Assembly (NCBI GenBank): GCA_029219205.1
Contig: JAQXSY010000030.1
Location: 1 to 58,998, forward strand
From: Bacillota bacterium
Lineage (GTDB): Bacteria > Bacillota > Clostridia > Oscillospirales > CAG-272
Length of the DNA stretch: 58,998 nucleotides
Direction: 5' to 3'
Shown: positions 1-58,998 of the stretch, piece after piece
How the letters are laid out: every line of letters begins with the position of its first letter
Position numbering within the stretch: the stretch's first letter is position 1
Translations under genes and position numbers: made by a program
Notes under the pieces: generated by a model
Database searches by the model: none
What the model saw: only the letters and a program-made list of their open reading frames with translations
Told to the model about the DNA's origin: nothing

Positions 1-440
1 CCGTCGGGATGATGCCAGTCCATAAGCGAACTGTAAAATCCAATCTTAAGTCCGAATTCACGGCAGGCATCGACAAATTCACGAACCAAATCACGTCCGC
101 AGGCATTATAAGAATTGAACGGATTCGTTTTGCTGTTCCAAAGAGAAAAGCCCTCGTGATGTCTTGTCGTCAAAACCATATATCTCATACCTGCCGCTTT
201 TGCCTGTGCGGCCCACTCGCGGCAGATTCCCTCGCGGGGATTGAACTTGTCTGCAAGCTGCTCATATTCGTCCTTAGGTATGCATTCGAATGCACGGGCC
301 CATTCGTGCCTGCCTAAAACAGAGTAAAGGCCGTAATGAACAAACATTCCGAAACGCGCTTCTCGAAACCACGCCATGCGCTGTTCACGAGTGTCTGCAA
401 GCTGTTTTTCGTAATCGAGTTTTGAAAGTATTTTTGTCAT
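1..440 (-). CDS. alpha-L-fucosidase, GH29 family (N-terminal ~146 codons; 3' end runs off the window)
   Basis: Absent from the ORF track because it is open at the window edge. Reverse-strand ATG at 438-440. Translation MTKILSKLDYEKQLADTREQRMAWFREARFGMFVHYGLYSVLGRHEW...MRYMVLTTRHHEGFSLWNS carries the GH29-type FGMF-H-G-YS and HH(E/D)GF motifs and parallels the full-length paralogue at 13064-14347. Confidence 0.8.
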   Translation of the reverse strand, partial: MTKILSKLDYEKQLADTREQRMAWFREARFGMFVHYGLYSVLGRHEWARAFECIPKDEYEQLADKFNPREGICREWAAQAKAAGMRYMVLTTRHHEGFSLWNSKTNPFNSYNACGRDLVREFVDACREFGLKIGFYSSLMDWHHPD

Positions 441-468
441 TTCATTTTTCCTTTATGTATTTTATATT

Positions 469-1608
469 TCATTCGTTCAGATATATTTTCGGAACACGCC
501 TGCGGTCAAAGCTGCAAAGCACCTCATAGCTTACTGTCCCGGCATAACCGGCTATCTCGTCTGCGGTTATTCTTTCGCCGCCGTCTTCGCCCATAATTGT
601 TGCGATGTCTCCGACCGCGGCGCCTTCAATGCCCGATACGTCAACCATAAGCTGATCCATACATACCCTTCCGAGTATCGGAGCGCGCCTGCCTCGAATT
701 ATTACCGTGCCATTTCCGGACAACAGCCGCGGGACTCCGTCCGCATAACCCGCGCAGACCGTTGCAACACGCGTTTTACGGTCTGTTACAAACGTATGAC
801 CGTAGCTTATCCCCTGCCCTGCTTCAACCTCTGCAACACGCGAAATTCTCGCGCGGATACTCATTACCGGCTTAAGTCCGCGGCAAAGCGGAGCAAGCTC
901 TCCGGAAGGCGCGTATCCGAAAAGTACAATCCCAACTCGCGAAAGATCGTAGCCCTCACGTGAAACTATTGTTCCGGCGCTGTTCAGAGCGCTTTTCATC
1001 GGGATACGCACTCCATCGTTTTCGAGCCTTCGGCAAAATGAATCGAAAACATCAAGCTGTTTTTGCGCAGATGAATAATCGCTTGAATCCGCGCATGCCA
1101 AATGCGTGAAAATTCCCCTGACCGATATACCGGGCAGGTTGTATATCCGACGTATCTCTTCTGCTGCGCCGTCTGTCGGGAAGAAGCCAATACGCTCCAT
1201 TCCGGTATCGAGCGCAAGCATAATATCCGCCTCCGCTCCATGCATCGTCGCTGCCCGGGAGATTGCTTCAGCCGAGTTCATGCTAAAAACAGTCGGAATT
1301 ATTTTCCGGGAAACAAGCGTCTCTGCCCATGCGGGATCTGTATAGCCCAGTATCATAACGGGCGCGCTTATACCTCCTTCACGAAGCTCTATTGCTTCGT
1401 CGGGAGTCGCAGTGCCATATCCGGCGGCAAGACCGTCGAGAGCTTTGGCAACCGGCAGCGCTCCGTGACCGTAAGCGTTGCTCTTAACAACAGCCATTAT
1501 CTTTGTTTTTCCGATGCTTTTTTGTATTAAATTAAAGTTACCGCGCAGCGCGCCGAGGTCTATTTCCGACCAGACGCGCGTACGTTCAAACGCAGTATTC
1601 AGATTCAA
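469..1608 (-). CDS. alr: alanine racemase
   Basis: 379 aa with the PLP-lysine motif AVVKSNAYGHG near the N-terminus and a C-terminal VCMDQLMVDV block. TTG start at 1608 with GGAGG 7 nt upstream. Confidence 0.93.
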   Translation of the reverse strand: MNLNTAFERTRVWSEIDLGALRGNFNLIQKSIGKTKIMAVVKSNAYGHGALPVAKALDGLAAGYGTATPDEAIELREGGISAPVMILGYTDPAWAETLVSRKIIPTVFSMNSAEAISRAATMHGAEADIMLALDTGMERIGFFPTDGAAEEIRRIYNLPGISVRGIFTHLACADSSDYSSAQKQLDVFDSFCRRLENDGVRIPMKSALNSAGTIVSREGYDLSRVGIVLFGYAPSGELAPLCRGLKPVMSIRARISRVAEVEAGQGISYGHTFVTDRKTRVATVCAGYADGVPRLLSGNGTVIIRGRRAPILGRVCMDQLMVDVSGIEGAAVGDIATIMGEDGGERITADEIAGYAGTVSYEVLCSFDRRRVPKIYLNE

Positions 1609-1697
1609 TTCAAATCCTCCGAAAAAAAATATATTTTACGGCATCAGAATCCAGAAGCGGTCTGATAAATACTGCGCGCAGGCATAGCGGCGCAGAA

Positions 1698-2054
1698 TCA
1701 TCCGGCATCGCAGGTAGCAATCATATCGATTCCTGTGCCGGCAATATCAATAACGACCTTTTCGCCCGCTTTGACAGGCAGCCCAATCGTTACGGAATTA
1801 ATATATTTCATACATTCCATAAGTTTTTCTTTGGGCAGCGGCGTTTCGCTTCTGACGGGAACAAGCCTGCCGTCAGAGCACCTTACTGTCGTCGTAAGCG
1901 TACGCACAGGCGCCGTACACTCTGTTACAGCATATTTTCTGCCTCTTTCGCATCCGTTGCCGCTGACTTCATACAGGCTTCCGTTCTTGTTTACAGTAAG
2001 CCCGCATCCGAGAGGACAGCAAATGCAGGTCAGATTTTTGTAAAATTCAGACAT
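1698..2054 (-). CDS. DUF1667-type small Cys-rich protein (third component of a glycerol-3-phosphate-dehydrogenase-like flavoprotein module)
   Basis: 118 aa with CICCPLGCGL and GNGCERG cysteine motifs. Lies 15 nt downstream of the two flavoprotein genes. Confidence 0.75.
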   Translation of the reverse strand: MSEFYKNLTCICCPLGCGLTVNKNGSLYEVSGNGCERGRKYAVTECTAPVRTLTTTVRCSDGRLVPVRSETPLPKEKLMECMKYINSVTIGLPVKAGEKVVIDIAGTGIDMIATCDAG

Positions 2055-2069
2055 TACGCATTTCCTCCT

Positions 2070-3332
2070 TTATTCAATAGAAAGCGTAAGCTCTCCGCAC
2101 CCGTCGATCGAACCGGATTTTACAGCAATCGTCTGCATTTCTCCCGGCGCAACCTTGGGACACTTTTTTGATACGATAACGTTTCCTTTTTCATCGCGCA
2201 GGACTGCGGACACGCCGCGCATTATTGCCGATACTCTGAAATAAACCGTCGCTCCGTCTTTTTTCCCGATGCGCTGCGGAACAGTATATCGTACGTTGCT
2301 GCCGGATTTAACCAAAACCTCTCCCTGTTCGTTTGAACCGGACATAATCAGTTTTGCCGCGCTGTTTCCGGCGATCTCGGCTTCATCGGAGACATAGTCG
2401 GCAAGATCGTGAACATGAAGCGCGTTTCCGCATTCAAAAATTCCCGGAACAGACGTCTGCCTCAGATCATCTACAATCGCCCCGCCGGTTACAGGATCGA
2501 GCTTAATTCCGGCGGACTTTGCAATTTCGTTTTCCGGGATAAGCCCGACGGACAAAAGAAGCGTGTCGCATTCGATGTATCTTTCCGTTCCGGGTACAGG
2601 CAGGCGTTTTTCGTCAACCTCGGATACTGTTACGCCGGTAAGCCGATCGACGCCGTGTATTTCGGTAATTGTGTGACTCAGATAAAGCGGTATGTCAAAA
2701 TCGTTCAGACACTGCTCGATGTTTCTCGCGAGACCGCCGGGATACGGCATAAGCTCGCATACCGCCTTGACCTTCGCTCCCTCAAGCGTCATTCTCCGCG
2801 CCATTATCAGTCCTATGTCTCCGGATCCTAGTATAACAACGCTTTTACCGGGCATATATCCCTTCATATTAATAAGCTTCTGCGCGGTTCCGGCAGTAAA
2901 AATACCCGAAGGACGTGTCCCGGGAATGTTGAGCGCTCCTCTGGGACGCTCGCGGCAGCCGGTTGCAAGAATAATTGCGTCCGCTTTAATGTTAAATATT
3001 CCGTTTGACGGATTCGTTGCGGTTATAATGCGTTCCGGCGAAAGCGAGGTGACCATGGTGTCAAGCATGACCGGTATGCCAAGCTCCCGGACCTGTTTTT
3101 CAAGTCTTCCGGCATATTCCGGTCCCGTCAGTTCCGTTCCGAATTTATGAAGACCGAATCCGCTGTGTATACACTGCTGAAGTATTCCGCCGAGCGCTTT
3201 GTCGCGCTCGATTATGAGTATGTCGCGCAGTCCGGCTTCATACGCCGCAATCGCCGCGCTCATACCGGCAGGACCTCCGCCGATTACCGCAAGGGCAATT
3301 TTTCTTTCCATTTCATTTTCCTCCCTTGCCAA
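2070..3332 (-). CDS. NAD(P)/FAD-dependent pyridine-nucleotide-disulfide-family oxidoreductase
   Basis: 420 aa with an N-terminal dinucleotide fold VIGGGPAGMSAAIAA and a second Rossmann motif VVILGSGDIGLIMA. Overlaps the upstream gene by 20 nt. Confidence 0.85.
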   Translation of the reverse strand: MAREENEMERKIALAVIGGGPAGMSAAIAAYEAGLRDILIIERDKALGGILQQCIHSGFGLHKFGTELTGPEYAGRLEKQVRELGIPVMLDTMVTSLSPERIITATNPSNGIFNIKADAIILATGCRERPRGALNIPGTRPSGIFTAGTAQKLINMKGYMPGKSVVILGSGDIGLIMARRMTLEGAKVKAVCELMPYPGGLARNIEQCLNDFDIPLYLSHTITEIHGVDRLTGVTVSEVDEKRLPVPGTERYIECDTLLLSVGLIPENEIAKSAGIKLDPVTGGAIVDDLRQTSVPGIFECGNALHVHDLADYVSDEAEIAGNSAAKLIMSGSNEQGEVLVKSGSNVRYTVPQRIGKKDGATVYFRVSAIMRGVSAVLRDEKGNVIVSKKCPKVAPGEMQTIAVKSGSIDGCGELTLSIE

Positions 3333-4761
3333 GCTCTGTACAAATATAAGAACCGCCGCCGTGCTTTGTAACGTCAGTCATCGGTATTCCAAGCTCCTTT
3401 GAAATAAGCTCCATAACCGAAGGAGAACAAAATCCCCCCTGGCACCGACCCATGCCGCTTCTTACACGCCTTTTTATCGCGTCAAGACTTTTTGCCGGCG
3501 GATTCATGCGTATCGCCTCAACGATCTCACCCTCGGTTATGCCCTCGCAGCGGCATACTATTCGGCCGTATTCCGGATGCTTTCGTATAATTTCGTTTTT
3601 TTCGTCGTCGGTCAGCGTTTTAAAATGATCCGGCGCATGCCTGATCGGATTGAAGTTTTCATTGACAATAAGCTCAAGCCCGTCTTTTTTCAGCAAATCA
3701 ACGATATATTCCGCAATCGCAGGAGCCGAAGTAAGTCCCGGCGACTCAATTCCAGCAGCGTTCACAAAACCGGGCAGCGGATTTGTAAGAATGAAATCGC
3801 CCGTATCTCCGACTGCGCGAACACCGCAGAAAGTGGTTATTACGTTACGGAACGGAAGCCGTTCCGAATAACGAACGGAAGCGGCGGCCATTTCCGCAAG
3901 CCCCGCCGCCGTCGTCGATTTATCATCGCGATCCTCGGTATCGTGAGCCGTCGGACCTAGCAGAAGGTTGCCGTCAGCCGTCGGAGACACAATTATTCCT
4001 TTACCCATCTTTGAAGGAGCCCGGAACACTGTGCGGTTAAACATACCGCCGAATTCACGGTCAAAAATATAGTATTCGCCGCGTCGGGCAGTTATTTTAA
4101 ATGATTTGTCGCCGAAAAGCGCGGCAACAATGTCCGCATGTGTTCCGGCAGCGTTGACCACACGCTTTGCATACACCTTTTCTCCGCTTTCTGAGATCAG
4201 AAGAAAGCTTCCGTCCTCCTGTCTTTCGGCTGAAACAAGCTTATAACCGCATTTTAGCTCAACGCCGTTGTCCATTGCGTTTCCGACTGCGGCTATCGTA
4301 AGCCCGTATGTGCAGGTAATTGCGCCGGTCTGCGCCCAAAGTGCCCATTCTGCCTGCGGAACAAGATTCGGTTCAAGCTTGTGAAGCTCCTCCCGCCCGA
4401 TTATACGCATATCCGGAACTCCGGTCTGTTTTCCGCGGTCATAAAGCATTTCGATAACCGACTTTTCGTCCTTATCGCCGATAACAAGCGAGCCGTTGCG
4501 GCGGTATTTTACGCCAAGCTCCTTTGTAATCCGCTCCATCATCTGAGAGCCGCGTAAATTCAGCTTCGCCTTAAGAGTGCCGGGAATTGCATCAAATCCG
4601 GCGTGAACTATCGCACTGTTTGCGCGCGAAGCTCCGTTGGCAACGTCCGCTCCTTCTTCAAGCAGTATTGTGCTGACCTTATATTTTGCAAGCTCCCGCG
4701 CTATAAACGCTCCGGTTACGCCCGCACCTATTACAGCGACGTCATATATTTTTTTACTCAT
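3313..4761 (-). CDS. FAD-dependent glycerol-3-phosphate dehydrogenase/oxidase-like protein with C-terminal BFD-like [2Fe-2S] domain
   Basis: 482 aa with the FAD motif VAVIGAGVTGAFIARELA and a C-terminal CRCEGITEGEI...GRCQGGFC motif typical of BFD-like iron-sulfur domains. Confidence 0.85.
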   Translation of the reverse strand: MSKKIYDVAVIGAGVTGAFIARELAKYKVSTILLEEGADVANGASRANSAIVHAGFDAIPGTLKAKLNLRGSQMMERITKELGVKYRRNGSLVIGDKDEKSVIEMLYDRGKQTGVPDMRIIGREELHKLEPNLVPQAEWALWAQTGAITCTYGLTIAAVGNAMDNGVELKCGYKLVSAERQEDGSFLLISESGEKVYAKRVVNAAGTHADIVAALFGDKSFKITARRGEYYIFDREFGGMFNRTVFRAPSKMGKGIIVSPTADGNLLLGPTAHDTEDRDDKSTTAAGLAEMAAASVRYSERLPFRNVITTFCGVRAVGDTGDFILTNPLPGFVNAAGIESPGLTSAPAIAEYIVDLLKKDGLELIVNENFNPIRHAPDHFKTLTDDEKNEIIRKHPEYGRIVCRCEGITEGEIVEAIRMNPPAKSLDAIKRRVRSGMGRCQGGFCSPSVMELISKELGIPMTDVTKHGGGSYICTELGKGGK

Positions 4762-4787
4762 AAAGATTCATCTCCGGTGTTTTCTGT

Positions 4788-5876
4788 TTATTTTGCTTCC
4801 GCGCTTTCTTTTATAATTGATATGACCTTATCCCAAAGAATTCCGGTCTCTATCTCGTCAACTCCAAGATACTGCTCAAGCTCGCCGGGAGATGAAAATC
4901 CTTCTCCGTATTCTTCATAATATGCGTTGAGCCCGTCGGTGTATTCGTCGTCGGAAAGCGAAAGACCCTCGGCGCGGATTATCGCCTGAAGCACAAGACG
5001 TTCCTTGACTTCCTTTTTTGCGTATTCTTCAAGTTCGTCCATGAATTGTTCCAGCGTTTTTCCGTATGATTCAAAAACGAAATTTTCAAGACTCTTTCCG
5101 TAATATGCGGCATACTTTTTATACTCGGTGTAACGGCGGTCCTTTGAGGAATCGACTTCCTTCTTCGGATATTCAATTACCTCTGCATTGTCAACAGCCA
5201 TCGCCCAAAGAGTTGAAAGATTTTCTGCTTCCGCATCCGCGATTCTTGCTTCGGAAAGCTGCTTTTTTACTTCCCCGCGGTATTCGTCCGCGGTTTTGGC
5301 GGTTTCTGACAGCTCTGCCGCCGTCTCGTCGGTAAGCTCAGGTATAACGGTTGTGTTTATCGAAACGACCGTTATGCGGAATGTTATCGTTTTCCCGGCG
5401 AGCAGGCTCGCTTTTTCAACTGAATCAATAGTATAGTCTTCGGGGAAATCCACCGTAATCACAATCTCATCGTCCTTAACGGCGCCGATAAGCTTTTCAC
5501 CGAGATCGCTCAGCATGGAGCCTTCAACCGTTTCTCCAACCGGGAAAAGCACGTCGTTTGCCGCAAATTCCGGAATTTCGGTTTCGTTATCGTATACCTT
5601 GTAGGAAATACGCGCGCTGTCGCCTTTCTGAGCCGCGCGTTCGGTAATCTCAACTGACTTCGGTATTCCTTGAAGCTTTTCGTTTATATAGCTTTCAACA
5701 TCTTCGTCGCTTACATCTAAGGATGCGGGAGTATAAACAAGGCCCTTATATTTTCCGAGAACTATGTATTTTTCAAGATTTGCGTTTTTGTAACCATTCC
5801 AACCGTCTGAGCAGGAGCAGAAAACGGATGTCAGCAATGCGATAATGAGTATCGAGCAGATAATTTTCGTCTTCAC
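4788..5876 (-). CDS. probable lipoprotein with trigger-factor/PPIase-like architecture
   Basis: 362 aa. Signal peptide MKTKIICSILIIALLTSVFCSCS has lipobox-like cysteines. The middle region (GDSARISYKVY...VITVDFPEDY) and acidic C-terminal helices resemble the trigger-factor PPIase and C-terminal domains. Confidence 0.6.
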   Translation of the reverse strand: MKTKIICSILIIALLTSVFCSCSDGWNGYKNANLEKYIVLGKYKGLVYTPASLDVSDEDVESYINEKLQGIPKSVEITERAAQKGDSARISYKVYDNETEIPEFAANDVLFPVGETVEGSMLSDLGEKLIGAVKDDEIVITVDFPEDYTIDSVEKASLLAGKTITFRITVVSINTTVIPELTDETAAELSETAKTADEYRGEVKKQLSEARIADAEAENLSTLWAMAVDNAEVIEYPKKEVDSSKDRRYTEYKKYAAYYGKSLENFVFESYGKTLEQFMDELEEYAKKEVKERLVLQAIIRAEGLSLSDDEYTDGLNAYYEEYGEGFSSPGELEQYLGVDEIETGILWDKVISIIKESAEAK

Positions 5877-6125
5877 TTTTTCGTTCCTTTTTCATGTTTA
5901 AGAATTCATATTATATATTTTACAATATAAATATATACCACATTTCGGCCCCGATTTAAAGCCAGTGGTTGTTAATTTACAATTTGGTAAAATAATTTAA
6001 TATTTTATTCACACATTCAGGGGCGCTTTGACTGTATCTAAAAATTAATAAAATACTGTTTATATAGCATCAGATATATGATATAATGTATATAAAATCA
6101 ATCTCTGCGGGAGGAAACGTCGCGG

Positions 6126-7919
6126 ATGGATATAAAAATTCAAACTAACACACTGAGACTCATCACAAGACTTTCAGACAGAACAAACCGCACTGAACCC
6201 TGCATACCTTTTGTACCGCAGAAGCCGGAATTCATCGAAAAATACGAACCGGTCATGCCATTTGAAACAGCCTCGCCGGAACAGGTCGGAATAAGCTCGC
6301 GGTATATAGCGGATTTTTACCGCGAGATCGACTGCGACGAATCTCTTGATATGCACGGAATAACCATTCTGAAAAACGGGAAAAAAATTGCGCAGGGCTC
6401 GTTCGGCGCGTACAGAAACGACGTATGGCACGTGACGCATTCCTTTTCGAAAAGCGTAACCTCGCTTGCAATCGGAATGCTTATTGACGAAGGCGTTCTT
6501 ACAACCGACACAAAAATCACGAAAATATTTGAAAAACGCGTGTCGCCGCTTACCTTAATCAGTCACCGGGCAATTACGGTCGGACATCTTCTGACAATGA
6601 CGAGCGGAATACTCTTCAACGAGGCCGGCTCGGTCACCGAAGAAAACTGGGTAAAGGCTTTTCTTGAATCAACGATTACAGACGAACCGGGGAAAAAATT
6701 TTCCTACAACAGCATGAACACATATATGCTCTCGGCGGCAGTAAAGGAGCTTACAGAACAGGGACTGTGCGAGTTTTTAGAGCCGAGACTTTTCAAGCCG
6801 CTGGGTATTGAACGCTATTTCTGGGAAAAATGTCCGAAGGGCATTGAAAAAGGCGGCTGGGGACTTTACCTTATGCCGGACGACATGGCAAAGCTAGGTC
6901 AGCTTTATATGAACAGAGGCGAATGGCATGGGAACCGGATTGTATCGAGCGAATGGATAGATGAAGCGGCCTCGGAAAAAGTTGCGACGCCAAAAGAAAA
7001 CGGAAATTTCAATTACGGGTATCAGATCTGGACAGGAAGAAACAGCAACTCTTTTCTGCTCAACGGAATGTTCGGTCAGAATGCGCTCGGAATGAGAGAC
7101 TCCGGAATCATTATCGTTACGACCGGCTCGAACGGCGAGATATTTCAGCAGAGCAACCTGTACAGAATTGCGGAAAAATACTTTGGATCGGGCTTCTCCG
7201 TACCCGCCGGACCGCTTCCGGCGGATAAAAAGGGCGAGAAAGAGCTGAAAAAAACGCTTGACTCGCTCGGAAGCGTCAGAAGAAAGGCAAAGCCGCTTGT
7301 TGATTCAAAAAATCCGCTGCGGTTGTTTCCTAAATTATTAACTAAGAAAAAGCTTCCTCCGCAGTGTAGTGCGCTTGCCGGCAGAGAGTATTTGATTGCG
7401 CCGGAATACTCAAGAAACATCGGAATTATGCCGCAAGTTATTCAGATCGTACAGAATAACTATACACAGGGACTCGACAGTATCTCGTTTGCGCTTGAAA
7501 ACGGCATTTTTTCGGTCGTGTTCACTGAGGGAAGCTCGGTTCACAAATTCCCGGTAGGCTTTTTCAAGCCGGAATACGCAACGCTGGATTTCGGAGGCGA
7601 GCATTATCTTGTCGGAACTTCCGGATTCTTTGCCTCCAATGAGGACGGAGCGGATGTGCTGAAATTGCGCATTTCTTTTCTTGAGGCCGGAAGCGCCAGA
7701 TTCATACGCATGGTATTCAACGACAGTTCGGTAACTGTAACCTTAACCGAAACGCCGTGCGGAAAATTTATTTTTGACAGCATCGCCGACGTCATGGACG
7801 GACTTGGAGAAAAGCGTCTGCTCGGCGCCATAACGTCAAGAATCGACCGAGAATGGCTGAAGTATAAAACCGACGGCTTATTTTCCCCGACCGTCGAGGG
7901 AAAACAGAAACCCGACTGA
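6126..7919 (+). CDS. serine hydrolase, beta-lactamase/transpeptidase-like fold, with extra C-terminal domain
   Basis: 597 aa with an S-x-x-K motif (HSFSKSVTSLAIGML) and no signal peptide. About 200 aa of C-terminal extension. GGGAGG lies upstream of the ATG. Confidence 0.8.
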   Translation: MDIKIQTNTLRLITRLSDRTNRTEPCIPFVPQKPEFIEKYEPVMPFETASPEQVGISSRYIADFYREIDCDESLDMHGITILKNGKKIAQGSFGAYRNDVWHVTHSFSKSVTSLAIGMLIDEGVLTTDTKITKIFEKRVSPLTLISHRAITVGHLLTMTSGILFNEAGSVTEENWVKAFLESTITDEPGKKFSYNSMNTYMLSAAVKELTEQGLCEFLEPRLFKPLGIERYFWEKCPKGIEKGGWGLYLMPDDMAKLGQLYMNRGEWHGNRIVSSEWIDEAASEKVATPKENGNFNYGYQIWTGRNSNSFLLNGMFGQNALGMRDSGIIIVTTGSNGEIFQQSNLYRIAEKYFGSGFSVPAGPLPADKKGEKELKKTLDSLGSVRRKAKPLVDSKNPLRLFPKLLTKKKLPPQCSALAGREYLIAPEYSRNIGIMPQVIQIVQNNYTQGLDSISFALENGIFSVVFTEGSSVHKFPVGFFKPEYATLDFGGEHYLVGTSGFFASNEDGADVLKLRISFLEAGSARFIRMVFNDSSVTVTLTETPCGKFIFDSIADVMDGLGEKRLLGAITSRIDREWLKYKTDGLFSPTVEGKQKPD

Positions 7920-7942
7920 TACTTTATTGAAAGGAATCCTTT

Positions 7943-8929
7943 ATGAATGTTGACAATTCTGCGGCTCTCAGCAGTGAAGATATTGAAAAAGTCTACTCTC
8001 TGGCGTCGTCGATAATAGCCGAAATTGAAAAAGCAGTAACCGGAAAACATAAGGAAATAGTTCTGCTGGTAACGGCGCTTGCGGCAGGCGGTCACGTTCT
8101 CATTGAAGACGTGCCTGGAGTAGGAAAAACAACGCTCGCCTCGGCGCTTGCCAAAGCAGCCGGACTTGATTTCAGACGCGCCCAGTTTACGCCTGACGTC
8201 ACTGCCTCCGACATAACCGGATTCAATATTTACAACCGTTCGACCGAAAGCTTTGAGTTTCGCGAGGGGCTGGTCATGACCAACATACTGCTTGCCGACG
8301 AAATCAACCGCGCGTCCCCGAAAACACAGTCGAGCCTGCTTGAGGCAATGGAGGAAAACAGCGTTACGGTCGACGGCAAGACCTATCAGATACCGGATCC
8401 GTTCATGGTAATAGCTACTCAGAACCCGGCAGGTTATATCGGAACCTATCCTCTTCCCGAGGCGCAGCTCGACAGATTCATGATCCGTCTGACGATCGGA
8501 TATCCGTCGCCAGAGGATGAAACCGAGATCATACGAGCGCGCCGCACCTCAAATCCGCTTGATTTTGTTCAACCGGTAAGCTCGCGCGGCGTTATTAAGC
8601 TGATACGCGCCGTTGCACAGCATATTAAAGTCAGCGAATCGCTTTGCAGGTATATGGTCGATCTTGTCTCCTGTACGAGAAACGACAAACTGATTGCGCT
8701 TGGAGCAAGTCCGCGAGCAACTCTAATGCTTATGCGTATGTCACAGGCATACGCATTCATGCAAAAACGCGAATACGTTGTGCCCGAAGACATCGCCGCA
8801 GTTTTTGACTGCACAATAGCGCACCGCATCATTCTCTCTCAGGAGGCAAAACTTAACCGCATCGGCGCCGAGAAAGTGCTCGACTCAATCTTCAAACGCA
8901 TAAAAGTTCCCTTCGGTATCCGTCAATGA
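7943..8929 (+). CDS. MoxR-family AAA+ ATPase
   Basis: 328 aa with Walker A GVPGVGKT and Walker B LLADEINR, and the overall MoxR/AAA_3 layout. Confidence 0.92.
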   Translation: MNVDNSAALSSEDIEKVYSLASSIIAEIEKAVTGKHKEIVLLVTALAAGGHVLIEDVPGVGKTTLASALAKAAGLDFRRAQFTPDVTASDITGFNIYNRSTESFEFREGLVMTNILLADEINRASPKTQSSLLEAMEENSVTVDGKTYQIPDPFMVIATQNPAGYIGTYPLPEAQLDRFMIRLTIGYPSPEDETEIIRARRTSNPLDFVQPVSSRGVIKLIRAVAQHIKVSESLCRYMVDLVSCTRNDKLIALGASPRATLMLMRMSQAYAFMQKREYVVPEDIAAVFDCTIAHRIILSQEAKLNRIGAEKVLDSIFKRIKVPFGIRQ

Positions 8930-10191
8930 AGAATAAGAAAATCAAAGCGTCGATTCGGCCGCGCGGCACTGTCATAATCTATTTTTTCTTTATGTTTTCT
9001 GCGCTGGTATTCATGCACGCGCTGCGGTCAACGATATCGAGCGTATTGCTTGTGTTCACGGCGGCGCTTCTTCCGGTCAGCCTGCTGTATTCGATTATAC
9101 TTTCGAAAAGTATAAAAATTGACGTACAGACAAAAGCCAAAGAATTTCATAAAAATGACATCTTTCAGATCTTTGCGGACATAAAAAACCTTTCTCCGCT
9201 TCCCATGCCGTTTTCATCGGCGCATATTATTATGCCTTCGTCAGAGGGCCCCGAATGTATAAAAAAGCGCGTTCGGTTTTCCGTTATGCCATTTAGCGTG
9301 TGCCGTCTGTCCGACGAAGCCGAATTCCGATTCAGAGGAGAATACCGCCTTGGACTTGTCTCGGTTGAAACATCCGACCTGTTTAATCTGTTTAATATAA
9401 GGATTAAAGTAAGCGCCCTTTCGCTCTGCTATGTGCTTCCGAGAGTTTCGGCAATTCCGGAGACTGTTGCCGGAAGGGCAGAAAGCGGCGAACGCGCAGG
9501 CACAGATCCCGTCCTCTCCGCCTCCTCCGAACGCAGCGGCACAAGGGAATACCGTTTGGGAGACAGTATGAAAAATATTCACTGGAAGCTTTCTTCAAAA
9601 GCACAGGAGCTTATTGTCAGACCCGAAACCGCCGGTGCTGACGCAACCGTTGCAGTGTTTATCGACTATACGACTTACGTCTGCGCTCCATTCAAAGAAG
9701 AGATGGACGGAGAGAAGCTTCAAAAATTCAGAAACGCCCTGTGCGATGCAGTCGCAGACGCGGCCGCATCGGTGATCGCCTGCATTGCAGAATGCAAAGG
9801 CACCTGTATGATATACTGGCTGGACGCACGGCACAGTAACAGCGTCAGAGCAGATTATGTAGATTCACCTGAGATGTTTTGGCTGAAGCTCCGCAATTTC
9901 GGAACCGCCCCTGCGTATAAATCCGTAAAAAATCCGTTTGAGGAATTTGTGCAAAACTCGTCCGGAGAATACTCGTCAAGGATCTTTATAACCTCAAGGA
10001 CCGACTCCGATGCTGCCGAAGCGCTTATAACGGCGGCGGCAGTTTCCGGGAACTCCATTGACAGTACCGTAATCATCGCCGACGCCGCTTCATTCTTCGA
10101 TGATGAATCAAAGCGAAAAAAATATTCCGAACTTTGTTCCGTCTGCGCCTCTGAGCTTGCCGGAGCAGGTATAAACACCGTCATATTCTGA
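8926..10191 (+). CDS. DUF58 domain protein (MoxR partner), N-terminal membrane anchor
   Basis: 421 aa with two N-terminal TM helices and the signature REYRLGDSMKNIHWKLSSK. The start overlaps the moxR stop (ATGA, 8926-8929). Confidence 0.85.
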   Translation: MKNKKIKASIRPRGTVIIYFFFMFSALVFMHALRSTISSVLLVFTAALLPVSLLYSIILSKSIKIDVQTKAKEFHKNDIFQIFADIKNLSPLPMPFSSAHIIMPSSEGPECIKKRVRFSVMPFSVCRLSDEAEFRFRGEYRLGLVSVETSDLFNLFNIRIKVSALSLCYVLPRVSAIPETVAGRAESGERAGTDPVLSASSERSGTREYRLGDSMKNIHWKLSSKAQELIVRPETAGADATVAVFIDYTTYVCAPFKEEMDGEKLQKFRNALCDAVADAAASVIACIAECKGTCMIYWLDARHSNSVRADYVDSPEMFWLKLRNFGTAPAYKSVKNPFEEFVQNSSGEYSSRIFITSRTDSDAAEALITAAAVSGNSIDSTVIIADAASFFDDESKRKKYSELCSVCASELAGAGINTVIF

Positions 10192-10194
10192 AAA

Positions 10195-12972
10195 ATGAAA
10201 AAAGACGTTTATAAAGAATTAACTGAACAAGACGAATATATATGCCTTCCCGAGGAAAGATCCGTAAAAAGGTTCTCTTTTGCAGCCGGGTATTTTTTGC
10301 GTTGGCTGACGGCTTTTGCGGCGGTGCTCGGTCTGACTTTATTTTTCTGCGACGCTTTCAGAATCGAAATCAACCCGGTTATATCGATTGATTTTTCCGC
10401 AATTACGGCAGCGTCGGCAGCCGCGCTGTGTTTCGGTTTCCGCGGCGTCGCCGTTTGGCTCGGGTCAACGCTTTTGAGTCTGTTTATTACAAACGGATTC
10501 AGTGCGAAAGGTCTGGTAAAAAACGCATATTACGGGGTAATACAACTGTTCAACATCGTCTCGGAACGAATTTCGAAAGGCGGTTTCGCCGCGCCGGATG
10601 TGTTTCCGATTGACGATATTCCCATCGAAAAAGCCACGTTGTTTGCGGTTTTTATCCTCGCGGCGCTGCTTTCGCTTGCGATCGTACCGTTTACTGTCAA
10701 GCGCGCGCGGTTAATTGTTCCTTCAGTCGTTATCGCGTTTATATGTATTCTTATTTTCACATATAATCTGAGCGAATTTAATCTTGGATTTGCAATAATT
10801 ATCGCGGCAATATGCGGAATGTTAGTCTTGCGGAGATACGACTCAATATACATCATCAAAGGAACCTTTACGTCGCCGCAAGTTTTATCGGGAGGAGGAA
10901 AATCCGCTGTCGCAGCAATGCTTGCGGCGGCGATTGCAGTCTCCGTACCGGCAGCGGTAATTAAAGAGCCTCTTGGTGAAATTGACTTGATAAAAAAACC
11001 GATTGAACTCGCGCGCAACCTCCTGACCATGATAATTTCGGAAAAAGCGACGGATATTGAACTGATAAATGCGGGAATAAGCTCAAATTTCATGTCAAAG
11101 CGCACAAGCTGGGCGTCCGACCGAAACTTTGCCGGAGAAAAGATCATGGAAGTCCGTTCCGACAGCGGATTTCCGGTATATCTTCGCGGCTGGGTAGGCG
11201 GTTTCTTTGACGGAAACAACTGGAGCGCGGCAATACCGAAAGGAAATCTGCTTTCAGCGGAAGCTTTGAACTATTCCTACGAATTTTACGACGGATTCAC
11301 GCCTGACATTTTCACATACAGCTTTGCGGAATCGCTGACGCAAAACAGAACAAACACGCTTGAAACGCTGGGTTATAAGCGTTCAAAAATACAGATAACA
11401 ATGTTATCGCGGGAAGACACCACCGTATTTTTGCCCTCGGTTTTCGATCCGGTTACCGGGATAGTATTTCCCGAAACGGACGACAGAGAAGCATATTCGT
11501 TTTTTTATGAGGGTATGATCACATCAAAGCTGCCGCTGAAGCAAAAAATATACGCCGCCTCTGCACTGATCCCGACCGGCGACCTTTGGAGCAGCTATAA
11601 CCAGGTTATTGATAAAATCGATGAATACAGCAACAATCTGCTTCTTATCGACCGTTTTTACACAATATATAAGATGAGAGGACCAACATACGGTCTTAAA
11701 GAATTTTCAGCCGATCTGCGCGCCGAACGAACTGCGGCCTACCTCGGCGGCGAAATCGAAAACGACATTTACGCCTATTTGACAGAAAAAAACATTTCCG
11801 TACTAATCCGTTTTATTGATATGACGGATGCGCAGAAAGAGGACTTCTACTTTCGGAACATTGAACTGAGAAACAAATACGAGACCGCAATCAAAACATG
11901 GTTCGGCTACACGGAATTTCCCGAAAGCGAAATTGTCCGCCGCGCCGCGGAATCCGCAATAGGCGCCGCATCTGAAACGGATCACGAAAATATTTCAACT
12001 ACGCTTTACGCGATCCGGTCGGTAATAGAATACCTTTCCGAAAATTGCCGCTACTCGCTTACGCCGGTTAAAGGCGACGACAACTCGCTTACCGCAATCG
12101 AATCTTTTCTGAGCGAAACCAAGGAGGGCTATTGCGTACAGTTTGCGTCTGCCGCAGCGGCGATGCTCAGATACCTCGGGTATACCGTCAGATATGTTGA
12201 AGGCTATGTCGCCGACGGCTTCAAACTCATAAAAGATGAATCCGGAAAAGAAATATATACATCAACCGTCACCGACGAAAATGCGCACGCATGGATTGAA
12301 GTATATATAGACGGAATGGGCTGGCGCCAATTTGAAACAACGCCCCGTTCATTTGAGCCGTCAATTAAAGATACGGAAACAGCGGAAACAACCACAGGAG
12401 CTCCGGACACATCAGCTCCGGTTATCGAAACGACAGCGCCAAAGGAAACAACAGCCGCCCCCGCTGTTCCCAATCCTCCGGACGACAAACAAAGCGGCCC
12501 ACGTGTGCTTGTCATTGCGGCGGTAATTATTGCGTCAGCCTTAACGGTATTTCTGATAATACGAAGAAAAAACAGCGAGGAACGCTTTAAAAAGCTTTGC
12601 CGCGCCGCAAAATCAGGCGCTTTGACCGAAGCTGAGACACTTAAGCTCGGAAAGAAACTTGCGAAAAAGGCCTACCGTTCATTCATCGCGCTCGGTGTAA
12701 ACCCGGCGCCGGGCGAGCTTCCGGTTGACTATCTGAAGCGAGTCGATTCCACGCTTCATAAGCTGAGAAGCTCCGGAAACACTGCCGAAAAGAACAATTT
12801 CCGCGCAAAAGACGGATACCGCCTGCTTGAAAAAGCCGAGTACGGTTCAAAGCTGACGAGAGACGAGCTCTGTTCGCTTTCCGTCTATGCCTTTGAATGC
12901 AGAAAAGAGGCCGGTCGATTGCTTAAAGGCTTCAGACGGTTCTTTGAAAAATACGTCGCACTTTCAATATAA
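10195..12972 (+). CDS. transglutaminase-like polytopic membrane protein (TgpA-like)
   Basis: 925 aa with a multi-TM N-terminus and a transglutaminase core (EGYCVQFASAAAAML, NAHAWIEVYIDGMGWRQFETTP). A Thr/Pro-rich linker, a further TM helix and a cytoplasmic tail follow. Starts 3 nt after the DUF58 stop. Confidence 0.88.
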   Translation: MKKDVYKELTEQDEYICLPEERSVKRFSFAAGYFLRWLTAFAAVLGLTLFFCDAFRIEINPVISIDFSAITAASAAALCFGFRGVAVWLGSTLLSLFITNGFSAKGLVKNAYYGVIQLFNIVSERISKGGFAAPDVFPIDDIPIEKATLFAVFILAALLSLAIVPFTVKRARLIVPSVVIAFICILIFTYNLSEFNLGFAIIIAAICGMLVLRRYDSIYIIKGTFTSPQVLSGGGKSAVAAMLAAAIAVSVPAAVIKEPLGEIDLIKKPIELARNLLTMIISEKATDIELINAGISSNFMSKRTSWASDRNFAGEKIMEVRSDSGFPVYLRGWVGGFFDGNNWSAAIPKGNLLSAEALNYSYEFYDGFTPDIFTYSFAESLTQNRTNTLETLGYKRSKIQITMLSREDTTVFLPSVFDPVTGIVFPETDDREAYSFFYEGMITSKLPLKQKIYAASALIPTGDLWSSYNQVIDKIDEYSNNLLLIDRFYTIYKMRGPTYGLKEFSADLRAERTAAYLGGEIENDIYAYLTEKNISVLIRFIDMTDAQKEDFYFRNIELRNKYETAIKTWFGYTEFPESEIVRRAAESAIGAASETDHENISTTLYAIRSVIEYLSENCRYSLTPVKGDDNSLTAIESFLSETKEGYCVQFASAAAAMLRYLGYTVRYVEGYVADGFKLIKDESGKEIYTSTVTDENAHAWIEVYIDGMGWRQFETTPRSFEPSIKDTETAETTTGAPDTSAPVIETTAPKETTAAPAVPNPPDDKQSGPRVLVIAAVIIASALTVFLIIRRKNSEERFKKLCRAAKSGALTEAETLKLGKKLAKKAYRSFIALGVNPAPGELPVDYLKRVDSTLHKLRSSGNTAEKNNFRAKDGYRLLEKAEYGSKLTRDELCSLSVYAFECRKEAGRLLKGFRRFFEKYVALSI

Positions 12973-12980
12973 AAATAACA

Positions 12981-13024
12981 AAAACTCCGAAAAAACCGGT
13001 ATAAGCGGCTTTTTCGGAGTTTTA
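12981..13024. terminator. bidirectional rho-independent terminator between convergent genes
   Basis: Inverted repeat AAAACTCCGAAAAA...TTTTTCGGAGTTTT, with A/T runs on both sides, between the stops at 12972 (+) and 13064 (-). Confidence 0.7.
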
Positions 13025-13063
13025 AAATTTATATGATTCAATCGCGTCAGAAAATACGCCGGA

Positions 13064-14347
13064 CTATTTAAGCTTGATTTTCAGAACAGTGCACACGTCG
13101 TCGAGCATTTTGTAATTCGGGAATTCCACAAATGTAAGTCCAGGGTAGTTTTCCGTTCGCCAGTCGGAAAGCGTCTTGACTTCGCTTCCGTCCTTGAGCA
13201 GGCGTACATATTCAATCCTGTCATGAGGAATACCGAAAAGCGGAAGCGGTCCGATCGGCGTTTCTGTTATGCAGGCGTAAACGCTATCTCCGTTTTGTGT
13301 GTAACGTCCCCATTCAGGCTTGTCAAACTCGCTTATGCCGGCTCCGTAAATCGCTTCCCCGCTGCGCGACATCCACTCGCCGATTTTTTCAAGTATTTCG
13401 CACGATTCCTTCGGGAACCGTCCGGTAGCATCCGGGCCGACGTTTAAAAGCATATTTCCGCCCTTTGAAACGCATTCGATCAGCTTTTTAATTACAATAT
13501 CAGCCTGTTTGAAGTTAAAATCCTTTGCACAGTAGCCCCAGTGATCGTTCATGGTTATGCACGCTTCCCACGGAATAGGCTCTCCAAGCTCGTTTACAAT
13601 TCCCTTTGGCGGTATTATACATTCGGGAGATACAAAATCGCCGCTGTAATACGCGGGAGTTGCCGTCGCAAGCGAGCCGAATCCAAGACCGCTGACCTCG
13701 AGACGATTGTCGGTTATAAGCTCCGGCTGAAGATCCCGCACCATTTTAATAAGTTCTGTCGCGCGCCATTTTTCTCCGATCATTTCTTCATACGAATAAT
13801 CGAACCACATTATATCGATTTTTCCGTAATTAGAGCAAAGCTCACGGATCTGTCCGTGCATGTATTCAAGGTATTCTTCAAACGGACGGCGAATCTTATA
13901 CGCCTCATCTGTACGGTGCGGGTGCGCGTGATGCATATATGCCGGATACGCAGGATGATTCCAGTCTATAAGAGAATAATATATGCCGACTTTCAGCCCT
14001 TCGTCGCGCAGCGCTTCGACATATTCTGCGATAAGATCGCGCTTGAAGGGCGTGTTCGTGATTTTGAAATCTGTCAGTTTTGAATCGAAGAGACAAAAAC
14101 CGTCGTGATGCTTTGCCGTCAGAACGACATACTTCATTCCGGCGCGCTTCGCCGCGCGCGCCCATTCGTGTGCGTCAAACGCATATGGGTTGAATTGATT
14201 GAAATATGAATAATACAATTCGTCGGAAAGATTTTCGGCGCCCCTGACCCATTCTCCGCGAGCAGGAATTGAATAAAGTCCGAAATGAATAAACATGCCG
14301 AAGCGATCATGTCTGAACCATTCGCTCCGCTTAAATTTTTCGTACAT
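13064..14347 (-). CDS. alpha-L-fucosidase, GH29 family
   Basis: 427 aa with RFGMFIHFGLYSIPARGEWV and LTAKHHDGFCLFDS motifs. No signal peptide. Confidence 0.9.
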   Translation of the reverse strand: MYEKFKRSEWFRHDRFGMFIHFGLYSIPARGEWVRGAENLSDELYYSYFNQFNPYAFDAHEWARAAKRAGMKYVVLTAKHHDGFCLFDSKLTDFKITNTPFKRDLIAEYVEALRDEGLKVGIYYSLIDWNHPAYPAYMHHAHPHRTDEAYKIRRPFEEYLEYMHGQIRELCSNYGKIDIMWFDYSYEEMIGEKWRATELIKMVRDLQPELITDNRLEVSGLGFGSLATATPAYYSGDFVSPECIIPPKGIVNELGEPIPWEACITMNDHWGYCAKDFNFKQADIVIKKLIECVSKGGNMLLNVGPDATGRFPKESCEILEKIGEWMSRSGEAIYGAGISEFDKPEWGRYTQNGDSVYACITETPIGPLPLFGIPHDRIEYVRLLKDGSEVKTLSDWRTENYPGLTFVEFPNYKMLDDVCTVLKIKLK

Positions 14348-14501
14348 AATTTACAGTCTGCCTTTCATCTGTTTTTAAAGCATTTATGCCGATTTGATTT
14401 TATCATATTAAAAAGCAATTTGCAACCTGTTTTTTTGACTTAGTTATTGCATTTACCTGCAGAATGTTATAAAATGAAATAAAAAAACGGAGGCTAACAT
14501 A

Positions 14502-15488
14502 ATGTTAAACGTAGCTGTACTCGGGAAATGGCATGTTCACGCATGGGGATATGCAAACGAAACAAATACAAGCAAGATTGCGAAAGTGTCGGCCGTGTGG
14601 GATGCCGACGCCTGCCGCGGAAAAGCCTGGGCGGAAGAACTCAAGGCGGAATTTATACCCGAGCTTGACGAAGTTCTTGCAAGAAAAGATATTGACGCCG
14701 TTATTGTCGGAAACGAAACCACCGCTCATTTCGAAGTTATAAACAAGGCAGCGCTTGCCGGAAAACATATTTTTACCGAAAAAGCGCTTGCTCCCAAGCT
14801 TTCAGAATGCCGTATTATTCGGGAATCGGTTATTAAAAGCGGCAAAAACTTTGTTATTTCATATCCTCATCTCGGAAGGCCTCTGATAAAGTTTGCAAAA
14901 AAGCTCGTTGACGACGGTGTGCTCGGAAAAATCTGCACCGTACGCAGCCGCGTCGCGCATAACGGCGTTTCGGGAAACTGGCTTCCGGAGTATTGGTTTG
15001 AAGAGAAGGACGCCGCGGGCGGCTCCATGATGGATCTCGGATGCCACCCCATGTATTTGATCTCATATTTCGGAGGCAAACCTGTACGCGTATCCGGTCT
15101 TTTCAACGCTCCGTTCGGCTCAAAGGTCGATGAAAACGCCGTTGCAACCGTTGAATTTGAAAACGGAACGATCGGAATCGCAGAAACCGGTTTTATTTCA
15201 AAAGATTCTCCCAATTCTTTTGAAATATACGGATCGGAAGGCTGCATGACAGCGACCAGCGAATCAAATATCAGGCTTTCTTCAACAAAAATTGCCGATA
15301 TTCCGGCATATATAAAAGAAAACCTGCCGTCTGAAAGCCCGTCGCCGCTCTCTGTTTTCCTCAACGCATGCGCAAACGGAGAAAAAACTCCTGCTGAGCT
15401 CGGCATTGACGCCGCCTGCGCGCTGACCGAGCTTCTTGAAAGCGCATATATTTCCGACCGCGAAAACCGTATTGTAACCATAAAATAA
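14502..15488 (+). CDS. Gfo/Idh/MocA-family oxidoreductase
   Basis: 328 aa with an N-terminal Rossmann-like region that has a degenerate glycine motif (VAVLGKWHVHA). Also has the conserved EKA (IFTEKALA) motif and a C-terminal alpha/beta domain. Confidence 0.78.
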   Translation: MLNVAVLGKWHVHAWGYANETNTSKIAKVSAVWDADACRGKAWAEELKAEFIPELDEVLARKDIDAVIVGNETTAHFEVINKAALAGKHIFTEKALAPKLSECRIIRESVIKSGKNFVISYPHLGRPLIKFAKKLVDDGVLGKICTVRSRVAHNGVSGNWLPEYWFEEKDAAGGSMMDLGCHPMYLISYFGGKPVRVSGLFNAPFGSKVDENAVATVEFENGTIGIAETGFISKDSPNSFEIYGSEGCMTATSESNIRLSSTKIADIPAYIKENLPSESPSPLSVFLNACANGEKTPAELGIDAACALTELLESAYISDRENRIVTIK

Positions 15489-15493
15489 ACAAT

Positions 15494-15540
15494 AAAATCC
15501 CGGATCCTTTTTTTAAAGATCCGAGATTTTTTATTTTTTT
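15494..15540 (+). terminator. rho-independent terminator
   Basis: 13-bp stem AAAATCCCGGATC / GATCCGAGATTTT with one mismatch, followed by TTATTTTTTT. Sits between convergent genes. Confidence 0.65.
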
Positions 15541-15574
15541 AAATCAACGGCGTTCAAGCGGATTTTTCTTCGTC

Positions 15575-15835
15575 TTACAAAATCAGTATAACAAGTGCCG
15601 CAACAAAAATTATGATCGCAGCAACAACCGAAAAAAGTGCCAGAGGTTTATTCTGTTCACGGTTCTGAAACGCCTGTATGAGCAGTTTGACACCCAAAAG
15701 CGGTTCAAAGACATAAACGGCATTTTTCCATATACCCGCGATTTGCAGCACAACCAGAATTATTATAATCCCGGAGCAAACTATATTGCAAACATTCAAT
15801 ATTCGTTCAGTCGTTTTCGCATCGATGCTTTTCAT
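15575..15835 (-). CDS. small two-TM membrane protein, unknown function
   Basis: 86 aa with two hydrophobic helices. Strong RBS AGGAGG 6 nt before the ATG. Lies 109 nt downstream of the ligase with no terminator in between. Confidence 0.55.
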   Translation of the reverse strand: MKSIDAKTTERILNVCNIVCSGIIIILVVLQIAGIWKNAVYVFEPLLGVKLLIQAFQNREQNKPLALFSVVAAIIIFVAALVILIL

Positions 15836-15944
15836 GACAACCTCCTGAAAATCAAATCATGATTTACACAGCACATTGATGGAGTCCCGATATCTGCCGA
15901 CATCCTGCCTTTGGCGCACAAACTTCCGATTAAGAGTCTTTTTT

Positions 15945-17579
15945 TTAATTTGTGGTCTGCTTTTCAACAAGTCTTCCGCCGCAGTATATTTCGCGCAAGC
16001 GCGGTTTTTCTATCTTACCTGTGGGATTCCGAGGCACATCCGCAAAAAAGATCTTTCTCGGGCGCTTGTATCGAGGAAGCGCCATACAGTATTCGTTTAT
16101 CTCATTTTCGTCTGCCTGCTTGCCGTCCTTAAGCGAAATAATCGCGGCTGCGATCTCTCCCAGGCGTTCGTCGGGAAGTCCGATGACCGCAACGTCCTTT
16201 ACCTTCGGATTTTCTCTGATAAAATCCTCAATCTGTACCGGATACAGATTCTCCCCTCCGGTTATAATTACGTCCTTTTTCCTGTCAACAAGATAAATAA
16301 AGCCATCCTCGTCAAGCTTTGCCATGTCGCCGGTATAAAGCCAACCGTCGCGCAGAATCTCGGCAGTAGCCTCCGGATTTTTATAATAACACTTCATTAC
16401 CCCGGGGCCCTTCACAGCAAGTTCTCCAACCTCGCCGCAGACAGTTTCTTTACCGTCGGAACCGACGATCTTCGTCTCCCAAAGATACCCTGCTTTGCCT
16501 ATCGCGCCAACCTTATCGATGTTTTCTATTCCGAGATGAACACAGCCCGGACCTATCGATTCGGAAAGACCGTAATTAGTATCGTAATCCTGATTCGGAA
16601 AAACTGTTTTCCATCTCTTTATCAGACTCGGCGGCACCGGCTGCGCGCCGATATGCATAAGACGCCACTGATCAAGCCGAAAATCTTCAAGCCGAAGTTC
16701 TCCGCGATCTATGCTGTCAAGAATATCCTGAACCCACGGAACCAAAAGCCATACTATTGTAGCGCGCTCCTGAGATACGCAGCGCAGCACCCATTCCGGC
16801 TTAACTCCGCGAAGAAGCACAGCTTTCGAGCCGGAAATCAGACTTCCGAACCAGTGCATCTTGGCTCCGGTGTGATACAGCGGAGGTATGCACAGAAAGA
16901 CGTCGTCGTGCGTCTGTTTGTGATGATTCTGCTCCGTACGGCAGGACGACACAAGTGCCAGATGCGTATGCAGAATAGCCTTCGGAAATCCTGTCGTTCC
17001 GGAGGAAAAGTAGATCGCCGCGTCGTCGTCTTCCGTAAGCTCAACTGCCGGCGCGGCACTTGAACAGTATGTAACCATACGATCGTAGCTGTCCGCATAC
17101 TCCGGTACGTCCCTGCCTACAAAAAATATGTTTGTAACAAGCGGAATATCGTTCTTAATCTGATCGACTCTTCCGGTAAACTCAGGCCCGAATATCAAAA
17201 CCGAAGAATCGGATAATCCGAGACAAAATTTGATCTCGTCAGCCGTATACCGGTAGTTTAACGGCACCGCCAACGCTCCGGTTTTAAGTATTCCGAAGTA
17301 TATCGGCAGCCATTCAAGGCAGTTCATAAGCAGAATGGCAACTTTGTCTCCCTTTTTTACGCCTCTCGTAAGCAGCAGGTTGGCAAAGCGATTTGCCTTT
17401 ATATCGAATTCGCGCCATGTCATTTCACGTCTGTATTTCCCGCCCGGGACAGATTCAATCAGGTTGTATTCGCTCCATGTCAGAGGATGGTCCGGATGAA
17501 ACTCCGGGTTCACTTCAACAAGCGCCGTTTCGTCGGGATACAGCTTTGCGTTTTTTTCGAGAAAATCCGTAATAACCAT
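15945..17579 (-). CDS. AMP-forming acyl-CoA synthetase/ligase (class I adenylate-forming enzyme), substrate unknown
   Basis: 544 aa with AMP-binding motif YFSSGTTGFPKA plus YGLSE, WLYTGDMA and the C-terminal PRNPTGKIEK lysine motif. Confidence 0.9.
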   Translation of the reverse strand: MVITDFLEKNAKLYPDETALVEVNPEFHPDHPLTWSEYNLIESVPGGKYRREMTWREFDIKANRFANLLLTRGVKKGDKVAILLMNCLEWLPIYFGILKTGALAVPLNYRYTADEIKFCLGLSDSSVLIFGPEFTGRVDQIKNDIPLVTNIFFVGRDVPEYADSYDRMVTYCSSAAPAVELTEDDDAAIYFSSGTTGFPKAILHTHLALVSSCRTEQNHHKQTHDDVFLCIPPLYHTGAKMHWFGSLISGSKAVLLRGVKPEWVLRCVSQERATIVWLLVPWVQDILDSIDRGELRLEDFRLDQWRLMHIGAQPVPPSLIKRWKTVFPNQDYDTNYGLSESIGPGCVHLGIENIDKVGAIGKAGYLWETKIVGSDGKETVCGEVGELAVKGPGVMKCYYKNPEATAEILRDGWLYTGDMAKLDEDGFIYLVDRKKDVIITGGENLYPVQIEDFIRENPKVKDVAVIGLPDERLGEIAAAIISLKDGKQADENEINEYCMALPRYKRPRKIFFADVPRNPTGKIEKPRLREIYCGGRLVEKQTTN

Positions 17580-17618
17580 TTTTCTTCATCTTCCTTTTGT
17601 TGATTATTCCCGGTGGAC

Positions 17619-17905
17619 AAAAAAACGCCCCCAGCTTTTTGCTGAGGGCGATATATATCGCGGTACCACCTCAAACTGTCCGTTTGCTCGCACATACGAA
17701 CCTCTGCGGGTACAAAAATCCCGAATTCCCATACCCCACCGCTGTAACGCGCGGACGCGCCGCCGCCTACAGCGCCGTTTGTCGGGCGTTTCGGAACGGA
17801 ACTATCCGGATGTATTCAAAAAAACCGTTTCCGCGCCTCTCACCATCCGGCAACTCTCTGTGGGACGTTGTTTTTTCTACTGATTCCGGGTCATTGTCTT
17901 TCTTA
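17619..17905 (-). promoter_or_regulatory. T-box riboswitch leader, apparent Tyr (UAC) specifier, with intrinsic terminator at 17619-17650
   Basis: Read on the minus strand. Stem I elements are AGTA (17878-17881), AGAGAG (17854-17859), GGTGAGAG (17837-17844) and GAA-TAC-A in the specifier loop (17811-17817). The Stem I base pairs CCGGA (17885-17889) with TCCGG (17806-17810). The T-box motif GGTGGTACCGCG is at 17659-17670. The antiterminator is TTGAGG[TGGTACC]GCGAT-ATAT-ATCGC-CCTCAG. It competes with the terminator CGCCCTCAGC-AAAAA-GCTGGGGGCG plus a run of seven T. Confidence 0.85.
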
Positions 17906-17911
17906 AAATAG

Positions 17912-17940
17912 ATGATAACATATTTTTTCAGATATGTCAA
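17912..17940 (-). promoter_or_regulatory. sigma-A type promoter driving the T-box leader
   Basis: On the minus strand: TTGACA (17935-17940), a 17-nt spacer, then TGtTATCAT (extended -10, hexamer at 17912-17917). Confidence 0.75.
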
Positions 17941-17958
17941 GCGGTTTTCTTTTTTTAA

Positions 17959-19722
17959 TCATCCGAGTACGGGCTCGTCAAGAAATTCAACTTCGTTGCC
18001 GTCGCATCCGTCCATATCAAAGATTACTATCTCGTTTTTGCCCTCTCTGAGCACCGGCGCGGGAACGAACAGCGTCTTCTGCGGACCGGCGGCGTTGTAA
18101 TAACGTCCGAGGTTAAAGCCGTTAATTATCACGATTCCGTGGCGCTGCTGCGAAGGCATGATAAACGTGTCGCAGGGCTTGCCTTTTATTTCAAACTCGC
18201 CGCGCAAAAATACCGGATCGTCGCATCCGTTCTCGTAAGGCTTATACTCAACGCCTCCGAGCTCCTGCATTTCGAGCGGATACATATCCCAGCCGTAATG
18301 GAATCGCTGGCCGAAACGAATTCCGGTCAGGCCCTTGCGGTCGCGTAAGTTTACGCCGTAATTGACTCTTCCCATGTTCTCGCAAAGAATGTCGAGACTT
18401 ACGGTTTCGTCCTTTTCAAGCGACAGCGTGATCTTATCCTCATGACGCGCTCTTTCATACCAGCCCTTTTTCTCTCCGTTAATATAAACAACGGCTCTGT
18501 CGTGCATCGTTTCAAATCCAAGCTCAAGCTCCTCCAGCGGACCGGTTACCGTTGTGCTGTAAAGCGTATATCCGTAGCTTTGTCCGATATCCTCCATAAA
18601 CTTCGGGGCGGCAGTGTGAACCGGCTTTGAAATCGACTTAACCGTATCGAGCAGCTTCGACGATTCGATAAGTTTTACCCTGCCGTACGCCTTTTTCTCG
18701 GTATTCTTTGCGGTAAGCTCAGGAAGAGGCTCCTTTAAAAAGTCTGCAACAACGTCGCGTATTGCGTAATACGCCGGAGTGAAGTCGCCCGCTTCTGTCA
18801 GCGGCGCGTTGTAATCGTAGCTTGTGACGGTCGGCTCATAATTGTCCCCGAAACAGTTCGCGCCGTTCATAAATCCAAAGTTTGTCCCTCCGTGGAACAT
18901 GTAGAAATTGACCGACGCGCCCATTTCGAGCATTTCTTTGAAAACGTCGGCTATCTCGTTCGAGCTTCTAACGTGATGTATGTCATACCAGTGATCAAAC
19001 CAGCCGCACCAGTATTCGCCGCACATCTTAGGCTGTCCGGGACGGAACTCATCCATATTTTTGAAGTTTCCCGCGGGATTTGAGCCAAAGTTTGAAACGC
19101 TGAGATATCCGGGCAGAGGACCGCCGCCAAGCATAAATTTATCGGTGCCGTCCGCCGTATAGAGCTGGCAGTCTACCCCGCACTTTTTATAAATATCCAC
19201 AATCGCGTTCAGATATTCCTTGTCGTCTCCGTAGCTTCCGTATTCGTTTTCGATCTGAACCATAATGATATTTCCGCCGTGAGTTATCAGTCTCGGCGTA
19301 ATATGCTTGAACAATTCGGTCAGAAAACGCTCGCACTTTTCAAGGAAGAGCTTGTCGTTGCATCTGAAAGGCATATTTTCATATGTCAGCAGCCATGCCG
19401 GAAGACCTCCGAGATCCCATTCCGCACAGATATACGGACCCGGACGAAGAATCAGATTCAGTCCGAGCGAAGCCGCGGTGTCTGCGTATTCGCCGATGTC
19501 AAGACCTCCGCTGAAATCAAATTCTCCTTCGGTCTTTTCGTGAAGGTTCCAGCAGACGTATGTTTCAACCGTATTGAATCCGCATTCCTTCAGCTTGAGC
19601 AGCCGGTCGTACCAGTACTCGCGAGGTATACGGAAATAGTGCATCGCACCCGAAATTACCGTGTACGGCTTTCCGTTCATAAGAAAATTCTTTTCGTCAT
19701 GTGTAAAAGTGTTCATACTCAA
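17959..19722 (-). CDS. beta-galactosidase, GH35 family
   Basis: 587 aa with NGKPYTVISGAMHYFRIPREYW, FNTVETYVCWNLHE and VQIENEYGSY (the acid/base Glu context typical of GH35). Confidence 0.92.
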   Translation of the reverse strand: MSMNTFTHDEKNFLMNGKPYTVISGAMHYFRIPREYWYDRLLKLKECGFNTVETYVCWNLHEKTEGEFDFSGGLDIGEYADTAASLGLNLILRPGPYICAEWDLGGLPAWLLTYENMPFRCNDKLFLEKCERFLTELFKHITPRLITHGGNIIMVQIENEYGSYGDDKEYLNAIVDIYKKCGVDCQLYTADGTDKFMLGGGPLPGYLSVSNFGSNPAGNFKNMDEFRPGQPKMCGEYWCGWFDHWYDIHHVRSSNEIADVFKEMLEMGASVNFYMFHGGTNFGFMNGANCFGDNYEPTVTSYDYNAPLTEAGDFTPAYYAIRDVVADFLKEPLPELTAKNTEKKAYGRVKLIESSKLLDTVKSISKPVHTAAPKFMEDIGQSYGYTLYSTTVTGPLEELELGFETMHDRAVVYINGEKKGWYERARHEDKITLSLEKDETVSLDILCENMGRVNYGVNLRDRKGLTGIRFGQRFHYGWDMYPLEMQELGGVEYKPYENGCDDPVFLRGEFEIKGKPCDTFIMPSQQRHGIVIINGFNLGRYYNAAGPQKTLFVPAPVLREGKNEIVIFDMDGCDGNEVEFLDEPVLG

Positions 19723-19749
19723 TCTCCGTTATTTTTTTTGAGAGTTGTT

Positions 19750-20238
19750 TTACAGATTCATTGCGATTGTTCCGGATCTGATCATATCAAGGATTCCAAA
19801 TGGCTCAAACGCTTTTATAACGCCTTCGAGCTTCTGTTCTCCTCCGGAAACTTCGAGAATAACGCAGTTTTCCCTGACAGACGCAATTCTCGCGTCCATT
19901 GCATCGGCAAGACGTATGATGTCGGCGCGTTCTTCAGGTTTTGCCGCCGTTTTCAGCAGCATAAGCTCGCTCGACACGCATTCGACGTCGTCCGCCGTAA
20001 ATATTGTTATTACCTCCATTATCCGTCCGAGCTGCCTGACAAGAAGGTCAAGCTCGTCTTTTGTGCTTATTACGGATATTGTCAGGTGATACACCTCGCG
20101 GCGTTTCGTTATACAGGTAACAAAGCTTTCGATATTGTATCCGCGCCGGGTAAACAAACCGGATATACGTGAAACAACGCCCGGATTGTTGTCGACCCGG
20201 GCAACAATTATATGTTTTGAAACACCCGGCTTTATCAT
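19750..20238 (-). CDS. ilvN: acetolactate synthase small (regulatory) subunit-like ACT protein
   Basis: 162 aa with the N-terminal ACT motif VDNNPGVVSRISGLFTRRGYNIESF and a C-terminal ALS small-subunit-like half. No catalytic subunit is adjacent. Confidence 0.78.
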   Translation of the reverse strand: MIKPGVSKHIIVARVDNNPGVVSRISGLFTRRGYNIESFVTCITKRREVYHLTISVISTKDELDLLVRQLGRIMEVITIFTADDVECVSSELMLLKTAAKPEERADIIRLADAMDARIASVRENCVILEVSGGEQKLEGVIKAFEPFGILDMIRSGTIAMNL

Positions 20239-20277
20239 TTTGCAAAAGCTTCTCCTTCCTGTGTCTTTTTATTGTTT

Positions 20278-20604
20278 TCAGTGCTTTGCCGTAAGCTTTA
20301 TTAATTTGCTTATATTGTCCGGCTGCACTTTTGCTTCGTGCGCCGCCTTGTTTCGGCGGACAGCTCCGCATTTTGTACAGCGGTGTATTATTACAAAGCC
20401 GCGTCGCGGGTCCGTCTCCGCTCCGACAGGCTCCATGAGTCCGCCGCATTCCGCCGCCCGGTCGCCCGGGTTTACGTCAAGGTGAATCGACCAAAGGCAA
20501 AATGGGCAGTGGTTCCGTGAAGAATACCCGAGCGGTTCAACTTTTTTGCCGCAGTGAGCGCATATAAACCCTTCATCAAGCTTTGTAAATTTTCTGTTGT
20601 CCAT
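20278..20604 (-). CDS. RNHCP-domain zinc-ribbon protein
   Basis: 108 aa with CAHCGK, the literal SRNHCPFCLWS and CTKCG cysteine pairs. Confidence 0.7.
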   Translation of the reverse strand: MDNRKFTKLDEGFICAHCGKKVEPLGYSSRNHCPFCLWSIHLDVNPGDRAAECGGLMEPVGAETDPRRGFVIIHRCTKCGAVRRNKAAHEAKVQPDNISKLIKLTAKH

Positions 20605-20708
20605 TTTTTAATCACCCCGACTGCTCAAGAGATTTTTTCAAAACCGTTCAAGAACATTCCGAATAAAAACTTATACCGCCGCCGCTTCGTTACGCAGGCG
20701 TGATTCTT

Positions 20709-23594
20709 TTATTCGGTAAAGTCCTCGCCGTTCACAACCATCTCCATATACCGCTCTTTTGAAATAAGCACGCTGCGCGGTTTTTGTCCGTCGGGCGGGC
20801 TGACTATTCCCATTTCCTGCATCGCGTCGATGAGCTTTGCCGCTCTTCCGTATCCGAGAGACAGTCTCCGCTGTATAAGCGACGTGGAAATTTTTCCGCT
20901 TTCGACCGCAAGCTCTATCGCGGCTTTCAGCATAGAGTCATGGTCTCCTCCGCCGGCTTCATCCGGCGCGGCAAACCCAGCTCCCGCTCCGGATTTTTTG
21001 TTCTGACCGCACTGCTCCGCGGCACGGTCAATGCTTTCCATAATATCGCTGCTGTAAACGCTTGTCGCCTGCGCCTTTATGAACCCGACGATATTTTCAA
21101 CCTCATTTTCGCTGACAAAAGAGCCCTGAACGCGCATCGGTTTTGACGCTGACACCGGCGAATACAGCATATCGCCGCGCCCGATCAGCTTTTCCGCTCC
21201 CGCCATATCTATTATCGTACGCGAGTCTATCTGCGAAGATACGGTAAATGCGATTCTTGACGGCACGTTCGCCTTTATAAGTCCTGTGATTACGTCAACC
21301 GAAGGACGCTGCGTGCCGATTATCAGATGCATACCTGCAGCTCTCGCTTTCTGCGCAAGTCGGCAAATCGAAGTCTCAACGTCGTTTGACGCCGTCATCA
21401 TCAGGTCGGCAAGCTCGTCTATAATAATGACTATTTGAGGCAGAAATTCCTTATCGGGATCGTCTTTTGTCACAGCGTTGTAGTTTTTCAGGTCACGAAC
21501 TCCAACCTCTTCAATCAGATCAAAGCGGCGTTCCATTTCGGTTACCGCCCACTGAAGCGCACCCGCAGCCTTTTTCGGATCGCTCACGACCGGAACAAGC
21601 AGATGAGGCAGGCCGTTGTAAATATTCAGCTCAACCTTCTTCGGATCGACGAGAATCAGCTTGACCTCGTCAGGATTTGCCTTGTAAAGCAGGCTGACAA
21701 TCATTGAATTGATACATACGGATTTACCCATACCGGTAGCTCCTGCGATAAGCAGGTGCGGCATTTTTGCAATGTCAAGAAATACCGGGGAACCGGCGAC
21801 GTCAACACCGAGACACACGTTGATACGGCTCGGCGCATTTCTGAACTGAGGGGTGTCGATAAGCTCGCGCAGGTATACCGTTGAGACCGTTTTATTCGGC
21901 ACTTCTATTCCAACCGCGGCTTTTCCCGGTATCGGCGCCTCGATTCTGACGCCGGTCGTCGCAAGATTAAGCGCAATGTCATCGACCAGATTGGCTATCG
22001 CCCTTACGCGTATGCCTTCTTCGGGCTGAAGCTCGTATCTCGTTATTGTTGGTCCGCGTGAAACATTTACAATCTTTGTTCTTACTTTAAAGGAGCGCAG
22101 AGTTTCAACAAGCTTTGCGGCGTTTGTATGAAGCTCTTCACTTATGTCGGTGTTTTTGGGCGAAGTATCGAGATTTAGCAGTGAAATCGGAGGGAAAACG
22201 TATTCCGGCTTTTCTTCCTTTTCGGGTCCTTCGCCTCCAAGGAGCTGACGTGTTACGGTAAGCGCGCTGTCATCGTCCTTTGACTCGGACTCGCGTATTT
22301 TCGCCATTCGCTCTTCTTCAAGCTCCTTCTGCGAGCGCGTGAAGCGTTCGAGCACGTCGATTCCCTCTTTGTCGATAAGCTCTGCCGTCTCGTTTTTTTT
22401 CGGAACAGACTTTACAGTCGTTTTAACCGGAGCTATATATTCTGTTCTGACATTGTCGTCGATATCGAAGGGAGGAGAATCGTCTTCCTCGGACTCAAGC
22501 TCGGGGGTTTCCGACTCTTCTTCAAACAGATTATCCGCTTGACGCGCTTCCTCGCAAACAGCAGTTTGCGTTTCTTCTGTGTCCGGAATTGTTCCGGTAT
22601 CATCGCCGTAGGGCAGATCGCTGGTTTCTCTTACAACCTCATCATAAACATCGCCGTCCGGCTCTCCTTCGGTTTCGTAATCGTCTATATCAGGAATCTC
22701 GTCCGGTTCTTCATCCTGAACGCCGCCGTTTATTCCGTCGTCAACCTCAACCTCGGGAACAAAACGGCGTTTATCGTATAGGTCTGCCTGCGGATTAAAG
22801 CGCCGGCGTCCTCCGACAGGTTCCTCCGCAGGCTGCTCTCCGAGTTCCGGACTCGGTTTTTGCGACAGTATGTATTTTTTACGCACAGGCTGCGGCTCTG
22901 CACGGTTTTTGCGCTCCTCCCGCGCTTTGTGAAATTTGTAGGCAAGATAAAGCCATACGGAATAGGGCGTAAGACCGAAAAGAAAAAGCGTAAGCAGAAC
23001 AAGGACGGATATACCTATGATGTGCGCGCCGACTATACCGACAGTACGTCTCAGCGCCTCGCCGATCACACCGCCGACCGCACCGCCTCCGAGCAGAGAC
23101 GTTCCGTCGTCCCACAAAACCGATAGCGTAAACGTCCGGCTTCCTCCCGCCCAAAAATGCAGCATAGACGAAAGGTCAACAAGCAGCCAGCCGGCAAAAA
23201 CCGCCTTTGCTCCTTCCCGTCCCGATTTTATGTCTCTGTTCCAGAATACAACAATTACAATGATAAGAACCGGTATCGCAAACGCGCCGCCTCCGAACAA
23301 TCCGTACAGTATACGCCGCGTCCATTCGCCGACAATTCCGGTCACGTTGTTTGAAAAGAAACAGACTGTTATGAATATCGCGGCAACCGCAAGTATATAC
23401 GGTACAAGCAGCTTCATCAGCCCCGGATCAGTTTGTTTTTCTTCTTTTTCAATTACCTGTCCGCGCTTCTGAGGCCTTTTTTCTGCCGCCTTGCCGGCGC
23501 TTTTGCGTGCATTTCCGGATGATTTTGTTCCGTTTGTCTTCCTTGCCGCCTGAGCAGCTTTGGTTTTTGCTCCTCTGCCCGTTTTTTCTGGCAT
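20709..23594 (-). CDS. ftsK: DNA translocase FtsK/SpoIIIE
   Basis: 961 aa with a basic N-terminus, 4-5 TM helices and an acidic low-complexity linker. Motor domain has Walker A GATGMGKS and Walker B IVIIIDELADL. C-terminal gamma winged helix reads LIQRRLSLGYGRAAKLID. Confidence 0.94.
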   Translation of the reverse strand: MPEKTGRGAKTKAAQAARKTNGTKSSGNARKSAGKAAEKRPQKRGQVIEKEEKQTDPGLMKLLVPYILAVAAIFITVCFFSNNVTGIVGEWTRRILYGLFGGGAFAIPVLIIVIVVFWNRDIKSGREGAKAVFAGWLLVDLSSMLHFWAGGSRTFTLSVLWDDGTSLLGGGAVGGVIGEALRRTVGIVGAHIIGISVLVLLTLFLFGLTPYSVWLYLAYKFHKAREERKNRAEPQPVRKKYILSQKPSPELGEQPAEEPVGGRRRFNPQADLYDKRRFVPEVEVDDGINGGVQDEEPDEIPDIDDYETEGEPDGDVYDEVVRETSDLPYGDDTGTIPDTEETQTAVCEEARQADNLFEEESETPELESEEDDSPPFDIDDNVRTEYIAPVKTTVKSVPKKNETAELIDKEGIDVLERFTRSQKELEEERMAKIRESESKDDDSALTVTRQLLGGEGPEKEEKPEYVFPPISLLNLDTSPKNTDISEELHTNAAKLVETLRSFKVRTKIVNVSRGPTITRYELQPEEGIRVRAIANLVDDIALNLATTGVRIEAPIPGKAAVGIEVPNKTVSTVYLRELIDTPQFRNAPSRINVCLGVDVAGSPVFLDIAKMPHLLIAGATGMGKSVCINSMIVSLLYKANPDEVKLILVDPKKVELNIYNGLPHLLVPVVSDPKKAAGALQWAVTEMERRFDLIEEVGVRDLKNYNAVTKDDPDKEFLPQIVIIIDELADLMMTASNDVETSICRLAQKARAAGMHLIIGTQRPSVDVITGLIKANVPSRIAFTVSSQIDSRTIIDMAGAEKLIGRGDMLYSPVSASKPMRVQGSFVSENEVENIVGFIKAQATSVYSSDIMESIDRAAEQCGQNKKSGAGAGFAAPDEAGGGDHDSMLKAAIELAVESGKISTSLIQRRLSLGYGRAAKLIDAMQEMGIVSPPDGQKPRSVLISKERYMEMVVNGEDFTE

Positions 23595-23800
23595 TTATAT
23601 TTCCGTACCTTTCTAACTGATCTGAGTTGAATTTTTCAGGCTGTATGATATCAAGCCCGTTATTAAGATAAAAGTCCAAAAAGCCGCTTATGTGCCGCCG
23701 TTTTACTGATTCTGCGGAGCAGCGCGACATTTTGTATATATTACGCGGAGAAATTATTCGTTTCCCGGTTCAGCCCAAGCAACGGAATACAATATGGCGT

Positions 23801-26044
23801 TCAAAGTGAAATCTTTTTGACAAAGCTTCCGGCCGCCCGGGATTCTCTGTCCATAGCGGTAAGAATTATTATCTGCATACCTGCCTTTTCGGAAAGACCG
23901 CGCAGAAGATGCATTGTGTTGGCAAGTCTGTCATCGTCAAGCCGTGCAAAGCTTTCGTCAAAAATCAGCGGCGGCGCTGATTTGCGGTAAAGCAGATTTA
24001 TAAGCGCAAGTCTCAGGCTAATATAAGCGGCATCCGACGTACCCGCGCTCATATACGATGAATCGAACGTCATTTCGCCTCCGCCGCAATCCGGCGTAAA
24101 TGTGATTGCCATCGAACGGTCGACGCCTATCGTATCATACTTTCCTCCGGTCATAACCGACATGGCTCTTCCGGCATATTCGGACAAACGCGGCGAAAGA
24201 GTATCCCTCAATCCGTTACCCGCGGCGGAAAGCGCGTCGTATGCCATAACGTACGCGTCATGGCGGGCGGTAAGTTTGTCAAGCTTGTACCTAAGCGCTT
24301 CTTCTTTTTCATAAAGTTCCGACGGATGCTCGGCTTTCGCACATAGCCCGGACAATCTGACTTCAAGTTCATGCGTCTTTTCACGCATGGATTCGTTCGC
24401 TTTTGTTAAAAATTCAAAACCTCTGCGCGCCTCTTTCGGATTAAAATCCGCCGGAAGCTCCGCCGGCTCTTCTGGCTCGTTTTCAAATTCCGACTCGCTC
24501 AGCTGTTCCGAAGCGCTGTTATATGCGGCGCGGTATTTATCCGTCTCCGCGCTCAACGCTGCGATCTCTTCAATCGCCTTTTCCGCTTTCTTTGCGGTTG
24601 CGTCTGCGTCGGTTCCGCCATAGCGCCTGCATTCGTCTCTCAGCGCCAGCTCAGCGGATGAACGTTTCAGTTCCGACACCGCTCTTTCCGCCTCGAGCTT
24701 TTCCTTTTCGGAAGGCTTTTCCTTGATTTCGGTCTTTTCAGTCAGATTCTCGTCGGTTATTTTCATAAATTCAACAGTATCTGCCACGCTAAGCCGATCG
24801 TAAATAGTATCAATTTCATTTTGACAGCGCTTTGAACTCACAACACAGACGATCGTTCCGAAAAGCAGCGCCGCTGCCGCAACTCCAAGCAAAATACCGT
24901 AAACTGCGTTCAGCATAAACAGAAATACCGCCAAAGCAGCCACGCCGACGAACAGCGCCGAAGCGGCGACGCCGAGCCATGTCATAAGACGTCTGCGCGA
25001 CGAAATCTCGTCAACCTGAATGCGGAGCGCATCTTTTCCGCCGCACCGGCTGAAAAAGGCTTCTCTCTCAAGCTCGACCGGATTGACTGAGGCTTTTGTT
25101 TTCTCCTCCTCAATTCCGGCAGTCAGGATTGCCGAATCAAGCGAAGCCAACCGGCGGTCAGCCATGTCAAGCTCCTTTTCAAGCGTCCTCAGTTTTGAAA
25201 TATATTCAGCGTCCGGCAGGAACCCGTCGTATGTATACTCTCTTTTCAAAGCCTCAAGCTTTTTTTCATTATTTTCAAGCTGCTCTTTCAACGCTCCGAT
25301 GCTTCTCAGTCGTCTGCTTTTTTCTTTCGCCGCATATGCGAGAAGCTGTTTCTTCAGCAAGCTTAACTTAACGTCGTTCTCGTCCATGCGGTATTTCAGA
25401 TCGGCAAGCGTGCCCTCGGTTGATATAATTTCATTATTTATTTCCGACGCTCCGATTCGCGCTTCGCGGCAAGCTTCGATCTCGCGGCTCAGTTCGAATA
25501 TTTTTCCCCCCTTGCCGTTTTTGTGAAGCAGCTCCACTCTCGCCTCGTCGATTTTTTTGAGCGCTCTCTGCAGATTCACGCTCTCGTCTGCCGAAAAAAG
25601 TATATTGTCGGCAGCTTCTCCGATATTTTTTCCGTTAACTTTGCCTCCGTCAAGCTGCCTTACGTACGATGTGTTTACATAAAGCTCCTCCGGAACTCCG
25701 AAAAACCGCTCTCCGGGATTTGCTCCGTCCGCGATCACGGTATTTCCCTCAAGTTCAACAATCTTGCAGGTATCTCGTGTACCGACCGTTCTGCGTTCGA
25801 TCCGGTATCTTTTGCCTCCGTCCGAAACAACAAGACTGCCTTCCGCAGTACTTGTGCCGAAGCTTAAATACCGCTCGCGCTCCGGTTTTCCCGAAAAACC
25901 GTAAAATATGTATTTTATAAACGCCGCCGCCGTACTCTTGCCGGATTCGTTCGCTCCTTCGATTATGTTCATTCCCCCGGAAAGTCCGAGCGAAACGCCG
26001 CGGAGATTACCGAACGCAGTTATATTTATGCTCTCTATATACAT
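23801..26044 (-). CDS. SbcC/YhaN-like AAA ATPase with central membrane hairpin
   Basis: 747 aa with N-terminal Walker A GANESGKST and long coiled coils. Two central TM helices (WLGVAASALFVGVAALAVFLF...LLGVAAAALLFGTIVCVV). C-terminal signature-like SAGTSD and Walker B LIFDESFARLDD. Confidence 0.72.
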   Translation of the reverse strand: MYIESINITAFGNLRGVSLGLSGGMNIIEGANESGKSTAAAFIKYIFYGFSGKPERERYLSFGTSTAEGSLVVSDGGKRYRIERRTVGTRDTCKIVELEGNTVIADGANPGERFFGVPEELYVNTSYVRQLDGGKVNGKNIGEAADNILFSADESVNLQRALKKIDEARVELLHKNGKGGKIFELSREIEACREARIGASEINNEIISTEGTLADLKYRMDENDVKLSLLKKQLLAYAAKEKSRRLRSIGALKEQLENNEKKLEALKREYTYDGFLPDAEYISKLRTLEKELDMADRRLASLDSAILTAGIEEEKTKASVNPVELEREAFFSRCGGKDALRIQVDEISSRRRLMTWLGVAASALFVGVAALAVFLFMLNAVYGILLGVAAAALLFGTIVCVVSSKRCQNEIDTIYDRLSVADTVEFMKITDENLTEKTEIKEKPSEKEKLEAERAVSELKRSSAELALRDECRRYGGTDADATAKKAEKAIEEIAALSAETDKYRAAYNSASEQLSESEFENEPEEPAELPADFNPKEARRGFEFLTKANESMREKTHELEVRLSGLCAKAEHPSELYEKEEALRYKLDKLTARHDAYVMAYDALSAAGNGLRDTLSPRLSEYAGRAMSVMTGGKYDTIGVDRSMAITFTPDCGGGEMTFDSSYMSAGTSDAAYISLRLALINLLYRKSAPPLIFDESFARLDDDRLANTMHLLRGLSEKAGMQIIILTAMDRESRAAGSFVKKISL

Positions 26045-26100
26045 CGATTTTATCCTTTCGCAAAGGAGCGGAATTTTCTAAAAACAGCTTGTTGCGGGCT

Positions 26101-27378
26101 TCATCCGAGCATAACGGCGCCCTCTGCACGGATTGAAAGCGGAGTGCACGATCCCTTTCCGAACACCTTCTCCATTCCCTCGGTATACATTCCGACCGCC
26201 TCATGAGGGACAAACGCCTGAACCGTTCCGGCAAATCCGCCGCCGTGTACACGGTACGCCGCTTTTTTGTCACGGAGCAGATACTCGCTCATGAAAAGCG
26301 CAAGAGAAACGCCCTGCTCGTATATGTTCTTAACCGTAAAGCAGTTCTGAAGCCACATAAAGCTTGAACGGCCCGATTCTTTAACTCCGTCAAGAAATGC
26401 GTCAAGGTCTCCTCTCTTCAGCGCGTCAGACTGAAACGCAACTCTGTCGTTTTCCGTTATAAAATGAAAAGCTCTCAAAATTGCGCGGTCTCCCACCGTT
26501 TCGCGAAGCTCCGGTACTTTTTCGGCAATTTCCTCAATGGAAAGACCGCGGAGCACATCGCGTCCGAACTTCGACGCAACAAGCTTCATGTCCGACGGCA
26601 CAGAGGCGTAATCCTCGTTGAGATCCGCGTGATTTCCGCCGGTATCAGTTATACAGAGGCTGTATCCCGCCGCTGTCAAATCAAAAGGAAGCTTTTCGAT
26701 CTTTGCGGCTACAGGATCGATAAAATCTATTGCGATGAATCCGCCGACCGCGCAGGCAGTCTGATCCATAAGTCCGCAGGGCTTTCCGAAAAACTCGTTT
26801 TCTGCGTACTGCGCAATTCTCGCAACCTCGGGCTCGTCCGCTTTGCCTTCGTTGTAAAGGTAGTTGAGTAGCGTTCCGATCATAACCTCAAACGCCGCAG
26901 ACGACGAAAGACCGCTTCCCTTTTTAACATTTGAAGTCGTAAAAGCGTCAAATCCTCCGACATCATAGCCTTCTTTCAGAAATCCGGCTCCCATACCCTT
27001 TATAAGCGCCGCGGACGAATACTTTTTACAGTCGTTTTTACCGTCTGTTACAGACACGGTGTCCGCGTCAAAGCCTTCGCTTTTGACAGTGGCGATGCCG
27101 TCGTCCCTTTTGGAAGCAATCGCGATTATATCCAGATCAACCGCCGCCGCAAGTACGCATCCTCTGTTATGATCGGTATGATTCCCTGAAATTTCGCTTC
27201 TTCCGGGAACCGAAAAAACGTGCACGTCCCTGTCTGAGCCGAACAGTTCGCAAAAGGACTCCGCCGCTTTTGCATATCGAATGCGCTGAATTTCAATGGC
27301 GTCTTTTCCGTAAAGTCTTGCAAAGGAAGCGTCAAATCCGCCGTTTTTTATTTTATCAGTGAGTTCTGTAATTTTCAT
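26101..27378 (-). CDS. galK: galactokinase
   Basis: 425 aa with the galactokinase signature GRSEISGNHTDHNRG and the GHMP motif GSGLSSSAAFEV. Confidence 0.92.
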   Translation of the reverse strand: MKITELTDKIKNGGFDASFARLYGKDAIEIQRIRYAKAAESFCELFGSDRDVHVFSVPGRSEISGNHTDHNRGCVLAAAVDLDIIAIASKRDDGIATVKSEGFDADTVSVTDGKNDCKKYSSAALIKGMGAGFLKEGYDVGGFDAFTTSNVKKGSGLSSSAAFEVMIGTLLNYLYNEGKADEPEVARIAQYAENEFFGKPCGLMDQTACAVGGFIAIDFIDPVAAKIEKLPFDLTAAGYSLCITDTGGNHADLNEDYASVPSDMKLVASKFGRDVLRGLSIEEIAEKVPELRETVGDRAILRAFHFITENDRVAFQSDALKRGDLDAFLDGVKESGRSSFMWLQNCFTVKNIYEQGVSLALFMSEYLLRDKKAAYRVHGGGFAGTVQAFVPHEAVGMYTEGMEKVFGKGSCTPLSIRAEGAVMLG

Positions 27379-27445
27379 AAATCAATCTCCGTTTTCGTAT
27401 TTCTTCTGACGATTATATCATTTAAATGTTCCAGTTACAATAGTT

Positions 27446-29065
27446 TTACCGGGATTTGCTTCGAAATCTTCTCATAATTGCAAGAGCACAGGCTATCCCG
27501 TCGGACGCGGCCGAGGTTATTCCTCCCGCATATCCGGCTCCTTCTCCCGCCGGATAAATATTATCAAAACCGTCGGCAGTCATATTTTCAAGCCTCGGTA
27601 TGCGAAGCGGCGACGAAGTCCTCGTTTCGACTCCCGTTAAAACTGCGTCCTTGGCGGCGAACACTCCGCGCGTACCGAGCTTTCCGTCCATAGCCGATAT
27701 GCCTTCTTTGAGCGCGCCGGTTATATATGCCGGGAAAATCTTTCCTATATCGGTCATGTTCACGTTTCCTCCCATATATGTCGGAAGGATTCTGCCCGGA
27801 AGCGAACCGCTTTTTCCGTTTAGAAAATCGCCGAGCGTCTGACATGGAGCCGAGTAAGCTTTCGCCCCGCCGGTGCCGGATTCGTATGCCGCTCTTTCAA
27901 GCCTTCGCTGAAATGCAATCCCGCCTCCGAAACTTTCGGCAAGCTCGCAGCTTACGGATACGGCAACCGCGGAGTTTGAGTTTTTCCCGTCTCGTGCGTG
28001 ACGGCTCATTCCGTTTACAACAACTCCGCCCTCTTCCGACGCGGCCGCGACAACCTCTCCGCCCGGACACATACAGAACGTATAAACGCCGGTTCCGTCG
28101 CCCAAACGGTGCGAAAGCTGATATTCGGCATGTCCAAGAGACTCCATTCCCGCGAATCTGCCGTACATTGCCTCGTCGATATCGCACTGCAGGTGCTCAA
28201 TTCTGACTCCGACCGAAAACGGCTTCGGTACAAGCGCAATCCCGCGCGCTCCGAGCATTCCGAACGTGTCCCTGGCGCTGTGACCGGTACACAAAACGAG
28301 AGCGCCGCACGGTATATCGCCGCGGTTTGTCGCAATTCCTACGGCCGAACCGTTTTTAATCAGTATATCGTCCACACGCGTATTGTACAGTATTTTGCCG
28401 CCGAGGCTTTCTATACGCGCGGCAAGCTTTTCCACTATGCCGTACAGCACGTCCGTGCCGACATGAGGCTTGGCATTTGTCAGTATGTCTTCGGGCGCTC
28501 CGAATTCGTAAAATTTTTCAAGCACAAACCGAACCGCCGGATCGTTTATCCTTGTAACCAGCTTTCCGTCGGAAAATGTTCCGGCTCCGCCGGCGCCGAA
28601 TTGTATGTTTGACTCCGGGTCAAGCTTGCCGTCTGCGTAAAATTTCTCAACCGACGCTCTCCGCTCTTTAACCGAACCACCGCGTTCAACGACCACAGGC
28701 GCATATCCGTTTTCGGCAAGCATCAGCGCGCAGAACATGCCGCAGGGACCGAACCCGACTATGACAGGCGGCGCCTGAAGCGGCTCGTTCCCTAATATAA
28801 GTCCGTCCGTCGGACATTTGGTTTCCAGCACCGAAGCGTCGCACTCGGCAAGCTTTTTCGGATCGGTACCGTCCGGAATCTCCGCAGACGCTGAGCATAT
28901 CAGCGAAATTCGATCCCTCCGTCTGGCGTCGACCGACCGTTTATACAGCGATATGGAGCTCACATCCCGCCCGGCTGCAGCGAAAAGACGCTTTTTCACC
29001 GCCGTTTCAAGCTCCTGAGCGGAATACGACGGCGAAAGCCGCAGGTTTCTCACGATTATTCTCAT
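27446..29065 (-). CDS. FAD-dependent oxidoreductase (COG2509-like uncharacterised dehydrogenase)
   Basis: 539 aa with an N-terminal ferredoxin-like leader region, dinucleotide motif VIVGFGPCGMFCALMLAE and C-terminal GEGAGYAGGI. Confidence 0.78.
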   Translation of the reverse strand: MRIIVRNLRLSPSYSAQELETAVKKRLFAAAGRDVSSISLYKRSVDARRRDRISLICSASAEIPDGTDPKKLAECDASVLETKCPTDGLILGNEPLQAPPVIVGFGPCGMFCALMLAENGYAPVVVERGGSVKERRASVEKFYADGKLDPESNIQFGAGGAGTFSDGKLVTRINDPAVRFVLEKFYEFGAPEDILTNAKPHVGTDVLYGIVEKLAARIESLGGKILYNTRVDDILIKNGSAVGIATNRGDIPCGALVLCTGHSARDTFGMLGARGIALVPKPFSVGVRIEHLQCDIDEAMYGRFAGMESLGHAEYQLSHRLGDGTGVYTFCMCPGGEVVAAASEEGGVVVNGMSRHARDGKNSNSAVAVSVSCELAESFGGGIAFQRRLERAAYESGTGGAKAYSAPCQTLGDFLNGKSGSLPGRILPTYMGGNVNMTDIGKIFPAYITGALKEGISAMDGKLGTRGVFAAKDAVLTGVETRTSSPLRIPRLENMTADGFDNIYPAGEGAGYAGGITSAASDGIACALAIMRRFRSKSR

Positions 29066-29170
29066 TTTTATGGATTTTTCTCCGATATTATCAAATTTCC
29101 GAATAAAGCATTCAAGCGCCGTTGTCGAGCGGCGCTTCAGCGTTTGTTTTTAATGCCTGTGCGATTTCGG

Positions 29171-30466
29171 TCACGTGCTGTTTTTACCGGTTATCTTGAT
29201 TGAAACGGAATACGAGCCGAGCTCATATGAATTGCGTCCGTAATAGCTTATTTCGATAACCGCCGGCAAAAGGAGGTTTCCTTCTCTCTCCTGCTGCCCG
29301 CTCAGATCGACAACCGCCCTGATATTGTCCGGAGTCATATTCGATATGAGCGACGCCGGACATCTAACCGTAACTCCGAGACTCTCCGTCAGCATCTCAT
29401 ATTCAAGTCCGTTCGGATTATTTACCAATATATCGGTAACCATCACCTTTTTGGTAAGCATTCCGATGTTTTTTACCGTAATCGCGACGGTGTCTACGCC
29501 GTCGGCAGATTCAACGCCTTCGGGCAGCGTAATCTTTACGTTGTATGTTCCGTCCTCAAAAATCTGCTTTTCGTCGATAACATAATTGAACGACGCCGCA
29601 TCGACGGAGTCTGCCTCTCCCTTTATGCGTATTGCGGGAGGATCAAGCGTTATACTTGAATTTGAACTGTTGAAATAACCGTACCTGCCGGACGCGCTCA
29701 GCTCCATAAGCCGGTATTTGTATACCGGCACGGTAACCGTCACACGGTCGGTCTGCATTTTGACGTAGTTGTTTTTTAAAGTCTCTCCGGATCTGTCAAT
29801 AAGAACCGGAACGCCCGAACAGGTAACGGTTCTTGTAACTCTTCCGGGAGAAACCTCAACCTTTGCATAATCGATATTTTCAAGCAGCGACTCCGGTCCG
29901 GTAACCCTGACAGTGGAAATATCGGTGGTTATGTCGCTTGTACCGAGCTCATAACCTTCTTCAAGCATATAATCGCCTATCACTACTCTGACCGGCACCT
30001 GCATTGACGTGGTGTTGTCGAGATAAACCGTCACGCTGGAGGTAGACGAGCTTTCAAGCTCAACTCCGCCGGGAAGCGTATACTGTATGCTTACTCTGTA
30101 CTGGCCCGCGCTCCCGTTTTCTTCTTTGTTCAGCTCTGCATACGCGCGAAAATCATCAGTTGTAAATTTATTGAGCAGGCTCCGCTTTCCCCTGACGGTA
30201 ATATCCGTATACGCGCCGTCTCCGGACAAAAGAGACAGACCGCTTTCATTTACTATCTCAACCGGAATTGACGAAAAAGTTCTCTCATACGTGGGACTCT
30301 CTGTTCCCATAACGTAAAGCCAGATAAAAAACGCGACCGCAACGCAGCCTATCTTTGCAATTAAATCCAAAGTTTTGCTGTGTCTGACGCTCAGCTCTCC
30401 GTTGTTTTCCTGAGGAATATCGGAATTGTTATTTTTGTTTTCTTCTGTCATTTTCATTTTTACCAA
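29171..30466 (-). CDS. cdaR: YbbR-domain protein, CdaA regulator
   Basis: 431 aa with a single N-terminal TM helix followed by repeated YbbR-like beta modules. Overlaps the cdaA 3' end, and the real start may be one of the Met codons at 30451-30457. Confidence 0.8.
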   Translation of the reverse strand: MVKMKMTEENKNNNSDIPQENNGELSVRHSKTLDLIAKIGCVAVAFFIWLYVMGTESPTYERTFSSIPVEIVNESGLSLLSGDGAYTDITVRGKRSLLNKFTTDDFRAYAELNKEENGSAGQYRVSIQYTLPGGVELESSSTSSVTVYLDNTTSMQVPVRVVIGDYMLEEGYELGTSDITTDISTVRVTGPESLLENIDYAKVEVSPGRVTRTVTCSGVPVLIDRSGETLKNNYVKMQTDRVTVTVPVYKYRLMELSASGRYGYFNSSNSSITLDPPAIRIKGEADSVDAASFNYVIDEKQIFEDGTYNVKITLPEGVESADGVDTVAITVKNIGMLTKKVMVTDILVNNPNGLEYEMLTESLGVTVRCPASLISNMTPDNIRAVVDLSGQQEREGNLLLPAVIEISYYGRNSYELGSYSVSIKITGKNST

Positions 30467-31325
30467 ACGATATACGCTTTTTCACCGTTTCAGCAGGCGT
30501 ATATATGCGTTCAAGCTCCGTTTTCAGCGTGTTGTAATTGAAATTACGTTTCAGATTGCCGCCCTCCGCAACAGAAATCGTCCCGGTTTCCTCGGACACT
30601 ATGATAACCAGCGCGTCGCTGTTTTCGCTCATTCCGATTCCGGCCCTGTGACGCGAGCCGAGATCCTTTATTATGTCCTCATTTGACGAAAGCGGAAGAA
30701 AGCAGCCCGCCGCGTATATACGGTCGCCTCTTATAACAACCGCACCGTCATGAAGCGGCGCTTTGTTGAAAAAAATATTTTTCAGAAGAAACGACGACAT
30801 CTCGGCATTTACGACAACACCGCTTTTAATAATATCGCCCAGCTTTGTCGACCGTTCAATAACAATAAGCGCTCCGGTACGCTCCCTTGAAAGGTCGTTC
30901 ACCGCATCGCACATCTCACTTATGAAACGGTATTTTCCGGGAAGCTCTCGTGATTCGCCTATGCTTTTAAGCCCCTTCAGAGGCTCTCCGCCGACTTTTT
31001 CAAGCGCGGATCTCAGCTCCGGCTGAAAGACGATTATCAGCGCAAGCACTCCGACCTGAAACACATTTTGCATAATAAATCGAAGAGCATTCATCTCGAG
31101 CAGATCGCTCACAAGCTGAAGCAGCACAAGAACGATTACGCCGACGGCAAGTTTTCCCGCGCGCCTGTCGCATATGAATTTATAGATATAGTATAGAAGA
31201 ACCGCCACAATCGCAATGTCGATCAGATCCCAGAAGTTCATGGCGGTCACCTGACGTATGAGAAAATCCCACGCGCCGCTAAACGACTCCCTCAAAGCAG
31301 ACAACGCCTTCACCGTACCTTTCAA
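30429..31325 (-). CDS. cdaA: diadenylate cyclase (c-di-AMP synthase)
   Basis: 298 aa with three N-terminal TM helices and a DAC domain carrying HDGAVVI and LGSRHRAGIGMSE motifs. Confidence 0.92.
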   Translation of the reverse strand: MKGTVKALSALRESFSGAWDFLIRQVTAMNFWDLIDIAIVAVLLYYIYKFICDRRAGKLAVGVIVLVLLQLVSDLLEMNALRFIMQNVFQVGVLALIIVFQPELRSALEKVGGEPLKGLKSIGESRELPGKYRFISEMCDAVNDLSRERTGALIVIERSTKLGDIIKSGVVVNAEMSSFLLKNIFFNKAPLHDGAVVIRGDRIYAAGCFLPLSSNEDIIKDLGSRHRAGIGMSENSDALVIIVSEETGTISVAEGGNLKRNFNYNTLKTELERIYTPAETVKKRISFGKNENDRRKQK

Positions 31326-31503
31326 TGCCGTTTTATTTATTCTATCACATATGTGCGTTTATTTCAAAGGTTTTTTGTAAAAATTCAAATTAATTTCTAT
31401 ATATTTTTTACGTCGGAATAAATAATCAATAAAAATTTGAAAAAAGTCTTTTCTTTAAGTTAAAAATATGATATAATTTTTTTGAATCGGAGAAAAAAAG
31501 CAT

Positions 31504-32163
31504 ATGTATAAATATTCAACAGACAAAAAAATCGTAATTGTAACCGGACACTTCGGCGCAGGGAAGACAAATGTTGCGGTTAACCTTGCGCGGAGCATTT
31601 GTTCATCCGGAAAGCGTACCGTGCTTATCGACTTTGATATTGTAAATCCGTTTTTCCGGGCTGCTGACTGCAGAGCGGAGCTTGAAGCGGAAGGCATACG
31701 CTGCATCGTTCCGGAATACGCAAATTCCAATGTCGACGTTCCGTCGCTTCCGCCTGATATCAGCGCGGTGCTTGAGCGCGACAACTGCGAGACCGCCGTT
31801 TTTGACGTCGGAGGAGACGACAGCGGCGCAACTGCTCTCGCGGTATACTCAGACCGGATTTCGGCGAGAGGCTATGAAATGCTTTACGTAATAAACATGT
31901 ACCGGCCGCTCACGTCCGAACCGGAGGAAGCCGTATCGCTTATGCGTGAGATCGAACTTCATTCGCGGCTCCGCTGCACCGCAGTCGTCAATAACAGCAA
32001 TCTTGCTTTGCTGACTTCGGCGGATACGGTCAAAGCGTCGGAGGATTATGCCGCGAAGGTCTGCAAGCTTGCCGGACTGCCGCTTTTGTTCACATCGGCA
32101 ATCGGAGATGCGGTCTCCGAAGGAAATTTCAAAATGACTCCGGCGACGAAAAAGCTCTTCTGA
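31504..32163 (+). CDS. small P-loop NTPase of the MinD/ParA/CooC-like type, function unknown
   Basis: 219 aa with an N-terminal P-loop IVTGHFGAGKTNVAVNLA and a Walker-B-like AVFDVGGDD. No DNA-binding or membrane-targeting segment is evident. Confidence 0.6.
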   Translation: MYKYSTDKKIVIVTGHFGAGKTNVAVNLARSICSSGKRTVLIDFDIVNPFFRAADCRAELEAEGIRCIVPEYANSNVDVPSLPPDISAVLERDNCETAVFDVGGDDSGATALAVYSDRISARGYEMLYVINMYRPLTSEPEEAVSLMREIELHSRLRCTAVVNNSNLALLTSADTVKASEDYAAKVCKLAGLPLLFTSAIGDAVSEGNFKMTPATKKLF

Positions 32164-32252
32164 ATCCTGAAACATTCCATAATTATTCGTTTTTCGCATT
32201 CAATATTCACTATTAATTCATTAATTCCACCACGGAAAGAAGGTTTAAATAA

Positions 32253-32465
32253 ATGAACAGAACAGTTTTCAACGCCGAACGCTGTAAAGGCTGCGGTCTG
32301 TGCGTTGACGCCTGCCCGAAAAAAATCATCGCGCTGGAACAAGACACAATGAACTCGAAGGGATATCATCCCGCTCACGTAACGGAACCCGAAAAGTGTA
32401 TCGCCTGTTCGATGTGCGCCATGATGTGTCCGGATACGGTAATTACAGTTATTAAAGAAGTCTGA
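32253..32465 (+). CDS. korD: 2-oxoacid:ferredoxin oxidoreductase delta subunit (2x[4Fe-4S] ferredoxin)
   Basis: 70 aa with two CxxCxxCxxxCP motifs (CKGCGLCVDACP, CIACSMCAMMCP). Confidence 0.85.
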   Translation: MNRTVFNAERCKGCGLCVDACPKKIIALEQDTMNSKGYHPAHVTEPEKCIACSMCAMMCPDTVITVIKEV

Positions 32466-32497
32466 GCTTAGAGTCAGGGAAAGGATCGATATTAAAT

Positions 32498-33556
32498 ATG
32501 GCAAAGGTATTAATGAAGGGTAACGAAGCCATAGCCGAGGCAGCCATCAGAAGCGGCTGCCGGCTTTATTTCGGATACCCGATCACACCTCAGACCGAGG
32601 TTGCGGAATATATGGCAAAGCGTATGCCGAAGATCGGCGGCCTGTGTCTTCAGGCCGAGAGCGAAATTGCGGCAATCAACATGGTACTCGGAGCCGCGGC
32701 TTCCGGAGCAAGAGCGATGACGTCGTCGTCGTCTCCCGGTATAAGCCTCAAGGGCGAGGGAATAAGCTATATGGCCGGATCGGACGTTCCGTGCCTTATT
32801 CTGAACGTTCAGCGCGGAGGTCCCGGACTCGGAGGCATTCAGCCCGCGCAGTCGGACTATAATCAGGCTACAAAGGCCATGGGCCACGGCGACCTGCGGC
32901 TTGTCGTATATGCTCCTTCAACGATACAGGAAACAATCGACCTCACGAGGCGCGCATTTGACACCGGAGACAAGTTCCGCGTTCCCACAATGCTTCTTGC
33001 GGACGGCGCGCTCGGACAGATGATGGAACCCGTTGATTTTTCCGGAGTCGAGGATGTTATTCCTCCGGAAAAGCCCTGGGCCGCCTGCGGACACGGAGGT
33101 CAGAGAAAAAAGAATATAATCAATTCGCTCTATATCCAGCCCGAAGAACTCGAAAAAATTGTACGCGAGCGTTATGAACGCTACTTGCAGATCGAAAAAG
33201 AGGAGACTCTTTACGAGGAGTATCTCACCGACGACGCCGATATCGTGCTCGTCGCTTTCGGAATTGCAGCCAGAATATGCCGTTCAGCTGTTAATGCAGC
33301 GCGTGAAAAAGGCATAAAGGCCGGACTTTTCCGTCCCATAACGCTTTGGCCCTACCCGAATGCGCCGCTCAGAAAGACCGCAGACAAAACGAAGGCGTTC
33401 CTTTGCGTCGAACTTAACATGGGACAAATGGTAAACGACGTTAAGCTCGCCGTCGAATGCTCAAAACCTGTTTATTTCCACGGACGTACCGGCGGCATGA
33501 TGCCGACTCCGGAGGAAGTTCTCGCGGAAATTGTTAAACTCAAGGAGGCGCTTTGA
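32498..33556 (+). CDS. korA: 2-oxoacid (2-oxoglutarate-type):ferredoxin oxidoreductase alpha subunit
   Basis: 352 aa. MKGNEAIAEAAIRSGCRLYFGYPITPQTE is typical of the POR/KOR alpha N-terminus. Confidence 0.9.
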   Translation: MAKVLMKGNEAIAEAAIRSGCRLYFGYPITPQTEVAEYMAKRMPKIGGLCLQAESEIAAINMVLGAAASGARAMTSSSSPGISLKGEGISYMAGSDVPCLILNVQRGGPGLGGIQPAQSDYNQATKAMGHGDLRLVVYAPSTIQETIDLTRRAFDTGDKFRVPTMLLADGALGQMMEPVDFSGVEDVIPPEKPWAACGHGGQRKKNIINSLYIQPEELEKIVRERYERYLQIEKEETLYEEYLTDDADIVLVAFGIAARICRSAVNAAREKGIKAGLFRPITLWPYPNAPLRKTADKTKAFLCVELNMGQMVNDVKLAVECSKPVYFHGRTGGMMPTPEEVLAEIVKLKEAL

Positions 33557-34311
33557 TTATGGAAAAAATTGTTTTTGAACGTCCGAAATCTCTCTCAGAC
33601 GTACCGCTTCACTACTGCCCGGGCTGTACTCACGGAATTGTTCACCGGCTTGTTGCAGAAGTTATAGACGAACTCGGAGTTGAAGACCGCACCGTCGGAA
33701 TAGCTCCGGTCGGCTGTTCTGTATTTGCATATAATTATTTCGAATGCGACATGATCGAAGCGGCGCACGGACGCGCTCCGGCGGTTGCGACGGGAGTTAA
33801 ACGCGCTCACCCGGACAATATTGTGTTTACATACCAGGGCGACGGCGACCTTGCGGCAATCGGCACGGCAGAAACCGTTCACGTCGGCGCAAGAGGAGAG
33901 AACATAACTATAATCTTCATTAACAACGCCATATACGGCATGACCGGAGGACAAATGGCTCCGACCACGCTTCCGGGTCAGGTAACAACTACATCTCCTT
34001 ACGGACGTCAGATTCCGATACAGGGAAATCCTGTTCATGTCTGTGAAATGCTTTCAACGCTTGACGGAACGGCATTTGCCGAACGCGTTGCGGTTGATTG
34101 TCCAAAGCACGTCATCGCGGCGAAAAAAGCAATAAAGAAAGCTTTTCAGTATCAGATAGACAAAAAGGGGCTTTCGATTGTCGAAGTGCTTTCGACTTGT
34201 CCGACAAACTGGGGCAAAACCCCGAAAGAAGCGCTCGAATGGGTACGCACCGAAATGATCCCGTTCTACCCGCTCGGCGTTTACAAGGATATATCCGGGG
34301 AGGAAAAATAA
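33553..34311 (+). CDS. korB: 2-oxoacid:ferredoxin oxidoreductase beta subunit (TPP-binding)
   Basis: 252 aa with CPGCTHG and the GDGD...NN TPP motif (YQGDGDLAAIG...IFINNAIYGMTGGQ). ATGA-type overlap with korA. Confidence 0.9.
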   Translation: MIMEKIVFERPKSLSDVPLHYCPGCTHGIVHRLVAEVIDELGVEDRTVGIAPVGCSVFAYNYFECDMIEAAHGRAPAVATGVKRAHPDNIVFTYQGDGDLAAIGTAETVHVGARGENITIIFINNAIYGMTGGQMAPTTLPGQVTTTSPYGRQIPIQGNPVHVCEMLSTLDGTAFAERVAVDCPKHVIAAKKAIKKAFQYQIDKKGLSIVEVLSTCPTNWGKTPKEALEWVRTEMIPFYPLGVYKDISGEEK

Positions 34312-34312
34312 T

Positions 34313-34855
34313 ATGGCAACCGCTTCGATACTTCTCGCGGGCTTCGGCGGACAGGGTATTCTGTTCGCTGCAAAGCAGCTTGCAAAATCTGCAATGGACA
34401 CCGGCAAAAATGTAACCTGGCTTCCTTCATACGGACCCGAAATGCGCGGCGGAACGTGCAACTGCGGCGTCGTAATTTCCGATGACGAAATCGGTTCGCC
34501 GATCGTAAACCGTCCCTCCGTTCTTGTAGCCTTCAACATCCAGTCATTCGATAAATTTGAGCCGGCAGTCGTCAAAGGCGGATCGCTTTTCGCCGACTCG
34601 TCTCTGATCAATAAAAAATCAAACCGCACAGACATCGTCTGCCGTTACATTCCTGCCACAGAACTTGCGTCCGAAAACGGACTTACCGGTATGGCAAACG
34701 TGATTATGCTCGGATACATTCTCCGTGAAACCGGAATTTTTGAATATGACGCGTTTCTTCATCATATGATCGACGGAATACCGGCTTCAAAAGCTGCGCT
34801 TATCGAAAAAAACACCAAGGCATTGGCAATAGGATATAATTATTCCGAAAAATAA
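34313..34855 (+). CDS. korC: 2-oxoacid:ferredoxin oxidoreductase gamma subunit
   Basis: 180 aa. ILLAGFGGQGILFAAKQLA is typical of POR/KOR gamma subunits. Confidence 0.9.
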   Translation: MATASILLAGFGGQGILFAAKQLAKSAMDTGKNVTWLPSYGPEMRGGTCNCGVVISDDEIGSPIVNRPSVLVAFNIQSFDKFEPAVVKGGSLFADSSLINKKSNRTDIVCRYIPATELASENGLTGMANVIMLGYILRETGIFEYDAFLHHMIDGIPASKAALIEKNTKALAIGYNYSEK

Positions 34856-34880
34856 ACTTCAATAAGCGAGGTACAAAATT

Positions 34881-36875
34881 ATGGTTTCAGAAAAAGACAT
34901 GAGCCTTCGCAGGCTGGCGCTTCCGTTTGTTTCAGCGGCAAGCGTTCCGGTTTCCTTTTGCTGCGGCGGCAAAACCGTACGCGGTATCCCGGAAGAGTTT
35001 TCACCAAGGATAAACCGTATCGAACTTAACTCAAGCGTTGTTCTGACCATAGTTGAAGGAACAGACAAAAACGGGCTAACAATTCGTGCGGAATGCACTG
35101 AGTACAGAGATTTTCCCGTAAGCGAATGGGTTGCATACCTCACAAACAACGGCGAAGAAGATACGCCTGTTATTTCCGATTTCAGAATTATCGGAACAGT
35201 CTTTTCCGGCACCGAACCGACGCTGCTCCGTTCAAACGGAGACTACCGTAAAGCGCAGGCGTACAATCTCGAGACAGAGAAAATCGACCGCCCGATAGAC
35301 ATTTTCCCGGATCCGGAACAAGGGCTTTCGTGTGCGGGAGCCTCGCCGTATATGAGACTGAAATTCGACTCCGTTTCAGCTTTTACAAACGAACCGTACT
35401 TTATTAACATGGCAATAGGCTGGTCGGGAGTATGGCGCGCGATGTTTGAACCCGTCGGCGACGGAGTCAGCGTTTTTGTCAGCCAGTACCGCTTCAATAC
35501 GTATATAAAGCCCGGAGAGACGATGCGTTCTCCCAAGGTAACGCTTATGGCCTGCAGCGGAAGCGACGAATCCCGTGCAAGAAATATGTGGCGCAGATGG
35601 TACTTTGAGCATATTCTTCCCCGTTCAGACGACGGAGGGAGAATTGGTCCGATGCTTTGTCTGCATGTTTTTGCGGAAAACGGAGATGAATTTACCGGCG
35701 CGACCGAGGAACAGCAGGTAAAGGGCCTTGAAAAATACATAGCACGCGGCCACAAGCCGGATGTATGGTGGATAGACGCAGGCTGGTACAAATGCCACAC
35801 CTGGTATGACAGCGTGGGCTCATGGAGCCACGACAAAAAGCGCTTTCCGAACGGTCTCGGTCCTATTGGCCGGGTATGCAATGAAAACGGAGTAAAACTG
35901 CTTTTGTGGTTTGAACCCGAGCGTGTTTCAGCAGGCTCCGAGCTTTACCGCGAACACTTCAACTGGCTGTATCCGTCCGCAAAGGGACCGGATTATGCGT
36001 TTAACCTCGGAAACCGCGAGGCCTGCGACTGGATGATTTCACGCGTTGACTCTCTGATCAAGCAATACGGCATAAAGATTTACCGTCAGGATTTCAACTT
36101 TGGTATTTACCCATACTGGGCCGAAAACGAAGCAGAGGATCGTGTCGGATCCCTTGAAAACCTTCATATTCAGGGATACCTGAGATACTGGGACACGCTC
36201 AGAGAGCTCAATCCCGGACTTATCATAGATTCCTGCGCAGGAGGGGGCAGAAGAAACGACCTCGACACCATGCGCCGTTCGGTTACGCTTCATTATACGG
36301 ACATAGGATACGGCAACCACCCGATAAAACAGCTTCAGCACCGGTATATGTTCGAATGGATTCCGTATTTCCGAGCGCACAATATGAGCTGGGATAACCA
36401 CGACGGAACTTATCAGCCGGTTGAGAACAGAGAGCAGGACAGCTTTGCTTTCCACTGCGCGATGGCGCCGGCGCTTACCGATATGACAAACCGCAACGCA
36501 GACGACGCTCAGATGGAACTGTCGGTAAAAATGACCGCAATATGGCGCAGAGCAGCAGAACTTATGCTCACCTGCGATTACTATCCGCTTACCGAGTGCA
36601 AAGCGGATCCCTCAGACTGGTATGCAATGCAGTTTGACGGCTGCGGCAAAGGCTTCATTCAGGTTGTGCGCAATATCGCCGTAAAAGAAAACGAATATAC
36701 CGCGTTTCCTCATGTTGAGGATGAAAACGCGATTTACGAATTTGAAAACGGCGAAACTGGAGAGCGCTTTAACGCAACAGGCAGGCAGCTGCTCGAAGGC
36801 CTGCGCGTAACGCTTCCGGAACGTTCCGGACTGATACTGTTTTACAAACGAACAGACGCCGGCGAAAACAGCTGA
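34881..36875 (+). CDS. GH36-like (clan GH-D) alpha-galactosidase / alpha-N-acetylgalactosaminidase-type glycosidase
   Basis: 664 aa and cytoplasmic. Blocks WWIDAGWY, LLLWFEPERV, KIYRQDFN and IIDSCAGGGRRNDLDTMRR match the layout of the GH36 catalytic barrel (K-x-D nucleophile region and C-x-GGG-R-x-D). The assignment is from memory of the family. Confidence 0.62.
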   Translation: MVSEKDMSLRRLALPFVSAASVPVSFCCGGKTVRGIPEEFSPRINRIELNSSVVLTIVEGTDKNGLTIRAECTEYRDFPVSEWVAYLTNNGEEDTPVISDFRIIGTVFSGTEPTLLRSNGDYRKAQAYNLETEKIDRPIDIFPDPEQGLSCAGASPYMRLKFDSVSAFTNEPYFINMAIGWSGVWRAMFEPVGDGVSVFVSQYRFNTYIKPGETMRSPKVTLMACSGSDESRARNMWRRWYFEHILPRSDDGGRIGPMLCLHVFAENGDEFTGATEEQQVKGLEKYIARGHKPDVWWIDAGWYKCHTWYDSVGSWSHDKKRFPNGLGPIGRVCNENGVKLLLWFEPERVSAGSELYREHFNWLYPSAKGPDYAFNLGNREACDWMISRVDSLIKQYGIKIYRQDFNFGIYPYWAENEAEDRVGSLENLHIQGYLRYWDTLRELNPGLIIDSCAGGGRRNDLDTMRRSVTLHYTDIGYGNHPIKQLQHRYMFEWIPYFRAHNMSWDNHDGTYQPVENREQDSFAFHCAMAPALTDMTNRNADDAQMELSVKMTAIWRRAAELMLTCDYYPLTECKADPSDWYAMQFDGCGKGFIQVVRNIAVKENEYTAFPHVEDENAIYEFENGETGERFNATGRQLLEGLRVTLPERSGLILFYKRTDAGENS

Positions 36876-36986
36876 TTCACAAAATAAAAATGAATGATGT
36901 TCCGGATGCTTTGTATAACCGGTTTCGTCGTCAGATAGCTTTTGTTTTGAGATCAATTATTTATATTTCAGAAAGGTTTTTTAGAA

Positions 36987-38447
36987 ATGAGTAAATGTGA
37001 TATAGGTCTTATCGGCCTTGCCGTTATGGGCGAAAACCTCGTTATGAACATGGAAAGCAAGGGCTTCCGTGTTGCGGTATTCAACCGTACGGTCGAAAAA
37101 GTAACAAATTTCGTTAACGGACGCGCCGCAGGAAAGAATATCGTCGGCTGTATGTCGCTCGAAGAGCTTGTGGATAATCTTGAAAAGCCGCGCCGCATTA
37201 TGCTTATGGTTAAAGCCGGCAAGCCCGTCGACGATTTTATCGATAAGCTTATCCCTCTGCTTGAAGAAGGCGATATCATTATCGACGGCGGCAATTCGCA
37301 CTTCCCCGACACCATAAGACGCTGCGAATACGTTGAGTCCAAAGGAATGCGTTTTATCGGAACCGGAGTTTCCGGCGGCGAGGAGGGCGCGCTCAACGGT
37401 CCTTCAATGATGCCCGGAGGAACCCCCTCCGCTTGGGAATATGTTAAACCCATATTCCAGGCGATCTGCGCAAAGGTCGAGGACGGCTCGCCCTGCTGCG
37501 ACTGGGTTGGCGAAAACGGCGCCGGTCATTTCGTTAAAATGGTTCACAACGGCATTGAATACGGCGATATGCAGCTTATCTGCGAGGCATATCAGCTTAT
37601 GCGCGATAACCTCGGTATGTCCGCCGAAGAAATGCACGAAGTTTTCAAAGCATGGAAAAAGACCGAACTCGACAGCTATCTTATCGATATAACGACAGAT
37701 ATACTCGCATACAAAGACGAAGACGGCGAGCCTATCGTAAATCATATTCTTGATACTGCAGGACAAAAAGGAACCGGAAAATGGACTGCTATCGCCGCTC
37801 TTGACGAAGGCGTTCCGCTTACCCTGATCGGAGAAGCCGTTTTCTCACGCTGCCTCTCCGCAATGAAGTCCGAGCGTGTAAATGCGTCAAAAGCGCTTGG
37901 AGGATCCTACCAGAAATTCAACGGTACTGCTGAGGAAAAAGCAGCGTTTATCGAATCAATACGGAAGGCGCTTCTCGCATCAAAGATTATTTCTTATGCT
38001 CAGGGCTACACTCTCATGAGAACGGCAGCCAAGACATATAATTGGAACCTCAATTACGGCGGAATCGCGCTCATGTGGCGCGGAGGCTGTATTATTCGTT
38101 CGGTATTTCTCGGCAAAATCAAGGAAGCGTACGATCGTGATCCTTCGCTCTCAAATCTGCTGCTTGACCCATATTTCAAGGACAAGATTGCATCTCTCGT
38201 TCCCGAATGGCGTACAGTTGTCGCTTCGGCAGTTCTGGCAGGCGTTCCGACACCTGCGTTTGCATCCGCTCTTTCATATTTTGACGGATACCGTTCGGAA
38301 TTTCTTCCCGCAAACCTGCTCCAGGCGCAGCGCGACTATTTCGGCGCACACACATACGAACGCCTTGACCATGAACGCGGCGAATTCTTCCATACCGACT
38401 GGACCGGCCACGGAGGTAACACTTCTGCCGGCGTATATAACGCATGA
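36987..38447 (+). CDS. gnd: 6-phosphogluconate dehydrogenase, decarboxylating
   Basis: 486 aa with [16 protein letters not shown] and [21 protein letters not shown] motifs. Confidence 0.95.
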
Positions 38448-38462
38448 TTCCCGCTTAAAAAC

Positions 38463-38510
38463 AAAAGCCGGAAAAACTTTTTTAAAAGTTTTTCCGGCTT
38501 TTTTTATTTT
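38463..38510. terminator. bidirectional rho-independent terminator
   Basis: Perfect palindrome AAAAGCCGGAAAAACTTTT/TTAAAAGTTTTTCCGGCTTTT followed by a T run. Lies between the convergent gnd and the membrane-protein gene. Confidence 0.8.
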
Positions 38511-38613
38511 GAAACTCGGCTGCCGCTTTACAGATTGAAAATCTTGCGTCTGACAGGCTCTTCGGAGGACTTTTTCCATTCTTTCCGGCATAAATAAATC
38601 ACGTTACAAATAA

Positions 38614-39900
38614 CTAAATTGCTTTTTTTACAGGATATTTATCGCAAATACCTTCATAAACCGAGCCGAGCGCCCAAATCGTGTACAGAACCCAGACTCC
38701 GGTAACGGCAAAATTTATCACCCACCAGTACCATGCCTTTGCGTCGATCATCGCGTACATCAAAAGAGATACCGTCTCTTCTGCAATTCCGCCTATAAAG
38801 CAACCGATCATTTTATTACGGTACATGTTCTTGCGGCGCAGCTCGGAAGTATTAAGATGATAAAAACCGTCCTCGGCAAATACTCCGGTATGCGCGTCTG
38901 AAATTTTTGAAATCATCCGACAAATGAAACCCAGCGACAAAATAAACGCAGCCGACGATATAGCCTCAAAAATCAAATAATATAACGGAGCTCCAGTTTC
39001 GGAGATATCTCCGCAGCCGAGCGACGCAATAAACGCCGCAGCCGACACGGCAATATACGCAGACGACGCAAAAACAGATTTTTTTGCCATACCGCAGACC
39101 GGGATTAAGACAAATGCTGCCGTGGTCAAAAATATTGCGCCGACAAAATCAGGCATAATATTTGTTCCCATTGTAAAAAAGTCAATCATAAACACCGCGC
39201 CAGCGCCTATCAGAAACCGTGCATAGGAAAAGCGCTTTCTGACTTTTTCTCCCTCCGGGATAACGATAGCCGCAACTTCGCTTTGCAACGATTCCATAAA
39301 AGCAGTGTTCTTTCCGATTCTTCTGAAAAAGGAAACGGAAAGGCAAAGCCAAACGGCGCCTGAAACCAGCGAAAAGAAAACGCCGACAAGTATAAGCACA
39401 GGTTTATAGTAAACGAGAGAATACGACTCAACATAAGCGTCGTCATAGACCTGCGTCAAATAAACAAGCTCCGGCATAATGTTTAAAAACGCCCTGACAA
39501 CCGCAAACACCAAAGTTGACACCGCAAGTCCTGAAGGTTTCGGAATCGAAAAGCCGAGTCTCGTTCCAAGATAGGACAATCCGTCGGCGATATACCTGAA
39601 GGAAGAAATAAAGTATATGGTTTCAAGCAGCATGAATCCCAAAGTAAAGACAAGCAAAAAAGTCTTTTCGTCGCTGCCGATAATGAATATAACTGGAATT
39701 GAAGCTGTTTTTACGGCATTTACCAGAGCCAGCCTGCGAAGAGGCTCAAGCGCCGCGCCAAAAGACGGAGAAACCGGCTCAAGCCTGTATATACCCGCAT
39801 AAATAAGCAAGCAGCCTATAAAATCCGGAAACACATCAATAATGTTTATATTGGGATTTACGAAAAACAGCAGTCCCGCAATAATTAAACCGATCCTCAT
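38614..39900 (-). CDS. polytopic membrane protein with internal duplication, unknown function
   Basis: 428 aa with about 10 hydrophobic helices. The motif (F/M)PDF(I/V)G occurs near the start of each half (IDVFPDFIGCLLI and NIMPDFVGAIFL). Lies 27 nt downstream of secA. Confidence 0.6.
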   Translation of the reverse strand: MRIGLIIAGLLFFVNPNINIIDVFPDFIGCLLIYAGIYRLEPVSPSFGAALEPLRRLALVNAVKTASIPVIFIIGSDEKTFLLVFTLGFMLLETIYFISSFRYIADGLSYLGTRLGFSIPKPSGLAVSTLVFAVVRAFLNIMPELVYLTQVYDDAYVESYSLVYYKPVLILVGVFFSLVSGAVWLCLSVSFFRRIGKNTAFMESLQSEVAAIVIPEGEKVRKRFSYARFLIGAGAVFMIDFFTMGTNIMPDFVGAIFLTTAAFVLIPVCGMAKKSVFASSAYIAVSAAAFIASLGCGDISETGAPLYYLIFEAISSAAFILSLGFICRMISKISDAHTGVFAEDGFYHLNTSELRRKNMYRNKMIGCFIGGIAEETVSLLMYAMIDAKAWYWWVINFAVTGVWVLYTIWALGSVYEGICDKYPVKKAI

Positions 39901-39927
39901 TACCGCTCCGTACGCTTTCTGTTAAGC

Positions 39928-42687
39928 TCAATCGCCGTTTTCATTGTTTGCGTTCATTCCGCAGCATTTTTTATATTTTTTGCCGCTTCCGCAGGGACAA
40001 GGGTCGTTTCTTCCGACCTTTTCGGACTTTTTGACAACAACTACACGCTTCTTCGGAGCAGGTCCTCCTGCAAAACCTTCTCCGGTTATTTTCGCAACCT
40101 CAACGCGCCTTATCGGACGCTTTTCAGCAGGCACAACCGAAAGTATCGCACGCACTGTATCCTCTCTTATAGACGAGATCATTTCGTCAAACAGATCGGC
40201 GCCCTGTATACGGTATTCATTGATAGGATTGCGCTGAGCGTATGCATTCAGCCCGACGCTCTCCTTGAGATCGTCCATGGCTTCAAGATGATTCATCCAT
40301 TTCGAATCGACATTTTTAAGAAGCAGAACACGTTCGACCTCGCGGAACTGCTCTGTTCCGAACTCCGATTCCTTCTTTTCGTATAGCTTAAGCGCACGCT
40401 CTGTAAGCATATCCGTGATATATTCCGTTGTTATTCCGTTTTGCTCTGTATCCGTATATCTGAAATCGCCGTCGCCGCAAAGAGTTCCGTAAAAATACGT
40501 TCTTAGACCGTCAAAATCCCAAGAGTCGGGGGTTTCCGGATTCATATGCGTCAAAACCGCCTGAGATACAGTCTGTTTTATCATATCGATAATCTTTTCA
40601 TGAAGATCCGCGCCGTCAAGTACCTCTTTTCGCTGATCGTAAATGATCGTACGCTGCTGATTCATTACGTCGTCGTACATGAGGACGTTCTTACGTCGGT
40701 TAAAGTTGTTATCCTCAAGCTGCTTTTGCGCGTTTTCAATGGAATTTGACAGTATGGAAGCCTCAATAGGCTGATCTTCGTCAAGCCCGAGACGCTCGAC
40801 CATGTTCATTATTCGCTCGCTTCCGAACAACCGCATAAGATCGTCGTCCAGTGAAAGGAAAAACCTAGATTCGCCAGGGTCTCCCTGACGTCCGGAACGT
40901 CCGCGCAGCTGGTTATCGATACGCCGGCTTTCGTGACGCTCCGTACCGATTATAAACAAACCGCCAAGCTCACAAATCTTTTTCGCTTCCGGCTCAATCT
41001 GCTTTCTGTATTTTTCAAAAAGCTCCTTGAAAATCTTTCTTGCCGCAAGCACATCTTCCGAAACGGAAACCGACGATCCGACCGCCAGACCTATAACGTC
41101 GTCCTCATAACCGAGCTTAAGCATCTCCTGCTTTGCCATGAATTCGGGGTTGCCTCCGAGCATAATATCGGTGCCTCGTCCAGCCATGTTGGTCGAAATC
41201 GTTACAGTCCCGAGACGGCCCGCGCCGGCAACGATCTCCGCTTCTTTTTCGTGATGCTTTGCATTAAGCACGGTATGCGGAATGCCGTTCTGCTTAAGCA
41301 TATGCGAAAGCTCTTCGGATTTGTCGATCGATACCGTACCAACAAGAACCGGCTGCCCTTTATCATGACAGGTTTTAATCTGTTCGACAATTGCATTGTA
41401 TTTTCCACGCTTGTTTTTATAAACGACGTCGTGATGATCTATTCTTATCATAGGCATATTTGTCGGAATCTCAACAACGTCAAGATTATATATCTCACGG
41501 AATTCGTTTTCTTCAGTCAAAGCCGTACCTGTCATGCCGGACAGCTTCTTATACATACGGAAATAATTCTGAAAGGTAATCGTTGCAAGAGTTTTCGATT
41601 CCTTTTCTATCTTTACGTGTTCTTTGGCTTCGATTGCCTGGTGAAGGCCGTCGGAATAACGTCTTCCGAACATAAGACGGCCGGTGAAGGAATCGACGAT
41701 TATTACCTGATCATCCTTAACTACATAGTCAACGTCGCGCTGCATGATGCCGTGAGCGCGGACCGCCTGGTTTATATGATGCGCAAGTGTTGAATTTTCC
41801 GGATCCGATAAATTTTCTATTCCGAAAAATTTTTCGGCTTTTTTGATACCGGATGCGGTAAGTACGGTCGTGCGCGCTTTTTCATCGACGACATAATCCG
41901 CGTCGATATCGTCGTTTTCCTGCTTATCGTCAAGCTCTTTAATGCGGAACTGTCTGAGCGTGGAAACGAACTTTTCTGCGCGGTCGTAAAGCTCGGTCGA
42001 TTCGTCGCCCTCGCCGGATATTATCAAAGGAGTCCTTGCTTCATCGATAAGTATCGAGTCAACCTCGTCGACGATCGCAAAAACATGCCCGCGCTGAACA
42101 AGACTCTCTTTGTATATGACCATATTGTCGCGCAGATAGTCAAAGCCGAACTCATTGTTCGTACCGTAGGTTATGTCACAGTTATAGGCGATGCGCTTCT
42201 CCGCTTTAGACTGATCGTGAGTTATTAAGCCGGTGGTAAGACCGAGAAAATTATAAACGCGTCCCATTTCCTCGGCGCCGAGCCGTGCAAGATATTCGTT
42301 TACGGTTACGACATGAACTCCGTTTCCGGCAAGCGCGTTAAGGTACGACGGCAGCGTTGCGGTTATTGTTTTTCCTTCACCCGTCTTCATTTCCGCGATA
42401 CGCCCCTGATGAAGGACTATGCCGCCCATAAGCTGTACACGGAACGGACGTTTTCCGAGCACTCTGCGGCAAGCTTCGCGCGCAACAGCAAAAGCCTCGG
42501 GAAGTATGTCGTCAAGCGTTTCAACTCCCGCAAGACGCGCCTTGAATTTATCGGTCATTTCGCGAAGCTCCTCGTCGGTCATGGCCTCAAATTTTGGCTC
42601 AAGCGCCTCAATCTTATCGACTGTCGGCGTCAGCTTTTTTATCTGCCGGTCGCTGTATGTTCCGATTATCTTATCAAGCAGTTTCAT
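39928..42687 (-). CDS. secA: preprotein translocase ATPase SecA
   Basis: 919 aa with MKTGEGKT Walker [21 protein letters not shown] and [10 protein letters not shown] motifs. C-terminal zinc motif [14 protein letters not shown]. Confidence 0.97.
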
Positions 42688-42857
42688 AATTTATCAAAGT
42701 CCCTCTTTATGCTGATCGTAATTATAAGTTATCTTCTTTATTATACTATATTTGTCAGCCGATTAAAATAATAATTTGTAAATAATTATTGATTCTATTG
42801 CCTGTTACGGTATTTATATTATATAATCAATGTATAATTTCTTTTCAGGAGATAAAA

Positions 42858-43355
42858 ATGACTGATCTAAATATCGTACTCTGCGAACCCGAAATTCCAC
42901 AAAACACCGGAAACATTGCACGCACCTGTGCAGTAACCGGAGCCGCGCTGCATATAATTAAACCCATGGGATTTACTCCTGACGCCGCAAAGCTGCGCCG
43001 TGCCGGACTTGACTATTGGGATAAGCTCGACATAACATATTACGAATCATTAGATGAATTTCTTGCCGAAAAAGCCTACGAAAAAATATGGTTTTTCACG
43101 ACGAAAGCCAAAAAATGCTACACAGACGTTGCATATCCGGAGCGTGTTTTTATAATGTTCGGAAAGGAGAGCGCCGGTCTGCCCGAAGAACTGCTGCTCA
43201 GTCATCCTGATAACTGCGTCCGTATACCTATGCTCAGTGAACTCCGGTCGCTTAATCTTTCAAATTCGGTTGCAATCGCCGCATATGAAGTGCTTCGTCA
43301 GCACGGATTTGAACAGCTCGAACTCCAGGGTAACCTTCACCGGTACAACTGGTAA
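42858..43355 (+). CDS. trmL: tRNA (cytidine/uridine-2'-O)-methyltransferase, SpoU/TrmL family
   Basis: The start is moved to the ATG at 42858 (AGGAG 6 nt upstream) rather than the ORF-track start at 42789. Motifs are EIPQNTGNIARTC, FGKESAGLPEE and SLNLSNSVAIAAYE. Confidence 0.88.
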   Translation: MTDLNIVLCEPEIPQNTGNIARTCAVTGAALHIIKPMGFTPDAAKLRRAGLDYWDKLDITYYESLDEFLAEKAYEKIWFFTTKAKKCYTDVAYPERVFIMFGKESAGLPEELLLSHPDNCVRIPMLSELRSLNLSNSVAIAAYEVLRQHGFEQLELQGNLHRYNW

Positions 43356-43507
43356 ACATTATACAGAAATTCGTTTTCGTTCATAAAACCTCCTACTCAA
43401 TTTACAAAACCTACGAAATTATTATACAAATAATACATCCTTTATTAAAAAACATTTGGTATCATTTTATTGTAGAAAAGCTGATTAGGATTGGGAGGCA
43501 TATCCGG

Positions 43508-43930
43508 TTGAACGAGCATATTGGTCTTGACGGCGAAAAAATGTACGCTGAGACAGGCAAACAACAAATAAATCAGGACAATAAGGCTACGGCAGCCGAT
43601 GAACAGACAAATTCCCCGCAGCAGGAAAAAAGCAAGTCAGTTTCTGCGGAGGCCGCGACTTACGGAGGCTGCAGCTACAGGCTGACATACGACCGCTACC
43701 AAAAGCGTCACTCTGCGGAAGACAAAAAAACAAGCGGAAAAGAGATGCGCCATGCATGTGGGGTTGCGGCAGCTATCGTCGTTGCTTTGGCAATATTTGC
43801 TGCTTTGGGTCTGTTGATTTTCAATTATTTTTCAACCGGCATAAGACGCCACTTTGAATCGGCTTATGTGCTTGAGTGCTCATATGTACGGTGCGTCGTT
43901 TCAGACTGCGGTCACTCTGTGCAGATATAA
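43508..43930 (+). CDS. hypothetical single-TM protein
   Basis: 140 aa with a TTG start and GGGAGG 8 nt upstream. Polar low-complexity N-terminus and one TM helix (VAAAIVVALAIFAALGLLIF). No recognisable family. Confidence 0.35.
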   Translation: MNEHIGLDGEKMYAETGKQQINQDNKATAADEQTNSPQQEKSKSVSAEAATYGGCSYRLTYDRYQKRHSAEDKKTSGKEMRHACGVAAAIVVALAIFAALGLLIFNYFSTGIRRHFESAYVLECSYVRCVVSDCGHSVQI

Positions 43931-43984
43931 ATCAAAAATATAATCAGGCGTCGGTTAGATTTTCATTATCACCTAACCGGCGCC

Positions 43985-44923
43985 TTAACTATACTTTTTT
44001 CCCTGCCAACTGTCACGACGAACAAATTCTTTGTCAATTTCGTTTTGTACGACAAGCTTTTTAAGAGACCATTCCGGAGCTGCAAGACGGCTACTCACTC
44101 CGTCGCCCGTAACTCTTTCTATCACAGTATCGGGCGGCATTATTTCAAGCTGATCGCATACAATACCGACAAATTCATCCCTGCTCAGCATCGGTACATC
44201 GCCGCTTTTCCACATCTCAAAGATTTCGGTTCCTTCTTCAATATAAAGCATATGAATCTTCAAAGCATGAGGACGAAGATCTGCGACTTTTTCAGCCGTT
44301 TCAAGCATCATTTCCCGCGTTTCACCCGGAAGCCCGTTTATTATGTGTATGCATACGTTCAGGCCGTCAAGCCGTTTGTATGTTTCACAAAATTCTGCAA
44401 ACGTATGGCCGCGGTTTATCAGTCCGGCGGTTTTTTCGTGAACAGTCTGAAGCCCCAGTTCAACAGTCAGATACGTGCGCTCGGATTCTTCTTTTAAAAG
44501 CCGCAGGACATCATTGTCAATGCAGTCCGCACGTGTCGCAATGCTTAGCCCGACTGTTCCGGGAAGTTCAAGCGCTTCGTCGTAAAGTTTCTTAAGCTTC
44601 TCTGCCGATGCATACGTATTGGAAAAAACCTGAAAATATTGTATGTACCGTTCTTCAACGCCTTCTCTGCCCCATTTTTTAAGCAATATCTTTCGCTGAG
44701 CATCAAACTGTTCAAAAAGAGGCTTCCCCCTTCCGGCAAGCGGCTCTTTTGAACAGTATATACATCCGCCGACACCTTTGGAGCCGTCGATATTCGGGCA
44801 TGTAAATCCGCCGTCAAGAGGTATCTTGATTACCTTCCCGCCAAAACGCCGTTTCAGGTAACAATCATATGTGAAATATCTTTTATTTGTATCCGAATTT
44901 TGAAACGGATTTCTTTTTTTCAT
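43985..44923 (-). CDS. radical SAM protein, TIGR01212 (YhcC-like) family
   Basis: Cluster motif FTCPNIDGSKGVGGCIYC. The start is moved to the ATG at 44923 (MKKRNPF) because the ORF-track extension overlaps the upstream terminator hairpin. Confidence 0.85.
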   Translation of the reverse strand: MKKRNPFQNSDTNKRYFTYDCYLKRRFGGKVIKIPLDGGFTCPNIDGSKGVGGCIYCSKEPLAGRGKPLFEQFDAQRKILLKKWGREGVEERYIQYFQVFSNTYASAEKLKKLYDEALELPGTVGLSIATRADCIDNDVLRLLKEESERTYLTVELGLQTVHEKTAGLINRGHTFAEFCETYKRLDGLNVCIHIINGLPGETREMMLETAEKVADLRPHALKIHMLYIEEGTEIFEMWKSGDVPMLSRDEFVGIVCDQLEIMPPDTVIERVTGDGVSSRLAAPEWSLKKLVVQNEIDKEFVRRDSWQGKKYS

Positions 44924-44940
44924 ATTTTTATTGTAAATCG

Positions 44941-44975
44941 AACCGGGAAAGACTTTAAACAAGTCTTCCCCGGTT
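44941..44975 (-). terminator. terminator hairpin ending the 7-gene ABC locus
   Basis: On the minus strand: AACCGGGGAAGACTT-GTTT-AAAGTCTTTCCCGGTT followed by a weak T-tract (TCGATTT). Located 44-78 nt after the stop at 45019. Confidence 0.55.
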
Positions 44976-45018
44976 TTGTTTTGTAATGTAATTCTTCGAT
45001 TGTTTCGTCTGATTATTA

Positions 45019-46077
45019 TCAGCCGGTTATGCCGGAACGCTCAATACCCTGAACAAGGAATTTCTGGCAGAACAGATATACTATGATCAACGGAGCGATA
45101 ATCATAAGACCGCAAGTGTTCAGTGCTGCCGCCGAGTAAAGCTTTCCACCCGCATAGCTTGTGTCGATTGACTTCGGAACCTTAATTATATCGGGCATAA
45201 GTTTGATCGTTGACTGCGTAAAGAATACGTTTGTATAGAAGTTATCCGTCCACTGCCATGAGAAAGCAAACAGGAATACTGTTACCATCATGGGTATCGA
45301 AATCGGAAGTACGATCTGTACAAAAGTACGGAAGATGCTGGAGCCGTCAATGTATGCGGATTCCTCCAATTCATCGGGAACATTGCGGAAGAACTGACGC
45401 ATCATGAAAATGTAAAGTCCGTTCTTAAACGCAAGGCCTCCGATAGAGAGTAGCAGCAACGGCCAGAATGAGTTGTTCAGATTTATTGATGTGAACGGAA
45501 TGACTTTGAAGCTTTCGATCACACCGCCGCCGAGAAGATTGAAAATTCCGAGGATGTCAAAATATCTGAACTTCATAAACATTGACAGATGAAGCGTCTC
45601 GTGAGGAACGACCATCGTAAAGATTACGAGCGCAAACAGAATCTTTGAGCCCTTAAACTTATACTTGGCAAATCCGTAACCGATCATACAGCATACAAAC
45701 GTCTGAATAACGCCGCATGATACGCAAAGGATCGTTGTATTAAGCAAAGCCTGAAAATAACCGTTCTCAACGATTACCGCTTTGTACGTATCAAGAGTCG
45801 GGTAACGCGGTATCAATTTGACTGTTACGTCAACAAAATCCGCACGGCTCATGAAGGATGAAGCAATCTTTGTAAAGAAAGGAAGCAGGATTATGTAGGA
45901 AATTCCGAGTAGAAGAACAAGACGGAATATCCACCAAATGAGCTTTGCAAAGAAGAACGATGAGAAATATTTGATCTTTATACGTTCCCATAAACTGGTG
46001 CGTTCAAAATCAACCTTAATTTTATTTTTGGATTCCCTCAATACTTTAGGAGCTTTTTCAGTATTTTGTGCATTCAT
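45019..46077 (-). CDS. carbohydrate ABC transporter permease (MalG-like, long N-terminus), second pair
   Basis: 352 aa with 6 TM helices and the EAA loop ESAYIDGSSIFRTFVQIVLP. Confidence 0.85.
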   Translation of the reverse strand: MNAQNTEKAPKVLRESKNKIKVDFERTSLWERIKIKYFSSFFFAKLIWWIFRLVLLLGISYIILLPFFTKIASSFMSRADFVDVTVKLIPRYPTLDTYKAVIVENGYFQALLNTTILCVSCGVIQTFVCCMIGYGFAKYKFKGSKILFALVIFTMVVPHETLHLSMFMKFRYFDILGIFNLLGGGVIESFKVIPFTSINLNNSFWPLLLLSIGGLAFKNGLYIFMMRQFFRNVPDELEESAYIDGSSIFRTFVQIVLPISIPMMVTVFLFAFSWQWTDNFYTNVFFTQSTIKLMPDIIKVPKSIDTSYAGGKLYSAAALNTCGLMIIAPLIIVYLFCQKFLVQGIERSGITG

Positions 46078-46091
46078 TTTACATTACCTCC

Positions 46092-47096
46092 TTAAGCATC
46101 TCTTCTCTGGTAGAAGACGAACGCAGACAGCAACGCCGCTGCAAGAGCAATTATTCCAATTACCAACAGGAAGTACATCCACGCCATAGCCGAGCTTACA
46201 ACCGTACCGCCGGCTTCGTTGTATACGGCGTTTATGTAGTTCATAACCGTATTGGATTCGGATGTAAACGAGTCGATGATAGTGTAAACCGTGTTGACGA
46301 GAATCATAGGGCTGATCATCGGAAGAGTGATCTTCCAGAATGTTTCCCATGCTGAAGCGCCGTCGATCGAGCAGCTCTCATATATAGACGGTGAGATGGA
46401 CTGAAGTCCCGCAAGGAAAATCAGCATCTGAACTCCGGAACGGTTTATAATATCGTAAATATTATTGATAAGTCCGCTGACATACACCGCCAGATCGTTA
46501 CCGACGCGCATGTTGCTGAACAGGAACGAAAGGTCCGTCGCCTTGATGAGGTCAGTAACCGCGCTTCCGCCGGTACCGTCATCGATGGTCTGCGACATAT
46601 CGTTCATGTAGTTAAGAAGTTCGTTCGAACGGTCGATCTGATCGATAAGACCGGTCGAAAGAATGACTGGGATAAAGAATATCGCTCTGAACGCAGCGCG
46701 TCCAAACATATTCTGATTAAGCAGCACCGCCATAAACAGTGAGAATATGACAATTGCAGGTATATCAAACAGAAGCTGCTGAACGCCGGTTGTAACAGTT
46801 CTGATAAAATCCGGGTCAACAAAGAGCGCTTCCTGATAGTTTGCCCAGCCGACAAAGTTAAGAGTGTAGCCGCCGCCCTGCAGAATCTTTATTTCATTAA
46901 AGCTGAACTTAATGGAATCGAAAATTATTGGAATGTATATAATCACGAATCCAAGTATAAACGGCATGATAAAGAACCAACCTGCACGGGCCTTTTTCCT
47001 GTCGAGCGAGACAATTCTTCTCTTTTTAGGCTTCGGAGCTGCTGTTTTAGCTGTTGTTTGCTTTGTCAATTTTCGCACCCCCTGCTTACGGCTCAA
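46092..47096 (-). CDS. sugar ABC transporter permease (MalF-like), second pair
   Basis: 334 aa with a basic N-terminus, 6 TM helices and the EAA loop ESCSIDGASAWETFWKITLP. The start overlaps the upstream gene by 11 nt. Confidence 0.85.
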   Translation of the reverse strand: MSRKQGVRKLTKQTTAKTAAPKPKKRRIVSLDRKKARAGWFFIMPFILGFVIIYIPIIFDSIKFSFNEIKILQGGGYTLNFVGWANYQEALFVDPDFIRTVTTGVQQLLFDIPAIVIFSLFMAVLLNQNMFGRAAFRAIFFIPVILSTGLIDQIDRSNELLNYMNDMSQTIDDGTGGSAVTDLIKATDLSFLFSNMRVGNDLAVYVSGLINNIYDIINRSGVQMLIFLAGLQSISPSIYESCSIDGASAWETFWKITLPMISPMILVNTVYTIIDSFTSESNTVMNYINAVYNEAGGTVVSSAMAWMYFLLVIGIIALAAALLSAFVFYQRRDA

Positions 47097-50091
47097 TTAC
47101 AACATATCCGAGACCGCTTATAGTGTAACCATCAGCGGTAACGTCAAATGTATTGTAGTTGAGAATAAACTGATAACCGTTTTCAAAAGTTACACGAACG
47201 ATCATACCGTTATCAGATATGTATTTTGTCGATCCTTCATCATCATAGACCGGCAGAACGGGCTTCGCGCTGGGAACATACTCCGTTCCGGTTCTTTCAG
47301 CAAATTTCTTCGCGCGCTCCTCCTCTGCTTCCCATTCAGCGAGAATCTTTTCGGCTTCTTTTTCAACTGCAAGCTTTGCTGCTTCGTCAGCTGCAAGCTC
47401 ACCCGCCGTGGGAATTCTGTTTCCGACAAGGAATTCATGATACTTTATCGGAGAATACTGAACCTTTGAAAGAACCTCGTTAAGCTCGTTGTAAAGCGAA
47501 ATCAGGTCTTCCTTCCAAATTGAATAGGAAACCGAATAATACTTTGAAAGTGTTTTATTATTCTTGAGGCTTGCCTCATTCTGATATGCAAAGACGAAGT
47601 ACGGGCTTGCACCGTTTTCGAGTATTTTAAGCTTCTCCTGACGAATATCGCCAGCCATGTTTGTCGCCGTTCCGGAGAAGTTTATGTAGCTGTGGAATAC
47701 CATTCCAAACAACGGTATGGATTCGCTTGCATAAGTAAAGTTACTCGAATCGAGCGATACATTCAGTACATGATCGACATACGGGAGTGTGTACGCGTTT
47801 CCGGAGTCAACCATAACTTTGCCGTATTTTTCCTTGATTTTTGCAAGGACTTCGGAAACGAAGACCTTTGAGTCCTCGCGGTTGTAAGGATCCTTCGAGT
47901 CGAAATCGGAGTTCAGATCAGATCCGAGCGTTGCAAAGGATACGCCGTCTGCTCCAAGCTTATCAAGGGAGTTGCTGAGTTTTCCAAAGAGTTTGTCAAA
48001 TACCGACGGAGAAATTGCGATAAGACCTGTTTTCTCGAAATACTGAAGCGTTGCACTATATGTACGCTTCTGGGTATAACGCTTGTCGATTGTCTTAATG
48101 CCGTCGGTTTTCAGAGAGAAATCGTCGAACATAACGTCTTTATATGTGTAAGATATATCGAAATCAGGATATACCTCAACACCTTTTTCCGCCGCATATT
48201 CGAGGAAATCTTTATAGCCGTTGTTGCCGCCGGCCGTCTTTTCAAATTTGATCTTTGTCGGGAACGTATTTTCAAGTCCGCCGTTAATAAATCCTGTGAG
48301 ACGGTAGATTATCCTGTTTATACCGGCCTCATTCAATTCGCTTGTCATGGTTTTAAGGTTTTCAAAAGTCGTCAGAGGCTTTTTGACCATGACAGGCACG
48401 GACATGATTCTTTCCTGAACGTCCGTTACGCCAAGCGTTTCGATGTAGAGCGGTATGTCGCTGTTTGTGTTATCAACAGGTGAAATGTATTCGTTGCTGA
48501 TAAGATAATCTCTGTAGGCTTTCGCCATACCGACATACGATGTCTCGTAATAATCGGTAATGTTATTCTCTTCCGCATAATTCGGGTCGGTAAGCATTAT
48601 GTATCTGATACGATAGCTTCCGGAATATTTACGGTCAGAGGTTACCGAGAAAGTCGCATCTCCGCTTATGGAAATAGACGAACCGAGGTTGTACGAGTCA
48701 GAAGGGCGCGGGTCGAAGCGCGTATATGTCGAATTATACTTGTGAATAGTATTGACGCCGTGGTCAGTTATTATGGTTGCAAGCGCGTCGCCTTCTTCTA
48801 TTATTGCAACATAGCCGTTGGACAAAACATATCCTTCGTCTATAACCTTACCGTTTTCGTCATACTCTACTCCGTATACGTGATCTTCCACGAGTCCGAA
48901 CAGCGGCAGACGCATAACCTGCTGATGCTGTTCGCCTATGTTGTGGTAGGCGTAGTCGATACCGTACAGCTTACCGGAAATTGCCCGCGATGTCGCCTGC
49001 TTCAGCGTATCCTCAAATCTTACGATTGTGCCTGCGCCGTCGGGAATCATCGTATATCCGGTATATTCGGAAGAACCTGCTCCGAAGTACGGGAGTATCA
49101 TTATATAATTGAGAGAATATGCGCTTTCGTCAAAACGAATACTGTTTGCGGGCAGACGAACCGACAGTCCCTGCTCGTCAAGGTAGTATTCAAGCGCAAG
49201 TCTGAAAAGTGCGGGATCCTTGTCGTTGCCCTCATATTTAGTCTTTTCATGGTCTTTTTCAAGCTGTTCATATGTGTAATGAGGACAGAATTCTTTAATA
49301 ATTGCCTCACATTTGTTCAGCTCGCGTTCAGTTGCTGCATCGTCAAATGTATAAACTGCCATTTCACGGGTTATCGGGAAGGCAGCCTGCATCTCTCTGC
49401 GTTCACGGTCGGTAATATCAGCGTCGGGGTCCTTAAGAATATAGAATGTTTTAAGGAACTTCAGCTTTGTTTCGTCAGTAATATATGCATAAATCAGTTC
49501 CTCAAGGCGTTCCTTCGGAATAAGCTTCGGAACAAGTTTACGAGTCTCCTGACGACCCATTATATATTCGACGCGAATACCGTTTTTAACGTTTTTACGC
49601 CTAATCTGGTCGCGCTGTGCTGCTTCAACGAAACTGTACATGTACTGATCGCCGGTGCCGCCGGAGAACTTAATTATTATCTGCGAAAGCAGCTGGTTTT
49701 TGATATTATCGGAAGGATATCTTTTTAAGTTCGGAAGGCCGACAGCAACGTCATACGGGTTTGTTGAAAGAATCTGGCCCGTCGACTTGTTTACAACGGC
49801 AACTTCGCCTGTATAATCTTCATAATACAGCTGGTAGCCGTAGCGGTCAAGCACAAGCTCCATGGTTTCGAGTTTTTCTTCCATGGAATAGAATTTTTTG
49901 GTGAGGTAATTTGTCACTACCTCTTCTTCTTCTTCGCCGTCTTCTTTGTTTTCTTCGCTTTCATCCTGATTTTCGGTTTCGACTTCATCTGCAGCGTCAT
50001 CTGCAAAAACCGGAAAGATGGAAAGCGGAATCAATGCACCGAGAACCAGGCAGAAGGTCAGCAGTGCAGATAAAAACCTGATCAATTTCAT
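47086..50091 (-). CDS. large secreted protein of unknown function (possibly DUF5696-like)
   Basis: 1001 aa. Signal peptide (LSIFPVFA/DD) followed by an acidic tract DESEENKEDGEEEEE. C-terminal charged helix AADEAAKLAVEKEAEKILAEWEAEEERAKK. No motif I can tie to a characterised enzyme family. Confidence 0.6.
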   Translation of the reverse strand: MKLIRFLSALLTFCLVLGALIPLSIFPVFADDAADEVETENQDESEENKEDGEEEEEVVTNYLTKKFYSMEEKLETMELVLDRYGYQLYYEDYTGEVAVVNKSTGQILSTNPYDVAVGLPNLKRYPSDNIKNQLLSQIIIKFSGGTGDQYMYSFVEAAQRDQIRRKNVKNGIRVEYIMGRQETRKLVPKLIPKERLEELIYAYITDETKLKFLKTFYILKDPDADITDRERREMQAAFPITREMAVYTFDDAATERELNKCEAIIKEFCPHYTYEQLEKDHEKTKYEGNDKDPALFRLALEYYLDEQGLSVRLPANSIRFDESAYSLNYIMILPYFGAGSSEYTGYTMIPDGAGTIVRFEDTLKQATSRAISGKLYGIDYAYHNIGEQHQQVMRLPLFGLVEDHVYGVEYDENGKVIDEGYVLSNGYVAIIEEGDALATIITDHGVNTIHKYNSTYTRFDPRPSDSYNLGSSISISGDATFSVTSDRKYSGSYRIRYIMLTDPNYAEENNITDYYETSYVGMAKAYRDYLISNEYISPVDNTNSDIPLYIETLGVTDVQERIMSVPVMVKKPLTTFENLKTMTSELNEAGINRIIYRLTGFINGGLENTFPTKIKFEKTAGGNNGYKDFLEYAAEKGVEVYPDFDISYTYKDVMFDDFSLKTDGIKTIDKRYTQKRTYSATLQYFEKTGLIAISPSVFDKLFGKLSNSLDKLGADGVSFATLGSDLNSDFDSKDPYNREDSKVFVSEVLAKIKEKYGKVMVDSGNAYTLPYVDHVLNVSLDSSNFTYASESIPLFGMVFHSYINFSGTATNMAGDIRQEKLKILENGASPYFVFAYQNEASLKNNKTLSKYYSVSYSIWKEDLISLYNELNEVLSKVQYSPIKYHEFLVGNRIPTAGELAADEAAKLAVEKEAEKILAEWEAEEERAKKFAERTGTEYVPSAKPVLPVYDDEGSTKYISDNGMIVRVTFENGYQFILNYNTFDVTADGYTISGLGYVVIEP

Positions 50092-50128
50092 AATATTTCT
50101 ATCTTCTCCTATCTTCTTCCGTTACCGG

Positions 50129-52270
50129 TTACATTCGGTAAGACAATTCGGTTGCTATGCTGGAAACAAAGCCGACCATCTTCGTTACTATGTTCGAGAA
50201 CAAAAGTCCAAGGAACATAATGACCGCCATTCCGACAATTGTTCCGACACATGTTATCACATTCTTGAACAGCGTGTAGTCATGGGTTACCATCATTCCG
50301 AAGAACAGCAGCAAGCCGACCCATACCCAACCGATGGAATTCAACGTTGTATAAACGGTGGTCTCGGATTGTGTAAGTATGTGGGTTATGATCGTTGAGG
50401 GAATTATGAACAGCGGAAGCGGCATCAAAGAATACGCAGTTGCAATAAATACATCCTTGAAGCTTCCTTCGCCCTCAAAGAGCGTCGTAAGACACCAGTT
50501 TGCCGTAACCCAAAGAATTATAGGCACAATAAGTGAAAGCGCCTGCATGAAAACGCTGGAATAAGTGGCTCTCGGATTGAAAATGTAAGAGCGGCCGATT
50601 GCCTGGTACGAAAATGCGACAGCCGAAAGCAGAATAATAAACAATCCTGCGCGAACGGAACCGCGCTTTTCATGCTTCAGATCCCAGAAGCCGTCGAAAG
50701 GATGGAGCATTATATGGAACACATACATAAATTCCTGCCAGAACGTACGCTTGCCCTTATAAAGTTCACCCTTTTTGTTAACTTTCTTTGCGTAACCTGA
50801 AAATAGAACGAGCAGCCATATCAGAACAATTACTGCGATCGGAACTATCAGGAAATATCTCGACGCCCAGTTTGTACGGTACATACCGAAGGCCATTGAG
50901 TAATTCTTGATATCGTAGGCGTTCTTGAAGTACTCCATCGCCTGCGTCCATTCGCCGTTTCTGTAATAAGCTTTTCCGATTCCGACATATGCGGCATCGA
51001 AGTTACTGTTTCTCTGAAGAATTTTGAACCAGTCGTTTATTGCCTCGTCATATTTTCTGTCGTTATCGTTTTTCAGAGCGCCGAGGAGAATGTCGCCGTA
51101 CTCGGTTCTCGTATAGACGGTTATGTTGTTGGCCGTCTTATCAAGGACGAGCATTGTTTCGTCCTGATAAACGATTGCCTCTATGGACTGAAGACATCCC
51201 ATCATGTTTCCGGTATCACCAAAAGCAAACAGGAGGTTGCCGAATGAGTCGTATGTGTAGATTTTGTTTCGTTTTTCGTCGATTATCGACCATGTTCCTT
51301 CCGGCCCGAGAGCAACGTCGATTATCTTGGAAGCACCTTTGATCGAGCTTACAAGCGAGTCATTGTTAACCTTAACTTCTCCGCCGGGGCCGAAGAAGCC
51401 GTTTCTTCCGAGGATATCGTCTCCGGATGCGTTGAACATTTTTACGGGAGCATAATCCGCAGAATTATTCTTAATTGAATCCTGCTGATTTGCTTCATCA
51501 ATCGACGATGTGGTTACGTAGATAAAACCTCTGTCGTCTATTGTGATGTTGTTATACTCCGTAGGTATATACTGAGTGGAAAGAGCTCTCTGCTCGGCTG
51601 TCTGGAACTGCCTCCAGAAAATATCAATCGCACTGTAGGCAACCTTCTGCGCTCCGACATATGACTGGAATTCGCCGTTGCTGTTAAGAGAAAGTATACC
51701 CTGATATGTTGTTGAAGAAACAACATAAATACGTTCCGAAGCGTCGACGGCAAGTGCAACCGGTTTATAGATCGCATTATCCTCGAAGATGTTGGATTCA
51801 GGCTCTTCAAGGTGCTTTATATAATTGCCCTCAAGGTCGAAAATTACGATTCGGTTGTTTTCTGTGTCGGCGACATAGATCTTGTCTTTTGTAACAAACA
51901 AACCGGACGGAGTGTTCAGACTGTCATATACGCCGTGCGAGTTAAGGAAGTTTTCACCGAATGTGAATCTGAGTCGGTAGTATGGGTCAAGCGCAACAAT
52001 ACGGTTGTTTGCCGCATCTGCAATATATACATTGTTTGATTTGTCAACAACGAGATCGCGAGGATCGCTTATTGCCACATCAAGTCCCATATACTTCGAG
52101 TCCACCTGCATAACGGGTGTGTAGGCGTCCGGCGAAAGAAGCGGTTCGCCGTCTATCGAATAGGTGTAGGTTGAATATGCTGCCGCATATGCCGGAAATG
52201 CGCAGCCAAATGCCATAAGAAGCGCAGCCGCAGTTATAAGAGCTGTTTTTAGAAGCTTTTTCATTTTCAT
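50129..52270 (-). CDS. fusion protein: signal peptide, NHL-repeat beta-propeller, TPR, C-terminal Yip1-like 5-TM domain
   Basis: 713 aa with repeated NHL-like units (ADAANNRIVALD, ADTENNRIVIFD and others). TPR-like segment YDEAINDWFKILQRNSNFDAAYVGIGKAYYRNGEWTQAMEYFKNAYD. Five hydrophobic helices follow to the C-terminus. Confidence 0.7.
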   Translation of the reverse strand: MKMKKLLKTALITAAALLMAFGCAFPAYAAAYSTYTYSIDGEPLLSPDAYTPVMQVDSKYMGLDVAISDPRDLVVDKSNNVYIADAANNRIVALDPYYRLRFTFGENFLNSHGVYDSLNTPSGLFVTKDKIYVADTENNRIVIFDLEGNYIKHLEEPESNIFEDNAIYKPVALAVDASERIYVVSSTTYQGILSLNSNGEFQSYVGAQKVAYSAIDIFWRQFQTAEQRALSTQYIPTEYNNITIDDRGFIYVTTSSIDEANQQDSIKNNSADYAPVKMFNASGDDILGRNGFFGPGGEVKVNNDSLVSSIKGASKIIDVALGPEGTWSIIDEKRNKIYTYDSFGNLLFAFGDTGNMMGCLQSIEAIVYQDETMLVLDKTANNITVYTRTEYGDILLGALKNDNDRKYDEAINDWFKILQRNSNFDAAYVGIGKAYYRNGEWTQAMEYFKNAYDIKNYSMAFGMYRTNWASRYFLIVPIAVIVLIWLLVLFSGYAKKVNKKGELYKGKRTFWQEFMYVFHIMLHPFDGFWDLKHEKRGSVRAGLFIILLSAVAFSYQAIGRSYIFNPRATYSSVFMQALSLIVPIILWVTANWCLTTLFEGEGSFKDVFIATAYSLMPLPLFIIPSTIITHILTQSETTVYTTLNSIGWVWVGLLLFFGMMVTHDYTLFKNVITCVGTIVGMAVIMFLGLLFSNIVTKMVGFVSSIATELSYRM

Positions 52271-52280
52271 ACCCTCCTGT

Positions 52281-53144
52281 TCAGCCCTTCATTCCGGACG
52301 ATCCCATTGTTTCAACGATCTTACTCTGGTTGATAATGAATATCGTAATCGGTACGCTCATCATCAAAATTGCAGCGGCGGAACCTGCACCGGCCGAAAC
52401 ACCTGAGATCGTTGCAATAGCCGTGTTGAAAGTTTTAAGCTGTTCGCTCCAAACATAGCCCGAAGCGCCCGAGTTCCATACGCCCTGGAAGGTTGTAACG
52501 ATAAGCGTCAGCCATGCAGGTTTGACAAGCGGCATAACTATTCGCCAATAGATCTGGAGCTCCTTCGCCCCGTCTATCCGGGCCGCTTCTATCATTTCGT
52601 CGGATACGTTATCGTCTATAAATTGCTTCATCAAATACAAGCCCATGGTTGACGCCCATACCGGCACAATTGAGATTGTATATGTGTTAAGCCATCCGAG
52701 AGCAACGTAAATAACGAACGAGGTAAGGCCGGATATAACCGAACTGATCATAAGAGAATATCTTATAACCATAAATATGAAATTCGATCCCGGGAATCTG
52801 ATTTTTGAAAGCGCAAACGCCGTTATCGATCCGAAAACCAAGCATCCGAAAGTTGCGCACACCGATATAATTATCGTGTTGAATATGTATCTTGAAACCG
52901 GAACCCAGGTTATGTTCAGGTTTGTGAAAAGGTCGATAAAGTTCTGAAGCGTCGGCTTCATAACATAGAATCTCGGCGGCGTTATCGAACGTTCACCTAG
53001 CGGCTTGAACGCCGTGATAACAAGATACCACATGGGAAGAAACATGAAGAGTCCCATTATCGAGAGAACAATGGTTATTACCGTATCTCCTCCTGCTGAC
53101 CGGTTCAGGACAACAGCGTGTTTTCTCACTCTGAGTTTTTTCAT
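52281..53144 (-). CDS. carbohydrate ABC transporter permease (MalG-like), first pair
   Basis: 287 aa with 6 TM helices and the EAA loop EAARIDGAKELQIYWRIVMP. Confidence 0.9.
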   Translation of the reverse strand: MKKLRVRKHAVVLNRSAGGDTVITIVLSIMGLFMFLPMWYLVITAFKPLGERSITPPRFYVMKPTLQNFIDLFTNLNITWVPVSRYIFNTIIISVCATFGCLVFGSITAFALSKIRFPGSNFIFMVIRYSLMISSVISGLTSFVIYVALGWLNTYTISIVPVWASTMGLYLMKQFIDDNVSDEMIEAARIDGAKELQIYWRIVMPLVKPAWLTLIVTTFQGVWNSGASGYVWSEQLKTFNTAIATISGVSAGAGSAAAILMMSVPITIFIINQSKIVETMGSSGMKG

Positions 53145-53146
53145 TG

Positions 53147-54112
53147 TTATTGTCCCACCTTTGAAAGAAATTTCTGAACCACAATGTTGGTACCCATCAT
53201 TATAAAGAAGAGTACAAGCGATATCGCCGAAGCGTATCCGAACTCAAAACGCGTCCCCATATACTCAGACAAATGATGTTGCAAAGTCCACGCGCAATAG
53301 TCCGTTGAAGGGTTGCCGCACAAGGCGTTAACAACTCCTCCAAATCCGAATGCACCTGTGATTGAAAGCACCGCTCCGAAAAGAAGCGTGTTCTTCATCT
53401 GCGGCAGGGTTATGTACCAGGCTTCCTGCCAACGGTTTTTAATTCCGTCAATCGCCCCCGCTTCGTAAAGCGAACGGTCGACACCCTGAAGACCCGCGAT
53501 ATTCGCAAGGAATCCCATACCAAGCGAACACCATATCTGAATCATTATAACAAGAGGAACAATATATCGAGTATCCTTAAAGAAGGCAATTGGTTTAGTT
53601 ATCATTCCCATCTTCAACAGCCAGCCGTTAATGTATCCGTATATATCGCTCTGGAAAAGAAGCGACCAAACAAGATACGCGGAGCCGGAAATACTCGGAG
53701 CATAGAATATGAAAGTTACAACCGCTCTCGCCTTAGGCGGAAGCTCATTTATAAACCACGCGACTAAGAAAGAAAGTATAAAGCATGCCGGGCCGGTTGC
53801 AACCGCGAACATCATAGTATTCTGGAAAGCCTTTATGAACAGATCGTCTTCAAGGAAGAGGCGGATATAGTTGTCGAGGAATCTCCACTGCGGCCATTCA
53901 AGCATGTTGAAGTCCGTGAAGCTGAGAAGTATCGACAAAATAACCGGGACGACCGTGAACGCGAAAAAGGCAAGGCAGAAGGGAAAGACTAAAACGTAAC
54001 CTACCCATGTACGCTTCATCTCGCTCAGAGTGTACTCAAATTTGGTCATCTCTTTGCGCGACTTATGCTTCTTGGGCGGCTTCTGTTCCTTCATCGCTGC
54101 TGTGTTAGTCAT
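53147..54112 (-). CDS. sugar ABC transporter permease (MalF-like), first pair
   Basis: 321 aa with 6 TM helices and the EAA loop EAGAIDGIKNRWQEAWYITLP. Confidence 0.9.
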   Translation of the reverse strand: MTNTAAMKEQKPPKKHKSRKEMTKFEYTLSEMKRTWVGYVLVFPFCLAFFAFTVVPVILSILLSFTDFNMLEWPQWRFLDNYIRLFLEDDLFIKAFQNTMMFAVATGPACFILSFLVAWFINELPPKARAVVTFIFYAPSISGSAYLVWSLLFQSDIYGYINGWLLKMGMITKPIAFFKDTRYIVPLVIMIQIWCSLGMGFLANIAGLQGVDRSLYEAGAIDGIKNRWQEAWYITLPQMKNTLLFGAVLSITGAFGFGGVVNALCGNPSTDYCAWTLQHHLSEYMGTRFEFGYASAISLVLFFIMMGTNIVVQKFLSKVGQ

Positions 54113-54153
54113 TTTGCGTTTCTCCTTTTTAGATTTTGTCGCAAACAGATTGT

Positions 54154-57100
54154 TTAGCGTTCGCCTTCAATAAGGATCCACTGACCGTTCTGTGTACTGT
54201 TCAGATCGTAATAATCCATACGGAACTCGCGGCGTTTTCTGGATATTTCCTTATTAATATTAAGCACTCTATCGAGCATCTGCGTCGACGGATCGGATGA
54301 TTTTGCATATACATCCTGGAATGCTGCATTGACGTATGTTCCGACAATATAGTTTCCGGGGTACTCGGGAATTCCTACAAGAGCGTCAAGCTGTGTTTTG
54401 ATTGCCTCGTACTCATAATCTGTCCACGCAAGCTTAAGAAGCGCTCCTGTTGTTGCCGTTCCCATTTTTGTTGTCGGGTTTGCGCTTACCGCAAGTGTTT
54501 CCTTTGCCTGAAGGAGCTGCGTCTCTTCGCAAACAGACCACTTCATGTATTCCCATGTTGCCTCGGGATTGTTTGCGCCTCTGGGTATAACAATTGCAGA
54601 AGTTGTTATAGGAGAAGTACGGTTAATCTTGCCCTCTTCATCCTCAAATCCAAGCAGCGGAGCCATTTCCCAAAGTCCACGAAGTTCGTAGAATGACATA
54701 AGCGAGTTGTAGGTTCCGATAGCGTCGGCAATCATGATCGGAATTTCACCTGTTCTGAAACGCGACATATCTTCAACTACAGGGCACTTGTATTTGGTAA
54801 ACAAATCGCAGTACGATTCAAATGCGTCAAGCGATTCGTTTGCATCGACATTGATACGCATTCCGTTATCACGATAGAGCGATCCGCCCTTCTGATAAAT
54901 GAACATATTAAGACCGGCAAGTGCACTCGTCGGAACGGACATCTGCAGGCTCGAGTTCTGAAGTGCGGGAATAACATCGTAAAGTTCATCCCATGTTGTC
55001 GGTATTTTCAGGCCGAGATCGACGAATACGTCAACACGGTAGAAAAGCATATAAAATGAAAGCGATGTCGGCAGACCGTAGGTCGTACCGTAAAGCGTGA
55101 GCGGAGTTGTAGCTGCTTCGCTGAACCATGTCATCGTCTCGTCAAAGCCTTCAAAATCGTTTAGCGGCTCGACTGCGTTTCTGAGTCCCCATGTTATGGT
55201 GTCTGTAGAGCTCATGTTCGAAACGTCGGGACCGATGCCGGCAAGTATCGCCTCGGTCAATCCGGCGGTTATAACCTTAATCGTTACGGATATTCCCGAT
55301 TCCGGAGTGAAGTAGTTATCTATAAGACCTCGCTGAATAAGCGCACTGTCACGTCCGGCAGCCGCATTCGCTATCCACATTTCAACGGTCTTGTCTTCAT
55401 CGTATACAACGTCGCCCTTAAAACCTATCGTGGTATAGTCCATAAAGAAGCTCATTATGAAAGCTCTTATTTCAAACCACGCGCCCTGAAGGAAGTTCGA
55501 CCTTGCCTGAGGAAGCTTCGAATCAACGCCCTGTACAACGAAGTAGTCCAGCTTTATAGGCTGGCCCAACGCAGCATACAGCCAGTTACTGAGCGAGATA
55601 ATGTAGTTCTTGAACGAGACAAAGTTCGGAGCAATCTCATATTCGTTACGCGCCATTTTTTCAAAAAGCGTCGCAACCGTTTCAAGCTGCTGTACCTGGT
55701 CTCCGACCTCGCCTGTTATCTGCTTAAGCTCATCGGCTATGCGGTAAAGCGCGTCTGCAGAGTTACCGATTGTTACTATCGCCTCGGGAACAAGGCGGTT
55801 GAAACCATAGTCACGGTAAGCGTCCGGGACAGGTCCCGTCAGCTGAAGGAGCATCTGATAAGCATCGTTCAGTTCTTCGATCATCTGCTCAATCTCGTAT
55901 ATATAGGGTTCCATATCCCCGAGGACAACTTCGAACGTAAGCGTATTCTTGCCCTCTTGCAGATAGAAGAGGAATTCCTGAGTGCCGTTGTTTAATCCAA
56001 GCACCTGCCAGTCGGGCGAGTACTTGAATCTGAGGTGGCTCGCTTCGGCAAACTGAATCTCGCCGTTGACATAGAGTCTGCGGGACGTAAACATACCGAT
56101 AAGCGAGTTCTGACGGAAACGGGTTACAATTCTGTAAAGTCCCGCTTTCGGAACCTCGACCTCATATCTCATCCACTGGTTTGCAACAGATGCGTCGAGA
56201 TAATTAAACTTAATAACCGCTGGATCCTGAGGCTCTGTGAGCGAAGAAGTACGGTCGTTTGTCGGGAAAAGACAAGCATTTGATACTTTTTCCGGATTCT
56301 CGGCCTGAATCTTTACAGGTTCAACGCCGGTGACTTCTGTCACGCCTTCCGCCTTCATCTTCTCAAGGAATTCGCTGTATGAAATCTCACCCTCATAAGG
56401 ATAAAGTTCAATCGAACTGATTGTCATCGGCTCTCTCGTAGCCTCGAACGTGATCAGATGCTCTCCCTCGGTAAAATAATACTCATACGGAGCCATCGTA
56501 TAACCGAGCCAGTCACGAAGATAATATGTCTGCCATTCAGGCGATTCTTCACGAATGGGTCGTATATCGTTTCCGTTCTTATCCTTTTCGAATGAACCGT
56601 CTTCCAGAGTCTGATACTCCCATACTCTCGGGAAATAATAGTATCTCGATTCAGAGAAAGGGAAATATCCGTCGATATATACCATTCTCTCAATCGTAGT
56701 ATAGGTTCCGGGTTCCGGGTAGTAAGTTATGCGAATCGCATATCTTCCGGTCTCAGGTATCGTCACTTTCCAGGAAGTCTTTCCCGTTGAAGGCGTAGTT
56801 AAAGCTTTGTCCACGCCCACGTAATTTGTCTTGACCTCAACGGCGGCGTCCGTGTTTTCCACGTCGTAATCCGTAACGTCAACGGAGATTGTCTTTTTTC
56901 CCTTCGGAACGTTTTCGTACTTGATATCATAATTCTTGTACGCGATTGTTCCGAGGAATTTCTTTATCTCCGAGACCGTACGGAAGCTGCCGAAGGTCAT
57001 ATCTCCATCCATTGGCGCGCCGGAGCCGTCTTGTTGATCGTCTGTACCGGAAGCCGTAGTCAGGGGCGCGTTGTCCTCAGACGCAAACGCCGGAACGGTC

Positions 57101-57171
57101 ACGAATGTTCCCGCCAGCATCAGCGATGCCAAAAGCACTGCCAATGATTTTTGAAAAAGAGACTTTTTCAT
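54154..57171 (-). CDS. giant extracellular solute-binding protein: two tandem beta-sandwich (CBM-like) modules, helical linker, family-1 SBP domain
   Basis: The start is set at the ATG at 57171 (GGGAGGAAAG RBS) rather than the TTG at 57189. Signal peptide MKKSLFQKSLAVLLASLMLAGTFVTVPAFA. The C-terminal ~420 aa have a family-1 SBP layout (MWIANAAAGRD...YGLPTSLSFYMLFYR...FIYQKGGSLY). Confidence 0.75.
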   Translation of the reverse strand: MKKSLFQKSLAVLLASLMLAGTFVTVPAFASEDNAPLTTASGTDDQQDGSGAPMDGDMTFGSFRTVSEIKKFLGTIAYKNYDIKYENVPKGKKTISVDVTDYDVENTDAAVEVKTNYVGVDKALTTPSTGKTSWKVTIPETGRYAIRITYYPEPGTYTTIERMVYIDGYFPFSESRYYYFPRVWEYQTLEDGSFEKDKNGNDIRPIREESPEWQTYYLRDWLGYTMAPYEYYFTEGEHLITFEATREPMTISSIELYPYEGEISYSEFLEKMKAEGVTEVTGVEPVKIQAENPEKVSNACLFPTNDRTSSLTEPQDPAVIKFNYLDASVANQWMRYEVEVPKAGLYRIVTRFRQNSLIGMFTSRRLYVNGEIQFAEASHLRFKYSPDWQVLGLNNGTQEFLFYLQEGKNTLTFEVVLGDMEPYIYEIEQMIEELNDAYQMLLQLTGPVPDAYRDYGFNRLVPEAIVTIGNSADALYRIADELKQITGEVGDQVQQLETVATLFEKMARNEYEIAPNFVSFKNYIISLSNWLYAALGQPIKLDYFVVQGVDSKLPQARSNFLQGAWFEIRAFIMSFFMDYTTIGFKGDVVYDEDKTVEMWIANAAAGRDSALIQRGLIDNYFTPESGISVTIKVITAGLTEAILAGIGPDVSNMSSTDTITWGLRNAVEPLNDFEGFDETMTWFSEAATTPLTLYGTTYGLPTSLSFYMLFYRVDVFVDLGLKIPTTWDELYDVIPALQNSSLQMSVPTSALAGLNMFIYQKGGSLYRDNGMRINVDANESLDAFESYCDLFTKYKCPVVEDMSRFRTGEIPIMIADAIGTYNSLMSFYELRGLWEMAPLLGFEDEEGKINRTSPITTSAIVIPRGANNPEATWEYMKWSVCEETQLLQAKETLAVSANPTTKMGTATTGALLKLAWTDYEYEAIKTQLDALVGIPEYPGNYIVGTYVNAAFQDVYAKSSDPSTQMLDRVLNINKEISRKRREFRMDYYDLNSTQNGQWILIEGER

Positions 57172-57344
57172 TAATCTTTCCTCCCACAAGATTAAAATGC
57201 TTTTCGGCAGCCAGTTTGTTCCTCTGAACCGGTCGGCGCCGCAACCGCTCCTATACGTGTACCCATTCGTTTAACCGTTAATCCCGTCTAATGTTCGGGA
57301 GGCTTTTTCTCGGATAAGCATAAGATATTACAAAATATTAATAA

Positions 57345-57446
57345 GGTAAAAAAATAAAGTCTTTTCGGGGGTCGATGAATTTTGTTCACATTTTTACGCT
57401 TATTGTGACATTTGTCGCCTCGCGTAAAGACAAATCGACCCTCGAC
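57345..57446 (-). promoter_or_regulatory. structured 5' leader element ending in a U-tract (possible attenuator or small RNA)
   Basis: On the minus strand, closing helix GGGTCGAT...ATCGACCC encloses two small hairpins (TTTGTC/GACAAA and TCACA/TGTGA). It is followed by TTTATTTTTTT. It begins about 10 nt after the predicted transcription start. Confidence 0.35.
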
Positions 57447-57460
57447 TTTTTTACTTATAA

Positions 57461-57489
57461 ATAATATCATATAAATAAATAATTGTCAA
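57461..57489 (-). promoter_or_regulatory. sigma-A type promoter for the 7-gene ABC locus
   Basis: On the minus strand: TTGACA (57484-57489), a 17-nt spacer, then TGaTATTAT (hexamer 57461-57466). Confidence 0.6.
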
Positions 57490-57824
57490 TAGCACAAATT
57501 TACGCGATTTCTCACGATAAATTAACACGCAATTCAAAAAACGGTCAAAAACACAGCCCCTTTTTATTCATAACCCCCCTTTCCAAAACTGCTGAAAAAC
57601 GTTTAATTTCGCCGTTTTTCGCGATATTTCGGGATTTCGGGCTACATTTGAAGTTAATTTTGCTGTATCTTTTTTTCTGACTAAACGCTTTCTCCGCTTC
57701 TTCTGAAAATACTGTTTTTCAAATCAAAAGCCTCGCTCGTGTGCATGTTGCACAATTTATGAACAAAAATTTCTACATAGAGAACAAACGCTGATTTTGT
57801 TTATTTTCCTTAGCTTGACAATCC

Positions 57825-57854
57825 GACATAGTAAATGATATAATTTAAAAACAA
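57825..57854 (+). promoter_or_regulatory. sigma-A type promoter for the HD-domain nucleotidase gene
   Basis: TTGACA (57825-57830), an 18-nt spacer, then TGaTATAAT (hexamer 57849-57854). AAGGAG RBS precedes the ATG at 57882. Confidence 0.6.
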
Positions 57855-57881
57855 AACCCAAAAAAGGAGCACCGAACAAAA

Positions 57882-58490
57882 ATGGCAGAGTCACAAAGCA
57901 GCTTTTATTCGATACTGTTCAGGCAGAAATACATAAAACGCTGGGGGCTTATGAACAGTGTGACGCCCGAAAATCTCTGTGAACACAGCGCCGAGACCGC
58001 GATACTTGCCCATGCGCTCGCAGTCATCGGCAACACATATTTCGGAAAAGACTACGATTGCGGACGCACGGCAGAGCTGGCGCTTTTCCACGACTCCGCC
58101 GAAGTTTACACCGGCGATCTGCCCACTCCGATAAAGTATTACAGTCCGGAAATGCGTAAGTCATACGCCAAAATCGAAAGCAATGCGCTGAACGCGCTTA
58201 TCGAAAAGCTTCCGCCGGAAATGCGCTCGGCATATTCAGAAACGCTTTTCAACACTAAAGAATCGGACGCCGGGCTTTGGATTCTTGTCAAAGCGGCCGA
58301 CAAGCTTGCGGCACACATAAAAGCGCTGACCGAAGTACGGGCAGGCAACGGAGAGTTTATACAGGCTCAGCGTACAACCCGTGAAGCCATGGACAAAATG
58401 GACTGTCCGGAGCTTATGTACTTCAGGGAACATTTTCTCGATGCGTTCGGACTGACGCTTGACGAGATGCAGATGAACTACACTTCATAA
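57882..58490 (+). CDS. HD-domain 5'-deoxynucleotidase (YfbR-like)
   Basis: 202 aa with HD-domain residues in EHSAETAILAHALA and LFHDSAEVYTGDLPTP. Confidence 0.82.
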   Translation: MAESQSSFYSILFRQKYIKRWGLMNSVTPENLCEHSAETAILAHALAVIGNTYFGKDYDCGRTAELALFHDSAEVYTGDLPTPIKYYSPEMRKSYAKIESNALNALIEKLPPEMRSAYSETLFNTKESDAGLWILVKAADKLAAHIKALTEVRAGNGEFIQAQRTTREAMDKMDCPELMYFREHFLDAFGLTLDEMQMNYTS

Positions 58491-58599
58491 TACGAGGCAT
58501 AGCCGCTGCATAGAATTAATAAAGAAAAAAATGAAATGATTTTTTATGCACAAATCCTCACTACTTCAAATTTCATTAAGATAAGGAACGGTCGCAGCT

Positions 58600-58998
58600 A
58601 TGCTCGGAATTTTTGACAGCGGTCTCGGCGGATTGACCGCGCTGAAGGAAATAAGAAAAAAGCTTCCCGGGGAGGAGCTTGTATATTTCGGCGACACCGG
58701 ACGCGTGCCGTACGGAACCAGGTCGCGCGATACGATAATCAAATACGCCGTTCAGGATATGGATTTTCTTATGAGCTTTGGCCCGCGTGCAATAATCGCC
58801 GCATGCGGCACCGTATCGACAACGGCTCTTCCGGTGCTCAGAGAGAAGTTCGACATACCGATAATCGGCGTTGTCGAAGGTGCGGTGGAAAGAGCCGCGC
58901 AGATAACCAAAAACGGAATTGTCGGGGTTATCGGAACGGCAGCAACAATAGGCACCAACGCTTTTGAAAAAGCGATAAAAGCCATAAATCCGGATATA
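58600..58998 (+). CDS. murI: glutamate racemase (N-terminal 133 codons; runs off the window)
   Basis: Absent from the ORF track because it is open at the edge. Translation MLGIFDSGLGGLTALKEI...YFGDTGRVPYGTRS...IIAACGTVST carries the MurI motifs, including the first catalytic Cys. Confidence 0.92.
   Translation, partial: MLGIFDSGLGGLTALKEIRKKLPGEELVYFGDTGRVPYGTRSRDTIIKYAVQDMDFLMSFGPRAIIAACGTVSTTALPVLREKFDIPIIGVVEGAVERAAQITKNGIVGVIGTAATIGTNAFEKAIKAINPDI

Follow-up and report, generated by a model that had tools for sequence, protein, structure and literature searches.

A tRNA-Tyr-specific T-box leader upstream of an acid-CoA ligase gene in Clostridia and its proposed link to tyrosine salvage from 4-hydroxyphenylacetate

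The T-box leader and its transcription unit

The window analyzed here is a stretch of 58,998 nucleotides from a Bacillota bacterium (Oscillospirales, CAG-272). On its minus strand lie, in the order of transcription, a promoter, a T-box leader that runs into an intrinsic terminator, the gene for a class I adenylate-forming (ANL) ligase, a short ORF, and a terminator-like hairpin that marks the end of the transcription unit (Table 1). The promoter matches the consensus at 11 of 12 positions, retains the TG of an extended -10 element, and is the top-ranked site of the region, which bears out the near-consensus promoter described in an earlier note on this DNA; orthologous leaders are preceded by equivalent promoters (TTGACA...TGnTATAAT). 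The same note had placed the 86-aa ORF in the operon, and this holds in part, as the ORF exists and the 109-nt spacer between it and the ligase gene contains no terminator-like site, but it is not conserved: tblastn returned no significant match in 80 related loci, and comparison with Pfam gave sub-threshold matches only. With no homolog in those 80 loci, the ORF was rejected as a part of the system.

Table 1. Features of the T-box-regulated transcription unit, in window positions
Feature	Position	Strand	Details
Sigma-70-type promoter	17912..17940	-	TTGACA-17-TGtTATCAT; start of the leader
T-box leader (RF00230)	17641..17903	-	Complete: Stem I, Stem II, IIA/B, Stem III, antiterminator
Stem I	17798..17895	-	GA (K-turn) motif, AGUA/GAA specifier loop, AGAGAG bulge, GGUGAGAG distal loop
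AGUA	17881-17878	-	Read from the sequence
AGAGAG	17859-17854	-	Read from the sequence
Specifier codon UAC (Tyr)	17812..17814	-	Inside GAA-UAC-A (17817-17811)
T-box sequence	17659..17670	-	GGUGGUACCGCG; UGGU bulge at 17668-17665
Antiterminator	17644..17672	-	GAGG / bulge UGGUACC / GCGAU-AUAUA-AUCGC / CCUC; from the sequence and the covariance-model structure line
Intrinsic terminator	17619..17650	-	CGCCCUCAGC-AAAAA-GCUGGGGGCG + U7; 10 pairs, 8 of them G-C
Ligase ORF	15945..17579	-	544 aa, class I adenylate-forming (ANL); T-box-regulated
86-aa ORF, two TM	15575..15835	-	Downstream of the ligase; possibly co-transcribed, outside the conserved unit
Terminator-like hairpin	15494..15530	-	16 pairs, followed by a T-rich tail; end of the transcription unit

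The covariance-model search that the earlier note had called for matched the leader to RF00230 at 92.6 bits (E = 4.8e-21, 501 nt searched), over model positions 1-219 of 219. When the entire window was searched, the E-value was 5.7e-19, and the leader was the sole Rfam match at E <= 0.001. The gathering score of RF00230 is 93 bits, and a default gathering-threshold Rfam scan of the window is empty because the leader falls 0.4 bits under this cut-off; absence of a T-box, as such an empty scan might be read, was therefore rejected as a threshold effect. Orthologous leaders score 103.9 to 114.1 bits against the same model, and others score 91 to 92 bits. The E-value, the recurrence of the leader at 85 orthologous loci, and the compensatory changes in Stem I together place it beyond chance.

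By sequence reading, the distal element of Stem I is GGUGAGAG and the helix is GAAAAAAC/GUUUUUUU. Alignment to the covariance model puts UAC, followed by A, in the codon slot of the window leader, in agreement with the tyrosine specifier first proposed for it. The UGGU bulge of the T-box sequence is predicted to pair with the ACCA 3' end of the tRNA. Also as first described, the terminator and antiterminator share an arm, in that the 5' arm of the terminator hairpin overlaps the 3' arm of the antiterminator, with CGCCCUC, including the CCUC at 17647-17644, common to both. The initial observation of a full-length transcriptional T-box is thus confirmed, as far as the sequence and its predicted folds reach.

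Conservation of the leader and its cognate tRNA

The earlier note had also asked whether related ligase genes carry the same leader and whether its stems covary. The leader was found 5' of the orthologous 544-aa ANL ligase at 85 of 162 related loci, which correspond to 47 of 105 de-replicated lineages. A strict regular expression for the T-box core recovered 29 loci, and an nhmmer profile recovered 36 of the first 80; a relaxed regular expression found no leader in the remainder of these 80 loci, so the T-box is truly absent there. Seventeen pairs were predicted for Stem I by RNAalifold from 31 leaders, and 15 of these show compensatory changes, while the AGUA...GAA-codon-purine specifier loop and the distal AGAGA and GGUGNRA motifs are invariant across the leaders. 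The UGGU bulge is present in all 83 orthologous leaders scored for it and an equivalent terminator in 82 of 83.

Specifiers were read from profile-aligned columns and covariance-model alignments. The codon is UAC in 81 of the 82 readable orthologous leaders and UUC (Phe) in the one that remains, in lineage L126, where the ligase is 72% identical; this switch stays within the aromatic amino acids. A non-tyrosine specifier had been considered for a human-gut group of leaders that lacks UACA, and it was rejected, as the leader there reads UAC-C. A search of the window found no tRNA gene. The genome L074, which has the same leader and ligase, encodes a tRNA-Tyr with the anticodon GUA and the 3' end ...UUCUCCC-A-CCA (i.e., A73-CCA). 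Its anticodon pairs with the UAC specifier and its A73 discriminator matches UGGU, in line with the fit to tRNA-Tyr suggested earlier for the bulge. Taken together, the window sequence and its comparison with orthologous leaders show the RNA to be, by prediction, a tRNA-Tyr-specific transcriptional attenuator, with the switching mechanism adopted from what is established for T-boxes.

The ligase family and its gene neighborhood

The gene named from the start as the target of the T-box encodes a protein with AMP-binding (PF00501, 6.4e-72) and AMP-binding_C (PF13193, 1.9e-13) domains in Pfam. The ANL core motifs (SSGTTGxPK, YGxSE, TGD, the hinge D, and the catalytic Lys), among them the lysine of the C-terminal PTGKIEK, are invariant in 16 orthologs, and the predicted fold matches ANL structures (E 1e-44). 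From its sequence, the protein is assigned as an AMP-forming acid-CoA ligase of a family that is very widespread in Oscillospiraceae and other Clostridia and occurs in more than 560 species-level genomes. The family is uncharacterized, as no NCBIfam model reaches its own cut-off for the window ligase; the best of them, NF004837 (long-chain fatty-acid-CoA ligase subfamily PRK06187), scores 413.4 bits against a cut-off of 476. Identity with PaaK (TIGR02155) was considered and rejected, given the length of 544 aa and the absence of a PaaK model from the best 25 of 108 NCBIfam matches. The nearest characterized relatives are fatty-acyl, feruloyl, 4-coumaroyl, and malonyl-CoA ligases, which, at 22-33% identity, do not discriminate between substrates. 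Among solved structures, FadD13 is the top PDB match, with feruloyl-CoA synthetase and 4-coumarate-CoA ligase also among the closest relatives, and comparison of sequence and fold gave generic ANL matches with no particular signal for an aromatic substrate.

More specific information comes from the genes that accompany the orthologs. IorA(/B) lies directly downstream of the ligase on the same strand at 45 of 162 loci, in at least 21 of 105 lineages, and loci with the order ligase-IorA-IorB usually also encode PaaK and/or a sodium:solute symporter (SSS, PF00474). Both Ior subunits exceed their NCBIfam equivalog cut-offs (IorA: TIGR03336, 721-723 bits against 651; IorB: NF005325, 273 bits against 230), and PaaK (TIGR02155, 585 bits) is a separate gene of 428-440 aa after IorB. 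The full order T-box(Tyr)-ligase-IorA-IorB-PaaK was found in 6 lineages, one of which is a human-gut Oscillospiraceae present on at least 1000 contigs. Ior-linked operons are mostly without a T-box (13 lineages versus 6 with one), and for most T-box lineages, the available sequence shows no Ior. The spacer between the ligase and IorA yielded no terminator but did yield a promoter-like site, from which IorAB-PaaK may be expressed on their own. The SSS symporter most resembles PutP and PanF, and judged by this similarity, it could carry an amino acid instead of an acid. PaaK could already supply aryl-acetyl-CoA in the same operons, which makes the need for a second ligase an assumption. At L081, shikimate-pathway genes lie near the ligase, and this organism is therefore not obviously auxotrophic. 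The window itself contains a VorB-family oxidoreductase ~15 kb from the ligase, and no IorAB was found in it.

The earlier note had raised the possibility of an aryl-acetate ligase feeding reductive carboxylation. This is supported by the orthologous operons with IorAB, PaaK, and SSS, several of them under a Tyr T-box, but not by the window, which has no IorAB, nor by similarity searches, which do not point to aromatics. Based on gene context, the enzyme is probably an aryl-acetate (4-hydroxyphenylacetate)-CoA ligase.

Proposed tyrosine salvage, its alternatives, and known systems

Given this combination of leader, ligase, and neighbors, we consider it fairly probable that a tRNA-Tyr T-box attenuator controls a ligase that serves the salvage of 4-hydroxyphenylacetate to tyrosine via IorAB. 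Transcription would begin at the promoter upstream of the leader, and as long as tRNA-Tyr(GUA) is charged, the terminator would form and transcription would halt. Once uncharged tRNA-Tyr accumulates, it would base-pair with the leader at two points, through its anticodon with the UAC of the Stem I specifier loop and through its free ACCA end with the bulged UGGU of the T-box sequence; this would stabilize the antiterminator and allow RNA polymerase to continue into the ligase gene. The ligase would then convert an aryl-acetate, judging from gene context most likely 4-hydroxyphenylacetate, to its CoA thioester, from which IorAB (indolepyruvate:ferredoxin oxidoreductase) would produce 4-hydroxyphenylpyruvate by reductive carboxylation, and transamination would yield tyrosine. 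In the window organism, the T-box would govern the ligase only, with IorAB encoded elsewhere, if present at all. Under this scheme, tyrosine starvation would turn on the salvage of an abundant fermentation acid, and an AMP-forming ligase, an importer, and induction by starvation would together fit assimilation and not fermentation. The reductive-carboxylation salvage route itself has been known physiologically since the 1960s.

The T-box may act as described on a ligase with another substrate, such as 4-hydroxyphenylpropionate, 4-coumarate, 4-hydroxyphenyllactate, phenylacetate, or aryl acids in general, with tyrosine control reflecting only the amino acid that is usually limiting. The kinship with feruloyl-CoA synthetase and 4-coumarate-CoA ligase, the presence of PaaK in the same operons, and the Phe specifier in front of the 72%-identical ligase at L126 all speak for this. 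However, IOR-type reductive carboxylation, the activity of the recurrent neighbor IorAB, takes only aryl-acetyl-CoA, and an acid with a C3 side chain leads to tyrosine by no known one-step route. The retention of UAC in nearly every readable leader moreover argues for a benefit specific to tyrosine, and we regard a different aromatic substrate as unlikely.

Still less probable, in our judgment, is a CoA ligase for fatty acids or short-chain acids in general that has no bearing on tyrosine supply, for which the T-box and Ior would be evolutionary accidents or have some other role, for example in membrane or energy adaptation when amino acids run short. Such an enzyme would agree with the best-scoring profile, that of a long-chain fatty-acid-CoA ligase subfamily, with FadD13 as the top structural match, and with the 58 of 105 lineages that have no T-box, 39 of which have neither a T-box nor a recognizable partner gene. 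It would leave unexplained an invariant Tyr codon that is kept in the leaders of 47 lineages despite divergence of the stems, as well as recurrent same-strand partners that comprise IorA, IorB, PaaK, and SSS and no fatty-acid genes, and a general starvation response would have no need of single-codon specificity. Clusters of the IorAB/PaaK type in gut anaerobes are usually discussed as oxidative (e.g., PMC13285125; bioRxiv 10.64898/2026.01.29.702580), which raises the question of a catabolic operon in which tyrosine fermentation would yield 4-hydroxyphenylpyruvate for oxidation by IorAB, with the ligase working backward or recycling CoA. A T-box that is on when tRNA-Tyr is uncharged, and tyrosine thus scarce, would signal the opposite of what tyrosine breakdown calls for, thioester formation is strongly favored by AMP-forming ligases, and an importer encoded alongside is in keeping with uptake of the acid, so that we give a catabolic role very little credence.

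A second ligase family, of HTH-cupin-ANL architecture and similar to MbcS, has a T-box with an Ile specifier (AUC) at all 4 loci sampled. For one of these loci, L048, a UAC reading of the second T-box was rejected, as the covariance-model alignment and three more family members give AUC. We know of no T-box on MbcS. The best NCBIfam match of the family is this Staphylococcus aureus 2-methylbutyrate/isobutyrate-CoA synthetase (PMC10026030), an enzyme that activates short acids derived from amino acids; it differs in serving branched-chain fatty acid synthesis, and the Ile-T-box family has an N-terminal HTH and cupin domain. Comparison of the two families suggests that placing a T-box on acid-CoA ligases may be a general design. 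More broadly, and with rather less confidence than we would need to assert it, T-boxes in gut and rumen Clostridia may control a whole class of carboxylic-acid-CoA ligases, coupling the charging of individual tRNAs to the scavenging, through ferredoxin-dependent reductive carboxylation, of the matching fermentation acid (4-hydroxyphenylacetate for Tyr, phenylacetate for Phe, and 2-methylbutyrate for Ile). If true, a long-known route would gain both its missing activating enzymes and its regulatory logic, and a function could be assigned to two very large enzyme families that lack annotation, of which one is abundant in the human gut.

How a T-box works is textbook knowledge, and its specifier in effect labels the downstream gene with the amino acid that this gene serves. 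Here, the Tyr label and the synteny with IorAB, PaaK, and SSS provide a specific, testable function for an ANL family whose sole annotation is "acyl-CoA ligase". If our inference is right, the activating step and the control of the conversion of 4-hydroxyphenylacetate to tyrosine have been identified. This route matters for the nitrogen economy of the rumen, and in the human gut, tyrosine salvage would compete with p-cresol formation for a common precursor. The known T-box regulon would be widened from synthetases, biosynthesis genes, and transporters to include acid-activating salvage enzymes. The earlier note had called a ligase target unusual, and the searchable literature is consistent with this, as we found no paper there that combines a T-box with a CoA ligase, IOR, or a phenylacetate-CoA ligase, and the T-box regulon survey of Wels et al. 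2008 (PMC2494555) contains no mention of acyl, CoA, or oxidoreductase.

The chemistry proposed here, from aryl-acetate through aryl-acetyl-CoA and aryl-pyruvate to the amino acid, is the same as in two known cases. In Methanococcus maripaludis, a second route to aromatic amino acids starts from aryl acids and passes through IOR (Porat et al., cited in PMC4162585), and rumen organisms convert phenylacetate to Phe (PMC7356843). Evidence for the known IOR route is physiological and, in the archaeon, also genetic for IOR; neither a dedicated bacterial activating ligase of the present ANL family nor tRNA-sensing control is described for the route in the searchable literature. PaaK is likewise an AMP-forming aryl-acetate-CoA ligase, of a different ANL subfamily (about 435 aa versus 544 aa), and it is co-encoded with the window-type ligase after IorB and not as an alternative to it.

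With the Bacillus subtilis tyrS T-box, the prototype for tyrosine, and other transcriptional T-boxes of RF00230, the leader has in common a Stem I with the GA motif, the AGUA/GAA specifier loop, UAC followed by a purine, the AG bulge, and the distal loop; shared with tyrS are also Stem II, IIA/B, and III, the 14-nt T-box with UGGU, and the mutually exclusive antiterminator and terminator. The difference from tyrS lies in the target, which here is an ANL acid-CoA ligase and not an aminoacyl-tRNA synthetase, a canonical biosynthesis gene, or a transporter. A closer functional parallel is found in the Bacillus cereus group, where T-boxes precede the tyrosine biosynthesis operon and phenylalanine-4-hydroxylase (Wels et al. 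2008, PMC2494555). There, as proposed here, a Tyr-responsive T-box turns on an alternative enzymatic route to tyrosine, although the route and the enzyme class differ, with acid salvage through a CoA thioester and ferredoxin-dependent carboxylation being the probable route in the Clostridia.

Conservation of the tyrosine T-box leader

Promoter scan, Rfam search, and alignment confirmed every leader element claimed in the earlier note, all within minus-strand positions 17940 to 17619 (see table). The full-length RF00230 match carries UAC in the specifier position, and the covariance-model alignment also recovered the Stem I elements AGUA, AGAGAG, and GGUGAGAG, along with Stem II, IIA/B, and Stem III, while the 5' arm of the terminator is the 3' arm of the antiterminator. 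RF00230 was the sole Rfam match across the window at E <= 0.001; Rfam's default gathering thresholds gave no match anywhere in the window because the T-box scores 92.6 bits vs. a gathering score of 93.

Features of the window and of related loci (L numbers) from other genomes and metagenomes
Feature	Sequence	Positions	Strand	Evidence or remarks
Promoter TTGACA-17-TATCAT with TG upstream	Window	17940..17912	-	Promoter scan, 11/12 positions, top site of region
T-box, RF00230	Window	17641-17903	-	Full-length model match, E 4.8e-21, permissive Rfam scan
Specifier UAC within GAA-UAC-A	Window	17814-17812	-	Covariance-model alignment
T-box sequence GGUGGUACCGCG within antiterminator	Window	17670-17659	-	Covariance-model alignment
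Intrinsic terminator CGCCCTCAGC-AAAAA-GCTGGGGGCG plus seven T	Window	17650..17619	-	
Ligase ORF, 544 aa	Window	15945-17579	-	AMP-binding and AMP-binding_C domains
Two-TM ORF, 86 aa	Window	15575-15835	-	
Glycoside hydrolase-like ORF, 587 aa	Window	17959-19722	-	Upstream of promoter
Acetolactate synthase small subunit	Window	19750-20238	-	NF008864, 138 bits vs. 119; beyond glycoside hydrolase-like ORF
VorB-family 2-oxoacid:ferredoxin oxidoreductase	Window	32498-34855	+	Three subunits
T-box leader, UUC (Phe) for UAC	L126	72-308	+	Ligase (72% identical)-IorA downstream
Kinase-like partner	L022	3352-4386		
Shikimate dehydrogenase/shikimate kinase fusion and type II dehydroquinase	L081	1-1625		614-kb contig
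Gut-1 RNA, RF01706	L117	2274-2347	-	56.7 bits vs. gathering 50; no relation to T-box-ligase
Ile T-box leader	L048	8598-8860	+	
Second leader	L050	11111-11425	+	nhmmer only
Ile T-box leader	L162	5621-5924		
Ile T-box leader	L163	5695-5929		
Ile T-box leader	L164	5648-5889		

Relatives of the ligase occur in at least 567 species-representative genomes, with identities of 74-81% among the best 80; a metagenome scan contributed 80 further loci. Ligases elsewhere also carry the leader: by a profile built from the leaders, 85 of 162 loci have the T-box immediately 5' of the ligase gene, or 47 of 105 lineages when loci were de-replicated at 95% protein identity. At the profile-alignment columns corresponding to the window's specifier, 81 of 82 leaders have UAC, in the contexts GAAUACA (46), GAAUACC (24), AAAUACA (8), GAAUUACA (2), and AUAUACA (1), with the register of unusual specifiers confirmed by covariance-model alignments. 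Only L126 has UUC, its specifier having switched from one aromatic amino acid to another. Of the 17 Stem I pairs predicted in the helices around the invariant loop, 15 show double changes, such as C-G/G-C at 18:11 and G-C/A-U at 22:8. The bulge is UGGU in all 83 readable leaders, and a U-tailed terminator hairpin follows right after the T-box in 82 of 83. Locus L074, which has both leader and ligase, encodes a tRNA-Tyr(GUA) with the 3' end ...UUCUCCC-A-CCA, and therefore with A73, complementary to UGGU. Both the tyrosine specifier and the A73 fit proposed earlier are thus borne out, and the window RNA is, judged by sequence and covariation, a bona fide Tyr-specific transcriptional T-box, for which charge-dependent antitermination would follow from the established mechanism of the T-box family.

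The regulated ligase and its genomic neighborhood

All ANL core motifs are present in the ligase and invariant over 16 orthologs, and its modeled structure (pLDDT 70.8) has the ANL fold, with best Foldseek matches at E values of 1e-44 to 1e-36. Because no NCBIfam model reached its cut-off (best match PRK06187, long-chain fatty-acid-CoA ligase subfamily, 413 bits vs. 476) and the closest solved relatives (FadD13, FadD5, feruloyl-CoA synthetase, MatB, and 4-coumarate-CoA ligase) are only 22-33% identical, the protein is by homology an acid-CoA ligase, without any pointer to its substrate. A PaaK-type (phenylacetate-CoA ligase) identity was rejected, no PaaK model being among the best 25 of its 108 NCBIfam matches. 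Orthologs with 74-75% identity and no T-box were also present in MAGs labeled Kiritimatiellia or Lentisphaerales (L064, L066, and L069), reflecting either horizontal transfer or mis-binning.

Clustering of neighbor genes at 80 genomic loci revealed sparse synteny around the ligase except for four same-strand downstream partners: a sodium:solute symporter (SSS; PF00474), the indolepyruvate:ferredoxin oxidoreductase (IOR) subunits IorA (TIGR03336, 721-723 bits vs. a cut-off of 651) and IorB (NF005325, 273 bits vs. 230), and a PaaK homolog (TIGR02155, 585 bits). Over all 162 loci, the T-box-ligase unit stood alone in 30 and was followed by IorA-IorB-PaaK in 19, by SSS in 17, and by a kinase-like protein in 10; nine had ligase-SSS-IorA-IorB-PaaK without a T-box, 55 had neither T-box nor recognized partner, and the rest were truncated variants. 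Loci without a T-box have a plain promoter and short 5' UTR ahead of the ligase. At least 21 of the 105 de-replicated lineages have Ior genes 3' of the ligase; six of them also have the T-box, one of the six being a human-gut Oscillospiraceae lineage with the ligase on at least 1000 contigs; the majority of T-box lineages have no Ior within the available flanks. No terminator was found in the ligase-IorA spacer, and a promoter-like site there suggests that IorAB-PaaK can also be transcribed alone.

The kinase-like partner (344-386 aa; L022, with equivalents in L026, L031, L033, L036, L048, and L050) is separated from the ligase by -40 to +121 nt in 9-10 T-box lineages; the C-terminal half weakly matches P-loop kinases (PRK/uridine-kinase-like), and the N-terminal half is unmatched. 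In L081, which has the T-box-type ligase layout, shikimate-pathway genes lie ~8 kb upstream of the ligase, which suggests that this organism has retained some or all of the de novo aromatic pathway.

IorAB was not found in the window. The oxidoreductase ~15 kb from the ligase is not IorAB; its alpha subunit, encoded with beta and gamma subunits, belongs to VorB subfamily PRK07119 (530 bits vs. a cut-off of 399). The 86-aa two-TM ORF that the earlier note had placed after the ligase exists and may be co-transcribed with it, but it matched nothing significantly at the 80 genomic loci and gave only sub-threshold matches in Pfam, which places it outside the conserved T-box-ligase unit. Unrelated carbohydrate-active genes flank the ligase unit.

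Proposed function and a second T-box-ligase family

The likeliest function of the ligase, which we favor with somewhat better than even confidence, is that of a 4-hydroxyphenylacetate-CoA ligase, because the operon partners would complete a known route and induction by uncharged tRNA-Tyr would fix the direction as assimilation and the beneficiary as tyrosine. Importer, AMP-forming ligase, and IOR would together meet the needs for converting an aryl-acetate to an aryl-pyruvate by reductive carboxylation. IorAB would be the module common to the ligase and PaaK branches, with the co-encoded PaaK probably serving phenylacetate; a need for both ligases in one operon is assumed, and the SSS symporter may transport an amino acid instead of the acid. 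The Phe specifier in L126 is consistent with this logic of aromatic-acid salvage. Aryl acids are assimilated through IOR in Methanococcus maripaludis (Porat et al., as cited in PMC4162585), and a phenylacetate route by reductive carboxylation is documented in rumen organisms (PMC7356843). The aryl-acetate reading, put forward earlier as speculation, now draws support from conserved operon structure, beyond chemistry alone.

In both L048 and L050, ~2 kb past the Tyr-controlled ligase, another T-box precedes a gene for a ~765-aa protein with HTH (HTH_3 or HTH_19), Cupin_2, and AMP-binding (ANL) domains. Clostridia MAGs contain thousands of members of this family, and three further diverse members sampled (65-84% identity) all had a T-box (85-91.5 bits) with an AUC (Ile) specifier. 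AUC occupied the codon slot in four of four loci examined with the covariance model, directly 5' of the conserved closing strand CUUCC, with differing bases before it. 2-Methylbutyrate is a classical rumen precursor of isoleucine. The best NCBIfam match of the family is MbcS, a 2-methylbutyrate/isobutyrate-CoA synthetase (PMC10026030). An Ile T-box ahead of a second ligase family hints at a wider class of T-box-gated acid-CoA ligases rather than a single case.

Overall, the original observation is confirmed, and its interpretation gains support from leader conservation and operon structure. The T-box RNA itself is ordinary; what sets the system apart is the regulated gene, its spread through Clostridia of the rumen and the human gut, and a pathway assignment that can be tested. 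A full-text literature search that covered few subscription journals found no paper linking T-boxes to CoA ligase, to phenylacetate-CoA ligase, to IOR plus tyrosine, or to 2-methylbutyrate plus acyl-CoA synthetase. The canonical T-box and the physiological pathway are both known; the link between these two appears to be new and would give a role to a very large enzyme family that lacks annotation. The regulon survey of Wels et al. 2008 (PMC2494555) never mentions acyl, CoA, or oxidoreductase and, for Tyr T-boxes, lists no targets other than genes for tyrosine biosynthesis and phenylalanine-4-hydroxylase, whereas the Tyr T-box of the window precedes a gene for an ANL acid-CoA ligase.

Follow-up and report, generated by a model that had tools for sequence, protein, structure and literature searches.

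What does a locus do that encodes one binding protein of about a thousand residues, two complete pairs of ABC permeases and further large surface or membrane proteins, all in a single row? The seven genes in question lie on the minus strand within positions 44941-57489 of the window, the 58,998-nucleotide stretch of Bacillota contig JAQXSY010000030.1 that was analysed, in the order SBP-F1-G1-NHL/TPR/Yip1-DUF5696-F2-G2, where SBP is a substrate-binding protein. The cassette is a CUT1 ABC importer plus three cassette-specific accessory proteins. The locus is probably a cell-surface operon for the capture and import of glycans or oligosaccharides, built on this importer and supplying the transport core for glycan-utilisation loci of Gram-positive bacteria.

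The gene layout and junctions first read from the sequence agreed exactly with recomputed ORF coordinates, which give, from SBP to G2, gaps of 41, 2, 10 and 37 nt, an 11-nt overlap and a 14-nt gap. The sigma-A-type promoter proposed upstream (TTGACA-17-TATTAT with an extended -10 TG, 57461-57489, minus strand) is present and matches 11 of 12 consensus positions. Taken alone, TTGACA-17-TATTAT is a chance-level match, since 26 promoter-like consensus matches were seen in the region against 25.8 expected. Of 67 related loci, however, 39 have the exact pattern TTGACA-N15-TGnTATnAT in front of the SBP gene; fewer than one match over all loci is expected by chance (an estimate from base frequencies). 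The promoter is followed by a 5' leader of ~290 nt (57172-57460, minus strand) that ends in the RBS GGGAGG, the sole element common to the leaders (median length 254 nt in 38 loci). An Rfam search of this leader gave no match, and its predicted fold was not significant (z = -1.6). Behind G2, the expected terminator-like hairpin was found at 44941-44975 on the minus strand. Its 15-bp stem closes a 5-nt loop, the folding energy is -24.8 kcal/mol (z = -6.9 against shuffles), and the U-tract behind it is weak (UCGAUUU). Tight co-directional spacing and the conserved promoter predict a single transcript, suggesting that the seven genes form one operon.

The first gene encodes the giant SBP (54154-57171, minus strand, 1005 aa). 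Its ORF spans 54154-57189, with translation probably starting at the ATG at 57171, behind GGGAGG. The N-terminus consists of a hydrophobic segment and a low-complexity linker, and no lipobox cysteine was found in it. In the AF2 model (pLDDT 79.8) the chain continues with two beta-sandwiches of CBM35-like character (about 90-260 and 285-416). Residues 420-535 then form a four-helix bundle and residues 540-1005 an oligosaccharide SBP domain of the CUT1 type; 5ci5, 5ysf, 9xf5 and MalE were the best Foldseek matches. The SBP domain was not detected by a Pfam scan of the window copy; it was detected by Pfam in homologues, and a PDB phmmer search matched residues 588-796 to 5ci5 at 2.9e-9. The beta-sandwich modules that had been noticed on this protein do resemble CBM35, though under curated thresholds (sub-threshold Golvesin_C in 13/13 homologues and CBM_35 in 8/13), and the CBM-like character of the N-terminal modules is weak.

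The four permeases, assigned by Pfam and NCBIfam, all carry BPD_transp_1. F1 (53147-54112, minus strand, 321 aa) is MalF/UgpA-like with the EAA loop YEAGAIDG, and G1 (52281-53144, minus strand, 287 aa) is MalG/UgpE-like with EAARIDGA. F2 (46092-47096, minus strand, 334 aa) has YESCSIDGA, and G2 (45019-46077, minus strand, 352 aa) has ESAYIDGS. The claim that each permease has its own EAA loop was borne out family by family, as the motif is kept in related loci in 69/70 F1, 70/72 G1, 63/72 F2 and 67/67 G2 sequences. Compared with F1, F2 is predicted to have an extended outward loop in front of TM4; G2 exceeds G1 in the length of its N-terminus and of its outward loops. With its F1 counterparts in Paenibacillus and Butyrivibrio the window F1 shares 40-49% identity, against 24% with its own F2. 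Orthology therefore runs position by position, and by these identities F1-G1 and F2-G2 are ancient paralogous pairs.

Between the permease pairs lies the NHL-TPR-Yip1 membrane protein (50129-52270, minus strand, 713 aa), delineated by Pfam, PDB matches and hydropathy. It consists of a signal peptide, an extracytoplasmic NHL beta-propeller, a TPR region, a TM helix (473-491) and a five-TM Yip1 domain (519-687). Pfam supports Yip1 at 6.9e-14 and NHL at 2.3e-13; TPR is sub-threshold in Pfam, and both NHL and TPR were also matched in the PDB search. In Lachnospiraceae and some Paenibacillaceae the NHL and Yip1 proteins are encoded by two separate genes. Extracytoplasmic NHL propellers also occur as sensor domains, for example in PknD, and the Yip1-family protein YknW partners an ABC exporter (PMC4887032), so that the cassette might be regarded as a sensing or signalling device or as an exporter. 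This is very improbable: each of the four membrane subunits is a BPD_transp_1 permease of the type I importer kind and has an EAA loop, an SBP is present, and Pfam finds no kinase, cyclase or DNA-binding domain in the cassette.

The seven-gene order, first seen in one strain, extends far beyond it. A neighbourhood check found it in 80/80 related loci (60 complete, 20 interrupted by contig ends), which are species-level loci whose DUF5696 proteins are 43-58% identical, and in eight loci of distant Lachnospiraceae and Paenibacillaceae (Butyrivibrio, Roseburia, Acetatifactor, Paenibacillus and Cohnella). Butyrivibrio fibrisolvens and Paenibacillus cellulosilyticus keep the order at 24-27% DUF5696 identity, and it is also found in P. 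alkalitolerans and P. catalpae. The sequence-only reading had SBP, YIP1 and DUF5696 annotations occurring together in Clostridia and Paenibacillus, and this was correct.

The same reading held that two pores share a single binding protein. This is true of the window clade, but the Lachnospiraceae and Paenibacillaceae versions always have an additional ordinary SBP beside the cassette; these extra SBPs are mutually orthologous, and that of Butyrivibrio bears a lipobox. Two SBPs for two permease pairs could mean that two ordinary, independent CUT1 importers were interleaved by chance, with DUF5696 and NHL-Yip1 as free-standing accessory enzymes or other proteins not assembled with the pores. For Roseburia loci, Sheridan et al. 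2016 (PMC5320581) give no more than the entry '2 x ABC', and physical contact between the parts is something that we infer. Separate systems would be expected to split or reshuffle over such distances, so this reading is disfavoured by an interleaved order that holds without exception over 88 loci in two classes of Bacillota. DUF5696 was found only inside the ABC cassette in every DUF5696 locus examined, and a search of 72,556 plasmids with the Yip1 module gave matches in 2 records, both of which also contain DUF5696. Chance interleaving is thus unlikely.

The genes around the cassette bear on what it transports. As had been proposed, no ABC ATPase or regulator accompanies it in the window: none was found among the 30 flanking ORFs scanned with Pfam, and a six-frame search of the window, which also covered ORF 469-1608 and ORFs <150 aa, detected neither a UgpC-type ATPase nor LacI. 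The suggestion of a shared ATPase fits the finding of a UgpC/MsmX-type gene close upstream in three relatives, directly upstream of the cassette in one (L082) and inside the 10-kb upstream flank in two others (L016 and L031). No CAZyme, regulator or second SBP adjoins the cassette in the window clade, where the surrounding genes have housekeeping functions (NifS/NifU, AlaRS, YfbR, SecA and a radical SAM gene). Such surroundings, together with the near-consensus promoter, could reflect a housekeeping role, in which the cell turns over or recycles its own envelope glycopolymers, instead of nutrient glycan use. This appears quite improbable, as the loci of cultured relatives hold plant-glycan endo-hydrolases and sugar-responsive regulators, and the SBP fold is nearest to oligosaccharide-binding proteins for dietary and plant glycans. 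In these relatives the cassette is flanked by LacI or HK/RR regulators and by GH53, GH43, GH26, GH113, GH35 and GH42 genes, in line with the polysaccharide-utilisation setting that had been envisaged. These neighbours point to galactan or arabinogalactan (GH53, GH43, GH35, GH42) and mannan (GH26, GH113) as substrates, and several of the endo-enzymes are devoid of signal peptides, suggesting the import of long oligosaccharides. The cassette thus lies within glycan-utilisation loci of cultured relatives, and would therefore be the transport core of such loci.

The DUF5696 protein (47086-50091, minus strand, 1001 aa; Pfam PF18952 at 8.9e-144) had been proposed to process the captured glycan. At its N-terminus a hydrophobic segment and an acidic linker precede an N-terminal domain and a beta-sandwich. 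Next comes a (beta/alpha)8 barrel like that of GH129/GH101 (~540-890), followed by a helical stalk (896-934) that varies in length among homologues and by a small conserved beta domain at the C-terminus. The AF2 model is moderately confident (pLDDT 69.6), with values <50 near the expected catalytic loops (726-739 and 766-788). Foldseek placed 5opq (GH129) first at 3e-24 and NagBb at ~4e-19, followed by GH101, GH36 and GH31, with GH129 matches ranging from 3e-24 to 1e-17. A profile of the barrel region matched NagBb residues 296-368 at 4e-4, a marginal but in-register match. The modelled fold is that of a GH129/GH101-type glycosidase. This part of the proposal stands; the catalytic part does not follow from the fold and alignment comparison, which yielded neither a nucleophile nor an acid/base.

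The protein may instead be a non-catalytic, glycosidase-derived binding or structural subunit, with long oligosaccharides imported uncleaved at the surface. No Pfam GH family matched it even at E <= 5, the barrel-strand motif opposite the NagBb D-G-W reads T/N/S-G-F/W, and the expected acid/base position (D/E762) varies, being Ser in the Paenibacillus copy. The variable stalk with its conserved terminal domain looks structural, and cytoplasmic endo-enzymes adjoin the cassette. DUF5696 also stays constant while the nearby glycanases change (GH53, GH43, GH26/GH113), which is as compatible with a generic or structural role as with an enzyme; such constancy of DUF5696, NHL and Yip1 would be unexpected for a substrate-specific enzyme. 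On the other side, D656, D729, R738, N765, H800, N811, E825, W859 and H885 are invariant throughout the family, from Clostridia to Paenibacillus, as is typical of a retained active site, and the nearest folds are all active retaining glycosidases. A non-catalytic subunit is a real but lesser possibility.

In the favoured capture-and-import operon, the strong sigma-A promoter would drive all seven genes as a single transcript. The giant SBP would be tethered to the membrane through the hydrophobic segment and flexible linker at its N-terminus, its two CBM35-like modules could bind glycan chains, and its C-terminal domain would hand oligosaccharides to a permease pair, most simply the adjacent F1-G1. 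DUF5696, N-terminally anchored and presenting its predicted barrel on the helical stalk, might trim or hold the captured glycan, a putative activity. Given the strict co-occurrence and the fusion of a propeller to a Yip1 membrane domain, we infer a scaffold role for NHL-TPR-Yip1, which might keep the surface parts beside the pores. The polymer capture that the sequence-only reading ascribed to the propeller is putative, as is import through both pores. F2-G2, with its larger outward loops, could be a second, anciently diverged pore for a second class of products, probably delivered in the relatives by the conserved ordinary lipoprotein SBP; in the window organism its partner may be encoded elsewhere or be one of the cassette proteins. 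A shared MsmX/UgpC-type ATPase encoded elsewhere would power both pores, as the intact EAA loops and the upstream UgpC-type gene in three relatives suggest.

A literature search found no paper that mentions DUF5696 and none on the seven-gene cassette, in agreement with the earlier statement that no functional study was known; the cassette is kept in the same order in very distant Gram-positives, apparently without prior study. The nearest known kind is the CUT1 importer, such as E. coli MalEFGK2, Bacillus subtilis GanSPQ and AraNPQ with MsmX, and the Roseburia intestinalis mannan transporter. As in these, each pore is a BPD_transp_1 permease pair with EAA loops, the SBP belongs to the oligosaccharide-binding fold cluster, the ATPase gene usually lies outside the operon, and in relatives genes for glycoside hydrolases and for LacI or two-component regulators lie near the cassette. 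Unlike them, it holds two anciently diverged permease pairs in one operon, an SBP of ~1000 aa that has no lipobox and contains a helical bundle and two additional beta-sandwiches, and three more conserved extracytoplasmic or membrane proteins (NHL-TPR, Yip1 and DUF5696) between the permease pairs. As in Gram-positive polysaccharide utilisation loci (gpPULs), the cassettes of Roseburia, Butyrivibrio, Acetatifactor, Paenibacillus and Cohnella form the transporter part beside glycoside hydrolases and regulators, whereas the window copy has no adjoining regulator or recognised CAZyme; in the gpPUL literature the transporters appear under no other label than 'ABC' or '2 x ABC', and DUF5696, NHL and Yip1 are not counted among the components (PMC5320581).

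DUF5696 shares a beta-sandwich and a (beta/alpha)8 barrel with GH129 (Bifidobacterium bifidum NagBb, Zobellia ZgGH129) and GH101, but differs from them in an identity of about 10-12%, an unidentifiable catalytic pair, the lack of a Pfam GH match, and its N-terminal anchor, helical stalk and C-terminal beta domain. Bacillus YknWXYZ likewise includes a bacterial Yip1-domain membrane protein encoded, and presumed to act, with an ABC transporter (PMC4887032). YknYZ belongs to another class of ABC transporters and exports together with a membrane fusion protein (PMC4887032), whereas in the cassette the Yip1 domain is joined to an NHL propeller or encoded next to one, and occurs with type I importers. 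Finally, although the cassette has ABC pores and neither SusC/SusD nor an outer membrane, and the likeness is one of analogy and not homology, it recalls the Sus systems (SusC/SusD) of Bacteroidota, in which a surface binding module, a glycosidase-like surface protein and a transporter are likewise co-encoded and conserved as a unit.

The seven minus-strand genes described in the sequence-only reading were all found at their positions, and they form an operon. It opens with the giant binding protein (SBP; ORF 54154-57189), whose likely start, an ATG at 57171 after GGGAGG, gives a product of 1005 aa. This is followed by the MalF-like permease F1 (53147-54112), the MalG-like permease G1 (52281-53144), the 713-aa NHL-TPR-Yip1 protein (50129-52270), the 1001-aa DUF5696 protein (47086-50091), and a second permease pair, F2 (46092-47096) and G2 (45019-46077). 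The junctions also agreed with the initial description, namely gaps of 41, 2, 10 and 37 nt, an 11-nt overlap and a 14-nt gap. The proposed promoter, TTGACA-17-TATTAT at 57489-57461, was recovered together with an upstream TG, and the proposed downstream hairpin (44941-44975) has a 15-bp stem with -24.8 kcal/mol and z = -6.9, followed by a weak U-tract. The reported lack of an ABC ATPase and of a regulator held as well, since neither was found among the 30 other scanned ORFs of the window or by a six-frame search of the window.

The immediate neighbours of the cassette in the window are housekeeping genes, encoding a YfbR-like HD protein, a radical SAM protein, a SpoU methylase and SecA. A 428-aa ORF without Pfam match (38614-39900) is located beside secA. 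On the plus strand, a perfect (12/12) TTGACA-18-TATAAT with a TG (57815-57844) points at the YfbR-like gene (57882-58490), so that two divergent strong promoters share one intergenic region.

The cassette is not specific to this strain. A genome scan with one genome per species gave 372 genomes with relatives. The best 80 loci, all from uncultured Clostridia of guts and digesters, were analysed with 10-kb flanks by searching the seven window proteins against their ORFs. The order SBP-F1-G1-NHL-TPR-Yip1-DUF5696-F2-G2, on one strand, was found in 80/80 close loci; 60 were complete, 20 were contiguous sub-runs ended by a contig edge, and there were no exceptions. The seven genes are thus strictly co-inherited. 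For the DUF5696 protein by itself, close full-length homologues number more than 1,100, and a profile search returned 5,437 clusters at 50% identity, 3,000 of them with E <= 1e-30.

Clustering of the approximately 900 flanking ORFs of the 80 loci, in search of a conserved ATPase or regulator, revealed no universal neighbour. The commonest neighbours were housekeeping genes (NifS/NifU, YfbR, AlaRS and RNase H), and a UgpC-like ATPase gene was present within the 10-kb upstream flank in two of the 80 (L016 and L031). The sole regulator-like neighbour seen in the close clade was a 408-aa ROK-family protein, possibly a sugar kinase or a repressor, encoded within about 3 kb 5' of the cassette in eight of the 80 loci (L037, 935-2161, and seven others).

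Of 67 close loci, 39 have an exact TTGACA-N15-TGnTATnAT 5' of the SBP gene, and a near-consensus extended -10 promoter with a long leader (median 254 nt) recurs at this position (38 loci). In the window clade, the cassette is isolated amid housekeeping genes and preceded by a near-consensus promoter, which could indicate constitutive use with partners encoded elsewhere. A conserved cis-regulatory RNA in the leader was considered and dropped, as the 38 compared leaders have only the RBS in common, with sporadic U-runs. In the window leader (57172-57460), the predicted fold of 284 nt was not significant (z = -1.6), and the U-run lies about 10 nt beyond the long hairpin, so this is not a canonical attenuator. 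A search of the whole window against Rfam at gathering thresholds gave no matches, indicating that the window contains no known riboswitch or leader element.

More distant copies were found in other genomic contexts. A tblastn search of the DUF5696 protein against annotated plasmids gave two matches, with 27% and 24% identity, both with the same gene order. In Butyrivibrio fibrisolvens pNP243 (L081), HK, RR and GH43 come first, then the cassette, whose NHL and Yip1 parts are encoded by two genes, and then two more SBPs; in Paenibacillus cellulosilyticus (L082) a ugpC gene, encoding a UgpC-type ATPase, lies directly 5' of the cassette. Six further loci (L083-L088) were found through homologues of the Butyrivibrio protein. 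Their gene orders are LacI, GH53, cassette, SBP and GH53 in Roseburia; LacI, SBP, cassette and GH113 in Paenibacillus alkalitolerans; LacI, SBP, cassette and GH26 in Cohnella nanjingensis; LacI, SBP, cassette, GH26, a gene without Pfam match and GH113 in P. catalpae; HK, GH43, cassette and two SBPs in Acetatifactor; and GH43, cassette, SBP, GH35, LacI and GH42 in a metagenomic Lachnospiraceae-like contig (L088).

In cultured relatives the cassette is associated with endo-glycanases and sugar regulators, and a UgpC-type ATPase gene is found near it in three loci. The cultured carriers are P. cellulosilyticus KACC 14175, P. alkalitolerans, P. catalpae, Cohnella nanjingensis and Butyrivibrio fibrisolvens D1; the Roseburia version comes from a metagenome-assembled genome only. 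The enzymes flanking these copies point to mannan, galactan and arabinogalactan as candidate substrates. The short GH53, GH43, GH26 and GH113 enzymes adjoining the cassette are without signal peptide, and the long enzymes of families GH53 and GH43 are lipoproteins.

For the window clade, a weak hint towards galactose-containing glycans comes from genes scattered in the window, which encode a GH29 alpha-L-fucosidase (13064-14347), a GH35 beta-galactosidase (17959-19722), a galactokinase (26101-27378) and a GH36-like (Melibiase) protein (34881-36875), none with an obvious signal peptide. The window GH35 and the one adjoining the L088 cassette are homologous (8e-140). Other gene groups of the window include the usual MoxR/DUF58/transglutaminase trio (7943-12972), in which a MoxR-type AAA ATPase stands in a row with a weak DUF58 protein and a transglutaminase-like protein of 925 aa, and a CdaA-type diadenylate cyclase beside a YbbR-domain protein (29171-31325), the usual c-di-AMP synthase pair.

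All four permeases matched BPD_transp_1 above the Pfam threshold, and each contains an EAA motif that is conserved in its orthologues. F1 shares 40-49% identity with the F1 of other classes vs 24% with its own F2, and the G subunits behave likewise. Since each subunit is closer to its distant counterpart than to the paralogue in its own locus, the two pairs are ancient paralogues, and since positional counterparts are the best matches, the cassette has travelled as a unit. The pores are thus anciently duplicated, with their ATPase-coupling loops intact. Hydropathy predicts longer outward loops for the second permease pair than for F1 and G1, with about 70 aa before TM4 in F2 and about 57 aa before the last TM in G2, and these might be docking surfaces.

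The SBP domain of the window copy was below the Pfam threshold. Residues 588-796 of the giant SBP matched 5ci5 (2.9e-9) in a PDB sequence search, and its homologues carry PF01547 and PF13416. In the structural model (pLDDT 79.8), two beta-sandwiches and a four-helix bundle accompany a binding-protein fold, for which Foldseek gave TM-scores of 0.72-0.79 (on the target) to oligosaccharide SBPs. The nearest folds are binders of beta-1,2-gluco-oligosaccharides, cycloisomalto-oligosaccharides and maltodextrins. The N-terminal modules gave matches to Golvesin_C in 13 of 13 homologues and to CBM_35 in 8 of 13, every one below curated cut-offs, and weak profile matches were to the CBM35-bearing chains 5x7g and 2vzp. 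A Pfam search for substrate-telling domains in elongated SBPs (up to 1,288 aa) found none. No lipobox Cys was seen in the giant SBPs (54154-57171, compared with L081 16444-19874), whose N-terminus is a plain signal or anchor segment that leads into a low-complexity linker.

A second, ordinary SBP of 455-631 aa adjoins the cassette and is orthologous among L081 (16444-17949), L083 (14635-16530), L084 (1555-2922), L085 (1646-3016), L086 (14483-16081), L087 (1352-2731) and L088 (14610-16112). Identity is 59-68% within Lachnospiraceae and 26-30%, over the full length, to the Paenibacillaceae copies; the Butyrivibrio copy has a lipobox, and the ordinary SBPs adjoining that cassette are lipoproteins. 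In these loci the ordinary SBP amounts to an eighth conserved component. The window lacks it, as do most close relatives, where SBP-like matches, weak only, were found in the flanks of five of the 80 loci.

The 713-aa protein is composed of a signal peptide, an outward NHL propeller (matched by Pfam), a TPR region (sub-threshold in Pfam), a single TM helix and, with five TM segments, a Yip1 domain. The Yip1 domain (PF04893) matched at residues 519-687 with E = 6.9e-14 and 52.5 bits, vs a cut-off of 28.6, and hydropathy showed five hydrophobic segments between 537 and 689. In the plasmid search the Yip1 module matched only two records, both of which also contain DUF5696. A Pfam search for substrate-telling domains in one elongated NHL-Yip1 protein found none.

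The 1001-aa protein matched Pfam DUF5696 with 8.9e-144. Its model (pLDDT 69.6, pTM 0.68, with loops 726-739 and 766-788 below pLDDT 50) contains, according to Foldseek, a GH129/GH101-type beta-sandwich and (beta/alpha)8 barrel. The top structures were the GH129 enzymes ZgGH129 (5opq, 3e-24) and NagBb (5wzn, about 4e-19), followed by GH101, GH36 and GH31. At the sequence level, a PDB search with the single DUF5696 sequence gave no matches, the full-length profile matched NagBb very weakly, and a barrel profile including the Butyrivibrio and Paenibacillus copies reached NagBb at 4e-4, in register, over only about 75 residues. No Pfam GH model matched the barrel at E <= 5. The protein resembles GH129/GH101 in its predicted fold, any membership of those families being putative. 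Nine residues are invariant family-wide in the whole sample (D656, D729, R738, N765, H800, N811, E825, W859 and H885). Three of these are acidic (D656, D729 and E825), and the loops of low pLDDT are those that bear on the catalytic positions. A location of catalytic residues by interpolation of two in-register NagBb segments was rejected, as it landed on the non-conserved D715.

The ends of the DUF5696 protein are an N-terminal hydrophobic segment with an acidic linker, and a C-terminal helical stalk with a small conserved beta domain. The stalk ranges from about 40 residues (896-934 in the window protein) to more than 1,000 in other members, whose proteins reach 2,545 aa; in the three longest forms whose tail was inspected, the extra length was an Ala/Lys/Glu-rich helical stalk. 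Long-stalk homologues include P0417, P0404, P0399 and L077 9989-15262. A Pfam search of the elongated proteins (up to 2,545 aa) for substrate-telling domains found none.

In the proposed mechanism, the N-terminal segments would tether the giant SBP and the DUF5696 protein, the sandwich modules would capture glycan, the DUF5696 protein would trim or hold it, the NHL-TPR-Yip1 protein would act as a scaffold, each SBP would serve a particular pore, and a shared ATPase would energise the pores. A non-catalytic DUF5696 protein is a serious alternative to the glycosidase suggested by its fold, and it is retained because the flanking glycanases change while the accessory proteins stay constant, and because signal-less endo-enzymes adjoin the cassette. 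These same two points suggest that the accessory proteins have a generic part in long-oligosaccharide uptake rather than a substrate-specific enzymatic step.

It is possible, if on balance doubtful, that the seven proteins make up one membrane supercomplex, a Gram-positive counterpart of the Bacteroidota utilisome, in which the DUF5696 protein, as founder of a new glycosidase family, sits on a helical stalk of variable length and an NHL-TPR-Yip1 scaffold passes captured glycan to two different ABC pores. If so, monoderm bacteria could take up long oligosaccharides, and organising ABC importers would be the first bacterial role to be defined for Yip1. Cooperation of the parts would make the cassette a new type of accessory module for ABC sugar importers, would probably establish a new glycoside hydrolase family, and would give the Yip1 domain a bacterial function. 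The cassette is widespread, conserved and present in cultured carriers, making it experimentally tractable.

Among the major degraders of dietary and plant glycans are the Clostridia of gut and rumen and the Paenibacillaceae of soil, whose uptake machinery is known in far less detail than the Sus systems of Bacteroidota. A literature search found no paper naming DUF5696 and none treating the cassette; 'YIP1 family protein' appeared only in YknW and bacteriocin contexts, and the literature searched on NHL, Butyrivibrio, GH129, polysaccharide utilisation and Roseburia GH53 likewise contained no work on the cassette. A 2026 review of bacterial glycoside transporters mentions neither Yip1 nor NHL nor DUF. 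Sheridan et al. 2016 (PMC5320581) described a GH53 arabinogalactan locus in R. hominis and R. faecis and entered Roseburia loci as '2 x ABC'; these loci may contain the cassette.

Compared with known systems, the cassette is not Sus-like, as no SusC or SusD domains were found in the seven proteins or the flanking genes. By those defining features that were tested, the window system is a CUT1 importer (TC 3.A.1.1 type), with two BPD_transp_1 subunits with EAA loops, present as two pairs, and an extracytoplasmic SBP of the SBP_bac_1/8 type, the giant SBP. A Gram-positive polysaccharide utilisation locus combines a transporter, a polysaccharide-degrading enzyme and a regulator. The window copy falls outside this definition because a regulator and a recognised CAZyme are absent beside its transporter, the DUF5696 protein being glycosidase-like in fold only; the relatives L081 and L083-L088 contain all of these elements. 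The cassette is best read as an ABC import system of the CUT1 type to which three cassette-specific accessory proteins are added, constituting the transport core of Gram-positive glycan-utilisation loci.
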